DNA of 51,141 bases from a virus. Its lineage: Duplodnaviria; Caudoviricetes. Positions 1 through 51,141 of the stretch are shown piece after piece; position 1 is the first letter of the stretch; every line of letters starts with the position of its first letter. The DNA lies in the IMG/VR virus record IMGVR_UViG_3300044799_000031, positions 1 through 51,141 of that record, one strand, 5' to 3'. The position numbers and the translations under genes are program-made. Under the pieces are notes generated by a model. It was not told the DNA's origin and made no database searches. It saw only the letters and a list, made by a program, of their open reading frames with translations.

Positions 1-127
1 ATTGGATCCCAGTTACCACAAGGACGAAGGGTACTGGAAAATCGACTTCATAGAGAAGGTTACGACGGAGGAACGTGCCCATATCGAGGAAGAGGTTCAA
101 CGTTCAAGGGAAGAGAGAGGCGGCGGT
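1..127. repeat. Direct terminal repeat, left copy (circular assembly overlap)
   Basis: Identical to 51015-51141; the ORF from 48187 reads in frame across the junction to TAG at 128-130. Confidence 0.97.
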
Positions 128-706
128 TAGGAAATCATCTATCTTGTGTATGGTTGTTCTCCAGTCCTTGAAGTCCTTCGACATAAGATGAAGAGTATCA
201 ATTCCATATCTTCTCAACCATTCGTCTTTAAGAAGGTCTCTATCTTTCTGGGTCGGTATTGCTTGATGGAAGATGCCATCAACCGATAAATGGAGCAAGT
301 TCATTGAATCAAAGAAGTCGAGTTTATAGTAATATTTTGGCCCACTCTGTGAAGGGAAAGGAAAATTATGAATGAATCGTTCTGCAACGTTAAGGTATTC
401 TAGGAATGACCACGTCAATTCTTCGAGAGTACTCCAACAATTTATAAAATAGGAACGGCTAACCATGGAACTGTACTTGATGAATGTTTTCTCCGCTTTC
501 GTAGTTCTCGGCATAGGATAATGAATGATGGCGAGAAATGATCTGTAGCCATTGAAGAGGCGCATAATGTCCTCAAAGAGTATAGGATGATCCCTTTTTA
601 CCATGGTGTAGTGTGGACTCTTAGGTCCAGGGTAAAAGTCCATGAAGACATTTTTAATTCGACTTCTTTCCATGTTAGGCAGTCTTATTCTTTCCCTCCA
701 ATTCAA
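104..706 (-). CDS. Protein with C-terminal Vsr/DUF559-like endonuclease domain
   Basis: YKLDFF...LSVDGIFH...RDLLKDEWLRRYGIDTLHL matches the DUF559 pattern (D-F...xDG-xx-H...RD..L...G). Confidence 0.7.
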   Translation of the reverse strand: MNWRERIRLPNMERSRIKNVFMDFYPGPKSPHYTMVKRDHPILFEDIMRLFNGYRSFLAIIHYPMPRTTKAEKTFIKYSSMVSRSYFINCWSTLEELTWSFLEYLNVAERFIHNFPFPSQSGPKYYYKLDFFDSMNLLHLSVDGIFHQAIPTQKDRDLLKDEWLRRYGIDTLHLMSKDFKDWRTTIHKIDDFLTAASLFP

Positions 707-1061
707 TCGTCAATGCAAGCATTTTGATGAATGCTTTGGTCTTCTCCGTTTCTCCGAGCAATGAAACGGCATACCAGAAGTCAGAGTACTCTTTCTTGGT
801 CAGTTCAAATCTAAGGTGTTTTACATTCTTATGAAAGAATTCATTACTCAAGACTCGGAATCTGGGTCCAGAAATGCCCAGTTCTCGTTTTAAAGATTCT
901 ACTAATTGAGGATGCCTCATCAAATACATGCTTACAGATGATCGAGTGATTGCTCTTCCTGTTTTATACCTGATTGCTCGGGTTAGACGAGAAGGAGACA
1001 TGGTTTTAAACTCACGTATTAGGAGAGGAAGGTCGTGAGAAACTTGGTATGGTTTACTCAT
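675..1061 (-). CDS. Putative DNA-binding regulator (HTH-like N-terminus, RHH-like C-terminus)
   Basis: SPSRLTRAIRYKTGRAITRSSVSMYL helix pattern; VKHLRFELTKKEYSDF strand-helix pattern. Confidence 0.5.
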   Translation of the reverse strand: MSKPYQVSHDLPLLIREFKTMSPSRLTRAIRYKTGRAITRSSVSMYLMRHPQLVESLKRELGISGPRFRVLSNEFFHKNVKHLRFELTKKEYSDFWYAVSLLGETEKTKAFIKMLALTIELEGKNKTA

Positions 1062-1215
1062 TTAGACCCTCAATCAATTTCTTTAGAACGTCCTTGTCTA
1101 GCCTAAGGATTCTTTTCAGAGAAATTTGAATATATGTATTAAGACGCTTCTTTTTCGCCATTAATTTGAGCAACAACCAAACGTTAGAATCTATTTCTAT
1201 GATATGTTTGGTCAA
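1054..1215 (-). CDS. Small RHH-like protein (53 aa, absent from ORF track)
   Basis: TTG start preceded by GGGTGTCTG; MTKHIIEIDSNVWLLLKLMAKKKRLN...; stop overlaps the start of 675..1061. Confidence 0.55.
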   Translation of the reverse strand: MTKHIIEIDSNVWLLLKLMAKKKRLNTYIQISLKRILRLDKDVLKKLIEGLNE

Positions 1216-1326
1216 CGAACAGACACCCATTGCACTATTTGTGCGATCTAATATAAAAGAGTTATGTTATGCTAAAGATTATAAATTCGGCGACCATAGT
1301 ATATTTCGTCTAAGAGTCTGCCATAG

Positions 1327-2499
1327 GTGACAATATTGTCTGTTTGTGAGTCCAACGGGTGTAAACCAGACACCCAATCGAATTCTCTGTTTAAGCATCC
1401 GTTGGTGCAGACTCTTTTAGATCAATTACCCATTCCGACCATTAGCACTCCATTTAAAATCGAGATGCCTATAGCGAAGAGTTTCCATGAGAAAGGAAAG
1501 TTTATCGTTGCTGGTTACGCCTCGGTAGAGGTCATCGACTCCCAGAATGAAATGATTCCACTTCCTGTTCTAAAGGATGCTTGGATACGGTTCCGGAAGA
1601 ACGAGGACTTCAAGATTGGAAGTCTCATGCATACCAATATACCGATCATTAAAATCCTTGACGAGTACCGTGACTCAAAAGGTCAACTTTGGAAGAGTGG
1701 GGTTGATGAGACCGGTCTCTTCATTGTTGCCGAGGTAAGAGACGACATTGAAATGGGTAAGAAGACGATTGTGCTCATTGAGAAAGGCGACTTAACCGGG
1801 TTTAGCATTGGAGGAGAGGCCTTGGCTAGTTCGGTAATATGTGAGGGTCGATGTTATACTCGCATCGATAAGATGGAACTCCACGAGATCGCCGTAGTTG
1901 ATAGGCCAGCCAATCAACCATCGGTCTTCACGATTGTTAAATCGGAGAGGTTAAAGAAGTTGGTCGAGTTAACCGACGTCTTGCCTAATCTCATCATTAG
2001 TCCGGGCGTCGCTCGACTTGGTGGGAGCGTTGCTGAATTAGGTGAAGGCCATGACTTTGACGTAATTATATCGGCGACTAAAGGATCCTTCGTTGATCGT
2101 GCCATTCAGACGAGAATATTCAACGAACTTAGGAAGATTGGTCGAGAGGACATTTGGAAAAGTATTCACATCACCCACGAACCTGAAGGTCTGGGACCCT
2201 TTACCGACTTTGTTAATTTGTACGATCTTGTGCTGCTCCGTTCTCCAATGGAAAAGAAAAGCATGGTTCTTAAAGGCGGAGAATCATTAGAGCAACTCAT
2301 GGAGGAGTTTGACCTTAACACTGATTCGATTGAACAGGTTAAGGAACTTTTTTGGGAGGATGTTGAGAAGGGTTCAACCCTCATTCTCGCTTCGATCCAT
2401 AAACTGGATGAGGCAATGACGACCTTAACGAAGAATAATTCAGACAAATTAATAATGGACTCGATCCAGAAGTTGGACGGGGTCCTATCCAAGTTATGA
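1327..2499 (+). CDS. HK97-type prohead protease fused to a nucleotidyltransferase-like domain
   Basis: IVAGYASVEVIDSQNE, LMH, LTGFSIGG, LHEIAVVDRPANQ; then RLGGSVAELGEGHDFDVII (GS..DxD). Start may be TTG 1336 after GGTGA. Confidence 0.88.
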   Translation: MTILSVCESNGCKPDTQSNSLFKHPLVQTLLDQLPIPTISTPFKIEMPIAKSFHEKGKFIVAGYASVEVIDSQNEMIPLPVLKDAWIRFRKNEDFKIGSLMHTNIPIIKILDEYRDSKGQLWKSGVDETGLFIVAEVRDDIEMGKKTIVLIEKGDLTGFSIGGEALASSVICEGRCYTRIDKMELHEIAVVDRPANQPSVFTIVKSERLKKLVELTDVLPNLIISPGVARLGGSVAELGEGHDFDVIISATKGSFVDRAIQTRIFNELRKIGREDIWKSIHITHEPEGLGPFTDFVNLYDLVLLRSPMEKKSMVLKGGESLEQLMEEFDLNTDSIEQVKELFWEDVEKGSTLILASIHKLDEAMTTLTKNNSDKLIMDSIQKLDGVLSKL

Positions 2500-2531
2500 G
2501 AAATCAAACTATAAATAAATGGTGAATAATA

Positions 2532-3101
2532 TTGCCAGACAACGAAAAGAAACCTGAAGAGAAGCAGAAACCAGACGAGAAGAAACCGGAAGAGATTAAA
2601 CCGGAAAAGAAAGCAGACTCATCCCCTCAATGGGCGGTTGAACTGTCCGCCAAGATAGACAAACTAGCCGATTCACTAAAGACATTCGCCGAGAAGATTC
2701 CTCCGGAAGAGAAGAAACCAGAGGAAAAGAAAGCAGACAAGCAACCAGAACCAGATAAGTATCCTAAACCGGAACAGAAGGCCGTACCTTGCGGAGAAGT
2801 TCCTCCAGAGAAGAAAGAAGGTTATCCTGCCGCACCAGAGAAATATCCATATGAACCAGGCGCCAAGAAAACAGACGGACAACCAGAGAAATATCCGTAT
2901 GGTCAACAGGATCTCAATAAGATGGTCGAGACAGCCATCGAGAATGCCATGAAGAAGAGGTTCGTGGAGATTCCAATCGAGAAGAGAGGACTCGTAGGAC
3001 CTCAAGGAGACCAGTCTGAAGAGATTGATCTCACGCTTGAACACGTCCATCAAATGTCCTGGGAAGACGTTCATATTCTCGCCAAAAGGCTGGGAGCCTA
3101 A
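2532..3101 (+). CDS. Capsid scaffolding protein
   Basis: Between protease and major capsid gene; low-complexity K/E/P-rich with KYPY-like repeats. Confidence 0.7.
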   Translation: MPDNEKKPEEKQKPDEKKPEEIKPEKKADSSPQWAVELSAKIDKLADSLKTFAEKIPPEEKKPEEKKADKQPEPDKYPKPEQKAVPCGEVPPEKKEGYPAAPEKYPYEPGAKKTDGQPEKYPYGQQDLNKMVETAIENAMKKRFVEIPIEKRGLVGPQGDQSEEIDLTLEHVHQMSWEDVHILAKRLGA

Positions 3102-4243
3102 TGAAACCGACAATCGACGAACTGATGCTTAAGTACTATGGTCCTAGCAAAATGATCCGTAAAGCGGCCGTAGTCTCAGAGACTGCAGGTTCAGGAACCT
3201 ACTGGGAACCACTCTACGGAAAGAAAGCGTGGAGTCAGTTGAACCTTGAACCAAACATCTTCGCCGTCATACCCAAAGAACCCTTTATGAAGACCGGTTT
3301 CAGACTTTTGACCGCTCGAGCGCACTCAAGTGGCGGAGGCATAGCAGAAAGCACAACCGGAGGAGCAGTACCTTCTCCACAGAAACTGACATTCAAACAG
3401 GTAAGCGCTAAACCAAAGACAATCGCTCACACATTCGACCTTGGTGAACTAGCAGAGTACCTCGGTTCAATCGACGATGCCATAGAACTTCTTCCGACAT
3501 ACCGACAGGAGATTGGTGATGAACATATCTTCTGCATCAACAAGATGCTCGGTGCTAAAGCAGAGGACGGAGCAGCCGGGGACAACATGGAATCAGTGGA
3601 CCGTATCATCTCATCCTATGCAGAGAGAAATGGAAACTCAGAATTTGCCTCAGGCGAAGCGGATATCTATGGACTAGATCGAGACGCGGATTCAGCGGTT
3701 ACAGCAGTCACATCGGCGCACGTGGTCGAAAACGATGGCGTCGACAGGGATCTAACCCTGACGTTGATTGATACCGTTCTTCAGTACATCTGGGAAGGAT
3801 CAACATCTCCAGGCGGATACACAATTGAAGGTGGAGGAAAACCAAAGGTCGTCATGACCAAGACAAACACTCTCATGCGATGGCAGCAACTACTTGAAGC
3901 AGAAAGACGATTCATGGACACTGCGAGAATAGTTCCAACATTTGGAGGAGTACGAGGACCAGCGCCGGGAATCGAGACGGGATTCATGGTCTCGACCTAC
4001 TTCGGCATTCCAATCATACCGAGTCAACACGTGAACAACCGCGACACGATAGGCGGAATATACTTCTTGGACACGGACTTCCTCAAGGTCGCCGTCGCTA
4101 AACCGACAACCTACTCTGAGACCGGACGCTCGGAAGGATACCTCTACAGAGGTTACTTTGCAATTGAAGGCATGTACGAGACAATGGCCGAACTGCGCTC
4201 ATACAGGTTCTCTTGTCACGGCAAACTGGTAGATCTCAAGTAG
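3101..4243 (+). CDS. Major capsid protein (HK97 fold)
   Basis: Position and size; YGKKAWSQLNLEPNIFAVIPKEP, STYFGIPIIPS, IYFLDTDFL, C-terminal HGKLVDLK typical of archaeal tailed-virus capsid proteins. Confidence 0.88.
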   Translation: MKPTIDELMLKYYGPSKMIRKAAVVSETAGSGTYWEPLYGKKAWSQLNLEPNIFAVIPKEPFMKTGFRLLTARAHSSGGGIAESTTGGAVPSPQKLTFKQVSAKPKTIAHTFDLGELAEYLGSIDDAIELLPTYRQEIGDEHIFCINKMLGAKAEDGAAGDNMESVDRIISSYAERNGNSEFASGEADIYGLDRDADSAVTAVTSAHVVENDGVDRDLTLTLIDTVLQYIWEGSTSPGGYTIEGGGKPKVVMTKTNTLMRWQQLLEAERRFMDTARIVPTFGGVRGPAPGIETGFMVSTYFGIPIIPSQHVNNRDTIGGIYFLDTDFLKVAVAKPTTYSETGRSEGYLYRGYFAIEGMYETMAELRSYRFSCHGKLVDLK

Positions 4244-4262
4244 CATTCTTTAAATAGGATGC
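4243..4262 (+). promoter_or_regulatory. TATA-like TTTAAATA within an inverted repeat
   Basis: GCATTCT-TTAAAT-AGGATGC immediately after the capsid stop codon. Confidence 0.4.
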
Positions 4263-4324
4263 ATCTATTCTATTTTGTCCGTCCAGTTTATTTTAGTCTG
4301 GACATACCGTCTTGAAGGCATAAC

Positions 4325-4690
4325 ATGAGTTTAAGTCTAAGGTTAAATCCGGATACTCTTCCGAGGCAAAGTAAAACGGTTCTAGATGTTCCTATGGAAT
4401 GTTTAGTCGGGAGACACAAGGCCTTAGATTTTCAGTATAATTCGGTTTATGGGGTTCCAATAATCAGATGCCGGGCGTGCGGAGCAAATTTGTCTAGACA
4501 AATTTTAGAAGGAGTGAAGTCCAGAACGGAACTTAGGGAAGTGGAGAAGAAGGCCAGAACTCGTAGAAGTACTCCATCTGAGTCCCTCGACAGACTTGCT
4601 ATGACCCACGACGAGGATAAAATTAGGGATCCTATTCTACGTTCTTTAGTTGAGGCGAGGGTCAAGCAATTAGAGGAGAATAGACAGTGA
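4325..4690 (+). CDS. Zn-finger protein, function unknown
   Basis: CLVGRH...CRACG. Confidence 0.6.
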   Translation: MSLSLRLNPDTLPRQSKTVLDVPMECLVGRHKALDFQYNSVYGVPIIRCRACGANLSRQILEGVKSRTELREVEKKARTRRSTPSESLDRLAMTHDEDKIRDPILRSLVEARVKQLEENRQ

Positions 4691-4734
4691 CAAGCGTCAC
4701 ACCAGCAAGACTGGTTTCAAACGCGGTCCTCTTT

Positions 4735-4761
4735 CCGGACCAAACTTTAAATAGTGTCCGG
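4735..4761 (+). promoter_or_regulatory. TATA-like TTTAAATA within an inverted repeat
   Basis: CCGGAC..ACT-TTAAAT-AGT-GTCCGG upstream of 4813. Confidence 0.4.
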
Positions 4762-4812
4762 TTCAGAGGTGTAAAGTGTTTAGCGATAAAGCATGAAGGA
4801 GGGTAGAAAAGG

Positions 4813-5790
4813 ATGGGACATGACAAAATTATAAAGGTCTGCTCGAAAGGAAAGTACTTTGATACTCTAGTCAGAAGTTTTGCTATGGCTGCGTATGGTT
4901 CACAGTTCTTCGTTGACAGAAACACTCCGGGTGTTGATACCCAAGATGGAGAGAGTTGGGATACACCGTTACTCACTCTTACTAAAGCAGTTGAAAAGTG
5001 CACGGCCAATAAGGGCGACGTCATATTCTGGAGAGGAAGAGTCACGACTGGTCAACAGTTGCTCACTCAACAGATCATCAACAAGAATGGCATTCACTTG
5101 TTCGGCATGGGTTGGCTCTTCGGAAAAGGAGGAGGTTACAACTCCTGCTTCGTAAGTCCTCAAACCGCACTGGGTTCAGACAACTTTGCCGCCACAATCT
5201 GCGAGAAGGGAGGACTAGAACTCTTTGCCCATGGCATTGAAGTCGCTGGTCTGAAGTTCTACGCTCCAGACGTTGCTCAACTTCAAGGCCACATAGTCTC
5301 AGGTAAGGACACCGGTTCACCGTTCCAGGGCATATCGATCCACGACAACGACTTCCAAGGCGACGTCAATGGGTCGGGAGAGCAAAGTGGAGTCTTCCTC
5401 GAATCTCAGGAAGGTCTGTACTTTGGTTTCAACAACCTCTATTACACCGAATATGGAGTATGCCTCAGATCCGGCGGATCAGACTATTCAACAGGAGCAT
5501 TGATTGAAGAGAACGTCTTTAGAGGAAACAAATACGGACTAAGAATTGCCGTTGACGCATGTCTGAATTTGATTAGGAAGAATAGACATCTCGTGGAGGG
5601 CGCTCTAGGACGCGGATGGGCAATGACTCAAGGAGTACTTGTCGACATCGGAGGCAACGATAACGACTTCGAGGATCTTGAGATCTATCACGCGACTAAA
5701 AACACTGCCATAACCAACAACGGAACGGCCAATGTCTTCAGACGATGCTACTATGACGTCACGAGCGGAGCAGGAACTTTATTCACTTAG
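4813..5790 (+). CDS. Right-handed beta-helix virion protein (head fibre or spike)
   Basis: FFVD...DGESWDTPLLTLTKAVEKCTANKGDVI N-terminal motif plus repeated I-x-x-N-x-F strands. Confidence 0.72.
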   Translation: MGHDKIIKVCSKGKYFDTLVRSFAMAAYGSQFFVDRNTPGVDTQDGESWDTPLLTLTKAVEKCTANKGDVIFWRGRVTTGQQLLTQQIINKNGIHLFGMGWLFGKGGGYNSCFVSPQTALGSDNFAATICEKGGLELFAHGIEVAGLKFYAPDVAQLQGHIVSGKDTGSPFQGISIHDNDFQGDVNGSGEQSGVFLESQEGLYFGFNNLYYTEYGVCLRSGGSDYSTGALIEENVFRGNKYGLRIAVDACLNLIRKNRHLVEGALGRGWAMTQGVLVDIGGNDNDFEDLEIYHATKNTAITNNGTANVFRRCYYDVTSGAGTLFT

Positions 5791-5898
5791 TAGGGTTTTA
5801 TAGACTACTTCTCCCAGACCGGGGGAGGCTAATCTTCCGGTCACTTAAAGGAATCAATAAATACAAGAAGGAGAAATAAGGATTAAAGGAGGTTTGGC

Positions 5899-6159
5899 AT
5901 GACTCTGACGGTGTCTTTCGAACGAATAACTCCAATAGGATCCGTGAGGAAACTCTACCTCAAGATAGTGGACGCTGGACCATCCGGGGGAGCAGTCGAC
6001 TTATCAAGTTGGTTGAGTCACATTCTCTGGGCGAATGCCGTGGATATAACCAACGGCGGTAAGGTGACGACTATTTGGACGGACGGAAATGAGACCATTA
6101 CCTTGGGTAACGCTGGTTCTAATGGGGCAACCGTTAAACTCGTCGTGGAAGGTTTCTAG
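5899..6159 (+). CDS. Small virion protein (decoration-like), paralog of next gene
   Basis: GGAGG RBS; beta-rich; ends TVKLVVEGF. Confidence 0.6.
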   Translation: MTLTVSFERITPIGSVRKLYLKIVDAGPSGGAVDLSSWLSHILWANAVDITNGGKVTTIWTDGNETITLGNAGSNGATVKLVVEGF

Positions 6160-6417
6160 ATGTTCAAGGTTCAAGACGATCTTAGGTCGGTACAGATTGC
6201 TCCGTACCTGAAGATGGCGGTCTATCAGATAGTCTACCAGGGACCGGATGAAGGAGTAGTCAAGACCGACTTTACCGTCTTCTTCGCTTTAGCGGTTAAT
6301 ATGGAGACCGGTCTTCCTGTTCGAGCAAGATGGGAAAAAGGTGGATCCTGTGTTCAGGTTGGACCATTTGGAAAAGGGGAAAAGGGTATAGTAAAACTGA
6401 GAGTGGAAGGATGGTAG
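6160..6417 (+). CDS. Small virion protein, paralog of previous gene
   Basis: Ends IVKLRVEGW; abuts previous stop. Confidence 0.6.
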   Translation: MFKVQDDLRSVQIAPYLKMAVYQIVYQGPDEGVVKTDFTVFFALAVNMETGLPVRARWEKGGSCVQVGPFGKGEKGIVKLRVEGW

Positions 6418-6605
6418 AAGATAAGGATTGCGCGGTCGGTCTAATCAATCTAATCGACAAACCTAAGGAGTGGAGTCAAGCGGTCACGAAAGAACTGATC
6501 GAGCAAAGCAATAAAATTAAGATCCTTCAGTTGGAGTGCGCGGCGACGATTGGTCTCGTCATGACCGTTCTCGCATTAATATTCAAAATGGCACTAGGAG
6601 GATAA
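6411..6605 (+). CDS. Small protein with C-terminal membrane helix
   Basis: ATG 6411 in the 6330 frame; AATIGLVMTVLALIF. Confidence 0.55.
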   Translation: MVEDKDCAVGLINLIDKPKEWSQAVTKELIEQSNKIKILQLECAATIGLVMTVLALIFKMALGG

Positions 6606-6609
6606 TTTA

Positions 6610-6936
6610 TTGCGGGAGAGTTACTATCAAAAAAATAAATCATGGTTATGTGCAAGGCAAAGAATTTTAAATAGACGACATCGTGCTAAAGTAAAAACTG
6701 AATTATTTGGGGTGCTTGGAGGAGAATGTGCTATATGTGGTTTTACTGATATTCGCGCATTACAAATTGATCACATTAATGGCGGTGGTAAAAAAGAGAA
6801 ATATCGTTTGCATGGACGTCAAATGTTGTATTTTAGCATTCTAGAAAAAATAAAGATTGGGTCCAAGGAATATCAAATACTTTGTGCTAATTGTAATTGG
6901 ATTAAACGAGTTGAGATGAACGAAGTAGGAGGTTGA
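6610..6936 (+). CDS. HNH-type endonuclease, probably a mobile insertion
   Basis: CAICG...LQIDHINGGG...YQILCANCNWIK; visibly more AT-rich than flanks. Confidence 0.8.
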   Translation: MRESYYQKNKSWLCARQRILNRRHRAKVKTELFGVLGGECAICGFTDIRALQIDHINGGGKKEKYRLHGRQMLYFSILEKIKIGSKEYQILCANCNWIKRVEMNEVGG

Positions 6937-6940
6937 CAAG

Positions 6941-7111
6941 ATGGTTTTAAACGTCGAAGTTGCCGCCAATAAATTCGCCGACAATCTCGCCGACGACGCT
7001 CTGGCCACCGCCATTGAAGCATGGTTAGATGGTTTGAGCATAACAACAATTTACAACTGCACCATAGTTCACTATCAAGGTTTCTGGAGAGCGGTAGTCG
7101 TTTACGTTTAG
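6941..7111 (+). CDS. Small hypothetical virion protein (56 aa, absent from ORF track)
   Basis: GGAGG RBS; MVLNVEVAANKFADNLADDALATAIEAWLDGLSITTIYN...; fills the gap. Confidence 0.65.
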   Translation: MVLNVEVAANKFADNLADDALATAIEAWLDGLSITTIYNCTIVHYQGFWRAVVVYV

Positions 7112-7119
7112 GTGATTGA

Positions 7120-7854
7120 ATGGTCTACTCGCCAAAGTATACGTCCCAGACAAAGGTTCAAGGCTTAACCCAGTTTGCAGCGGGTTCAACTTCCAAACCT
7201 ACTGTAACCGAGGTTCTTCAATGGATCCAAGAGGTTGAAGCGGACGCTGACGAACGAAGTCTGTACACTTATGCTGTAACCGATGAAGTCATGGACATAC
7301 CCGGTAAACTCGACTATCCCGCCAAGAACACTCTCGCTTGGGTCGAGGCTCTCGCCGGATTCGCCTATTCAGAGGTCAGCAATAAGATACTTATGCCTCC
7401 GAGGACGCCGATAGTCTCCGTAACTGCTCTTAGCAGGAGAACGACTTCTCTGACGGAGACTCCAGTATGGGAGTTACTCACGGAGGGTCCAAGTTCGACA
7501 GGTTCTTTCATGCTGCTCAAGAGGAGGACGAAGACCAATCAGTACCTTGCCTTCGCCATATTCTTCTACCAGAATGAACCCGATGCTGGTCTAGGGAGAG
7601 TTAAGATGACGTACAACTATGGTTGGAACCTAGGCGTAGACATCATCGGAGAATGGTGCACGCTAAAGGTCGCTATAAAAGTTCTCGATGTGCTGGTTAG
7701 GACCAATACGCCATATGGGTCGTCCGACTATGGTCTAACGGATCTTCGCATCGGTTTGGATCTCAAGAAGAGTATAGCGACTATTACCGATAGGATCTCT
7801 GAACTTGAACTGGAGTATTTTCCCGTCCAGAAACTCGCGTTTAGTTTCATCTAA
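7120..7854 (+). CDS. Head-tail adaptor protein
   Basis: KYTSQTKV..., PIVSVTAL, VKMTYNYGW pattern and position after head genes. Confidence 0.7.
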   Translation: MVYSPKYTSQTKVQGLTQFAAGSTSKPTVTEVLQWIQEVEADADERSLYTYAVTDEVMDIPGKLDYPAKNTLAWVEALAGFAYSEVSNKILMPPRTPIVSVTALSRRTTSLTETPVWELLTEGPSSTGSFMLLKRRTKTNQYLAFAIFFYQNEPDAGLGRVKMTYNYGWNLGVDIIGEWCTLKVAIKVLDVLVRTNTPYGSSDYGLTDLRIGLDLKKSIATITDRISELELEYFPVQKLAFSFI

Positions 7855-7863
7855 GGTGAGTTA

Positions 7864-8211
7864 ATGGGTTACTTCGACGATTTGCTTGCAAAAGAAGGAG
7901 AAACCATTCAAAGGTACGAAGTAAACTTCTCAGCGAGAAACCCTCCGACTAATCGGGCGTTTGTGTCTTGGAAGGATGCCGTAGACGTCTCCGTCGTCGT
8001 TAGGGGAGTACCCGCCGTTACCGAGACGAGGAAAGAAGGAACGCATTTTCTCAATCAGATTCTCGTTTTAACGATCAACATGTTGACAGTCAATGACGTG
8101 ATTAAGTGGGAGGACTCTTATTTCACAGTCCTCAATGTGGAAAAAGTTTATTTAAAAGGAACCCTCCAATACTACAGATGCGTTTGTCAGGAGAATCTCA
8201 CTTTTCCCTAG
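7864..8211 (+). CDS. Head closure (stopper) protein
   Basis: NDVIKWEDSYFTVLNVE beta pattern; synteny. Confidence 0.6.
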   Translation: MGYFDDLLAKEGETIQRYEVNFSARNPPTNRAFVSWKDAVDVSVVVRGVPAVTETRKEGTHFLNQILVLTINMLTVNDVIKWEDSYFTVLNVEKVYLKGTLQYYRCVCQENLTFP

Positions 8212-8222
8212 GTGTAGAGCAA

Positions 8223-9494
8223 ATGGTCGACTTGACGGATCCGGTAGAAACGATAACTGAACTTTTGTCAGACGAGACTACTGGACTCGGAACAACCGGT
8301 TACACGATCACCAACGATAAAAACAATCTTCTAACTTTAGTGAACAACGATATTTTAGTCATGTACATTTTCAACAAGGAGGATCTAAGAACAATTTTTG
8401 GTGAACCGACTAGATGTGACGTTTTCATTACAGTTACTGCGGAGACCGCGGTCGAAGAGTGGATAGGTTTAACCACAAAGCAGATTGTAACTCCCGTCAC
8501 TCTCACTGTCCATGTCATCGATAAGACCGTTGAAGTTAATTCGGTCGAACAATTGATTACGGCGGCCTTAGTTAGGTATAAAACTGTAGAGGCAATACGC
8601 AAATTCATTAAGGATCATACCTCATCACCTGGTGGCACTATAGCAATATGGGAATTGCTCGACGTAAAAAATGAAAATGATGTTACGACTAAACCGATAT
8701 TGTGGAAGGCCATCGTCAAGACTCAGGCGACCACCTACTATACTCCTGATCTTCCAGAAGAGACCATAGTTAAAGTCGCTTTCGACTCTCATGCATCCGA
8801 CAGTTCTTCTTACCATTTGGGTTCGATAAGTCTAGACGACGTTGACGTTGGTGCTCTCCCGTGTACTAAAGTGCTTGATCCGGGAGTGTACGCCGTTGAA
8901 TGGACAGATGCTGAGTTTGTAGAATGGCAGGTATCAGGTCTAGTTTCAGTTGAAGACAGCGACCATTCAAGTACGATTCTGACGGTTACAGGGACGGGAA
9001 CCGCGACGGCCATCTATAATTCTGAGAGCGACAACCTCGATTTTGAGATTCCGCCCTTTGCTCCTCCGAAAGACTGGGTGCCCAAGACAGACGACAGCGA
9101 CCCCTGTAACTTTTGGACTTATCCATGCTATTCTACCGATGCGGACTTTTTTCATGGAAGTCGATGTTTGGTGTTGCCCGTGGCCGACCCTCTTTACGGT
9201 GGATGGGTGAAACATACATTCGGCGTTTACTTTAAAAAAACCGACGTAGTGTCAATGCAGTGTACCGCTTGCGCTGTCGGTTTCGGGCATCCATTCGAGA
9301 CCCTTACTGTCACATACTTTTACAATGATGGAAGCACTCTAGACGTTGAATTTGAACTTACGGATCAATGGTCGACGTGTCACCTTGACACTTATCTTGA
9401 CCCCATTAAGAAACTTGTAGCCTTAGCATTTTGGGCACCTCATGCTGTTGCCATTCATCTAGATTATCTCGACATACACTTTGTGGGGATGTAA
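8223..9494 (+). CDS. Tail terminator-like protein with C-terminal Ig-like and carbohydrate-binding-like extension
   Basis: Likely start ATG 8223; N-terminal ~170 aa resembles tail completion proteins; FVEWQVSG..TILTVTGTGTATAIY; DADFFHGSRCL..IHLDYL. Confidence 0.5.
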   Translation: MVDLTDPVETITELLSDETTGLGTTGYTITNDKNNLLTLVNNDILVMYIFNKEDLRTIFGEPTRCDVFITVTAETAVEEWIGLTTKQIVTPVTLTVHVIDKTVEVNSVEQLITAALVRYKTVEAIRKFIKDHTSSPGGTIAIWELLDVKNENDVTTKPILWKAIVKTQATTYYTPDLPEETIVKVAFDSHASDSSSYHLGSISLDDVDVGALPCTKVLDPGVYAVEWTDAEFVEWQVSGLVSVEDSDHSSTILTVTGTGTATAIYNSESDNLDFEIPPFAPPKDWVPKTDDSDPCNFWTYPCYSTDADFFHGSRCLVLPVADPLYGGWVKHTFGVYFKKTDVVSMQCTACAVGFGHPFETLTVTYFYNDGSTLDVEFELTDQWSTCHLDTYLDPIKKLVALAFWAPHAVAIHLDYLDIHFVGM

Positions 9495-10016
9495 ATGAAA
9501 GAAGTTTCAATGGTCATAGTGGTCGACGAGGAAGAGACTCTAATCGACGATTTCATCGCTTACTACAAGAAACTTTTGATTAATCCGGATATTGAGAGGA
9601 TTGTGATTTGGAAACGCGGAGGAGAACTTCTGAAACAGTATGCTGATGTTACAGAGAAGTCCGATGTTGATTTGTGCACTGCTCGTAAAAGAGGTTTTGC
9701 TCTTGCGACCTCGTCTTACATTCTGAATGCTGATGTAGACACCAGACTTCCTCATCCATTTCTACCTTGGGCATCGATTAAGATGAAGACTGTGCCGGAT
9801 GTGGGCGTTGTCGCTCTAGACTATGATTATCCATTCACGCAAGGCCATCTGGCGTTTGGAGCAAGTTTATTTAAGACCGAGTTGCTTAAGCACTACTATG
9901 ATAGGCCAGAAGGCGGTTGTGAGTGCATCAACATGTGGAATAAAGTTAGAAACGCAGGTTTCAAGATTATTGGTTTACCGATGTTTGCCATTCACAAGAA
10001 GGAGGTTATTAATTGA
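9495..10016 (+). CDS. GT-A (GT2-like) glycosyltransferase
   Basis: ARKRGFALATSSYILNADVD (DxD), FGASLFK. Confidence 0.7.
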   Translation: MKEVSMVIVVDEEETLIDDFIAYYKKLLINPDIERIVIWKRGGELLKQYADVTEKSDVDLCTARKRGFALATSSYILNADVDTRLPHPFLPWASIKMKTVPDVGVVALDYDYPFTQGHLAFGASLFKTELLKHYYDRPEGGCECINMWNKVRNAGFKIIGLPMFAIHKKEVIN

Positions 10017-10921
10017 CGGATGTAATTTGTCCAGAGCATGTTAAAGTTTTTTACGACGTGGAGGACGTCTATGGCGACGGAGGAAGTTCTGGTGCACCCG
10101 ATTTCTCTTGGATAGGAATTATTCAGGACGTTCCTCAGACTTTCGATTATTCCCGGAAAGAGTGTCGGGGTCTGGGGAGCATTGACATTAGTGCTCTAGC
10201 GGATGGACTCAAAAGTCCCGAGTTAAGCATTAAATGGGTGATTCAACGGAAGTCCGGAGCATTCGATCCTCTAACATTTCTTGATTATGCCAAAAGTTTT
10301 CCTGAAGGCATTGGAGTTGAATGGGGTGCCGAATATGGTCTCTCTTATCTCTCGATGTGGTATAAGGGTCTGCTTCCAGACTCTTTAGACGTTGAATTTT
10401 CCATTGATTCATTTCAAATCGCCACCATGAAACTTATTGGGAGAGAAGTGATTGATGGCGTCGCTTTTGTTGGAAGCGGTTATCAGGACAATCCTCTAGA
10501 CGTTGCTAATGGTTACAGTCTTCCTTTAACTGGTCATGATGCGGAAGTGTTCATGAACGCTGCAGGGGCATCCGATGAAAGTCTAACTGATGTGAAGAGA
10601 GTCAAATTCTCCCTTAAAAATAATCTCACTAGAGTTCCTGTTATCCGAGAGAATATTTCAAATCTACTCAAGTACATCTTGAGAACTAAACGTGAACTTT
10701 CAGGCGAAATAACCTGTTTTATGGAGAACAAGGACAAGTATGCTGATTTACTTAACAGCACTCTCCTCGACATACGTATTGATCTTCAGAAAACGGACAA
10801 TACTCCATATTTCGATTTTACAAACGTTAAACTTGACAAGGGATCCATCACTACCAGAATAAACGAGGTTCCTTGCGAAGTGACTTTACCTTTCATTGCG
10901 TCTAGTCTAGGAACAGGATAG
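10013..10921 (+). CDS. Major tail tube protein
   Basis: FSLKNNL, RELSGEIT motifs; followed by chaperone pair. Confidence 0.75.
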   Translation: MTDVICPEHVKVFYDVEDVYGDGGSSGAPDFSWIGIIQDVPQTFDYSRKECRGLGSIDISALADGLKSPELSIKWVIQRKSGAFDPLTFLDYAKSFPEGIGVEWGAEYGLSYLSMWYKGLLPDSLDVEFSIDSFQIATMKLIGREVIDGVAFVGSGYQDNPLDVANGYSLPLTGHDAEVFMNAAGASDESLTDVKRVKFSLKNNLTRVPVIRENISNLLKYILRTKRELSGEITCFMENKDKYADLLNSTLLDIRIDLQKTDNTPYFDFTNVKLDKGSITTRINEVPCEVTLPFIASSLGTG

Positions 10922-10931
10922 GAGGGACAGG

Positions 10932-11291
10932 ATGGAGAAGAAAATTACTCTAGATGAAAGGTTCGGCAAAGAGTTTGCAGGGGCATACGTCTTCCGTAGC
11001 ATAAGTTGGGGGAGAAGCAACCAGATAACGAGCGACTGCACTTCCGTGAATCCGGCGATCAAGACGAGCAGGATCGATCTCAAGAGACTTCAGGGTTTAA
11101 TGCTCAACGAAAGCATGAAGGAGCGCCCGAAGATAATCACTCTGGACATGCTCCTGAGCGAGGATCCCGAGAAGGGCATACCCATGGTTTTAGGTGAAAT
11201 TCTGATGTCGTGTGCCGATTTTGTTAACGGATACACCGAGAAGGATCGCGCCGAACTAAAAAACTTGAAGAAGCAATGGGGTTTGGGTTGA
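10932..11291 (+). CDS. Tail assembly chaperone
   Basis: Synteny; in-frame slippery heptamer A AAA AAC at 11258-11264. Confidence 0.7.
   Translation: MEKKITLDERFGKEFAGAYVFRSISWGRSNQITSDCTSVNPAIKTSRIDLKRLQGLMLNESMKERPKIITLDMLLSEDPEKGIPMVLGEILMSCADFVNGYTEKDRAELKNLKKQWGLG
11258..11264 (+). other. Candidate -1 programmed ribosomal frameshift site
   Basis: CTA AAA AAC; the -1 frame is open from 11228 into 11276..11554. Confidence 0.65.
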
Positions 11292-11554
11292 GTCACCCAG
11301 ACCTAAGCGTATATAGACTCGTTAAGAGTGGTGAATCGGGTTTGAATCTAAATTTGAGCGACCTATTTCCGAAGGTTATCAAGGTGCCTTCTTTCTTCGA
11401 CATAGTTGTCTCCTTCTTCTCTCGTAAATCTTTAGTCGTATTGGTCGAGGCTTATCCCGTTAATCTCATCAGACGTTTAGAGTTTATCCAGAAGAAAGTA
11501 GACGAGGAAATAAAGGCGAAGATAGACAAGGCGAGGAGGGACGCGGGTGTCTGA
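11276..11554 (+). CDS. Tail chaperone frameshift extension (GT-like)
   Basis: -1 frame relative to 10932, overlapping its end. Confidence 0.6.
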   Translation: MGFGLSHPDLSVYRLVKSGESGLNLNLSDLFPKVIKVPSFFDIVVSFFSRKSLVVLVEAYPVNLIRRLEFIQKKVDEEIKAKIDKARRDAGV

Positions 11555-11948
11555 GTACGGAGGACTCGAGGTCGACATCAAGATCATTAATCTAGACGAG
11601 GTTAAACGCGCTCTCAAGACCTTCGGCGTCGACATGCAGAATGAACTTTTGAATGCTCTCCAACCTATAGCGAGCGAGGAGGAGAAATTTCTCAAGTCGA
11701 CTTCAGGTTTCAGGGATCGAACCGGCCATCTCAGGAGAAGCATGTATGTCACCGTGCTCTATAATCCCCCGGGAATCGAGGTCGGGGTCACATCTAACTA
11801 TGCGGTCTACGTTGCTATGGGTCACGGTTCTTGGAGAGGGAACTGGTGGTTAACCTATCTCCATTCCGCAGTCCCCAGAATAATCGACGGTTTTGAAAAA
11901 GCAGTCAATAGAATGGCCGTTAAGTTTAATCGAGGTGGATCATCTTGA
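11547..11948 (+). CDS. HK97 gp10-like tail/neck protein
   Basis: DRTGHLRRSM...VGVTSNYAVYVAMGH. Confidence 0.75.
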   Translation: MSEYGGLEVDIKIINLDEVKRALKTFGVDMQNELLNALQPIASEEEKFLKSTSGFRDRTGHLRRSMYVTVLYNPPGIEVGVTSNYAVYVAMGHGSWRGNWWLTYLHSAVPRIIDGFEKAVNRMAVKFNRGGSS

Positions 11949-12478
11949 GTCTGGGTTCAATGAGTCTGGGGGGAGGCGGTCCAACTCTGATGATGAGCAT
12001 TGCTGCTCGGGACATGACAGGCAATGCCTTCGATCAGGTTGAAGGAAAGATGGATAAACTCGCTATGACGAGCGTTAGAGCGGTCGATAAAATAGGAATG
12101 CTTGCCATGCAATTCGCCACGTTTGGAAGGATCACCGGTCTATTGAACGACGAACAGGCCAAGATGATCGGCATTTTTGGCGCCGTCATCAATGTTCTGA
12201 CTACTGGTTATTATGTAGCCAAGATGATAGCGACTGCTATTACATGGGCGCACAACGTCGCTTTAACCTGGGAAGTTGCTCTTATGACTCTAGGGATTGG
12301 AGTGGCTATTGCTGCTGCTGCCGCTATCGCCATTCTCGCTTCCCAGACTCAAAGTGCCGCTGTTGCTCAGAAGAACTACAACGTCGAACTCGAGAAAGGT
12401 ACAACTCTCCAAGAGAGGAGAACTGCTAGTCAGCGGTTAGTTCGTCGCGGCGAATATGAAGAGGTTCTCGTGGAGTAA
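11945..12478 (+). CDS. Very short tape-measure-like protein
   Basis: MSIAARDMTGNAFDQV N-terminus, Ala-rich hydrophobic helices, directly before the hub gene. Confidence 0.6.
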   Translation: MSLGSMSLGGGGPTLMMSIAARDMTGNAFDQVEGKMDKLAMTSVRAVDKIGMLAMQFATFGRITGLLNDEQAKMIGIFGAVINVLTTGYYVAKMIATAITWAHNVALTWEVALMTLGIGVAIAAAAAIAILASQTQSAAVAQKNYNVELEKGTTLQERRTASQRLVRRGEYEEVLVE

Positions 12479-12484
12479 CTAAAA

Positions 12485-14668
12485 ATGTCTTTATCAATCC
12501 CTCATGCTGAAGTCAAGGTGAATGGAACCGAAGTCGTAGTACAAAATCTTATAGAGGTCAATATTCATCTCGGATGCACCAAGGAAGTTTCTAGTTTTGA
12601 GGTGGTTGTGAACAATGGCAATTCCGTCTACTACGCGGGAGACTACAGTCGTGGCAAGACAAAGGAATTTGTTAAAGGCTCTGTCGTCACCATAAAAGTA
12701 AAGCGGGGCGTGATAACAGTAGATACGTCTTACCTGTTTACGGGGACTCTCGGAAATTGCGAATATATCGATGAGGCCGAGGACTATGCCTTCAGAAATG
12801 TTGTTATTCTCAGAGGAAGATGCCGAGGAAAACAGTTCTTTAGTAGGAAGTTTGATGGCAATCTGAGTGATAACGTTGGAGTGACTTACCGCGCTTATCA
12901 TCGAGGTTTAGGGGAAGCCGAAAGCCTAGTCGCGTATTTAATTGACAATTATACGACTTTGGAGCATTTTCGGGAAAGTACCGACGGAGACGAGGATGCC
13001 TCATCTAGCCAAAAGGATGTTGTAGTCGTTGACAGTTCATTCTTTAGTGAAAACGATCTTGTAAGAATTATAGACGATAATTCCTGGGAATATAATCAGA
13101 TTGACAGCATTGATGGCAACACTTTAACGATGAAAGGCGATTTGGTGAACGACTATGCAGTTATTGATTCCCTTAGAGTGGATCTCGATTTAATTCGAGC
13201 ATCTAACACGTCTTATACTTTAATGCGTTTTGAGCACGAAACAATTTTTGACATCATCAAATTTATTGCCGACACGGCGAGCACCGTTGATGGAGTGATA
13301 GGTTACGACTTCCGCTGCGAGCACGACGGTTGTTTTGCTTGGCTTCCCCGTGGACTTCTCGCTGAACCGTACGGTCTAGAGGAGGAGTGTCAACTTCATA
13401 GATTGCTTGATGATGCTGAGCGCGTGAAAAACACTATTTGGGTTTATGGGAAGGCAGATAAGCCTTATCCTCTCGATCTAGACGGTCAAGCATGGTCTGA
13501 CTCATTGACGGATCTTGATGCTCCATCGGTAAAAGCCGAATTGAATACCGATGCTTTTTTAGGTCAAAAAGATGTTGTTCTAGTGGCAGGTGAAGGAGCA
13601 CGATTCCTTGAAGATGACTGGGTTTTTCTGATGGATACAAACGTTGGTTCCGGAGAATTGATTCAGATTGACGGCATATCCGGGGACACTTTGACAATGA
13701 AAACAAATCTGACCAAAGACTGCTTGTTGGCAAGTTGGGGAATAGTTTTTCTAGTTTACTACAACAATAGTCAGGTTGGTTGGGGTTTCGAACCGGAAGG
13801 AGACGAGAACCAATTAGAGATTACGGCCGGAGGCACAGTAAGAGAAGGTTACAATAGCGTCAGCGTCCATCTCCTCGTTTCTGGCAATTGGTGCAAAGTG
13901 ATGCTTGTCTTCAAGGAACCCGTAAATCTGAATGATTACCCTGAAATTATTGGAAGTCTGTATTTCAATACGATTGTTCCTAAGAATTATCGGTTAACTC
14001 TTCTAAGCGGAAATTGTGGAGCAAATGAATGGGCGGACTCTGTGGAACAGTCTGGTCTTTCTGAGGATCAGTGGTTAGACATGAAGATTGAAGGAGGAGA
14101 AAAAAATGCAAAGAATTGGTGGAGTGCAATAGACTTCAACTGGACAAACGTTAGATGCATAGTCTTCGACGTCTTATACGAGGTTAATGGAAACCATACC
14201 TTCTTCATCGATAGACTTTACTTGTCGGGGAAACGCTGGGGAGGAGGTTCAGACGACGAAGCGGTAGACGGATTTGCAGAGGCCACCGACAGTCAAATCG
14301 ACTACGGTCCTCAAGAGCACGTGGTGATCAGCGACATGCTTCTAAGCGACGCCGAGTGCGAGGCAAAGGCGCAGTCGCTAAAATCCTTTTACCGGAGTCC
14401 TCGCTTGAGTTTTGAACTCTTTACCAAGAGTCTCGACTGGGGGGACAATCATTTAACCGCTGGAAATCGTACAGGTATTCTTCTTACCGGTCATGATATT
14501 CAAGGTTGGTACCGTATTGACTCGATAGACCTGTCCTTTAGCGCCGACTTTCAGAATGTGGTTACGACGTTCATGATTGAAAATGCTCCATTACGGACTG
14601 CCGACTATCTTTACGCCTTGTCGAGAAAGATCCGCGAACTGGAGAGAAGTTATAGTACGATCCGTTGA
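12485..14668 (+). CDS. Tail tip / baseplate hub protein with inserted beta domains
   Basis: VSSFEVVVNN, RVKNTIWVYG, SQIDYG; internal repeat QKDVV...QIDxIxGxTLTMK present twice; CBM-like FFIDRL segment. Confidence 0.7.
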   Translation: MSLSIPHAEVKVNGTEVVVQNLIEVNIHLGCTKEVSSFEVVVNNGNSVYYAGDYSRGKTKEFVKGSVVTIKVKRGVITVDTSYLFTGTLGNCEYIDEAEDYAFRNVVILRGRCRGKQFFSRKFDGNLSDNVGVTYRAYHRGLGEAESLVAYLIDNYTTLEHFRESTDGDEDASSSQKDVVVVDSSFFSENDLVRIIDDNSWEYNQIDSIDGNTLTMKGDLVNDYAVIDSLRVDLDLIRASNTSYTLMRFEHETIFDIIKFIADTASTVDGVIGYDFRCEHDGCFAWLPRGLLAEPYGLEEECQLHRLLDDAERVKNTIWVYGKADKPYPLDLDGQAWSDSLTDLDAPSVKAELNTDAFLGQKDVVLVAGEGARFLEDDWVFLMDTNVGSGELIQIDGISGDTLTMKTNLTKDCLLASWGIVFLVYYNNSQVGWGFEPEGDENQLEITAGGTVREGYNSVSVHLLVSGNWCKVMLVFKEPVNLNDYPEIIGSLYFNTIVPKNYRLTLLSGNCGANEWADSVEQSGLSEDQWLDMKIEGGEKNAKNWWSAIDFNWTNVRCIVFDVLYEVNGNHTFFIDRLYLSGKRWGGGSDDEAVDGFAEATDSQIDYGPQEHVVISDMLLSDAECEAKAQSLKSFYRSPRLSFELFTKSLDWGDNHLTAGNRTGILLTGHDIQGWYRIDSIDLSFSADFQNVVTTFMIENAPLRTADYLYALSRKIRELERSYSTIR

Positions 14669-14728
14669 TCATAGTTACAACTGTCATGGTCCAACTAGTC
14701 CCTCTGCCTGACCGTGGGTTGTAACGAT
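14668..14728 (+). other. Intergenic long hairpin
   Basis: GTTACAAC/GTTGTAAC and CATGGTC/GACCGTG stems with an 18-nt loop. Confidence 0.55.
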
Positions 14729-14744
14729 AAAAGAGGAGAAAACC

Positions 14745-14864
14745 ATGAACAAGGTTAGACTGCTATACTGTGCCATTCGATTGATTCCGATTGCCCTAGT
14801 GATAGTCTGTTGCGCTTTGCACATGTACAGCCAGTTTGGCGCCGGTTGCGACGGAGACTTCTAG
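14745..14864 (+). CDS. Small hydrophobic peptide (39 aa)
   Basis: GAGGAG RBS; MNKVRLLYCAIRLIPIALVIVCCALHMYS. Confidence 0.5.
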   Translation: MNKVRLLYCAIRLIPIALVIVCCALHMYSQFGAGCDGDF

Positions 14865-15137
14865 ATGCATTCTATGCGAAGACCCAAATCCCCTCTTTTT
14901 TCTGCCCTCGTTCGTCTTCTCAGATTCAGGAGGAAAGTAGACCTCTCCATGATGGATGCTGTCTTCTTGACCATCGGCGTCGGCATTGGATCAACTTCCA
15001 TGGCATTGGCGATTCTATGTTTGTTGCCATATGCTATAATCTTACTTACTGCCGGTTGGATTCCCTACGGGATATGGTGGGGTCTATGCCATTATTACAA
15101 ACGTAAGGATGCGAAGACGGAAGCGGGGAACGTTTAA
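14865..15137 (+). CDS. Small membrane protein
   Basis: Two hydrophobic segments. Confidence 0.6.
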   Translation: MHSMRRPKSPLFSALVRLLRFRRKVDLSMMDAVFLTIGVGIGSTSMALAILCLLPYAIILLTAGWIPYGIWWGLCHYYKRKDAKTEAGNV

Positions 15138-15232
15138 ATTCGACGAGGACCATGGTAGGTCGTGAATTAACTTTTGACAACTATATTTAAAGGTCACAAG
15201 GTTACTTGTGTACGGGGTTCGGAGGTGAAAGC

Positions 15233-15499
15233 GTGTCTGAACCAAAGAGTCAGCATTTCGGATTCAAGACTTCAGGTCTAGTCATCGGCGGTCTCTTCCT
15301 CATCATCTGGACTTTGGCCTTCATGTTGGGTCAAGCGGTTCCGGCCATGATTACCGGAGAACCAATATCAGCAGAAGTATGGACTTTGTTCCTCACCGTC
15401 ACTCTGATCATAGCAATTCTGACTATCGTGATCTACATCCTGCATGTAGTATACAAACTTGTCTATGCTGGCGAAGAATTCATACAGAAGTCGAGTTAA
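15233..15499 (+). CDS. Two-helix membrane protein
   Basis: GGAGGTGA RBS before GTG 15233; two long hydrophobic stretches. Confidence 0.7.
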   Translation: MSEPKSQHFGFKTSGLVIGGLFLIIWTLAFMLGQAVPAMITGEPISAEVWTLFLTVTLIIAILTIVIYILHVVYKLVYAGEEFIQKSS

Positions 15500-15553
15500 G
15501 TGGGATAGGTCTTCCGTTAAACCCTCCCTATTTTTTAAATGTCTTTTTTTTTC
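15500..15553 (+). terminator. Hairpin plus T-tracts, likely terminator
   Basis: GGGATAGGT...ACCCTCCC followed by T6 and T9 runs. Confidence 0.5.
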
Positions 15554-15596
15554 TATGTTCGGTTGTCACTCGAGGCGACTATAGAGTCAAGTAAAC

Positions 15597-15643
15597 TTTA
15601 TATAGTGCGGAGTATAGGGTTTTTATGTGGGTGTTTGGGAATG
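15597..15643 (+). promoter_or_regulatory. Conserved viral promoter/leader, copy 1
   Basis: TTTATATA..GCGGAGTATAGGGTT..GGGTGTTTGG..ATG. Confidence 0.7.
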
Positions 15644-15862
15644 GAAGCAAAATTTGATTTAAACTCCAAATACATTACGAAGATAGATCTTGTATTTGAG
15701 AACCAAAGAGATCTTTCACACAAATTGTTCAAGGCCGGGACTACGGTCCGACCCGAAGGAAATCCTTCTGAGAATCTTGTTGTGGTTCGGCAGACCTATC
15801 CTAACGACGACTACTTCGCCACAGTCAACGTGCCAAATCTTCGGAAGGTGTTGAACGAATGA
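15641..15862 (+). CDS. Hypothetical protein
   Basis: ATG 15641 directly after the conserved leader (MEAKFDLNSK...). Confidence 0.6.
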   Translation: MEAKFDLNSKYITKIDLVFENQRDLSHKLFKAGTTVRPEGNPSENLVVVRQTYPNDDYFATVNVPNLRKVLNE

Positions 15863-15954
15863 GCAACGTCAAATTGGTAATCGGATTCGGATTCATCTTT
15901 GGTTGGATCGCCTTAGTCGGTTGGCTGATGTTCAAGGCATTCCTTCATGTTTGA
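15859..15954 (+). CDS. Single-helix membrane peptide (31 aa)
   Basis: ATGA overlap; MSNVKLVIGFGFIFGWIALVGWLMFKAFLHV. Confidence 0.5.
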   Translation: MSNVKLVIGFGFIFGWIALVGWLMFKAFLHV

Positions 15955-16559
15955 GGAGAGAATCTGATTTGAAATTGAGGATGTACGACGAAGTTATTTA
16001 CGTAGATGGTGTCGAAGAACCTTTCCGCAGCATCGTCAACTACATTCTGGAAGAAAAAATAGTCGGATTTAATTCAACTCGTGACTCAAAGATGTTGACC
16101 ATCGCCGTTCAGGACCTTGAACTTTATCTGAGCATCAACTTTGGAAAAGAAGTTCTTCAGGAATTGCTTCACGACCACAAGAAGGTTCTCACATCTAGAA
16201 TGTTCCACGAAGAAACTGGACTATGGTTGGATCTTTGGATCAAGAAGTGGAGGGAGAGAACCCAACTTCTCTTTTCTCGGGACAAATATGACACAATGAC
16301 TAAGGGTCAAACAACCATATTCGATCTTAAAGGATATGACTATGAAGAGGCGATGGAACTTATTTCGGGGGAATTGATAAGGAAAGGAGAAATCTGTTGC
16401 GTCCAGATTCTGTCCTCCGCACTGCTTAGGAGAGTCGTCAGTCAATGGAGTCGCCCTCCGAATGTAGGCCAACTTCTATCTTCAATAGTTAGACAGGTCC
16501 GGGACCTTAGGGGGATTATCGGTCCGGTCGTCTACATCAAGATGTTCAGGGGAGAATAA
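15903..16559 (+). CDS. Hypothetical protein (start probably near 15969-15981)
   Basis: Long ORF; GAGGAG at 15953. Confidence 0.65.
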   Translation: MDRLSRLADVQGIPSCLRRESDLKLRMYDEVIYVDGVEEPFRSIVNYILEEKIVGFNSTRDSKMLTIAVQDLELYLSINFGKEVLQELLHDHKKVLTSRMFHEETGLWLDLWIKKWRERTQLLFSRDKYDTMTKGQTTIFDLKGYDYEEAMELISGELIRKGEICCVQILSSALLRRVVSQWSRPPNVGQLLSSIVRQVRDLRGIIGPVVYIKMFRGE

Positions 16560-16656
16560 TGGCAAGAATTTATGAGATCAATGTAAAGAATCGTTATACG
16601 TTTGAAGATGGGATCTGGTACATTGCCGAGAACCTTAAAACTAGGAGACCTCAAAA

Positions 16657-16842
16657 ATGAGATTAAACCTCTTCGTCGCAATTGAAGCATCCTGTCTTCT
16701 CGTCATTCTGGCCGCAGTCTTCTATCTGCTCAACAGAACCTGTTGGACTTTGATGCTTCTCATTTTACTTTTGATCCATTGCATCCTCTGTTCAATCTAT
16801 TTCACGAATAAACCTCATAGAGAGTCGGAGGTGAAGAAATGA
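16657..16842 (+). CDS. Small membrane protein
   Basis: Two hydrophobic segments; overlapping start/stop with neighbours. Confidence 0.55.
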   Translation: MRLNLFVAIEASCLLVILAAVFYLLNRTCWTLMLLILLLIHCILCSIYFTNKPHRESEVKK

Positions 16843-17063
16843 ATAGCAACCAGAAGAGACGGAGAGTCATAGCGTTGGACTCACGAGTCCTCGTGGTCGC
16901 AGTCGAAGGAGGTTGTAAGGATTTTGCAGCATATATTGGCGCGGTCCCCGGAAGAAATTTCGACGAGGAATCAAGTTTGGTTGAAGGCGAAGGAACCAAA
17001 CTCTCGATGGCCTTAGCAAGATTCTTATTCCCGGACTTCAGCGATCTTTCGTACAGGAGTTAA
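16839..17063 (+). CDS. Hypothetical protein
   Basis: GGAGGTGA RBS. Confidence 0.65.
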   Translation: MNSNQKRRRVIALDSRVLVVAVEGGCKDFAAYIGAVPGRNFDEESSLVEGEGTKLSMALARFLFPDFSDLSYRS

Positions 17064-17209
17064 CGAGAAGGAAACCGCCACGGAGAATGAACATGAAAAG
17101 TAGGCGCTTAGTCTTCCACACCCAACAAGGTGTTTTTTCATATTCTCCCTTCCCTATAGGTAGGTTAAGCGTCGAAATGCTTGCTCTTCTCACGGGCGGC
17201 CTTTAACTC
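17057..17209. ncRNA. Putative structured non-coding RNA (rod-like, nested stems)
   Basis: GAGTTAA/TTAACTC, CCGCC/GGCGG, GAGAA/TTCTC, GGCGCTTAGTCT/AGGTTAAGCGTC with G-U pairs on the + strand; inner ACACC/GGTGT hairpin. Confidence 0.5.
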
Positions 17210-17218
17210 GGTGATTAG

Positions 17219-17374
17219 ATGGAAAGAGGAACCGGAGAACCAGAAAGATTCAGGATGATCATTCACCATGGTCAATGTTTTAATCCTGATTGCCCATTGC
17301 ACTATTATGGCAATTGTTCGAGACTTTGCATGGAAAGAATCATTAAAGAGAAACTTGAGGTGCAGAAGAAATGA
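17219..17374 (+). CDS. Small Cys-rich protein (51 aa)
   Basis: GGTGA RBS; CFNPDCPLHYYGNCSRLC. Confidence 0.55.
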   Translation: MERGTGEPERFRMIIHHGQCFNPDCPLHYYGNCSRLCMERIIKEKLEVQKK

Positions 17375-17655
17375 GGGAAAAGGGACGAGTACAGGCATGC
17401 CTTAAATGTGGTATTCCCTTCTTCGCTAAAGTTAAGAGAGGAAAAGACGGAAGAGAGTACGTGGAGACCTTCTGTCAGAAGTGTCGGAACCGACTTCATA
17501 ACGAGACTCAGGTCAAGAAACACGAGGATAATGAACGAATTCGGTTAGTCCCTGGCAAACCTGACCTTCAAAGGGAGGTCGAGAAACTGATTATGATTGA
17601 GAGACAAGAGTCTCGAACACATCGGTCTAGGAAGCAACCTTTAAATAAGATCTGA
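17371..17655 (+). CDS. Zn-ribbon protein
   Basis: CLKCG...FCQKC. Confidence 0.6.
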   Translation: MREKGRVQACLKCGIPFFAKVKRGKDGREYVETFCQKCRNRLHNETQVKKHEDNERIRLVPGKPDLQREVEKLIMIERQESRTHRSRKQPLNKI

Positions 17656-17679
17656 GCGAAGAGAGGTCAGGGTGTCTGA

Positions 17680-18090
17680 TTGCCAATAGTCACATCTTCC
17701 TTAGCGGAAAGGCACAATCTTCCTGAAGGCTCCATTAAGATTTTAGTTACCAGAAAATGGCCGTTCTGGATCAAAGGACTTAAGGAAGAGATTGATCAAT
17801 GGTTACCCGAACTTGCTCCCTCTGAGGAACTGGAACGAGAATATCAGAGAGAGATCGAACGGATCCAGATTCCTAAGACAGCATGGAATCTAGTTTCCTT
17901 TCCGTTCAGGTACAGAAGAGGAATTATGATGTCGAGTAAGTCAGTCTCACTTCTTCGTAGTTTAAAGAGAGACTCCAATCTGGGTACTTGTGTCGATCTT
18001 TTAACTAATGAAAAGTCGGATGAATGTTCTCATAGAAAACTGCTCAAGGAATTAATTGATCCGATTGATCCGGCGGAGAAGATAAAATGA
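17680..18090 (+). CDS. DUF488/YeaO-family protein
   Basis: ILVTRKWP...IDQWLPELAPSEEL...CSHRKLL. Confidence 0.8.
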   Translation: MPIVTSSLAERHNLPEGSIKILVTRKWPFWIKGLKEEIDQWLPELAPSEELEREYQREIERIQIPKTAWNLVSFPFRYRRGIMMSSKSVSLLRSLKRDSNLGTCVDLLTNEKSDECSHRKLLKELIDPIDPAEKIK

Positions 18091-18722
18091 TTACTCTCGA
18101 TCACGAGAAAAGTCAGGAAATAAGCGACATACTTCACACTCTACAGTCGACACCTAGAAATGAACTACATCTTACAGACGACCCCAAGATTAGTTGTCCT
18201 CTAAAGGCCTTTTGTCGTCTTACTCTCATTCAACCTCACTATTCGAGAAGGACTTCTGCCGTATTTATACGTGGTTTAGTTTATGATGAATTGTTCAAGA
18301 GGGCGTTCAAGGCCACTGAAGTCGAGAAGCGTCTAGGCGTGTCGGTCGGACATCCGGATGTTCTCTCGAATGGTTGGCCTGTCGAGGCCAAACACACTAC
18401 GAGAGTTTTCTATACACCCGAGGATCTTCCCGGCAAGTGGGTTTACCAGACTAAACTGGAGGAAGTCTATTGTGAAGTGAAATTTGGTTGGTTATGTATA
18501 GGTGACATTCTATCAGGTGTCATAACGGCGTGGAAAATTTCGTTGGTTGAAGCAGAATTCGATGATATCGAGAATAACCATCTTCTTATGATGGAGTCTC
18601 TCAAGAGAATTATTCAAAGTAAAGACCCAGAACTTTTGGATCCCATACGAAGGGAATGTGCCTTATGCTTCTATAATCATGAAGACGGTTGTCCGAAGAG
18701 ACCCAGGACAAAGAGAACATGA
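18087..18722 (+). CDS. Cas4-like PD-(D/E)xK exonuclease
   Basis: SCPLKA, GHPDVL..VEAKHT, YQ, C-terminal CALC..C (four-Cys Fe-S pattern). Confidence 0.75.
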   Translation: MITLDHEKSQEISDILHTLQSTPRNELHLTDDPKISCPLKAFCRLTLIQPHYSRRTSAVFIRGLVYDELFKRAFKATEVEKRLGVSVGHPDVLSNGWPVEAKHTTRVFYTPEDLPGKWVYQTKLEEVYCEVKFGWLCIGDILSGVITAWKISLVEAEFDDIENNHLLMMESLKRIIQSKDPELLDPIRRECALCFYNHEDGCPKRPRTKRT

Positions 18723-18895
18723 AGGAACTTGGAACAATTATTCTGATAGTATTAGGCGGCATCAAGATTATTTCTGGATTAGAAGACGCAGGGAAACACG
18801 GTATGCCAAAAGAGGGCAAGTACAATGCTAGGATAGAGGTTTTAGAGACCCTCGTAGGAGTCCTTTTTATCCTAATTGCTCTCGAAATTCTTTAG
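18719..18895 (+). CDS. Small two-helix membrane protein
   Basis: ATG 18719 overlapping previous stop; hydrophobic ends. Confidence 0.55.
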   Translation: MKELGTIILIVLGGIKIISGLEDAGKHGMPKEGKYNARIEVLETLVGVLFILIALEIL

Positions 18896-18913
18896 TAACA
18901 GGTATGTGATTAC

Positions 18914-19447
18914 ATGACAGAAGAAAACAAGTTGGAAAGAAGAGACTTTTCACCCTGGGTAGTCGACGTCGTCTACGCCGCTCAGGAGGGCATCTGTGCC
19001 AAAGCGAACTGTGGAAAGTCGTTGTCGCACGGGTTTCATCGTCACCACAAGGATGGGAATCCAAACAACAATTCTGTGGAGAATCTAGAATTATTCTGTC
19101 CCGAATGCCACGGAGGAGAAATGTTCCAGACGCTGCGAGCCAAGAAGATTGCTCTCTTAGGACAGTTGCAGTCCGCTATAGACTCCGCCATTCAGGCGAA
19201 GATGAGCGGGACCTCGATGGAGAAGATCCTCGACGGAATCAAGTTGGCTCTGAGTCTCACGGAGCAGACGTCTGGTCTGGCGCCGGAACTTCCGCCTCCT
19301 ACCGTTCAGATGACGAACTACCTGATATCCTCGGGTATCCTTGTCAAGGAGAAGGAGAGAGGCATAGCGGAAGGAATCCAGATCGGTCTGTCCACGGTCA
19401 ATGAGGCAATTCGGCAGTACATGGAGACGGACAAGAAAAAGAAGTGA
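18914..19447 (+). CDS. HNH endonuclease domain with helical C-terminal extension
   Basis: CAKANCG..HRHHKDGNPNNNSVENLELFCPECH. Confidence 0.85.
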   Translation: MTEENKLERRDFSPWVVDVVYAAQEGICAKANCGKSLSHGFHRHHKDGNPNNNSVENLELFCPECHGGEMFQTLRAKKIALLGQLQSAIDSAIQAKMSGTSMEKILDGIKLALSLTEQTSGLAPELPPPTVQMTNYLISSGILVKEKERGIAEGIQIGLSTVNEAIRQYMETDKKKK

Positions 19448-19451
19448 TTCT

Positions 19452-19727
19452 ATGGTAGTTAACATTCTAGTTCCTAAACCCGAAGACCAGAAGCAGGAAC
19501 CGGACAATTTAAATTTCAGGATATTCTCTTCTAAGTGCAAGTACCATGGTTTAATTAAAAGACCTTCCATTTTCGGGTGCAAGATTCTTAGAAGCGCCTG
19601 TACGGTTCATGACTGTCCGAGACTCAAGAAAAATTTTCAGAAGGTTAAGGAGACTCTAGAACTGGATCCCAATCTTACGGAGAAGTCAAGCGTATTCTCA
19701 TGGAGGCAGAGAGTTGGCAAACGGTAA
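19452..19727 (+). CDS. Cys-rich hypothetical protein
   Basis: CKYH..GC..AC..DCPR; ATG 19452 in the 19401 frame. Confidence 0.55.
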   Translation: MVVNILVPKPEDQKQEPDNLNFRIFSSKCKYHGLIKRPSIFGCKILRSACTVHDCPRLKKNFQKVKETLELDPNLTEKSSVFSWRQRVGKR

Positions 19728-19977
19728 GACCCAAACCTTGAATCAGGAGCAGGATCTACCACTCGTCAAGGAGAAGACATGCCCGAACGACGGCGCTATT
19801 CTTATCCTCTTAGAGATGATTAATGGACCCAAGTATAGCGCTCCTCCAGTAGAGGGTTCGACATCTGCGGTAGAGAGGACCCTCTTCGACTCCTTCTGGA
19901 TCGCCGTCTGCCCCGACTGCCGTCAGAAGTACCGGATGTACGAGAGAACCTTTGAGGTGCCTAGAGTCTCGAAGTGA
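19714..19977 (+). CDS. Zn-ribbon protein
   Basis: CPNDG...CPDC. Confidence 0.6.
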   Translation: MANGKTQTLNQEQDLPLVKEKTCPNDGAILILLEMINGPKYSAPPVEGSTSAVERTLFDSFWIAVCPDCRQKYRMYERTFEVPRVSK

Positions 19978-19981
19978 TGGC

Positions 19982-21085
19982 ATGGTCAAAAAACTTAAAG
20001 AAGAAACCCCCATAAAGGATAAACCAACGGACGCCAAGACCAACTCGGACCAGGAGGAGGAAGTCCAGACCGGCAAGAGGTTGGAGGATCTCCCCGGCAT
20101 AGGTCCGGTCACCGCTAATAAACTTAGGGATTTAGGTTACAGTCTAGTCGGTCTAGCGACCGCTCGAGCGGACGAGGTAGGCGCCGAGATGAGGGTCAGT
20201 TTCCAGATCGCGAAAGGATGGGTCATGGCCGCCCAGGAAGTGGTCATGGCTAAGATGACGCTTAAGACTGCTACCGACGTCGACAAGGCGAGGAAGGCAA
20301 AGCAAATCTTTTTCGAGACAGGTTCCAAAGCATTCAACGCTCTAATTGGTGGAGGAATAGCAACCATGCGAACTACAGGTCTAGCCGGAAGATATTCGAC
20401 GGGAAAGACCCAGGCATGCGACGACGCAATAGTCTCATGTTTATCGAAGGGGTTCGAAGGCGTATGGATAGAGACTGAACCTGATACTTTCAGTCTAGAC
20501 AGAATCAAAGAGGTTGCTCGGGAGAGGAATCTCAACATAGACTCCGATAAACTCTTCGTGTGCGAGGCGGACCAGATCCCGACCGCTAAGGCTCAGTATC
20601 TTCAGTATAAGATCATTCAACGACATCTGGAGAATGGTGCAAGCATCAAGTTGGTCGTTGTAGACTCCTTCACCGCCAAGTTTAGACCGGGTTACTCGAG
20701 AAGAGAGATGCTTCCGGTGAGGACGAGGGAGTTTACCGAGCATTTTCTAATCATAGACTATCTTGCTGCCAGATACAACCTCGCTTGGCTGCTGACCTGT
20801 CAAGTCATAGGCGCTCCGGATCCGGGTCAGAGTCTGGGAATCAGAGTCAAGACCGGAGACGAATTCTATCCGGTCGGAGGCGAGTACCTTCTCCACTCGA
20901 TGAACACTTGGGTGGGAATGCAGCAGATCAAGACCGAATTGTGGAAGGCCGTCCTCTTCGACTCGAGTTACCTTCCGAGGTCGTCGTGTGGTTTCATGAT
21001 CACGAAAAAGGGACTGATGGACGAGATTGCCAAGACTCCGACTGCGACGACTGAGGAGAAGAAGAAGAGTGATTCTTTAAAGTGA
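19982..21085 (+). CDS. radA: RadA/Rad51-family recombinase
   Basis: HhH LEDLPGIGPVTANKL; TGSKAFNALIGGGI; Walker A GRYSTGKTQ; Walker B LVVVDS. Confidence 0.92.
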   Translation: MVKKLKEETPIKDKPTDAKTNSDQEEEVQTGKRLEDLPGIGPVTANKLRDLGYSLVGLATARADEVGAEMRVSFQIAKGWVMAAQEVVMAKMTLKTATDVDKARKAKQIFFETGSKAFNALIGGGIATMRTTGLAGRYSTGKTQACDDAIVSCLSKGFEGVWIETEPDTFSLDRIKEVARERNLNIDSDKLFVCEADQIPTAKAQYLQYKIIQRHLENGASIKLVVVDSFTAKFRPGYSRREMLPVRTREFTEHFLIIDYLAARYNLAWLLTCQVIGAPDPGQSLGIRVKTGDEFYPVGGEYLLHSMNTWVGMQQIKTELWKAVLFDSSYLPRSSCGFMITKKGLMDEIAKTPTATTEEKKKSDSLK

Positions 21086-21094
21086 GGCGTGACA

Positions 21095-21235
21095 ATGTGC
21101 ATAAGACATAGATGGGATAATTCAAGCACTTTCGAGAGACGATGTCTCAACCCTGGATGCGGAAGGCGCCAGACAAGAGGTAGAAATGCCGATGGATTCA
21201 CTGACTGGAAGGACGTTGATGAACCACAACATTAA
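21095..21235 (+). CDS. Small Cys/His protein (46 aa)
   Basis: MCIRHRW...RRCLNPGCG; tiles the gap. Confidence 0.45.
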   Translation: MCIRHRWDNSSTFERRCLNPGCGRRQTRGRNADGFTDWKDVDEPQH

Positions 21236-21362
21236 GACTCTAGAGCGGAAGTTCACTCTGGCGGAACTTTGGGAACTGGAGAAGGAGTTAAGGGATAAGT
21301 TCCAGTCAACAAACTTGACCTACTATGAAAAGAAATTGATTAAGGAGATTCTAGGAGATTGA
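21219..21362 (+). CDS. Small helical protein (47 aa)
   Basis: MNHNIKTLERKFTLAELWELEKEL...; overlapping tiling. Confidence 0.45.
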   Translation: MNHNIKTLERKFTLAELWELEKELRDKFQSTNLTYYEKKLIKEILGD

Positions 21363-21480
21363 CGCCAATTCAAAGAAGTAAGACCATTCTCCTTCAGAAC
21401 GGCAGGCCAATCATCCTCAAGCAAAGTGAAGCAAAGTGCTCTTATTGTGGCAGAATCAAATGCGTCTGCGGGGCAACGGT

Positions 21481-21771
21481 ATGAGTAGATTAGAGGTTAT
21501 AAGAAGAACAGTCTCCTCTAAATTCCTGGAGCGGTCCAGAGAGACCCTGTTGGAACTTCTTACCAAGAAGACGAATGTCATCCTAACGGCGATTGAGGCC
21601 GTCCTCATAAAAGACGTCTTCGACATTGGACTCGAAAGGATTAAGAATCGTGTTAACGAAGAAGTTGAATGGGCGCCCAATTCAGGAATCGTGATGACGA
21701 TCGGGAAGAGTGGAAATTACAGACCGGATCCACAACTAATTAAAAGGTTTAGGAGAACAGATTTTGGATAA
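21481..21771 (+). CDS. Hypothetical protein
   Basis: ATG 21481 in the 21436 frame. Confidence 0.55.
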   Translation: MSRLEVIRRTVSSKFLERSRETLLELLTKKTNVILTAIEAVLIKDVFDIGLERIKNRVNEEVEWAPNSGIVMTIGKSGNYRPDPQLIKRFRRTDFG

Positions 21772-22033
21772 GGAATGGATCCGATCCGTCCTCAGAGTAA
21801 TGCTTGACAAGTTGCCTAAAGAGGAACTCATCGAGAATCTGATAATCATATTTGAAACCGTCTGCAACGATGACGAGAAACTCAGGGATCTGACCCATCT
21901 AATAGTTACCGAGATCCAGGTCAGAGAGATCTTGATGGGGAGAAGCGACATCAAGGACTATGAGGAACCCCATAGAAGCGAACTTAAGAAGAGACTAGAC
22001 GAAGAGAACCGGAAAGGGTGCGTCATTGAATGA
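21764..22033 (+). CDS. Hypothetical protein
   Basis: Overlapping tiling with neighbours. Confidence 0.6.
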   Translation: MDKEWIRSVLRVMLDKLPKEELIENLIIIFETVCNDDEKLRDLTHLIVTEIQVREILMGRSDIKDYEEPHRSELKKRLDEENRKGCVIE

Positions 22034-22674
22034 TATTCATCGACAACCGTGGGACCGGAGAAGAAGAACTGGCCCGGATCCTTCAAGTTAGATTCCATTT
22101 AGCCGTTGAGGTCCGTCATCTAGACAGTGGGGACGTAAACTTCGGCGACATAGGCATAGAGAGGAAGTCACTTGCCGATCTGTATAACAGCGTCTCCGGA
22201 AAGAACAGGCACTTCTGGGAACAGTTGGAGGTTCTCAAGAGGACGTACAAGTCACCCTTCGTCATGTGGGAGGGTCCGGTCGACTTTAGTGACAACTGGG
22301 TATCAGGTGTCTACTTCTCAATCATTCTAGGTTGGCGGATTCCGGTCATTCATACCACAAACATTGACGATTCGGCTAGAGCGGTTAAACAGTTATTCCT
22401 CAAGTATGGGAGATCAACCGACAAAAGTTACCCTCCGGCGGGAGTGACCAAGATGGAATCGCCGGAGAAAGTTAGATGGATGATGCTTCAATGCGTCAGG
22501 GGAATAGGACCTAAAACTGCGGAATCCATCATTAGGGAATGCCCTTTTCTATTTAGTTACTACAATTGTCTCGAACTAGAAAACACATTAAAGAAAGTCA
22601 AAGGTCTACCGTCCAAAAGCAAGGTTCTACTTCTCGCCACCATGGCGGCGAACACGGTTAATGGAAGGCATTAA
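22030..22674 (+). CDS. XPF/ERCC4 (Hef/Mus81-type) structure-specific nuclease
   Basis: IFIDNR, LDSGDV..IERKSLADL, C-terminal HhH VRGIGPKTA and VKGL. Confidence 0.9.
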   Translation: MIFIDNRGTGEEELARILQVRFHLAVEVRHLDSGDVNFGDIGIERKSLADLYNSVSGKNRHFWEQLEVLKRTYKSPFVMWEGPVDFSDNWVSGVYFSIILGWRIPVIHTTNIDDSARAVKQLFLKYGRSTDKSYPPAGVTKMESPEKVRWMMLQCVRGIGPKTAESIIRECPFLFSYYNCLELENTLKKVKGLPSKSKVLLLATMAANTVNGRH

Positions 22675-22941
22675 TAGAGGAGAGATAGAGAGAGATATGA
22701 ACAGAAAGTATATATATCTTACATCCCGAGTCGAGACCTTTTTACATTCATCCAACATCGCCGTCCCTCGAGGGTTTATAAGGCGTCCATCTGAAGCAAG
22801 GTTTTTTACATGTTCCTTTTTGTTTATAAATACATGTCTACGAACATCGATCAAGTGCCTCGATACGCGATTGACACCTTTACGCATACTTTTTAAATTG
22901 TTGGACATCTTCATGTTAAACCGGTCTAAACAGGGGATTAT

Positions 22942-23214
22942 ATGTCAAGTTCTCTAGACGAGATCGCCGTCAACAACCAGAGGGAGAGGTACATGGAGTT
23001 GGCCGGCATGTACAAGGAGAGGAAGAAAGGCCGCGTGCAGTCACTTCAAAGGATCCTCGCAAAATTCGCTCTTCAGGAAGGCATCTCCTCATTTAAGGCG
23101 GCGAAGTACCTCGACCTTCTCAAGAGTGCCGAGTTAATAATAGTTTCGAAGGGCGGTAAAGTCTGGTCCTATAATGAGGAAGCAGAATGGGAGTTATTCA
23201 AGGTGAACATCTAA
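22942..23214 (+). CDS. Winged-helix protein
   Basis: GISSFKAAKYLDLLKSAELI. Confidence 0.6.
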   Translation: MSSSLDEIAVNNQRERYMELAGMYKERKKGRVQSLQRILAKFALQEGISSFKAAKYLDLLKSAELIIVSKGGKVWSYNEEAEWELFKVNI

Positions 23215-23483
23215 TGGCCAGAATCCATTCAACGACCAAAGTCAAGATAATGGATCTAGTTCTCTCCGTAATGTCGACCGAAAAATATATGACGTCCTCA
23301 GATCTCATTCAGATGTTGAAAAATCTTCCGCATAAGAATCTGATGAGGACTGGTTTATCGTCCAACAGACTCGTCCATATCATGAAGCGTCTAATCGCCG
23401 AACATCAGGTTGAAGGCAGTAGAGGAAAGGGTCAAATTTATCACTGGCGGAGACTCAAGGTTCAGGATACTCAAGGTGATTGA
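23214..23483 (+). CDS. Winged-helix protein
   Basis: MTSSDLIQML...LSSNRLVHIMKRL...YHWR. Confidence 0.55.
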   Translation: MARIHSTTKVKIMDLVLSVMSTEKYMTSSDLIQMLKNLPHKNLMRTGLSSNRLVHIMKRLIAEHQVEGSRGKGQIYHWRRLKVQDTQGD

Positions 23484-23484
23484 A

Positions 23485-23673
23485 ATGAAGAAACAGAAGT
23501 GTCTGGCGATGAAGTGCCTCTCATGTAAGAGGGCGTATCCTCTAAAAGAGGTATTGACGGATCCAATCTCCGGCAAGTCAAAGGAAGTTGAAGTGACGGA
23601 GTGCAAGCAGTGCGGCAGAAATCTGACGAGGATCCGACTCGATAAAAAGAGAGGTAAACCTCTGAGGAGGTGA
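23485..23673 (+). CDS. Zn-ribbon protein
   Basis: GGTGA RBS; CLSC...CKQCG. Confidence 0.65.
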   Translation: MKKQKCLAMKCLSCKRAYPLKEVLTDPISGKSKEVEVTECKQCGRNLTRIRLDKKRGKPLRR

Positions 23674-23677
23674 TGAT

Positions 23678-23983
23678 ATGCCCGGAGAAGAAGGACTCTG
23701 CAAGAAGGATGTACCCATCACTTTCGTGGATGTTCGCCACAAGGCAACGGCGATCTCAGTTCATACTCTCGGTTTAATCGAAATCGTCGAGAACATTCTG
23801 TACCGCATCAATGTCAACATGAATGAGGATCCATCGAAGTCAACCGTTAAAGACTCTAAGGTGGAAGGTTCTCCGAATCTTCTTTCCGATACCCACAAGA
23901 TGCAGTGCCAGACTATGGAGGACTTGAACCGTTTAGAGACTTTGCTCAACGACTTGAAGAGTAAAATTGTACCAAATAGTTAG
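23678..23983 (+). CDS. Hypothetical protein
   Basis: GAGGTGA RBS. Confidence 0.6.
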   Translation: MPGEEGLCKKDVPITFVDVRHKATAISVHTLGLIEIVENILYRINVNMNEDPSKSTVKDSKVEGSPNLLSDTHKMQCQTMEDLNRLETLLNDLKSKIVPNS

Positions 23984-23997
23984 GAGGTGAATGAAGA

Positions 23998-25107
23998 ATG
24001 GAAATAAAACCAGAAGAAGAGAATCGTCTCAAGAAGATTGCTTCAACGAACAAGGCCAAAATCAACGACGTCCTCAAGATGTACAAGGACGAGTACGAGA
24101 AACTCGAGAAGGAAGGTCTCAAGGACAATGTGTCCCACTTCGCCGTCAACGCCGTCATGAACTCGTTCAGAAGAACGAAGATAAGGCAGAGTGCTCCGGG
24201 GAAGAAAGTTAAACCGATCTCTATATCCGGGTTCCTTCTCGGCGACCTAGGTCTCTGGGACAAGGCGGACCAGATGAGGAAGACCGCTAAAAACTACGTC
24301 GACCAGAACGGCGTTCAGGCGGCCATCGACGCTCAACTAATAAATTCCAACAACGAGATTCTGGATCAAAGAGAGCACGTTTACGGTCGTGAGAATCCGA
24401 AATACCTTGAACCTCTCCCGCCTAACCTGAAGGTGAGGTCCAGAACGCTCTTCGGAATGTTCAGAAAGAACGGAGACAAGATCTTCAAGTGGACCACGAT
24501 CCAGACGAACGACAACTCCCTCGCTCGGGCGTGGGGGAAGATCAAGACGTTCTTGCCGTGCCAGACCACCGCGATACCCAAGGAAGAGGATGACACAGAA
24601 ATGCGTTTCAGTTCAAGTCAAGCGGAGGACACCATGACAGTCTTCAAGGCGGTCAAGGAAGAAATGGACGTTCATAAAATTCTCATGACTCTTGTAGACA
24701 AGGAAACGACTCCGATAAAGGACGTGGAGAAACACCACGAGACTTACAAGGACGCTTGGGATCGCAGGATAATTCTCAAGGGAATAGTTGCTTGGATAGG
24801 CATCGACAGGCCAAACTCGTGGAACGCCATCTATGCGGGGTTAATGAACCCCGACAACGAGGAAGAACTAGTAAGGATCCTTATCCCCGAGCACGTGCCA
24901 ATCAACTTCGGCGAACTAAGCGAGATCGTCGTCTTCGGCAGGACCAAGAGGAGCAAGGCGAAGGATCCGGAGACCGAGAAGTGGGAGGACGCCGACGTCC
25001 GGGTGGACGTCTTCGGAATATACCCGATGCCGGGTCTAAGCACGCCAAAAGAGACTTCAGAGGCGGAGATGACCGAGGAAAGAGAAATTGAAGGATGGTT
25101 GTCTTAA
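23998..25107 (+). CDS. Putative OB-fold ssDNA-binding (RPA-like) protein
   Basis: Beta-rich domains (ILKGIV...FGELSEIVVFGRT...VDVFGIY), acidic tail, position between recombination genes and PolB. Confidence 0.5.
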   Translation: MEIKPEEENRLKKIASTNKAKINDVLKMYKDEYEKLEKEGLKDNVSHFAVNAVMNSFRRTKIRQSAPGKKVKPISISGFLLGDLGLWDKADQMRKTAKNYVDQNGVQAAIDAQLINSNNEILDQREHVYGRENPKYLEPLPPNLKVRSRTLFGMFRKNGDKIFKWTTIQTNDNSLARAWGKIKTFLPCQTTAIPKEEDDTEMRFSSSQAEDTMTVFKAVKEEMDVHKILMTLVDKETTPIKDVEKHHETYKDAWDRRIILKGIVAWIGIDRPNSWNAIYAGLMNPDNEEELVRILIPEHVPINFGELSEIVVFGRTKRSKAKDPETEKWEDADVRVDVFGIYPMPGLSTPKETSEAEMTEEREIEGWLS

Positions 25108-25133
25108 CCTCCTTCCCTATTTATGGTGAGACT

Positions 25134-25370
25134 ATGGTGTTGAAGGAGAAAGAGTTGAAGGCGAGGGGAATTTGTGCCTTCTGCAACTTCAGCGAAAACT
25201 GCGTCGACTGTTCCCATAAATATGGAGTAGAGTTGAAGTGGTCGTTGTACGCTCTCTTCAACTGGAAAAAATGTCAGGATTGGAGATTCTACTTGTCACC
25301 ATCAACCCGATTACTCGAGAGATTTAAAGATTTCTTGTCGAGGAAGATGAATTGGTTCAAATGGCTTTAG
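25134..25370 (+). CDS. Small Cys-rich protein
   Basis: GGTGA RBS; CAFCNFSENCVDC. Confidence 0.55.
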   Translation: MVLKEKELKARGICAFCNFSENCVDCSHKYGVELKWSLYALFNWKKCQDWRFYLSPSTRLLERFKDFLSRKMNWFKWL

Positions 25371-27880
25371 TCACCGCTGAAAGCACGATGGTCTCTAAGG
25401 ACGGCCAGATGATACCATGCGTCGTCCTAATAGGGAGGGACAAGGAAGGCAAAAGATTAAAATGGAGAACGTCATTCTATCCCTTCTGTTTCCTTAGAGA
25501 GGAGGACTTCATCAGGTTATCCGGAGACCAGAGTTTCCATCTTAAGAGTGTCATGAGAGACTACGAAGGAACCAGTGGAAGGAGTCTGGGTAAGAGGGTC
25601 ATGACGAAGGTCTACTTCAATACGAGCAAGGACTTGACCAACTTTGACCATCTGGTTCGAAAGTGGGGAAAAGTCCATCTAGGTGAACCTATTTACACCT
25701 ATGAGTCAGACTTGTCCAGCGCCGCTTTACTCGCCTTGAGGTACCTGATTGACAAAGAGATTAAAGTTGGTCTCGAAATATCCGATTCAGGTGAAGTCAA
25801 CCCCATAGAGGTTGACTGGTTAAATCTGCGGAAATGGTATCTAGACCTTGAAACCTATTCGACTAAACAAGGATCCTTCTCCTCCAGTCGTGATCTTCCA
25901 ATCATCATGTTCTCGTTCTGGGACTCCTTTGATTGTGGTCTGTACACTCTTTATGTCAAGAATCCGAAATGGCCTAAACCGCCTCGCTTTAAATCAATGT
26001 TCAAGAACCACTGGATTAAAGGGTTCGAGACGGAAGGAGAAATGCTCGGTTTTCTAGTCGACAAGGTTGAGTCAATGGACCCCGACCTCTTCACGGCGTG
26101 GAACCTCGACCGTTTCGACATGGTTCAATGGGTCAAGAGAATGGACAAGTATGAACCCTTAAGTCCCAAACTATTGAGTCCGTTCAGAAGTTTTTCCAGA
26201 CAGAAACTTCCGTTCCGAATTAAAGGGAGAATATGTTTTGACTTGATGAAGGCGTTCAAGAGGTTCACCGATGCCGAGATGGTGTCTTACTCTCTATTGT
26301 ACGTCGTCCAAAATGAGAATTTAAAATCCTTTATACCCTTGGAGAAGATTCCGTTCAAGGGTTCTCCGGCGGAAACATGGGACAAATATCCTGAAGTAGT
26401 CTTTAAGAGGAACGTTAACGATGTTCTAATCATTAAGGCGTTAGACGAGAAACACGACTTAATTGGGATGTTCGATGACCTTCGCCGGGAATTTGGTGCT
26501 CTCTTCCATGAGGTTCTTATGAACTACCGAGTTTTGGATACGGCACTTATGAGGTTTATTAGAGGAAGGATTATACTAGGAACCAGTCGTCATGACAAGG
26601 GTGAGAAGAAAAGTTCCTATCTAGGTGCCATAGTCATCGATCCTGTACCGGGAACCTACGAATTTCTTGCTGCTTTTGACTTCAACCGGGAGTATCCGAA
26701 CATTATTGATTCGTTTAACATTGGACCCGAAACATATCGGGATGAGACGTATAAGGGTCCGTGCTTCACAATCAAATATAAGGACTTTATCTATAAGTTT
26801 GTTAAGACGCCAAAGAGTCTTATAGCCCAATTGATTGAGTCTTTCTTTAGGAAGAGAGACGAGTACGAGAAGGAATATGATAAGGCGATCACGACCGGGG
26901 ACAAGAATGAGATCCACAAGTGGTGGAGAAGGGTCTTCAATATCAAGAAGATGACGAATGCCATCTATGGAGTCATGGACTTCTCGAGTTTCCGTCTGCA
27001 TAGAAAGGAATGTTCGGCGGCGACCGTTGTCATCGCCAGAATTGCCATCGAACATCTCGCTAAAAAGGCGAAGGAAATTGGGTACAAGATTCTCTATGGC
27101 GACACCGACAGCATCTTCGTCCCAATGAAGTCGAGAGACAGAGAAGAATCTGTCCAAGAAGGTCAGAAACTTGCAGTATACTTTAACGAGGTACTCTCTA
27201 GATTTTTCATTGACGAATACGGCATAGAAAAGGCGCCCAGCAACTTGGGTTTAAAGAAGGTTTATGGAAAGTTTCTCCTTGTCGCCAAGAAGTTCTATGC
27301 CGGAAAGTATTTCTGGGATGAGAAGAAAGGGTATAAGGAGGACTTCGATTTCAAAGGTCTAGAAGTCATACGAAGCGACAGCAGTGATGTTGAGAGGTCC
27401 ACTCTTGAGACGATGGTCAAGATGATTCTGTCGGGCGAGAAAGGTTCCATCATTCAGGACTTCTGGAGAGGAGTCACGGAAAAGTTTAATATGAGATTCT
27501 ACGGTTATCTAGACGTGTCATATCCTCTTCAGATTAAACATAAATTTACTTTTTACAATCAGGAACCAGAGAAAAAGCAACATCTACCTTCCCACATCAG
27601 ATCCGCATTGTATTCCAATAAGTTTCTCAACACCGACTTCGGTCCCGGAGATAAACCGAGGCGTCTACCGGTTAAGAGTAAGAAGGTATGGGATCTTGAA
27701 TTCAAAGGGAAGATTCTCCATTTGGAATTGAAGGATGTCTCCGTGACTGAAGATATGGTTCTCCCGGATTGGATACTTAAATCCGTGGACTGGAGTCGAA
27801 TCTATAATCGACTAGCCGAGAAAGTCCACAAGATCCTTCAATTAATCAATGTGCAGTCGAGTCTGGAGGCGTTTAAGTGA
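25361..27880 (+). CDS. polB: Family B DNA polymerase with 3'-5' exonuclease and C-terminal PIP box
   Basis: YLDLET, WNLDRFD, DFNREYPNII, KKMTNAIYG, YGDTDS, KGLEVIRSD; terminal QSSLEAF. Confidence 0.96.
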   Translation: MALVTAESTMVSKDGQMIPCVVLIGRDKEGKRLKWRTSFYPFCFLREEDFIRLSGDQSFHLKSVMRDYEGTSGRSLGKRVMTKVYFNTSKDLTNFDHLVRKWGKVHLGEPIYTYESDLSSAALLALRYLIDKEIKVGLEISDSGEVNPIEVDWLNLRKWYLDLETYSTKQGSFSSSRDLPIIMFSFWDSFDCGLYTLYVKNPKWPKPPRFKSMFKNHWIKGFETEGEMLGFLVDKVESMDPDLFTAWNLDRFDMVQWVKRMDKYEPLSPKLLSPFRSFSRQKLPFRIKGRICFDLMKAFKRFTDAEMVSYSLLYVVQNENLKSFIPLEKIPFKGSPAETWDKYPEVVFKRNVNDVLIIKALDEKHDLIGMFDDLRREFGALFHEVLMNYRVLDTALMRFIRGRIILGTSRHDKGEKKSSYLGAIVIDPVPGTYEFLAAFDFNREYPNIIDSFNIGPETYRDETYKGPCFTIKYKDFIYKFVKTPKSLIAQLIESFFRKRDEYEKEYDKAITTGDKNEIHKWWRRVFNIKKMTNAIYGVMDFSSFRLHRKECSAATVVIARIAIEHLAKKAKEIGYKILYGDTDSIFVPMKSRDREESVQEGQKLAVYFNEVLSRFFIDEYGIEKAPSNLGLKKVYGKFLLVAKKFYAGKYFWDEKKGYKEDFDFKGLEVIRSDSSDVERSTLETMVKMILSGEKGSIIQDFWRGVTEKFNMRFYGYLDVSYPLQIKHKFTFYNQEPEKKQHLPSHIRSALYSNKFLNTDFGPGDKPRRLPVKSKKVWDLEFKGKILHLELKDVSVTEDMVLPDWILKSVDWSRIYNRLAEKVHKILQLINVQSSLEAFK

Positions 27881-28227
27881 AATGGTCGCCAAGAGAGGTA
27901 GCGATCCTTTATCTTCACTATTCGACAAAATCGTGGTCGCAAATCCTGTCGATGCTTCCCGGAAGGAACCAGAAAGATGTGTCATGCAAAGCCGTACGCA
28001 TGGGTCTCAAGAGGTCCGAGTACAATACCTCTCAGGGAATGTACTTCTTGTTCGCCTTCTGTTCGAGGCATGGCAGAATACCCCGAGAAGAAATCGTCTG
28101 GAGAGGGAAGAAAAATCAAATACCCTACTGTCCGAGACCATACTGCACGACGAGACTCCGTCTAAAACCGAGAAGCAGCAGATTAAGGAGAAGATACCGA
28201 AACATGGATAAGGTGAAGGGTTTCTAA
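27877..28227 (+). CDS. Myb/SANT-like HTH plus Zn-binding protein
   Basis: KWSPREVAIL...LPGRNQKDVSCKAVRMGL; CSRH..CPRPYC. Confidence 0.6.
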   Translation: MKWSPREVAILYLHYSTKSWSQILSMLPGRNQKDVSCKAVRMGLKRSEYNTSQGMYFLFAFCSRHGRIPREEIVWRGKKNQIPYCPRPYCTTRLRLKPRSSRLRRRYRNMDKVKGF

Positions 28228-28658
28228 TGACCAAGTTAAGCGAGAGGAAAGAGTACGAGATAAGGACCAAGAAGAAGAAGATAATCGAGGCCATAAGAAA
28301 TGCCATCGACAGTATTCAGTCGAAGATGGATCGTGGAGAGATTCTTAGAGACGAGGATCTACGATTCCTAAAGACCGTGTTTAAGGAGTGGCCAGCACTC
28401 GAAGAGAGTATTGTCGAGGAGAAGAAACCTGATCTTCCAGAAGGAACATTAAAGATCTTCGTCGAGAGATTCTGGAAGTTGAGTAAAATTGCTCCATTGG
28501 AAGAAGTACTCAAGGATGGAGGTTACTTCAGGTGCGATGTATGCAATGAAATACATCCAACTGGACGATCCTGTATGTATGATGAATATCGGGAGAAGCA
28601 CGAACCAAAAGAACTGGACATGAACGTGGAGGTAAAAGAGTATGAAGGTGACCCTTGA
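28227..28658 (+). CDS. Hypothetical protein with Zn-binding motif
   Basis: CDVCNEIH..SC. Confidence 0.6.
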   Translation: MTKLSERKEYEIRTKKKKIIEAIRNAIDSIQSKMDRGEILRDEDLRFLKTVFKEWPALEESIVEEKKPDLPEGTLKIFVERFWKLSKIAPLEEVLKDGGYFRCDVCNEIHPTGRSCMYDEYREKHEPKELDMNVEVKEYEGDP

Positions 28659-28995
28659 CTTAATGAAGTTCTTCCAATTGTCCGGAGCGGAGAAGAGGCC
28701 AGTCTTCTTCTATATGAATGGTCTCTACGCCAATGGTATCATCTGGTCTAGACGGAGAAGTTTCATATCCATTGCCCATGAGGTCGAGCACGGCATACTC
28801 AAAAAACCTTACGAATGGAATATGAATGCTTCTGTCATTCTGATGTTCGATTTTTTCAATGACGTTCTCGATTTTATCAACGGAATCCTTCGATATAAGG
28901 CGTGGCGTAAAAATGTCCACGATTGTCTGGGTGACGTAAAATTGACTTGGAGCGACTGGCTTGACTGGATCTTATGCAGGGACCCTGGAGAGTAG
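28642..28995 (+). CDS. Putative zincin-like metalloprotein
   Basis: IAHEVEH (HExxH). Confidence 0.45.
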   Translation: MKVTLDLMKFFQLSGAEKRPVFFYMNGLYANGIIWSRRRSFISIAHEVEHGILKKPYEWNMNASVILMFDFFNDVLDFINGILRYKAWRKNVHDCLGDVKLTWSDWLDWILCRDPGE

Positions 28996-28998
28996 ATT

Positions 28999-29190
28999 AT
29001 GACGACCATTAGTTTCGTTATGCCGGCCGCCGGTCATTGGATCCACGGCGCAGAAATTGCTGGTTTAGACTGCTTGTGGTTCTACGAACCGGGAAGCGTG
29101 GAGAAGAAGACTATTAGAGCAAACTTCCCAAAATTAAGGACTACTTTTCTCGGAATCCCTCAGAGACCCTCGTCTCATAGATCATTTTAA
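28999..29190 (+). pseudogene. Truncated paralog of the N-terminus of the 36100 methyltransferase-like gene
   Basis: ISFVMPAAGHW..LWFYEP..IRANFP versus IGFVYGVAGHW..VWHHEP..FKVNFP; ends before any PC motif. Confidence 0.65.
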
Positions 29191-29728
29191 TCTATTTTTT
29201 CTCGTCTAGACTATAGAGAGGTCTTTAGAATATAGGGTTCGTCCTTGGATGAGTCCCCCAGATGGTCGCGCAGGGTGCTCTAGAGCAGTTATCACTTAAG
29301 CATAACCGTTTGTTGCACGCTCACTATAGGCAGTCGCTCTCCGTTTAACTAGAAAGTTCAACTGGGTGATCCTGATCCTCAACATCGTGTAACTGATGGT
29401 TGTCACTTGCATGGTCAAGGTTTATATTGTGCCTTTGTGAGCGAGTCCTCAAGTGACACTGGAGCGGGATCATGTCAACCTCAAGAATTCTCTCAAGTTG
29501 CACCGACGACGACAATTTATACTCGAGCGACACCAGACGTTTTTTTCGTGGACGACCTGCACAGTAGAATCTCCAGAAGGTTCCGAGGTTGAATTATTAG
29601 TCTTCGTCTATACGGGGGACCAATTTTTGAGGTTCATGTTGAAGTCTTTACGTACACAGGAACCTCTTTTGGTGACTTCAACCTCGTATACTTTTATTTT
29701 CTCCGTCGTTCAGGACAATTTATTGATT
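29191..29728. other. Largest non-coding region, rich in inverted repeats (ncRNA or origin candidate)
   Basis: No convincing ORF; several 7-10 bp nested stems and a 12-bp palindrome. Confidence 0.45.
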
Positions 29729-29750
29729 TCAACGTTTAAATAATGGTTGA
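29729..29750 (+). promoter_or_regulatory. TATA box within an inverted repeat, upstream of 29792
   Basis: TCAAC-GTTTAAATAATG-GTTGA. Confidence 0.5.
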
Positions 29751-29791
29751 GCATTAGGTTAGATTAGAAAAGATTGGAGGTTGAATAAATA

Positions 29792-30019
29792 ATGTTCAAG
29801 AAAGTGGAAGATACTCCAGATGTTAAGCATGCGAACTCTTTATCCGCAAGACTTGCAAAGGAAATCAATACATTACCTAAGGGGACGTACAAAATTGATT
29901 TGAAAGATTCCGGTTACGGTTCGCTTCTCTCGTTGAGAAACAATCTGGCAAAACTCCAAAAGAGTCTTTCTATAAAAGTCCACAGCAGACACGATGAAGT
30001 CTACGTTGAAAAACTATAG
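29792..30019 (+). CDS. Small basic protein
   Basis: GGAGG RBS and its own TATA box. Confidence 0.65.
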   Translation: MFKKVEDTPDVKHANSLSARLAKEINTLPKGTYKIDLKDSGYGSLLSLRNNLAKLQKSLSIKVHSRHDEVYVEKL

Positions 30020-30077
30020 AGGACCGCAACTTTCAAAGGATTTCCTTTAAATATTTGAAGGACCTTCTAGGCGTCAG

Positions 30078-32000
30078 GTGTTTGGTTTGAAGAAGGACGA
30101 ACTATTCTTCAGGAACATTCTTCAAGCGATGGACCCTGACTTTTCTGATTATATGTTTGGGAAGGACTACAAACTTCTAGAAGTCGATGGCATAACGAAG
30201 ATTAATCCCTTCAAATTTAGGAAGGACTATTGGAGTATGCCGTCCGATCAAGTAACCATCAATCCAAATGCGAATCTCGGGAATACTGGGGACCGTAAAA
30301 ACTTTTGTAATCTCATCAGCGAAGTCTCTGCTCCTGTCAATAAATTATCGGCGTTGATGCTTATACGAAAATATGGTAACAGGAGAGGCAACAATCATGA
30401 TGGCGATGATCTTGTCGAGAATATTGTCAATGGCGCTTTGTACCATCATAATCTCACCCTCTACGATCTTCCGTACTGTATTGGTCTTTCCCTCTATCCT
30501 ATCATTAGCGAAGGTCTCTGTCTCGGCGGTCTCCTGAGCAACCCTCCTCATCGGCCAACCAGTTTTGTTAATATAGCGGTTAGATTCGTGCAGTATGCTT
30601 CAAACCATTTTGCTGGAGCGACGGCCATTACCGATTTTTTTCTCCATTATTCGTACTACACTTCTCAGAGGAAGGACTACAGCGATAAGAAACGGGAAAA
30701 CGATCTTCAAAATCTTATTCATGGATTTACCGATGAGGTGAGACTTTCTGGTCAGAGCCCGTTCACCAATCTTTCTCTTCTAAGTCCGGAGACGATGCGG
30801 AGTATGATGGGGAACTACCTTTGGGGTCTAGACACAAAGGTCTCTGATCTCATGGACGAGATTATGCATAATCAACTCATATACGCTAAATTCTTCAGTC
30901 AAGGCCAATTGGGTCCGGACAGGAAACCAACGGGTCTGCCTTACCGCTTTCCCATCACTACCTTGGTTGCTGATCCTTCCTTTGAGAAGGAGTATCCTGA
31001 AGTCTGGAATCAGATCCTTGAATCAAACATCAATCTCTGCTACCTAAACATTCTGAATAACATGCAGACAGATCTTAAGAGTCTATCCATGTGCTGCCGA
31101 CTGACTCAAAACATTGAGGACCTTCTTAAATTGAATGTAAACAACACCTTTGGTTCGTACCTCTCAATCGGTTCACACGCCGTTGTATCTTTGAATCTTC
31201 CTCGGATCGCTCATGAAACAAAGGACGAAGATAAATTTATGGAGATCCTCGTGGAACGATGCGAAATGGCGCGCAAACTCCTTCTCATACATAGAGAGGA
31301 AATTCTCCAGAATAGAAGACTCAAATACCATTGGTTCTTCAAGACGAAGAAACTCGATCTCAAAGCCAATTTCTTCTCTACTATAGGGTTCATTGGCTTG
31401 GCGAATGCTCTAGAAATTCTGGGAATGAGAGTTACAGAGGTGTCCGGAGGCCTTAAATTTGCCAAGAAGGTTCTTCAAGTCCTTAAAAACAAGTCCGTGG
31501 AGTATTCTCGGGAAGATGGTTACATGTACAACATCGAGGAGGTTCCAGCGGAAGGCGCCTCTGGTGTGTTGGCGCTCAAGGACAAAATGCTTTATAATGG
31601 GACGCATGATTATTATGACAATCAGTTTGTTCCTCTCTCATACGACATCAGTTTGTTGGACAGGATACTCATTGAGGGAGAACTACAGTCCTACTGTACC
31701 GGAGGTTCTATTGCTCATCTCAACGTCGACTCTATGATGGAGGCCAGATCCGGCGTGGACTTTACGGAGAGACTCCTCAAGATAAGTAAGTTGGTTCACT
31801 TCGCCCTGAACAAGGGTTTCACAGTATGCAGTAGCGGTCATGTTGTCCAGGGCATCTATCAGAAGTGCAAAGAATGCGGTAGCGAAGACGTGGATCACGT
31901 CACCCGGATAGTTGGTTACTTCGCTCCAACCAGTTCTTGGAACCGAGCAAAGCAAGCGGAGTTTAAAACCCGAACATGGATGAAATTCACTCATGTCTAA
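30078..32000 (+). CDS. nrdD: Class III (anaerobic) ribonucleotide reductase, no ATP cone
   Basis: QSPFTNL, SMCCRL, SLNLPRIA, EEVPAE, TGGSIAH, Zn ribbon, glycyl-radical loop TRIVGYF..WN..KQAEF. Confidence 0.95.
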   Translation: MFGLKKDELFFRNILQAMDPDFSDYMFGKDYKLLEVDGITKINPFKFRKDYWSMPSDQVTINPNANLGNTGDRKNFCNLISEVSAPVNKLSALMLIRKYGNRRGNNHDGDDLVENIVNGALYHHNLTLYDLPYCIGLSLYPIISEGLCLGGLLSNPPHRPTSFVNIAVRFVQYASNHFAGATAITDFFLHYSYYTSQRKDYSDKKRENDLQNLIHGFTDEVRLSGQSPFTNLSLLSPETMRSMMGNYLWGLDTKVSDLMDEIMHNQLIYAKFFSQGQLGPDRKPTGLPYRFPITTLVADPSFEKEYPEVWNQILESNINLCYLNILNNMQTDLKSLSMCCRLTQNIEDLLKLNVNNTFGSYLSIGSHAVVSLNLPRIAHETKDEDKFMEILVERCEMARKLLLIHREEILQNRRLKYHWFFKTKKLDLKANFFSTIGFIGLANALEILGMRVTEVSGGLKFAKKVLQVLKNKSVEYSREDGYMYNIEEVPAEGASGVLALKDKMLYNGTHDYYDNQFVPLSYDISLLDRILIEGELQSYCTGGSIAHLNVDSMMEARSGVDFTERLLKISKLVHFALNKGFTVCSSGHVVQGIYQKCKECGSEDVDHVTRIVGYFAPTSSWNRAKQAEFKTRTWMKFTHV

Positions 32001-32550
32001 ACGACCATTTACAGAATGCTCGAACAAGCGGAAGGATCTCGACGACTTGTACATTACTCCGGAGTCCTGCATCCTGCCTCTCCTCAAGATAGAGAAGTTT
32101 GAAGGCAAAGGATGGGAACCGGCCTCGGGAACCGGTGCTATAGCGAAACACTTTCCAGGGATTATGGCATCCGACATAAAGACCGATGATTTTGTCTATG
32201 GTTATAAGGGCATAGACTTTCTCTGGAAGGTTCATACTCCTAGAGAGGAAGTCGACTTCATAGTTACGAACCCTCCTTTCAAATTGGCTCTAGCCTTTTT
32301 GAAACAGAGTCTCGCTTTTTCTCGGTTCAAGGTCGCCTTGTTCCTGAGGATCCAGTTTATGACCGGGAAAGAGAGAGTCGAGTTTCTCCGGAAGAACCCT
32401 CCTATCAGAATCCATGTCTTTGTCGGCCGTCCTTCCTGTCTAAATCTGGAAGGCAAGACTCTTGGGACGGGCATGAATTTTGCGTGGTTCATCTGGGAGA
32501 AAGGGTTCAAGGGAAAACCGACAATCGATTGGCTCGACGAGGAAGTTTAA
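31993..32550 (+). CDS. DNA amino-methyltransferase (N6-adenine/N4-cytosine type)
   Basis: DLYITP, WEPASGTG, IVTNPPF, FAWFIW. Confidence 0.88.
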   Translation: MSKRPFTECSNKRKDLDDLYITPESCILPLLKIEKFEGKGWEPASGTGAIAKHFPGIMASDIKTDDFVYGYKGIDFLWKVHTPREEVDFIVTNPPFKLALAFLKQSLAFSRFKVALFLRIQFMTGKERVEFLRKNPPIRIHVFVGRPSCLNLEGKTLGTGMNFAWFIWEKGFKGKPTIDWLDEEV

Positions 32551-32578
32551 CTCTCAAGGGACGCAAAGTGGGGTAAGG

Positions 32579-32625
32579 TTTATAAGCGGAGTATAGGGTT
32601 ATAGAGTATGGGTGTTTGGAAGATG
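32579..32625 (+). promoter_or_regulatory. Conserved viral promoter/leader, copy 2
   Basis: TTTATAA-GCGGAGTATAGGGTT..GGGTGTTTGG..ATG. Confidence 0.7.
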
Positions 32626-34224
32626 CAAGAGAAAATATTTAAGGTTGAAGGTTCTGACAAGAGGAAGCAATTTGCCGAGGAAGAATTGGATGAGGCCCAG
32701 AAGGCACATGGTTCCGATGTGGAGTACTTCTCACCGGAAACAGGATTTGCTCTCTTGAGCAAGGACGCTCCAATCAAATACCACATGTCGTTTGTCCGGC
32801 GTGCTTTATCCGCTGCTAGACTCAGTCTCAAGACTCCTCTCGAACTGAGGGAGTTTTACTATGCTATGCGCCAGAATCCGGATCTGGTCAAACCATTTGA
32901 CACGGGCAATCCCGACACAATCTATCCGAACGTGTTGAGGTCCATTATGGACGTTGAGATTTTATGTGATGTGGACCGCGACGTCTTCACGATTGGGAAC
33001 CTAAGCAAAGGTTTTATTTACTATTATCATTCGCCAGTCTTTGGCCAGAAGGAGCGCAAGATCGCCTTTACCGAGGTCATCGCCAGAACAATTATGTCTC
33101 CGGAGAAAGAAGAGGAATGGCAATGTGGCAACTGCGAGAACATCATTGTCGTGGAGAAGAACGCGGCGGCAACGAGGATGGTTGAACTCGGCATCTCAGA
33201 ATTTACTAACAGCATTATAGTCACGGTCGGTGGAAACTTTAGTCGAGCAATCTGGGAACTGACGGATCGTTTCAAAGACAAGAAGAACATGATATTCATG
33301 GCGGATGCTGATGCCTATGGCGTGGACATGCTTCGCACGATAAGGGTGGGCACCGAGTCGAGTAGACATCTACCGTACAAGTTCCCTCCCGAGATCTTCC
33401 CTAAGATATTCTTGGCCGGACTTTATCCTTCCATTGGTGAGGATTTAAATCTGCCGAACGATGTCGAGCAGAAGAGGCCACTTCAAAATCCCTTTGTTCA
33501 GCAAAGAATTGCTTTCTTGAGAAAATATGGTTTACTCAACGCGAAGGACGAGCAAACATGGAAGAATGACAAGACATACGAGTTGGAAGCCCTATCAACC
33601 TCGTTCACAGATGAGGCAGGTAAACCAATTGGCCTAGGCATCTATATCGTTGAGTATATGCGCTTGCACAACATACCTGTCAAGCCGCCAATCCCTCCGG
33701 ATGATGAATTGGAAAAAGAATTTCATGACGCCGCTATTGCAGAACTTAGGAGAGAAATTGATGAGAAGGTTACTTATCCGAAATTCTTCTGGGATCTTTA
33801 TCACCTGTTCACAGAGAAGAAGGAGGAACTAATCGGGGAGATTCTGGAGAAACTTCTTCCCGCCTACGAGAAATGTTTGGAGAGAGTAACCGCTAAGGAG
33901 ATCAAATTTCATATATACAAGCAATTCGAAGCGGATCCTAAACGAAGTACTTACGACTTAGCCGCGATCGCTCATAAACTTAAGACTAAATTTGACGTAA
34001 TAATAGATTGGGCAATGCAGGCGTTCGAGATAGCGATGGATGAAGCACTAATCGAGTATGATAAACCGTCCGCCAATACTGATGAAGTGGAGTTTACTCC
34101 AATTCATAATGAGACCAACTATGATCCGAATGGGTACGACCTCATACTCAAGAGGATGGGTGCCAAAGACGAGGACGTTGCTAGAGTGAGAGAAGCCCTC
34201 AAGAATCGGTTCGGGATGGAGTAA
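32623..34224 (+). CDS. top6A: Topoisomerase VI subunit A / Spo11-like protein with C-terminal extension
   Basis: LREFYY (catalytic Tyr motif), Toprim VVEKNA, VTVGGN, ADADAYG, ELEAL. Confidence 0.85.
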   Translation: MQEKIFKVEGSDKRKQFAEEELDEAQKAHGSDVEYFSPETGFALLSKDAPIKYHMSFVRRALSAARLSLKTPLELREFYYAMRQNPDLVKPFDTGNPDTIYPNVLRSIMDVEILCDVDRDVFTIGNLSKGFIYYYHSPVFGQKERKIAFTEVIARTIMSPEKEEEWQCGNCENIIVVEKNAAATRMVELGISEFTNSIIVTVGGNFSRAIWELTDRFKDKKNMIFMADADAYGVDMLRTIRVGTESSRHLPYKFPPEIFPKIFLAGLYPSIGEDLNLPNDVEQKRPLQNPFVQQRIAFLRKYGLLNAKDEQTWKNDKTYELEALSTSFTDEAGKPIGLGIYIVEYMRLHNIPVKPPIPPDDELEKEFHDAAIAELRREIDEKVTYPKFFWDLYHLFTEKKEELIGEILEKLLPAYEKCLERVTAKEIKFHIYKQFEADPKRSTYDLAAIAHKLKTKFDVIIDWAMQAFEIAMDEALIEYDKPSANTDEVEFTPIHNETNYDPNGYDLILKRMGAKDEDVARVREALKNRFGME

Positions 34225-34247
34225 CTACGTGGTTTAAAAAGAGGAAA

Positions 34248-34496
34248 TTGGTCGATCCTGAAGACCTTTCTCTCCTTCAAATTATTCGTCAGTCCTCAAT
34301 GATTTTTCCAGAGAAAGATGAGAATGAAGTCCATCACTATGAGAGAGAGGATCTGATAGACTCATGGTTAGGTCCTGCACTAGTTTCAGTTGTACCGGTT
34401 CCAACTGGCATGACGTTACAAGAAGTTCTTGCCGCCATACAGGATTTAAATAGAAGGTCTCGCTGGAGAGGACCGCTTCCTAGGTACATAGAATGA
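34248..34496 (+). CDS. Hypothetical protein
   Basis: GAGG RBS; fills the gap. Confidence 0.55.
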   Translation: MVDPEDLSLLQIIRQSSMIFPEKDENEVHHYEREDLIDSWLGPALVSVVPVPTGMTLQEVLAAIQDLNRRSRWRGPLPRYIE

Positions 34497-34502
34497 GGTA
34501 GA

Positions 34503-34546
34503 TTTAAATAGTTAGGAGTACAAGGTTAACAGGGGTGTTTGGCATG
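34503..34546 (+). promoter_or_regulatory. Conserved viral promoter/leader, copy 3
   Basis: TTTAAATA..GGAGTACAAGGTT..GGGTGTTTGG.ATG. Confidence 0.65.
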
Positions 34547-35164
34547 GTTGAAGTTGAACGCGGTTGTGGTTTTAGAAAGATTCACGGTCTATATTTATGT
34601 GGTTCAGGTATGTCGGTAACCTGTGATCGACTGCCTTACGTTATTCATAAGTGCGTCTACTGTGGTTTTGTTCCATCAATGTTCCGAGGATTCTCTTGGA
34701 TTAATATGCAGTACTTACTTCCATCTCATGCTAAGACTTTAGAGGAATCTTCTCAACTTGACCTTCAAGGAACACGGGTTAAGTGTAAATGTCCGGCCGA
34801 TTGTCCTTTATGCTATCCTTCTCTTCAGAAGGTTAACGGTGTACGATCGGAGAAGTTCGGTTTTATGTGGGTCTCAAAGATCTATTATCCAACTCCGAAA
34901 GACTTCATTGACGAGGCAGTGGAGATGGGAGTATCCAAACGGATTTCATATCGTCCTCTAGGTCTGCGACTTGGCACGTGGATTCTACTTGCTCACAAGA
35001 AAGTCGGGATTGGGGAGGAACCAGCAATATTCTATGCCTTTAAACTTGAATCTATTCAGTACCTTCTCTGGGAGAGTGAGGCAACCGATAAATGGTTGAA
35101 GGAACTTAAGGACGCCGGTCTAGAACCTGTTATAATTCCAGATGGAGAGAAAAGACATGGGTAA
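34544..35164 (+). CDS. Cys-rich hypothetical viral protein
   Basis: ERGCGFRK..LYLC; YPTPKDFIDEAVEMGVSKRI. Confidence 0.7.
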   Translation: MVEVERGCGFRKIHGLYLCGSGMSVTCDRLPYVIHKCVYCGFVPSMFRGFSWINMQYLLPSHAKTLEESSQLDLQGTRVKCKCPADCPLCYPSLQKVNGVRSEKFGFMWVSKIYYPTPKDFIDEAVEMGVSKRISYRPLGLRLGTWILLAHKKVGIGEEPAIFYAFKLESIQYLLWESEATDKWLKELKDAGLEPVIIPDGEKRHG

Positions 35165-35381
35165 GGTAGCAAGTTCATATCTGATTAAAATTCGCGGTCT
35201 ATTAGCGGATCTTGCGTCCGATCTTGAGAGTTTGTTGGAGGATCTCTATTCCGATGCCTTTGACGATGGAAGAAAAGAAGGATTAGACGAGGGAAAGGAT
35301 ATAGGTCACAAAGAGGGTTACGACGAAGGTTACGAGAAAGGATTTAATGAAGGTGAGAAGGATGCTGGGTCCGGACAATAA
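35142..35381 (+). CDS. Small protein with GxxxG repeat helix
   Basis: DGRKEGLDEGKDIGHKEGYDEGYEKGFNEG. Confidence 0.6.
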   Translation: MERKDMGKVASSYLIKIRGLLADLASDLESLLEDLYSDAFDDGRKEGLDEGKDIGHKEGYDEGYEKGFNEGEKDAGSGQ

Positions 35382-36096
35382 AACTCAACTCGATATTGAA
35401 AAAGCCACTGAACGCGGTTTGATTCACAGAGATTACATCGCCCACTGTCTTCGTTGGAATCATGTGCTTAAATTCGCTAGAAGAGGAGACTCAATTCTCG
35501 ATTTAGGTTGCGGCGACGGTATGCTCGCTCAAATTCTCTTTGTTAATAAGTTTCGACCCAAACAATACGTAGGTCTTGATGTCCGTAAGACCGCCATTGA
35601 GAAACTGATGTCTAGGAAAGTGAACTTTCCGGTTACAGGTATAGTCAACGACATCAGGATTGGAAGCATTGGTGATGCCGCATCAGACTTTTTGGAGAAG
35701 TTTGATGTCGTAGTTTGCTTTGAAATAATCGAACATTTTGAAGACAAATATCTCGATCATGTGCTTCAAGAGATTTATAGGGTTCTGAAACCTTCCGGTT
35801 ATCTTCTATTATCAACACCAAACTATGATGGAGTACATAAGGCGCGGAATCACGTTCACGAATATTATGAGGTAGAGTTGGGGATGCATCTTGAGAAGGT
35901 CTTTTCCAGCATTTGGAAGATTGGCACCTTTGCTTCTCAGAAGGATATTCTGTCAGTTTTGACATGGTCGGAACGAGAACTCTTTGACAATCTTTCTAAA
36001 TGGTTTGACTCCAACGTCTTAAGCGTGATCTTCGCCAGTCTTCATCCTAGTCAGAGCAGGAACATTCTCTGGGTTTGCCGCAAGGAAGGGCAATGA
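35347..36096 (+). CDS. Class I SAM-dependent methyltransferase (small-molecule type)
   Basis: ILDLGCGDG, YVGLD, FDVVVCFEIIEH, VLKPSGYLLLSTPN. Confidence 0.9.
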   Translation: MKVRRMLGPDNKTQLDIEKATERGLIHRDYIAHCLRWNHVLKFARRGDSILDLGCGDGMLAQILFVNKFRPKQYVGLDVRKTAIEKLMSRKVNFPVTGIVNDIRIGSIGDAASDFLEKFDVVVCFEIIEHFEDKYLDHVLQEIYRVLKPSGYLLLSTPNYDGVHKARNHVHEYYEVELGMHLEKVFSSIWKIGTFASQKDILSVLTWSERELFDNLSKWFDSNVLSVIFASLHPSQSRNILWVCRKEGQ

Positions 36097-36099
36097 TTT

Positions 36100-37530
36100 A
36101 TGAGTAAGACAGATTTAAAACCAATAACTATCGGTTTCGTGTATGGAGTGGCTGGGCATTGGGCTGTCTCCTCTAAGAAGAATGACTTAAAGATGGTATG
36201 GCATCATGAACCCGATAAGAATCTCAATGATATTTTTAAAGTCAATTTTCCTTGTGTCTTCTCAAGTAGATCAGATGAGGAATTATATTCGAGAGAAATT
36301 CCCGATATCGTTGTTGGAAGTCCTCCATGTTCAGCCTTTGCCTGCATGCTTGGAAGCATTCGAGGCGGTTACCAAGCCGAATTGATGGAAGAATTTGCTT
36401 CTCACGTTCTTGAATTTGGAAAAATCATAAACAGGATTCAACCTAAAATATTTATTTTTGAGAATGTAACCGGTTTATTTAATCAAGGAAAATTATTTTA
36501 CACATTTCTGTCTTCGGTAAAGAAGAATTATCAAGTCAACTTCCTAGTCTTAGATTCTGCCGACTACGGTGCCGCTCAACATCGAGTGAGGATTTTTGTC
36601 TTTGGCACTCGGAGTGATATTTCTCCCGAATTCATGTTCATTCCAAGTGAACACTTTCAAAAGAGTCTCATTTTGAGAGATGTTATAAAAGGATTGGAGA
36701 ATTTATCCCGTTTATGCGTAGAGGATCACGACTGGTATCAAGGTACACAGAAGATTTTTGGTACTTTTAGTCGAAAAGGTGTTCAATTTTCTTATTCTTG
36801 GGATTCCCCCCCCTCGACATGTATAACCACTAATGCTTATGGCAATTTACATCCGGACAAGACAAGGTGCATCTCCGTTTTAGAATTGAAAAGAATCATT
36901 GGTCTTCCAGACAACTTTAATTTAGGAGATTTTTCAGTTCAAAAGAAAGTTAGGATTTTAGCATTTGGAGTTGACGTCAGATTATGTTCTTTGCTGTTAA
37001 AAAATGTGAAACAATTTCTGAGAAGAGACGTTAGAGTAAAAAAAGGCTGTTTCTACCTTCCTCGGCCGAGTATGACCCACTACAAAGGTAGTTTTCCTCT
37101 CAATTTAGAGTCTATGCTACTTAAATTTTTAAACATCCAAAAGGAAGTTTTAATTTTACAACCATTTGGAGGTCGAAGTGCTTTAGGTCTTCGTTTAGAT
37201 GTGAAAAGAGAAGTGCAACCTGATGTCATTGGTGACGCACATTATCTTCCTTTTCGAGAAGGAATTTTTGACCTCATTCTTGCTGATCCTCCTTATTCAA
37301 ACGCCGAATCAGTAAACTTGTACCAGACAAAGAAAATTTCTTTTCGTGTTTATAGCAAGGAATTGGTTCGAACCATTAAATTGAATGGTCTAATCTGTTT
37401 TTATCATAAAATTTTACTTCCAACGCCGGATGGATGCATTAAACATGCCATAATAACAGTCGTGACAAGAACTTTTCATCATGCGCGAATTATAACGGTC
37501 ATTAAGAAAATTCAAGGCGGAGGGGTTTAA
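36100..37530 (+). CDS. C5-cytosine methyltransferase-like domain fused to a DPPY amino-methyltransferase-like domain
   Basis: GSPPC, FENV, QHRVRIF, RCISVLELKRIIGLPDNF; then QPFGG, VIGDAHYLPF, ILADPPY. Confidence 0.85.
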   Translation: MSKTDLKPITIGFVYGVAGHWAVSSKKNDLKMVWHHEPDKNLNDIFKVNFPCVFSSRSDEELYSREIPDIVVGSPPCSAFACMLGSIRGGYQAELMEEFASHVLEFGKIINRIQPKIFIFENVTGLFNQGKLFYTFLSSVKKNYQVNFLVLDSADYGAAQHRVRIFVFGTRSDISPEFMFIPSEHFQKSLILRDVIKGLENLSRLCVEDHDWYQGTQKIFGTFSRKGVQFSYSWDSPPSTCITTNAYGNLHPDKTRCISVLELKRIIGLPDNFNLGDFSVQKKVRILAFGVDVRLCSLLLKNVKQFLRRDVRVKKGCFYLPRPSMTHYKGSFPLNLESMLLKFLNIQKEVLILQPFGGRSALGLRLDVKREVQPDVIGDAHYLPFREGIFDLILADPPYSNAESVNLYQTKKISFRVYSKELVRTIKLNGLICFYHKILLPTPDGCIKHAIITVVTRTFHHARIITVIKKIQGGGV

Positions 37531-37533
37531 TTA

Positions 37534-38157
37534 GTGTGTGTTCCCTGTCCTTTGTTGGATTTTTTCGATAAGAAAAGTTGGTACGCCAGACACTGGGAGA
37601 ATGTTGAGAGATGCCAACTCTGCGAGATTAGGAAGACAGGTCAACATCAATGCCCCGGTCTGGGTTATCCGAATAGTGCCATCATGTTTGTTGGAGAGGC
37701 GCCTGGCGCTGTTGACAATCCCGAATTAAGGAATCTAGTCTTTGTCGGCAATAAGTCCAGTGACCTAATGCTTGATATAATTTATGATTTGTGGCCGAAT
37801 GGTTACGATGACGTCTACCTCACCAATGTTGTGAAGTGCAATCCTCCTGGGAACAGGCAACCCACCGAGAACGAAGTTGAGTGCTGTTCGAAGTTTCTCA
37901 GAGAAGAAATTAGGATGGTGAATCCCATCTTCATTGTTGCTTTAGGGAGGACGGCGGCTAACTGGTTTGGTGTCACATCCAATCTTAATGAAGCAAGATT
38001 GACGCCTCACTTATGGGAGTCGAGACGCCTCTTCGTTCTCTATCATCCGGCTTACGTGCTGAGACTCGGTCCCAAGGCGGTCAGTCAATTTCGTGGCCAG
38101 ATGAAGGTCATTAGAAATCATCTCATCGATTTAGAGATTAGGTGTGAAGAAAAATGA
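37534..38157 (+). CDS. udg: Family 4 uracil-DNA glycosylase
   Basis: CQLC, MFVGEAPG, TNVVKCNPPGNRQP, VALGRTA, YHPAYVLR. Confidence 0.93.
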   Translation: MCVPCPLLDFFDKKSWYARHWENVERCQLCEIRKTGQHQCPGLGYPNSAIMFVGEAPGAVDNPELRNLVFVGNKSSDLMLDIIYDLWPNGYDDVYLTNVVKCNPPGNRQPTENEVECCSKFLREEIRMVNPIFIVALGRTAANWFGVTSNLNEARLTPHLWESRRLFVLYHPAYVLRLGPKAVSQFRGQMKVIRNHLIDLEIRCEEK

Positions 38158-38741
38158 AAGGAAAACTAATCATAGTTGAAGGCGTCGACGGTTCCGGGAA
38201 GACCACTCTGATTGAAGGTCTGAAAACCCGCATGCAGGTCGACCACGTCTTCAACTATTCCTATCCGAAGGAAACGACTCCAGAGGAAAATGTGTCCTTT
38301 GCTCGAGGAGAATACCTTGCCTCCATTAAAATCTTTAAGGCACTCGTTGGCGATGGAAAAACTATTATATGCGACAGATTTCATCTTGGAGAGTATGCTT
38401 ATGGACCAATTATGCGAGGGTATTCCGAATTTCTAGCCGAAAGCATCCTTAACATCGAAGGAGAGATTAATGAGATTAAGAAAGTTGGTGAAGTTTATTT
38501 GGTCATTTTAGTAGTTTATGAACCAAAGATTCTCATGGGTCGTCTTCAGAAGAAAAAATTAAAGATGAGTGGAGAGTATCTGAGGACATCATCTCAATTA
38601 TCTTTTGTTAATGCTCGATATCGAAACGTCCCAACTAAATTGAATGCGATTGGATTCTTCACCGACTCAGCCATTTATGAAAACCATCCGGAGAGGATTC
38701 TTGATCAAACTGTAAAATTTATGATGGAGACTTTAATTTGA
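38154..38741 (+). CDS. tmk: Thymidylate/dNMP kinase family
   Basis: IIVEGVDGSGKTT, IICDRF. Confidence 0.85.
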   Translation: MKGKLIIVEGVDGSGKTTLIEGLKTRMQVDHVFNYSYPKETTPEENVSFARGEYLASIKIFKALVGDGKTIICDRFHLGEYAYGPIMRGYSEFLAESILNIEGEINEIKKVGEVYLVILVVYEPKILMGRLQKKKLKMSGEYLRTSSQLSFVNARYRNVPTKLNAIGFFTDSAIYENHPERILDQTVKFMMETLI

Positions 38742-39766
38742 AAGTCTTTGATGGCGAATCAATTCCACGAATGTATCCTGAAATCCTCCAATTTATAGTA
38801 GACCAAGGGCATGAAGTTGGACCCCGTGGTTTAATGACTAAAGAGATTTCGCCCGTAACCTTGATTAGTCATAATCCGAGAAAGAGGTTGTTCGGTCACC
38901 CTTGGCGGAACGAGGTGAGCATCTTCACCTATATTGAAGGTCTATGGATTCTTAGAGGGGAGGATACCCCAGACAGAGTTGTTTCCTATGTCAAAGGCAT
39001 GAAAGATTTTATTAATGCTACAACAGGCAAATTTGATGGTGCTTATGGACCTCAAATAAGACGTCTTGTCCGGTCATACATACACGGAGAAGGAGGTATT
39101 GATCAATTAGTCTATGCCTATTATACTCTTCTGGGTGATCCCGAGTCCCGTCAGGCCGTTGTAATTATTAATGATCCTCACGTTCACAAGATTCCTTCCA
39201 AGGATTTTCCGTGCACCTTATCATTTCAATTCCTCGTTCGTCAAGGAAAATTGAATATGATTGTGCATATGAGGAGTCAAGATGCATGGTTGGGTCTGGT
39301 CTACGATACCGGAGAGTTTCAGTGGATCCAAGAAATTCTTGCCGGTTGGTTGAACCTCGATGTCGGCGACTATACGCATGTCGTTGCCAGTCTGCACTTG
39401 TATGAAAGGGACGAAGAAAAAGCGTTGAAGGTCATTGAACACAATCGTGGTTGGGATCTGTACAAGGATGCTAAGATTCTTGACGCCCGGTTAGAAAAGT
39501 CCAAGTACGGCGAGACTGAAAAGGTGCTGGCCATCTTTGAAGAAACAGTGCGTTCCGGTGGGACTCTGGCAAAGGAGGTTTCTTCGATTCTTCTTGGCTT
39601 TAACGATTTCTATTCCAATTTAATCAACATCATTATGGCATACAATCTCCGTCTAAAAGGAGCGGACGATGCCGCTCTTATGATGGTTGAACATAATCCT
39701 ACTGATCTCGGTCTAATCTATAAAAGGAGGTGGTTAAATGGAAAAGAAGGTAATGGCGAGAAGTAA
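38738..39766 (+). CDS. Thymidylate synthase-fold enzyme of dCMP (hydroxy)methylase type
   Basis: GAYGPQ, SRQAV, DFPCT, MRSQDAWLGLVYD, SLHLY; Asp at the position of the dUMP-specifying Asn. Confidence 0.85.
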   Translation: MKVFDGESIPRMYPEILQFIVDQGHEVGPRGLMTKEISPVTLISHNPRKRLFGHPWRNEVSIFTYIEGLWILRGEDTPDRVVSYVKGMKDFINATTGKFDGAYGPQIRRLVRSYIHGEGGIDQLVYAYYTLLGDPESRQAVVIINDPHVHKIPSKDFPCTLSFQFLVRQGKLNMIVHMRSQDAWLGLVYDTGEFQWIQEILAGWLNLDVGDYTHVVASLHLYERDEEKALKVIEHNRGWDLYKDAKILDARLEKSKYGETEKVLAIFEETVRSGGTLAKEVSSILLGFNDFYSNLINIIMAYNLRLKGADDAALMMVEHNPTDLGLIYKRRWLNGKEGNGEK

Positions 39767-40112
39767 CGTCATTCGTGGGATGTTGAGGCCGATCGTGCTG
39801 GGGGAATTAGCGAAGGGACCTCTTCATGGTTACTTGCTCATTAAGAGGATTCGAGAGAAGTTCCATGTTTATCTTGGTCCAAGCACTATGTATCCTGCCT
39901 TATATGACTTGAAGGAAGCGGGTTTAATTGAATTTGACAAGTCGTGCACTCTCTTCGGGAAAGGAATATCCTTAAATCTCGATTCCGGGAGACCTATCAA
40001 GGTCTATGCTATAACTGAGAAAGGAAGAACCGCCCTTGCTCTGGATCTTCAAAATCTAAAGAACATTACTCACAATCTGGGAATAGGCATCAACGATGCT
40101 AACGGACAATGA
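39753..40112 (+). CDS. PadR-family transcriptional regulator
   Basis: GPLHGYLLIKRI..GPSTMYPALYDLKEAGLI..KVYAITEKG. Confidence 0.88.
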   Translation: MARSNVIRGMLRPIVLGELAKGPLHGYLLIKRIREKFHVYLGPSTMYPALYDLKEAGLIEFDKSCTLFGKGISLNLDSGRPIKVYAITEKGRTALALDLQNLKNITHNLGIGINDANGQ

Positions 40113-40512
40113 AATAAAGCAACTGATAGCAGAGAAGAAATTGGATATTGAACCGTACGATCCCGATAGACTTGGACCTGTCAGTTATGATCTGACGACT
40201 CACGCGTTTGGGAGCATCAATGACGTACGTCAATTGACGACTGCTGAAGTCATAACGATGCCTCGGGACTTAGTTGGGATCCTGACCCCTCGAAGTCGCT
40301 TAGCGGTTAGGGGACTGTTTGCCAGTTTCAGTCTTCTTGTGGACCCAGGTTTCAAAGGCCATTTGATCTTCCTCGTTTTCAGACCCGGGCAATTGACAGA
40401 GGACTACAACGTTTCTGATCTCTTTCAAATAATGTTTATGAAGATTGGGTCCGTGGGTACAAGTTATGATGAGAGACCTTCGAGTACCGCTATGGGGAGA
40501 AACGGATTCTAA
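40096..40512 (+). CDS. dCTP deaminase/dUTPase-fold protein
   Basis: MLTDNEI..IEPY..SYDL, TPRSRLA, VDPGFKG; deaminase Glu not evident. Confidence 0.8.
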   Translation: MLTDNEIKQLIAEKKLDIEPYDPDRLGPVSYDLTTHAFGSINDVRQLTTAEVITMPRDLVGILTPRSRLAVRGLFASFSLLVDPGFKGHLIFLVFRPGQLTEDYNVSDLFQIMFMKIGSVGTSYDERPSSTAMGRNGF

Positions 40513-42029
40513 TGGATGAGGTTGACGCCTTAAGACTGAAGTTGTCTCGCTCCAAGAGTGTTTGGGACGTCATCGACTGTATAAAAATTTGGAGAGACAT
40601 TCTGCTTAAAAAGAGCGATATGGAATTTAGAACCTATCAAATGCCTCTGAGCGATAAGATCATCGAATTTAGAGTGACGGAAGGCGCCTTGGGGAACGAG
40701 ATTGTAACCTTATGGTGCAGGCAGTCAGGTAAGACTGAAACCGTCTCTTTCACCGTTCTAGTTCTCGGCACCTTCTACATAATGTTTTTGAGGGAGGACA
40801 TCAATTGTGGACTCTTCGCTCCCGTTGAGAGTATGATCACCCACGTCACGAGAAACAGGTTGAGGACCAGATTTAAGAAGTTGAAGAAATTTCTGTGGGA
40901 CACAGGAAAGATCAAACAGATCGCCGGAGAAGGTCTAACATCCAGTCTCTTTGTTCTCGAGAGCATGGTTACGGATAAGGAGTTTACATGTCGATCATTG
41001 TCAGTCGGGGAACAAGCAGAAATTATTGGAGAAACGTTTGGTCTCATGATCATTGAGCAATCTGAACTCGTTAACGCCATGAAGTTGAAGACCGACGTTT
41101 TTCCAATGGGTGCTGAGAAAGGCGGGATCCGTGTGTTAACAGGGACGACTTCACCGTATTTCAAGAATGAGTACTTCAGGCAGGCCATTGAAAAGTGGAA
41201 TCCGGATCCTAGGAGAAATAGAAGCACCGCCGACTTTCTAGAGGTTGTCGACTGGAAGTTGGCCGCTGAATCGTCTCCTGCCTATCGTCGCTACGTGGAA
41301 CAGGAGAAGAGAAGGTTAGGATCCGACAGCATCGAGTTTAGAACCCAGTACTGTCTAGAGTGGTTGGGCGCCGCCTTGAAGTTTATCGGATTTGAGAAAC
41401 TGACATTACAAGAGAAGGACTATATCTGGGACAAGGAAAGACTTCGCTTCTTTGGCATCGATGTCGCTCGGGCGGGTGATAGTACCGTTGTCACCGTCAT
41501 TGAATTGAATGGGATGGAAATCTATATTCTCGGTTGGTTAGAACTTGAAGGTCTCGACTTTGAGAATCAATTTCCTAGGATAGTGAAGTTTCTCAAGGAG
41601 TATCAACCCCTTCGTTTTGGTGTAGTAGACGTTCCCGGTATGGGAGTCGCTCTATATGACATGCTTAAGAAGCGACTTTGGGATGAAGTTTTAGATGCCG
41701 AAGGAAAAGTCGTTGAGAGAGTTGCGTGGGCACGTCTTGATGGTTTCTATGGGTCCAAGACTGAGAACGACAATTTATTCAAATGCATGGATCGAGAATT
41801 TCAACATGGACGAATATACTTTCCAAAGACGACAAAGTACCTTCGAGAGAAGGCGAAGTTTGTTGACCAATTGCTTGATCTCGAAAGACATTATCTAGGT
41901 CATTCTCTGAAACTTCAGGCGCCAAAAATTAAAGGGAGACACGACGACTATCCTCTGAGTCTGGCTCTGGCCTTGTATGCCCTGAAGGAGAAGAGTTTTA
42001 AGACTGCTATAAGATCCATCAACTTCTGA
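40512..42029 (+). CDS. terL: Terminase large subunit
   Basis: RQSGKT Walker A, LTGT motif, GIDVARAGDSTV and HDDY nuclease motifs. Confidence 0.93.
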   Translation: MDEVDALRLKLSRSKSVWDVIDCIKIWRDILLKKSDMEFRTYQMPLSDKIIEFRVTEGALGNEIVTLWCRQSGKTETVSFTVLVLGTFYIMFLREDINCGLFAPVESMITHVTRNRLRTRFKKLKKFLWDTGKIKQIAGEGLTSSLFVLESMVTDKEFTCRSLSVGEQAEIIGETFGLMIIEQSELVNAMKLKTDVFPMGAEKGGIRVLTGTTSPYFKNEYFRQAIEKWNPDPRRNRSTADFLEVVDWKLAAESSPAYRRYVEQEKRRLGSDSIEFRTQYCLEWLGAALKFIGFEKLTLQEKDYIWDKERLRFFGIDVARAGDSTVVTVIELNGMEIYILGWLELEGLDFENQFPRIVKFLKEYQPLRFGVVDVPGMGVALYDMLKKRLWDEVLDAEGKVVERVAWARLDGFYGSKTENDNLFKCMDREFQHGRIYFPKTTKYLREKAKFVDQLLDLERHYLGHSLKLQAPKIKGRHDDYPLSLALALYALKEKSFKTAIRSINF

Positions 42030-42046
42030 TGTAACGTTTATATTTT

Positions 42047-42202
42047 GGTGCAGTTCTCTATAACTGAGGTGTCTGTTAGTTAAGGATTTTATTGTTTTCC
42101 CCACGACTAACCGGCACACTCAAGAATTGACCGAGATTCCTCTTGGATCTGCGAGGGAGTTCAACGAGGACAATGCAAAATTCCTTTCCCCTAATCCCTC
42201 GT
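42047..42202. ncRNA. Putative structured RNA/DNA element between terL and the next gene
   Basis: Long hairpin 42047-42132, short hairpin 42134-42150, stem 42151-42202. Confidence 0.45.
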
Positions 42203-42208
42203 CTAAGA

Positions 42209-42216
42209 TTTATATA
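42209..42216 (+). promoter_or_regulatory. TATA box for 42249
   Basis: TTTATATA about 33 nt before ATG. Confidence 0.55.
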
Positions 42217-42248
42217 AGATGATTAACTCTTGAAGTGAAGGTGTCAAA

Positions 42249-42629
42249 ATGACGGATGAACTCTTTCTTGGGTTGCTGTTTCTCCTGATTCTGGTTATTC
42301 TGATTTTGTTGTTGTTAAGGAAGCATGTCGTGGCGCCGACCCTGAGTGTAGTGGTTGAGTCTAAACCATATGTCCATGGTGACTTTATCGCCATAAGTGG
42401 AATTTTAAAGGAAGACGGTGAACCAATCAAAGGAACGGTAATTGGGTTAACCGTTACAGATCCTTCGTCTACTGAAACTCCCATAACTGGAGCGACAACA
42501 GACGATGAGGGTAAATATGCAACATCATGGCAAATACCTTCTGACGCCGCACCCGGTGTTTGGACTGTTACGGCTACCGCGATGGGCGTGTCTGCTACCA
42601 CGACCTTCACTCTTAACAACAACTCTTGA
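42249..42629 (+). CDS. Membrane-anchored Ig-like domain protein
   Basis: N-terminal hydrophobic helix; TTDDEGKY..IPSDAAPGVWTVTAT..ATTTF. Confidence 0.75.
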   Translation: MTDELFLGLLFLLILVILILLLLRKHVVAPTLSVVVESKPYVHGDFIAISGILKEDGEPIKGTVIGLTVTDPSSTETPITGATTDDEGKYATSWQIPSDAAPGVWTVTATAMGVSATTTFTLNNNS

Positions 42630-42690
42630 GACATAAAGTATTTAATCATCATAAGATTATTCTTTTAGTGATTACTATCAGGATTTTACA

Positions 42691-45162
42691 ATGTCGAGCA
42701 AGAGAAGCAAGATGCCAGTTCGGCGCGGCATTCCAATGAATGATACTCGAGCGAAGGTCCTTAAGTTCGTTGCTAAGATGCTTAATAGACCATTAGTCAA
42801 GACGAAACCAGTTCAACCTGTCTATGTCTTTGAACCGGAACCACAGATTAGAAAACCTCTATTTGACTATGTTAATCTCTTTGAGGCGGCATGTCGTTCT
42901 TGGCCTCTTAGACGTGCTTTCCGTGCAATCATTCAGGAATGTACAAGAAACCGATGGATTCGTCAATCTAAGTTCAAGTGGAAGTGCACAAGTGAAACCT
43001 GTGAAAAGGAATATCAAACTCTTCCAAGTGGGTTTAAGGACGGAGAAACTCCCTCTTGTTCTTGTGGCGCTCCTCTGAGAGAACCTTCTAAGGAGCAAGC
43101 AGACATCTTTGACAGAATTCTAAAGACACCCAACGAGGATTATAGGTTTGACGATTTTGTTCGGTCAAGCATTTTTTACGACTTGGCTTTGGACGATTGG
43201 TACTGGGGTATAGGTTTCGTTAGGAAACCAAAAACAGCGGATGGGAAGATCATTGTTCAAAATGGCGAGGCCATTTACGAGAGAGTACCAAAATGGCTTT
43301 ATGTTGAGGATGCTCGATTCATATTTCCGGTCGCCGATCAGTACGGTCATCTCGGAGGATACGAGTACTTCTGTCCGGAATGTTACGATCTTCTCAAAGG
43401 CGATCAACCAGTTGCCCAGATTAGACCTGATACTCCTATTGAAGAGTTTGAGAGGTTGGTTAAGTGCCCTAACTGTGGAGGACTGATGGAGCAGACCGCT
43501 TATGTTCAGGAGATTCAGGGGGTCGTAGTCGCCAGATTCACGAAGTATGAATTGATTCATGGTTCTAGTTCCAGGGTGCTTCCTGCTTTATTTGGTAACA
43601 GCAAACTAATAACGGTTTGGAAACTGGTTCATACGATTCTTGCTATGGACGACTACAATTTTGAGGTATACAATGAAGGGAAGGTTGGAGCAATTCTAGG
43701 ATTTCCGGGGTACGATCAACTAGAAGTAGACGAGATAAATAAAGGCGTAGAAGAAGAACTTAAGCGCCTGGATAAACAGGACATTCAGACCGGAAGGTAC
43801 GAGAGGAGCAAGAAGATTCGGACGTTGATGCTTGGGATTAAGAAGGATCAAACTCCAATTCGGGTTCCTCTAATGGAGACTCTAGAGAACATGCAGTCCA
43901 TTGAATTCTATAGGTTGTACGCCAATGCTATTTCACAGGTCTATGGGACAACTCCAACCTTTGACGGTGGTGATGCTGGTGGACCCGGAGTAAGAGAGAC
44001 TATGGAAGTTCAGAATCGAACGATTATAGATCACCAGAGCAACTTCTCGGATTTATTTAATCAGGAAGTTTGTCCACTCTTCGGTATCTTTGACTGGTAT
44101 CTCGGTTTCAATCCCGTTGAGGCAAGGGATGAACTGAGACTTGCTCAAATTCATCAGACTCGAGCGGCAGCGGCATTCACCTATCTCAGAGGTGGGTTCG
44201 ACGTCTCGATAGCCGATGACGGGAATTTAATTATATCTGGTATGGGAGAAATTTCAGGAAACGAACCGGAAGGTTCTCGAGCAAGGGAGGATCGAGCAAT
44301 GATAGGCAAACCTTGGCGGTGGGAATACGGTCAAGCAGGAGGCCGGACTCAAGGTCAACAACTAGAACTTGCTGAACATGTACCCATTCGAACGCCTTTC
44401 AGTCTCCCTCATTCCGAGACCAAACTTCAGGGTCATCTAAATGCTATTCTGAATTGGGCAGTTAAGAGAGTCAAGAGTGGTTCGAACAGAGAAAGCACGG
44501 TTAAACAGGCGAAGGAGAAGGCGGACAAGATGCTCAAGGACTCCTATGAGTTTCTGGTGAATCGCGCTCTATCCCATGCAAGAAAGAGGACGGGAAAAGA
44601 GGTTCAAATTGGTCCTGAGGAATTTAAACGATTAGAGTCATGGAAGGCCAACAGTTTAGATGATTTTGAGTCGATTCTAAATGATCAGTTGACTGGTTCA
44701 GTGCAGAAGTCTCCAATTAAGAAGGCCGACGTCGCTAATCTTGAACCGACGACTAGACTACCGGCGTCTTGGTACGAGACAACTCGAACCAGAATTCTAG
44801 ACCATGAGTTTGCCTTGAATGGGGATCAAAACGAGGTTTACCTCACCATTGACGGTTACGAGGTGTCAAAGTCTAGGTTGTCCGCGACTGAATTTTCAAG
44901 GTGTATTTCACTCATGATTGAGTCCATGCTTGACCTGATAGATTATACGTATGATGGGAAAGAAGGATTTCCTATCGATGCTTTCGAAGAACATTCCATC
45001 GATTGGTTGTCTGATCTGAAGGTGAAGTATGACACCGAAACCATGGAATCAATCGTTGAATTCTTTAACGGAATTACTCTTCCTGACATTGCTCAGGCCT
45101 TCAATGGTCTTAGGGTCCGACTGGACAAGGTGAAATTTTCAACTCTTGAGGAGGTTACTTAA
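42691..45162 (+). CDS. Portal protein with two Zn-ribbon insertions and a long C-terminal extension
   Basis: After terL; AYVQ..VARFTKYELIH..FGNS, YNFEVY..G...AILG, ISQVYG. Confidence 0.82.
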   Translation: MSSKRSKMPVRRGIPMNDTRAKVLKFVAKMLNRPLVKTKPVQPVYVFEPEPQIRKPLFDYVNLFEAACRSWPLRRAFRAIIQECTRNRWIRQSKFKWKCTSETCEKEYQTLPSGFKDGETPSCSCGAPLREPSKEQADIFDRILKTPNEDYRFDDFVRSSIFYDLALDDWYWGIGFVRKPKTADGKIIVQNGEAIYERVPKWLYVEDARFIFPVADQYGHLGGYEYFCPECYDLLKGDQPVAQIRPDTPIEEFERLVKCPNCGGLMEQTAYVQEIQGVVVARFTKYELIHGSSSRVLPALFGNSKLITVWKLVHTILAMDDYNFEVYNEGKVGAILGFPGYDQLEVDEINKGVEEELKRLDKQDIQTGRYERSKKIRTLMLGIKKDQTPIRVPLMETLENMQSIEFYRLYANAISQVYGTTPTFDGGDAGGPGVRETMEVQNRTIIDHQSNFSDLFNQEVCPLFGIFDWYLGFNPVEARDELRLAQIHQTRAAAAFTYLRGGFDVSIADDGNLIISGMGEISGNEPEGSRAREDRAMIGKPWRWEYGQAGGRTQGQQLELAEHVPIRTPFSLPHSETKLQGHLNAILNWAVKRVKSGSNRESTVKQAKEKADKMLKDSYEFLVNRALSHARKRTGKEVQIGPEEFKRLESWKANSLDDFESILNDQLTGSVQKSPIKKADVANLEPTTRLPASWYETTRTRILDHEFALNGDQNEVYLTIDGYEVSKSRLSATEFSRCISLMIESMLDLIDYTYDGKEGFPIDAFEEHSIDWLSDLKVKYDTETMESIVEFFNGITLPDIAQAFNGLRVRLDKVKFSTLEEVT

Positions 45163-45282
45163 TTGGGACAACCAACTGAGAAGGCGGCACCGCCTCGGGT
45201 TCTCTACGGTTACGATCCGATCTCGGGTCTCTTTGTTGCTCTACAAGTTGACAGTGACGGAAAGATTCAAACAACGAGTTGA
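45163..45282 (+). CDS. Small virion peptide (39 aa)
   Basis: GGAGG RBS; VLYGYDP..VALQVDSDGKI. Confidence 0.55.
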   Translation: MGQPTEKAAPPRVLYGYDPISGLFVALQVDSDGKIQTTS

Positions 45283-45293
45283 ATCCCGTATAA

Positions 45294-46574
45294 CTGGTCA
45301 TTACCTCCTCTGACGGCGGAGCGACTCCTGCTGAGATTTGGGCATACGCTGTTAGGTCTCTTACTTCTCCAACGTTTGGAGACTTAGTCACAAAGAATCT
45401 TGCTCACATAATATCAGATAGCGTCGCCTTTAAAGGAATTGATATAGCGACCATACTTGACGACACTAAGTATTTGACAAGAGAAAATCTCGTTTCCTTT
45501 ACCGCTGAGAGTATTGCAGGTTGCCTTAGTCACGTAGTTATTGATACAGATTATTTAACGGAGACAGCGATACCATCTTCACCTGAACCAGACAGCATCG
45601 GATACATGCTTCAGTACATTGCCAATAGGTCTCTTCCCGCTGGGGTAGTCACAAATAGTTTCGGTTATGGAGTAGCACTTCTTTGGGCGATTGCTCTTCC
45701 CACCTGTACTACAGGAAGTCTTGGCGCGCTCATCAAAACTGTTTTGCTGACGGACAGATTAACCGCTGTTCGTGCAGGTTATTTAGACAATCTTTCTGCT
45801 GGGGCAGTCGCTCTTGAAGCGTCATTGACCGCTATAAAGGGTCTTGGTTGGTCCACCGAAACTCTTAAAGTCATCAAGGATGCCATTGCTGCTTTGAATA
45901 ATCTATCTCAGTCGCAGATTCTCTCAGATGCAACACCATTTGCTGGTGCTGATATTGCTGTTGTCAAGGGTTATGTTGACGAAGTTGAATCTCTACTCAA
46001 GAGCGCCACTTACGGTCTATCTGCCTTGAGGGATGAAATTAACGCTAACGAAACTAAAATTGATACTGTAGATAGTGTTGTTGATGCCGTTAAGGTAGTT
46101 ACCGACAAGATTCCTAGACTTGTATCCCACATGGATTTCTGGGGTACTCCCCAAAGTTCCGTTAATTTAACCGCTGGAGGAGAAAGTGGGGTAGTCGCTC
46201 TCAGCAATGTAATCGTTACACTTCCGAGTGGTGTAACGATAATAAGGGTTACCGGGTTATTAGCCATAGCATTGATAAGGGATTCATCAACTTCCGATAA
46301 TGCCATTGACGTTTCAACTGGTCACATTGAAGTTAAAAAGAGCACAAATGGCGGCTATGTTACGGCGATAGATATACCTGACAATTCATGGTTGGTGGAT
46401 GTTAGCACTTCGTCTGATAGAGGCGGTGACGCTATGGAAGGGATCAACGATGTTAAGGCAGAAGTAGACGGTAGTGCAACCTATAATTTTGAGTTCGACG
46501 ATATCGGGGTAGACGGGAACAATCTTGAACTTCATGATATCAAGGTCGGTCTCAGGGTTTACTTTACAATCTAG
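45294..46574 (+). CDS. Fibre-like virion protein (frame opens at CTG 45294)
   Basis: ATPAEIWAYAVRSLT, RLTAVRAGYLDNL, IDTVDSVVDAVKVVTDK segments and a beta-rich C-terminus. Confidence 0.7.
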   Translation: MVITSSDGGATPAEIWAYAVRSLTSPTFGDLVTKNLAHIISDSVAFKGIDIATILDDTKYLTRENLVSFTAESIAGCLSHVVIDTDYLTETAIPSSPEPDSIGYMLQYIANRSLPAGVVTNSFGYGVALLWAIALPTCTTGSLGALIKTVLLTDRLTAVRAGYLDNLSAGAVALEASLTAIKGLGWSTETLKVIKDAIAALNNLSQSQILSDATPFAGADIAVVKGYVDEVESLLKSATYGLSALRDEINANETKIDTVDSVVDAVKVVTDKIPRLVSHMDFWGTPQSSVNLTAGGESGVVALSNVIVTLPSGVTIIRVTGLLAIALIRDSSTSDNAIDVSTGHIEVKKSTNGGYVTAIDIPDNSWLVDVSTSSDRGGDAMEGINDVKAEVDGSATYNFEFDDIGVDGNNLELHDIKVGLRVYFTI

Positions 46575-46592
46575 GAGATTGGGAAGATTAAT

Positions 46593-47174
46593 ATGACAAC
46601 TGAAACTCGTTACATGACGAGCACAGTAGTTCTAAGTGCCATGTATGATCTAAACATAATTAATACAAATTCAACCGTCACTAAAGCAGACGAAGTTTAC
46701 GAGGGAGACTGCAGTTTTTACATTAAGTGTAAAATTTATGCTTATCACGCTGATGCTTCAAGGATTTTACTTGGCACGTCAACTGTTCAAACTGAAGATG
46801 GTGGGCCTTCTTCATATAATGAATTGGACGTTACTTGGGCAGTTTCTCCAGCAAAGTCAATTTTGGTCACTGATAGGGTGCAGGTAGAGGTGTACGGTGA
46901 AATAGATGTAAATCCTCCAACTATTCTTCTGGCGACTCTCATAACTGAAGTATTAGGAGTCACGCAGTTGGATGCCGTTACGTGGACTTTTCACCTTTGG
47001 GTTCACGTCATTCGAATTCCAGGGAATGTGGATTATGTCTACTATTTTAGTTTTCTATTCGGTTCAACGACAAGAAATAGCAGGATAACAAATTTTACAT
47101 ACTCAACTCCTGCCGCAATTAAGGGGGTTAGTGGGAATATTATTCCGTTAATGCAGATTATGGATATGATCTAA
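46593..47174 (+). CDS. Beta-rich putative virion protein
   Basis: GGAG RBS; Thr/Val/Ser-rich; structural neighbourhood. Confidence 0.6.
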   Translation: MTTETRYMTSTVVLSAMYDLNIINTNSTVTKADEVYEGDCSFYIKCKIYAYHADASRILLGTSTVQTEDGGPSSYNELDVTWAVSPAKSILVTDRVQVEVYGEIDVNPPTILLATLITEVLGVTQLDAVTWTFHLWVHVIRIPGNVDYVYYFSFLFGSTTRNSRITNFTYSTPAAIKGVSGNIIPLMQIMDMI

Positions 47175-47455
47175 TGTCAGAAGAATTTTGGTCCTCAGAA
47201 AAAGGAGTTCTTATACGGATTGAGGATCTGGCGCACGATTTCACTTTCCAAATCTACAATGGCGCTTTACGGGGTTCATTTAAGGACGCGGGGTTTAGGA
47301 AGTTTAGATGGGCGACCACTCTTGACGGTTCAACGTGCAGATACTGTTGGGATCAAAACGGTCGTGAGTACAACGCTGGAATGTTTCTTCCAAGGATGCC
47401 GGCACATCCGAAGTGTAGATGTCTTTGGGATATACTTATAAGTATGTTTGAGTAA
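47174..47455 (+). CDS. Minimal MuF / SPP1 gp7-type head morphogenesis protein
   Basis: WATTLDGSTCRYC...MPAHPKCRC. Confidence 0.85.
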   Translation: MSEEFWSSEKGVLIRIEDLAHDFTFQIYNGALRGSFKDAGFRKFRWATTLDGSTCRYCWDQNGREYNAGMFLPRMPAHPKCRCLWDILISMFE

Positions 47456-47476
47456 TTAATTAACGGAGACGGACAG

Positions 47477-47866
47477 ATGGAAAAGGATCTCACATACAGC
47501 AGAAACCAAAGACCGCAACCTTTCAAGGAGGTCGTGGGGACTGGAGGAACTATTCAGAAGGTTCCGATGAAGAAGTGGATAAGGGAAGTTGTTAAGAATC
47601 CAAACGGAGAAACAGCAGTTCGAGCACGAAAGAAGAATGATCCTGATCTTAAAAAGGTTCATCTGGCGACTTTATCTCACGTCACAATGGTGGATCCGGA
47701 AGAGATAGTAGAGAGGATGGAGAGTCATAGACCTCAAGTAAGTCCTCAGACGGATCTTACCTGTCGCACTTTAGACCAGAAGGTCGCCAAGGAAATGGGT
47801 TTTAGGCCAGCGGAGGCCGGAAAGTTTGGACAATCAAATAAGAAAAGCACTTCAGTTAACGAATGA
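47477..47866 (+). CDS. Hypothetical protein
   Basis: ORF with GGAG upstream. Confidence 0.6.
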   Translation: MEKDLTYSRNQRPQPFKEVVGTGGTIQKVPMKKWIREVVKNPNGETAVRARKKNDPDLKKVHLATLSHVTMVDPEEIVERMESHRPQVSPQTDLTCRTLDQKVAKEMGFRPAEAGKFGQSNKKSTSVNE

Positions 47867-48203
47867 TAGGCGCCCGGGTTACACGATTCAATTTCACCCG
47901 TCTCGTTTTAATAAACCTCTAAGTTGTCGTTCAGGAATACATGAGCATCCTACAACAACCATCATTAATGGAATACCGTGCCTCTATTGTCTCGACTGCG
48001 GCGAACACATTGGGAAAGGTATTTGGGAGCGGACTTGGTCTAAAGGCGACATGGAGAAGTTGAGTACTCTTCAAGAAAGAAAACCCAGGACCAAAGAAGA
48101 AATAATGAGACAAATATGGGAAAGAAACCAGAAGAATAGGGATAAGAGTCTAAGCGAGTTCGTCCAGTTCAGGATGGAGTCCGGCATTGAAGGGCGTCGA
48201 TGA
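47826..48203 (+). CDS. Zn-finger protein
   Basis: CRSGIH...CLDCG, resembling the C..H..CxxCG pattern of 4325..4690. Confidence 0.55.
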   Translation: MDNQIRKALQLTNDRRPGYTIQFHPSRFNKPLSCRSGIHEHPTTTIINGIPCLYCLDCGEHIGKGIWERTWSKGDMEKLSTLQERKPRTKEEIMRQIWERNQKNRDKSLSEFVQFRMESGIEGRR

Positions 48204-51141
48204 ACTATCAACTAAGGCACTTCATTTTCAAATAGCCAAGTTGAGAGTATTATTCAATCAGACTCCAGATTCTATTATTCGTGAAGGTATCATTAAACGT
48301 TATGGAATTGTTAGGAACCAGATTAAAAAGAGAGAAATTCCTTGGACATGGAATTATCACATTCTCGACGATTTAATCGTGAAAGGACCGGGAAGTTTCA
48401 TTAAACCGAATAAACCGGCGTGGAGAATATTCGACGCTAAAGAGGTTTTTGACATACCTGAATTCAGTCTACCTTCCAGAGTGGATATCAAAATTGATGG
48501 TATGAGGATCCAGATCCATTATGCCAATGGAGTCAAGTTTCTCTCAGAGGACGAAGGTCTAGATAAAACCGAGAAGTTTAAGATGGCGGCAAAGGAAGTC
48601 GAACAACTTCCGAAAGGAACCGTCCTCGACTCTGAAGGAGTCATTGTCGACAAAGGCGAGGTTCTTCATCGAACAACTTTTATAGGATACGCTAATGGTG
48701 AAGGATACGACGAGAATCTCGACTCTAAAGCAGAATTCTGGGTATTTGACATTCTCTTCTATCAGGGTAAGGATCTACGCAATCTTCCTTACTCTGAGCG
48801 TCTAACTTATCTAGACAAGATTAAAACCTCTGAGCATCTTAGGCCATTTCAAACCGGAAAGGAGTCCTTTACATGTCGAACTAGAGAAGAGATTTTGGCC
48901 GCCGTGAAGAAAGTAAGCGACATGAAAGGTTCCGAGGGCGCCATGATCAAGTTCTTGAATGGGACTTACGTTGAAGGAGTGCACAATAAGACATGGGTCA
49001 AGATCAAGAATCTTAAAGAGATCGACTGTATGGTGGTCGAGATTGAGCAACCTAAACATCAAAAGGGTCCTCTGGAGGGGAAACCAATTGAAGGCGTCTA
49101 CAACTACCATATTGCCGCGGGACCTTACGACGACAAATGCGCGTCCTTTTTGAAGGAGAAGGATCCCAAGAAAATTAGAGAGGTTAATGGCAAGACCTAT
49201 GCTTATCTGGGTAAAACCTTCAACACAAGTATTGCCGTCAAGGTTGGGAACATAATCAGGATCTGGACGCCTGAAGTTAATCGTTATCCGATAGAGGATT
49301 CTGGTTGCTCTACTTTTGGCGTGTATGAACCTAAGGTCCTCGAACACGTGGCAGAGAGGAATATACCGGACTCAATGAATGTGCTTATGAGGTTGAGTGC
49401 TGAGACCGTGCCACGACAACTTGGGAAGCAGGAGAGCAATTCGATGTACCTCCCCCGACATTCCTGCATGATGGTTTGGTCGGGTATTAAGACTCAGATT
49501 GTCAAAGAAAAACCCTTTGAAGGTATGCTAAACAAGGAACTCTATCTGTGTGATGACCACTATTTCTATGGTGAGATAGAGTTAACATCGATGAAGAAAG
49601 TTACTCGGAAGGAAGTTGAACAAGACATTCACCTTAATCGTATCTTCGGCGAAGACTGGGAGGACTGGAAAGGAGCACGAGAGTTTTACTCCTATGAATT
49701 TACGTTTGAGGCGGTTTTTGAACCTCAAGTCGTTGACGTGCCTAAAGGCGCTCAGACGTTCTTCTCCTTAGATCCGGAGACCGTACTCAGAATTGAAAGG
49801 GTCCGGACTAGCGCCGACTTCATAGGTTTGCTTCGGAAGGTTTCTAAGGACTATAAATTCGTTCTTCATCGCCACTATGGATCAGACTTAAACACCCACT
49901 TCGACCTAAGATGGATGTTTGATTCAACTCACAAGGAGGAGTTTAATCTATATGGCGATCCTCGGACCATGGATGTCGGGAGTAGCATTGACGCCCGGAG
50001 AAAGAGTTTCACAGAGTCGCCTGAATCTCTCGCATTATGGATGGTTACTGAAGGGGAACATTTAGAACGTCATGTAAGAGGAGTTGATACTCCTACCTAT
50101 ATTGACGTTATAGATTCCGGGACCTTGAAGATTCTATTGGAAAATGATTTGAATATTGAGTTAGAAATCGACGGTCGTAGTTTGAAAGGTTTCTTCCTCT
50201 ACTCAAAGGAACCGAAGGCCTCATTCAAGAAGGTCAGTTCATTTCTGGTCAAGGACGAGGAACACGGTCCTCCACTTTCTGAATACGAGGGTCTCGCTAA
50301 AGACGGTGAACCTCTTCCATCTAAATTTTACAAGTGGCAACCGGAATGTACGGACTGCAACTTTGTTCTTCAGAGGCATTATCCGACGGGACGAAAGGAA
50401 CCCATTAAACCGGGAGAAGAAGTTCCTCAGATGCATAAGGATCTAAATGACTCGGAGTTAGCCGACGTCTTTCTAGAGGGTTATGTTTCCAGTCGAATGG
50501 GGTGTCCACCGGCAAAGATGATCATGAATAAAGCGGAATCAAGTCCCGTATGGAACAAAACGATCAACATGATCATTCGGAAGATTAGAGATCATCTGGA
50601 TCTCAGGATGGAGATAGACAAGAAACTCATCGGAGTAACGATACATCCACCAGTCCCCGAAGGGATAACGGCATGGGAGAGTTTTCAAGGTAGAATGCAT
50701 GTTGGCGACAAGACCCAGGTGACTCCGAAGTTTGAACATCCAAAGGGTTGGCTTAACGAGGAAGGAGAACTAAGATTTCCAACAAGACATACCGGACCTG
50801 GGGAAGAGGTTCAGCAGGCACATTTTCTAGAAATTGCTCAGATACAGATTCTCGATAAAGGCCAAGTAAAATTTGGTGTGCAAAGAAAGGATCTTCACGA
50901 GTACTTCTTCTATGGAGAGAAGTTGAAAGGGAGATGGGTGCTTAGACGTCTAAAGATTGGTCTAGAGTTTCAGCACGACGCATGGTTGCTCATGAAACCA
51001 GAGGATCAGAAACCATTGGATCCCAGTTACCACAAGGACGAAGGGTACTGGAAAATCGACTTCATAGAGAAGGTTACGACGGAGGAACGTGCCCATATCG
51101 AGGAAGAGGTTCAACGTTCAAGGGAAGAGAGAGGCGGCGGT
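48187..51141 (+). CDS. lig: 985-aa multidomain protein: ATP-dependent ligase + ASCH-like + two LigD-type 3'-phosphoesterase domains (stop TAG at 128-130 across the junction)
   Basis: Manual translation: KIDGMRIQ (48490), VLDSEG, WVFDIL, SEGAMIK, WVKIK; VWSGIKT..ELYL..YGEIEL; FVLHRH..THFDLR; FVLQRH..DHLDLRME..GEKLKGRWVL. Confidence 0.92.
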   Translation, partial: MKGVDELSTKALHFQIAKLRVLFNQTPDSIIREGIIKRYGIVRNQIKKREIPWTWNYHILDDLIVKGPGSFIKPNKPAWRIFDAKEVFDIPEFSLPSRVDIKIDGMRIQIHYANGVKFLSEDEGLDKTEKFKMAAKEVEQLPKGTVLDSEGVIVDKGEVLHRTTFIGYANGEGYDENLDSKAEFWVFDILFYQGKDLRNLPYSERLTYLDKIKTSEHLRPFQTGKESFTCRTREEILAAVKKVSDMKGSEGAMIKFLNGTYVEGVHNKTWVKIKNLKEIDCMVVEIEQPKHQKGPLEGKPIEGVYNYHIAAGPYDDKCASFLKEKDPKKIREVNGKTYAYLGKTFNTSIAVKVGNIIRIWTPEVNRYPIEDSGCSTFGVYEPKVLEHVAERNIPDSMNVLMRLSAETVPRQLGKQESNSMYLPRHSCMMVWSGIKTQIVKEKPFEGMLNKELYLCDDHYFYGEIELTSMKKVTRKEVEQDIHLNRIFGEDWEDWKGAREFYSYEFTFEAVFEPQVVDVPKGAQTFFSLDPETVLRIERVRTSADFIGLLRKVSKDYKFVLHRHYGSDLNTHFDLRWMFDSTHKEEFNLYGDPRTMDVGSSIDARRKSFTESPESLALWMVTEGEHLERHVRGVDTPTYIDVIDSGTLKILLENDLNIELEIDGRSLKGFFLYSKEPKASFKKVSSFLVKDEEHGPPLSEYEGLAKDGEPLPSKFYKWQPECTDCNFVLQRHYPTGRKEPIKPGEEVPQMHKDLNDSELADVFLEGYVSSRMGCPPAKMIMNKAESSPVWNKTINMIIRKIRDHLDLRMEIDKKLIGVTIHPPVPEGITAWESFQGRMHVGDKTQVTPKFEHPKGWLNEEGELRFPTRHTGPGEEVQQAHFLEIAQIQILDKGQVKFGVQRKDLHEYFFYGEKLKGRWVLRRLKIGLEFQHDAWLLMKPEDQKPLDPSYHKDEGYWKIDFIEKVTTEERAHIEEEVQRSREERGGG
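51015..51141. repeat. Direct terminal repeat, right copy
   Basis: Identical to 1-127. Confidence 0.97.

Follow-up and report, generated by a model that had tools for sequence, protein, structure and literature searches.

The window analysed here, the complete 51,141-nt viral record IMGVR_UViG_3300044799_000031, ends in a long plus-strand reading frame (P0001, 48187..51141) of 985 codons that is open up to the last nucleotide. The first 127 nucleotides of the window are an identical copy of positions 51015-51141 and encode the last 42 residues of P0001 a second time; the record carries a direct-terminal-repeat classification and a completeness of 100%, and this 127-bp terminal repeat marks a circular or terminally redundant assembly. 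Read on the circle with the overlap collapsed, the codon that follows position 51141 is a TAG stop (128-130, plus strand), and since only this stop codon remains beyond the window end we can conclude that P0001 is complete at 985 residues. The start codon is TTG, GGAG stands 8 nt before it, and the frame shares 17 nt with the end of the gene that precedes it. A preliminary description had pointed to a hidden 985-residue protein made up of a ligase, an ASCH-like segment and two 3'-phosphoesterase (PE) domains, and such a protein does indeed exist; the accompanying statement that it spans the junction holds in so far as the frame reaches the window end, but is overstated, as nothing except the stop codon lies past it.

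P0001 is the last gene of a tight run on one strand comprising terminase, portal, MuF-core, p129, p125 and the ligase gene itself, and the stretch from MuF to ligase is almost contiguous. The MuF-core (head morphogenesis) gene (47174..47455, plus strand) encodes 93 residues and matches 11 PHROG head families, and p125 (47826..48203, plus strand) encodes a Cys/His-rich protein of 125 residues that is found immediately upstream of the ligase in five related loci as well. Downstream of P0001 on the circle lie genes for the prohead protease, scaffold and capsid, with two convergent minus-strand genes (104-1061) between P0001 and the protease operon. The position between MuF and protease and far from replication genes, as previously described, is thereby borne out, PolB and other replication genes being about 20 kb away, and the source is a tailed virus, probably one of archaea. 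The S78 prohead protease (1327..2499, plus strand) has a C-terminal extension that is possibly a minimal nucleotidyltransferase, which had been proposed to serve as an end-extending partner of the ligase. This suggestion fared poorly: Pfam NTP_transf_2 finds nothing in the window, and the sole link is a BLAST match (E 7e-4) of residues 208-307 of the protease product to the N-terminus of the related protein P0079, which carries a weak NTP_transf_2 match.

The domain order ligase, ASCH-like, PE and PE, with an insert in the second PE, was correctly read in the preliminary description according to per-domain profile and structure searches, and all of its segment boundaries match the re-derived ones within about 100 nt. 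The N-terminal 97 residues (48187..48477) belong to no family found by profile searches, and L12, R20 and an NKP-R motif at 75-80 are conserved in close homologues. They are followed by an ATP-dependent DNA ligase nucleotidyltransferase domain (residues 98-274, 48478..49008), which is recognised by Pfam DNA_ligase_A_M (PF01068; E 1.1e-21, 77.9 bits against a cut-off of 26.2), by phrog_114, by archaeal ligase structures in the PDB (E 5.5e-11) and by NCBIfam, where the best matches are models of NHEJ ligases (TIGR02779, 5.8e-22). DNA ligase families alone match this domain, apart from mRNA_cap_enzyme at only 0.091. The ligase motifs are KIDG (102-105), which we take to be motif I with the KxDG adenylation lysine, and FWVFD (184-188), EGAMIK (250-255) and WVKIK (270-274), presumably among motifs III, IV and V; K102, D104, G105, D188, E250, G251, K272 and K274 are invariant across 12 homologues. 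The conserved region that follows the core (residues 275-412, 49009..49422) is probably the ligase OB domain, and PDB ligase alignments run into it to about residue 308; Pfam gave no match to residues 275-420.

Residues 418-545 (49438..49821) may form an ASCH/PUA-like module, an assignment that is weak and comes from structure comparison. The isolated segment gave nothing at E <= 10, neither Pfam nor NCBIfam has a family that matches it, and the ASCH profile (PF04266) also found nothing when the record was searched in all six frames. An ESM Atlas model of the segment resembles ASCH/DUF365 clusters with TM scores by query of 0.68-0.80, and in our own model, which is of low confidence here (pLDDT 36-74), the best matches other than PE structures were the Zymomonas mobilis ASCH protein 5guq (Z 5.2) and the TRIP4 ASCH domain (Z 4.8), both below the level that the tool regards as secure. 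Modules of this kind were found only within fusion proteins.

The C-terminal part is predicted to fold into two divergent eight-stranded PE barrels of the LigD type, PE1 (residues 555-688, 49849..50250) and PE2 (residues 719-954, 50341..51048). The seven top Foldseek matches in the PDB are all LigD PE domains for PE1, and the same seven were retrieved with the PE2 model (pLDDT 86.4) at E-values of 1.4e-6 to 3.4e-4, so that the PE folds claimed for this part of the protein are in agreement with the structure searches for both domains. PE1 compared with 3p4h (VIA) gives a Z of 14.6 and an rmsd of 2.4 over 116 residues and with 3n9b (VIA) a Z of 12.5, and its family profile matches 3p4h at 3.8e-7 and 3p43 at 8.9e-7. 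P0001 falls under the curated cut-offs of the PE families, since TIGR02777 matches only PE2, where it scores 19.2 bits (cut-off 144), and Pfam LigD_N (PF13298) matches neither barrel; two relatives, P0035 (36.2 bits) and P0048 (61.2 bits), score above the PE-family cut-off of 31.1 bits, and a PE family is matched at E <= 0.001 by 20 of the 68 relatives scanned. PE2 is interrupted by a mostly helical insert of about 70 residues (roughly 735-800, 50389..50586), which lies between the first and second metal-binding histidines, separates the motifs FVLQRH and DHLDLR and is missing in distant relatives. The protein ends in a charged tail (51049..51141, TTEER...ERGGG) that is conserved where the PE2 modules of close relatives end.

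Six residues are given as essential in the archaeal enzyme MbaPE, namely H36, H42, D44, R46, H78 and Y82 (PMC3082917). In profile alignments PE2 retains five of these (H731, H803, D805, R807 and H851) and has Trp855 at the position of the tyrosine, while PE1 retains four (H563, H571, D573 and R575), the residue aligned with the fifth not being histidine and Trp618 lying near the tyrosine position. Since PE1 has no recognisable third metal-binding histidine and a tryptophan stands for the tyrosine in both barrels, one or both may differ in activity from known PE enzymes. The core is nonetheless well kept across the family: among 116 PE2-type domains H731 is conserved in 109, H803 in 113, D805 in 112 and R807 in 113, E905 is present in all 116, and the His-His-Asp-Arg set of PE1-type domains is kept in 53-57 of 66. 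K848, E905 and R916 are family-specific invariant residues. Furthermore, inteins break the PE2 domains of the relatives P0015 and L019, and this is consistent with a functionally important domain.

The PE domain of LigD is known as a single-copy component of cellular NHEJ. The viral PE domains form a distinct and rare radiation, with 163 proteins matching at E <= 0.001 among 1.84 billion representatives, and its two subtypes are found together and alongside a ligase. The best 150 of these 163 were listed and included 146 that were newly retrieved; according to our own HMMs, 55 of the 146 have both PE types, 58 have ligase together with PE2 and 19 have all three. In 20 related viral loci a PE2-type domain is invariably found in or near the ligase gene, lying within the ligase frame itself (4 loci), in the next one (12), past one small frame (3) or past five (1). 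The linkage of this architecture to head genes, which the preliminary description had raised, is partial: the neighbourhood from portal or MuF to protease or capsid recurs in 7 of the 20 loci, down to 25-41% identity, but the other 13 have no recognisable head gene beside the ligase and PE pair. Among the loci, the portal gene directly adjoins the ligase gene in L016, and L019 has ligase, PE, protease and capsid genes in that order. In five large related viruses the terminase is 10-25 kb distant and the Pfam models of portal, MuF and S78_2 found nothing; none of five related records yielded a match to MPTase-PolyVal, the peptidase that serves as a signature of polyvalent proteins.

Modules are shuffled among the relatives, and some of the resulting fusions join the enzymes to head proteins. 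Peptidase_S78_2 is carried by 5 of the 68 scanned relatives and Phage_Mu_F by one; a fusion of ligase, PE2 and the S78_2 (XkdF-type) prohead protease is found in P0064, P0068, P0076, P0079 and P0082, and P0071 has the architecture MuF-PE2-PE1. A D12 N6-adenine methylase, which is found in the proteins of L016 and L019, and a metallo-beta-lactamase are also fused in relatives, as are UDG and Pyr_excise (pyrimidine-dimer glycosylase) domains in others, and such additional domains are characteristic either of effectors that phages inject or of DNA repair.

Like bacterial LigD, P0001 combines an ATP-dependent ligase and a 3'-phosphoesterase of the PE fold in one polypeptide. However, it has no polymerase domain, the genome has no Ku, it contains two PE barrels of different subtypes and an ASCH-like module where LigD has a single PE, and it is viral and located among head genes. 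The absence of Ku and of the LigD polymerase had already been remarked upon and is upheld by Pfam Ku and LigD_Prim-Pol, which give no match at E <= 1 in the complete 51-kb record. The scores of P0001 against the LigD models are well short of the cut-offs (78 of 228 bits, 19 of 144 and, for TIGR02776, 69.8 of 373). The best structural and profile matches of PE1 and PE2 are the stand-alone archaeal enzymes CkoPE (3p43), MbaPE (3p4h) and the Methanocella PE (5dmp), with which they have the His-His-Asp-Arg core in common. These are however single-domain cellular proteins, whereas in P0001 the third histidine is present in PE2 only, Trp replaces Tyr, and PE2 has both the insert of about 70 residues and the family-specific invariants.

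Among annotated GenBank virus records of the phage collection, that of ANMV-1 (KP703175.1), an archaeal virus, is alone in having a match that extends past the ligase core; its 866-residue protein AJP62006.1 is annotated just as a ligase and, according to our own HMMs, continues into a PE2-type domain. It differs from P0001 in having about 25% identity, no ASCH-like module, only a fragmentary PE1 match and neighbours that are not recognisable head genes. With polyvalent proteins P0001 has in common that several unrelated domains, here four modules, are joined and encoded among the virion genes of a virus with terminase and portal. N6A methylase and MuF are described as hubs of the polyvalent-protein network, polyvalent proteins are reported to be scarce in archaea, and ATP-dependent DNA ligase, LigD PE and ASCH are absent from the main text of the same study (Iyer et al. 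2017, PMC5512222). P0001 itself has none of the hub domains (MuF, MPTase, N6A methylase and others), but relatives have MuF (P0071) and D12.

The reading frame, the domain identities, the retained catalytic residues, the gene order and the fusions of relatives are observed, and from these we infer the enzyme activities, substrate, timing and, above all, packaging and delivery of P0001. The reading that we favour, while giving it slightly less than an even chance, is that of a capsid-loaded enzyme that is delivered with the genome, heals 3' ends and seals nicks. A packaged kit had been suggested in the preliminary description, with circularisation of the incoming genome and action on RNA among its candidate functions, and the idea of packaging gains indirect support from the head-gene setting that recurs in 7 of 20 loci and from the fusions to prohead protease and MuF. 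The two divergent Mn-type PE barrels would clear 3' ends of phosphates, and possibly of terminal ribonucleotides or other blocks, so that a 3'-OH is exposed for the ligase to join to a 5'-phosphate, and the ASCH/PUA-like module would bind nucleic acid. Since there is no Ku and no LigD polymerase, and profile searches found no 5'-kinase domain in P0001, the preferred substrate is probably not that of classical NHEJ but a nick or break at which the 3' end is blocked while the 5'-phosphate is intact. Its synthesis would be late, and the protein would be taken into the interior of the capsid and travel with the genome, as the polyvalent or internal proteins of phages do, whereupon it may mend DNA damage acquired in the particle or suffered on entry. 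Late synthesis and loading are suggested by the place of the gene at the end of the head-gene run and by the fusions of its relatives to prohead protease or MuF; in P0001 itself, however, neither a MuF, protease or metallopeptidase domain nor a signal for targeting to the capsid is recognised.

The position in the head module can reflect late expression alone, and P0001 might accordingly be expressed late without being packaged, in order to heal and seal 3'-blocked nicks and gaps in replicated DNA so that concatemers can be packaged, its location stemming only from being needed at packaging time. This notion, which we regard as rather unlikely on balance, is in good agreement with a gene that has the orientation of terminase, portal and MuF and follows them almost without a gap, with the fact that every domain acts on nucleic-acid ends and with the lack of a capsid-protein domain in P0001 itself, and it should also be mentioned that nicked DNA impairs packaging in T4 and that T4 needs its ligase late. 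It leaves unexplained, however, why ligase and PE modules are fused to prohead protease and MuF, both of which belong to the capsid interior, and why they are fused to N6A methylases that are typical of injected effectors.

A function in RNA repair, in which host ribonucleases cut the RNA, PE and ASCH would heal the resulting 3' ends and the ligase would restore the strand, in function much like T4 Pnkp/Rnl, is improbable. The notion stems from ASCH domains being generally held to bind RNA, from the weak match of the ligase of the distant relative L008 to Pfam RNA_ligase (1.4e-6) and from the action of LigD PE on 3'-ribonucleotide ends (PMC3082917), but P0001 matches DNA ligase families only (1e-21), the DNA ligase match of L008 is far stronger (1.3e-29), there is no 5'-kinase domain for the 5'-OH ends that such RNases leave, and the domains co-fused in relatives (UDG, pyrimidine-dimer glycosylase and DNA methylases) are DNA enzymes. 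We likewise give little credence to an ordinary replication or recombination ligase that adjoins head genes by chance and whose C-terminal modules are degenerate or merely bind DNA. A ligase would be needed by a virus that, like this one, encodes a PolB of its own, and the scores under the curated PE-family cut-offs, the missing metal ligand of PE1 and the Trp in place of the catalytic Tyr in both barrels could be taken to indicate decay; such an explanation is however in poor agreement with the conservation of the catalytic core in PE1-type and PE2-type domains alike and of E905 throughout the latter, with the inteins found in PE2, with the pairing of ligase and PE in all 20 loci and with the distance of about 20 kb to PolB and other replication genes.

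If P0001 is indeed a delivered heal-and-seal enzyme, it would add genome repair to the roles of injected phage proteins, which are mostly known to modify or attack the host or to shield DNA from restriction, and would extend the theme of polyvalent proteins to archaeal viruses. Large eukaryotic DNA viruses do package DNA repair enzymes in their virions, for example the ligase and AP endonuclease set of ASFV; the concept is the same, but enzymes, viruses and hosts are unrelated, and packaging is documented there whereas it is proposed here. A more general and more doubtful extension is that tailed viruses of archaea, and some of bacteria, carry a kit for the repair of strand breaks and base damage in their capsids, loaded by fusion to prohead protease or MuF or by co-assembly. 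Such a kit might comprise the ligase and two PEs and, in relatives, UDG or pyrimidine-dimer glycosylase, a metallo-beta-lactamase nuclease, a minimal nucleotidyltransferase and DNA methylases, and would mend, before replication begins, 3'-blocked nicks that are inflicted on entry or that build up while the genome is packaged, as might happen in hot sediments. It would be the first virion-borne DNA repair system described in prokaryotic viruses, and polyvalent or internal head proteins would gain a new functional class. The enzymes may be of practical use as Ku-independent end-healing ligases and, should the host be a hydrothermal Bathyarchaeon, are likely to be thermostable. Finally, the fusions to prohead protease suggest a natural route for loading cargo into HK97-type capsids.

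The domain identity of P0001, the 985-aa protein encoded at 48187-51141 on the plus strand, can be regarded as secure. Its frame comprises 985 open codons and runs past the window end. The first 127 bases of the window are identical to its last 127, and IMG/VR classifies the record as having direct terminal repeats and as 100% complete; in the circular reading a TAG at 128-130 is the codon directly after 51141, so that the 985 residues make up the whole of P0001, the stop codon alone lying beyond the window end. Translation is assigned to a TTG with GGAG 8 nt upstream and a 17-nt overlap with the stop codon end of the 125-aa ORF before it. No in-frame ATG occurs before residue 106, and homologues start at the equivalent position. 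Base composition is uniform over the window and the ligase gene thus bears no foreign mark.

The ligase core occupies residues 98-274 (Pfam DNA_ligase_A_M, 1.1e-21) and is furthermore matched by phrog_114 'ATP-dependent DNA ligase' (4.3e-21), by archaeal ligase structures (up to 5.5e-11) and by NHEJ-type and other ligase NCBIfams, the latter at up to 5.8e-22 and all far under their equivalog cut-offs. The motifs KIDG, which contains the lysine, FWVFD, EGAMIK and WVKIK are invariant in 12 homologues, and the conserved stretch up to residue 412 is probably the OB domain, PDB alignments reaching to about residue 308. When isolated, the N-terminal, OB, ASCH and PE1 segments gave no matches in Pfam, NCBIfam and PHROG scans. 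Residues 418-545, devoid of any sequence-family match, can with moderate confidence be described as ASCH/PUA-like on the basis of structure comparison. Over this part the ESM Atlas model of the protein aligns with ASCH/DUF365-carrying clusters (TM 0.68-0.80 by query), and the AlphaFold model, although poor here (pLDDT 36-74), matches best, PE structures aside, the ASCH protein of Z. mobilis (Z 5.2, 102 residues) and, after it, the human TRIP4 ASCH domain (Z 4.8). A search for shorter stand-alone homologues of it yielded 36 candidates, of which none reached E <= 0.001. An 'ASCH' HMM cut from alignment A5 mainly captured an unrelated domain found before PE1 in relatives and missed P0001, and its labels were discarded.

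The two following barrels, PE1 and PE2, are of the LigD-type 3'-phosphoesterase (PE) fold. PE1 (residues 555-688, a block with pLDDT 79-95) was identified by fold comparison: all seven significant PDB matches in Foldseek are LigD PE structures (3p43, 3p4h, 3n9b, 3n9d, 2lj6, 5dmp), VIA-align gives Z 14.6 with an rmsd of 2.4 over 116/118 residues against MbaPE (3p4h) and Z 12.5 against PaePE (3n9b), and the PE1 family profile finds 3p4h and 3p43 at 3.8e-7 and 8.9e-7, respectively. For PE2 (residues 719-954; pLDDT 86.4, pTM 0.81, modelled from a 35-sequence alignment) the only significant Foldseek matches are the same seven structures (1.4e-6 to 3.4e-4), and at the sequence level the family profile finds 3p43 at merely 0.008 and TIGR02777 gives 19 bits. 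An insert of about 70 aa, mostly helical, of lower model confidence and absent from distant relatives, separates the FVLQRH strand with the first histidine from the DHLDLR strand with the HxDxR motif. A recent duplication giving rise to PE1 and PE2 was considered and rejected, as direct BLAST aligned them over the FVL.RHY motif only (E 0.028), and they are best seen as distant paralogues.

In a Mn-dependent reaction, PE domains first take off a 3'-terminal ribonucleoside and then the 3'-phosphate (PMC3082917). In the same paper Smith et al. name six catalytic residues of MbaPE (H36, H42, D44, R46, H78 and Y82), of which all but Y82 leave the enzyme nearly inactive when mutated to alanine. Profile alignments and hmmalign tallies, and not superposed coordinates, assign H731, H803, D805, R807 and H851 to the PE2 site of P0001, with W855 in the place of the Tyr. 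Of 116 PE2-type domains, 109-113 retain each of the first four; the fifth position is His in only 20, Gln in 50 and Glu in 28, and Glu905 is invariant (116/116). PE1 has H563, H571, D573 and R575, plus W618, and lacks a His at the fifth position of the profile alignment; 53-57 of 66 PE1-type domains retain the H/H/D/R set. Owing to the residues kept and changed in these alignments, both barrels look catalytic, with altered metal or phosphate contacts. The PE2 module is closed by a charged tail, TTEER.HIEEE...ERG (51049-51141, plus strand), which also closes PE2 in the relatives P0002, P0003, P0011, P0012 and P0021-P0023 regardless of the upstream modules, and which may serve as a peptide for targeting or interaction.

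A search for close homologues gave 20 proteins at E <= 0.001, P0001 included, among 5915 candidates, and in these the same modules are freely shuffled, as ligase-PE1-ASCH-PE2 (P0002), ligase-PE2 (P0003), ligase(-ASCH)-HExxH zincin (P0004-6, P0009, P0010), ASCH-metallo-beta-lactamase-ligase(-PE2) (P0007, P0008, P0013), GNAT-ASCH-PE2 (P0011, P0012), ASCH-methyltransferase-ligase-PE2 (P0014) and PE2 with an intein directly ahead of the first His motif (P0015). An exhaustive HMMER search with residues 545-985 returned only 163 proteins at E <= 0.001 from 1.84 billion representatives. Among the best 150 of these, 146 were newly retrieved, and our own HMMs cut from the alignments A3, A5 and A6 found ligase plus PE2 in 58, both PE types in 55 and all three in 19. 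The usual order is ligase-PE2-PE1, that of the window (ligase-PE1-PE2) recurring in just one other protein, P0032. A Pfam scan of 68 of the 146, taken in E-value order at lengths of at least 100 aa and to a total of no more than 48,500 residues, found DNA_ligase_A_M in 22, LigD_N in 20 (best 1.3e-16), Lactamase_B_2 in nine, the XkdF prohead protease domain Peptidase_S78_2 in five, inteins or LAGLIDADG in two to three, Pyr_excise in two, and UDG, Phage_Mu_F, DUF2213 and NTP_transf_2 in one each. The protease domain follows PE2 in chains of the type ...ligase-PE2-S78_2 (P0064, P0068, P0082), in P0076 together with UDG and in P0079 together with a methyltransferase and an N-terminal NTP_transf_2 match; P0071 reads Phage_Mu_F(313-426)-PE2-PE1, and Pyr_excise stands beside ligase-PE2 in P0050 and P0057.

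Several further features of the relatives deserve mention. Most of them (P0029, P0030, P0043, P0061, P0072 and many PE2-x-PE1 proteins) carry a domain of about 150-180 aa before PE1, where P0001 has its ASCH-like module; it carries the motifs WL..EG ... F.G..LKG.W.L, similar to those in the C-terminal half of a PE barrel, and perhaps represents a third PE-like unit in degenerate form. Inteins or LAGLIDADG elements split the PE2-type domains of P0015, of locus L019 (3143-6133) and of the PE genes of L015, L020 and L021, at or beside the first His motif and near the place of the P0001 insert. The HExxH module replaces the PE domains at the C-termini of P0004-P0006 and P0008-P0010, where it is preceded by 'DWC..QGG.WIT..G.H.CIG'; Atlas and a precomputed PF07737 match for P0009 provide a lead, and a lead only, to an ATLF-like zincin, and MPTase-PolyVal was not detected in the five related records searched. 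In L002 (7983-11321) and L003 (9896-13385) the ligase part, with its ASCH/zincin or other tail, and PE2 are separate adjacent or overlapping ORFs, and the same modules thus occur either fused or split.

In the window the ligase gene ends a plus-strand run of head genes, which comprises a terminase (40512-42029, weak Terminase_6C), a portal gene (42691-45162; phrog_18178, 2.5e-12), two genes without assigned function and a 93-aa MuF-core gene (47174-47455; 11 PHROG head families, best 1.6e-9). The MuF-core gene, p129 (47477-47866), p125 (47826-48203) and the ligase gene are nearly contiguous or overlapping. Family searches with both small products were empty. The Cys/His-rich p125 looks like a zinc-binding protein; it is found ahead of the ligase gene in L002-L006 too, and p129 in L002-L004. 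Perhaps p125 acts as a partner dedicated to the ligase-PE protein. Downstream are two convergent minus-strand genes (104-706 and 675-1061), likewise without family matches and conserved in L002 and L004, the former sharing 27 nt with the 3' end of the ligase gene; in the 200-aa product of this pair the C-terminus presumably resembles, as judged by eye, a DUF559/Vsr-like endonuclease motif. Then follow the genes for the S78 prohead protease (1327-2499, plus strand), a probable scaffold and the capsid (3101-4243). Replication genes lie away from the ligase gene and include a family B DNA polymerase (PolB, 25352-27880), the anaerobic ribonucleotide reductase NrdD (30078-32000, 5e-98) and a Topo VI-A/Spo11-like Toprim protein (32608-34224, 5.9e-10), all on the plus strand, as well as a C5 methylase. 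A Spo11-like gene is uncommon in a tailed virus.

Two scans of IMG/VR yielded 20 related loci, and as these were located through ligase motifs the ligase is present in all by construction, which is not so for PE. A simple ORF caller and our own HMMs placed a PE2-type domain in or near the ligase ORF in 20/20 loci, namely within it in four (L004-L007) and in the ORF that follows in 12; one small ORF intervenes in three loci and five ORFs in one (L021). Head genes homologous to those of the window adjoin the ligase/PE pair in seven of the 20 (L002-L006, L016 and L019), and no head gene was recognised beside it in the other 13. L005 and L006 (41% identity) share the order terminase, portal, p125-like, ligase-PE, protease, scaffold and capsid, the portal gene of L016 abuts a methylase-MBL-ligase gene followed by PE, and L019 reads ligase, PE, protease, capsid. 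In five large related records 10-25 kb separate the terminase from the ligase, and the Pfam models of portal, MuF and S78_2 gave no matches there. A scan of genome contigs gave 32 loci, of which 30 hold small (about 300 aa) or other plain ligases without PE, PE2 being found in L022 and L051 only.

ATP-dependent ligases join a 3'-OH to a 5'-phosphate, and P0001 would heal blocked 3' ends and then seal them. Since we found no kinase domain in P0001 and neither Ku nor a LigD polymerase in the record, its likeliest substrate would be a nick or break that retains a 5'-phosphate and whose 3' end is blocked. Just such ends would be made by the UDG and Pyr_excise domains, of glycosylase/AP-lyase type, that are fused in relatives, and these fusions suggest a theme of base-damage and strand-break repair over classical end joining. 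P0001 would accordingly resemble the ligase-plus-PE half of LigD in its working, but it has no polymerase and no Ku, scores far under the cut-offs and possesses two PE subtypes, and is not a LigD. Repair of RNA seems quite improbable as its function, as does the notion of an ordinary ligase with vestigial appendages.

Prohead protease and MuF both reside inside procapsids, and the strongest argument that the module travels in the capsid is that ligase-PE is repeatedly found in covalent fusion with one or the other. The position of the ligase gene at the end of the portal-MuF run argues in the same direction, as does the relatedness of the fused domains to the N6A methylase and MuF hubs of phage polyvalent proteins (PMC5512222). 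P0001 is like these proteins in logic and context, but the hub domains of the class are missing from its own chain, and the main text of PMC5512222 mentions neither a DNA ligase of this kind, nor LigD PE, nor ASCH. We likewise found no description in the literature of a viral ligase-PE head-module protein, the papers listed as matches being on cellular LigD, PE or ligases. Counted against packaging are the failure to detect MPTase, the signature of polyvalent proteins, in the five related records and the lack of a capsid-protein domain in P0001. On balance P0001 may tentatively be proposed to be packaged and delivered, judging from gene order and fusions; a late role outside the capsid, in which it readies DNA for packaging, would account for the synteny equally well and is to be considered somewhat less probable.

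The host of the virus is probably archaeal, although this assignment is weak. The closest relative in a cellular bin, P0007, is encoded on a 3.7-kb contig (L022) of a Hecatellales (Bathyarchaeia) MAG, and among GenBank viruses a ligase-PE protein occurs only in the published archaeal virus ANMV-1 (L054, KP703175.1), the only one among 50,697 phage records in which tblastn of P0001 and the relative P0055 matched the PE region; of the 17 records matched by P0001, the remaining 16 aligned over the ligase core only. These searches brought up no cultivable GenBank isolate with a ligase plus a PE2-PE1 pair. The ANMV-1 protein AJP62006.1 (866 aa, 3200-5800) has a PE2-type domain after the ligase according to our own HMMs and is annotated as 'ATP-dependent DNA ligase' only, with no mention of this domain.

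The preliminary description had called the neighbouring gene a protease-NTase, of which the S78 protease stands, whereas Pfam NTP_transf_2 found nothing in the window and a PDB sequence search for the NTase gave no meaningful match. The protease product does however have a C-terminal extension of about 180 aa. The P0079 N-terminus, itself a weak NTP_transf_2 match (2.6e-5), pairs in BLAST with residues 208-307 of the protease product at 29% identity (E 7e-4), over a region that takes in a G-S/G...D-x-D stretch. As a lead, the extension is possibly a minimal nucleotidyltransferase taken into the capsid by the protease. If this link is true, P0079 would combine in one chain (NTase-methyltransferase-ligase-PE2-protease) the same modules that the window distributes over two genes.
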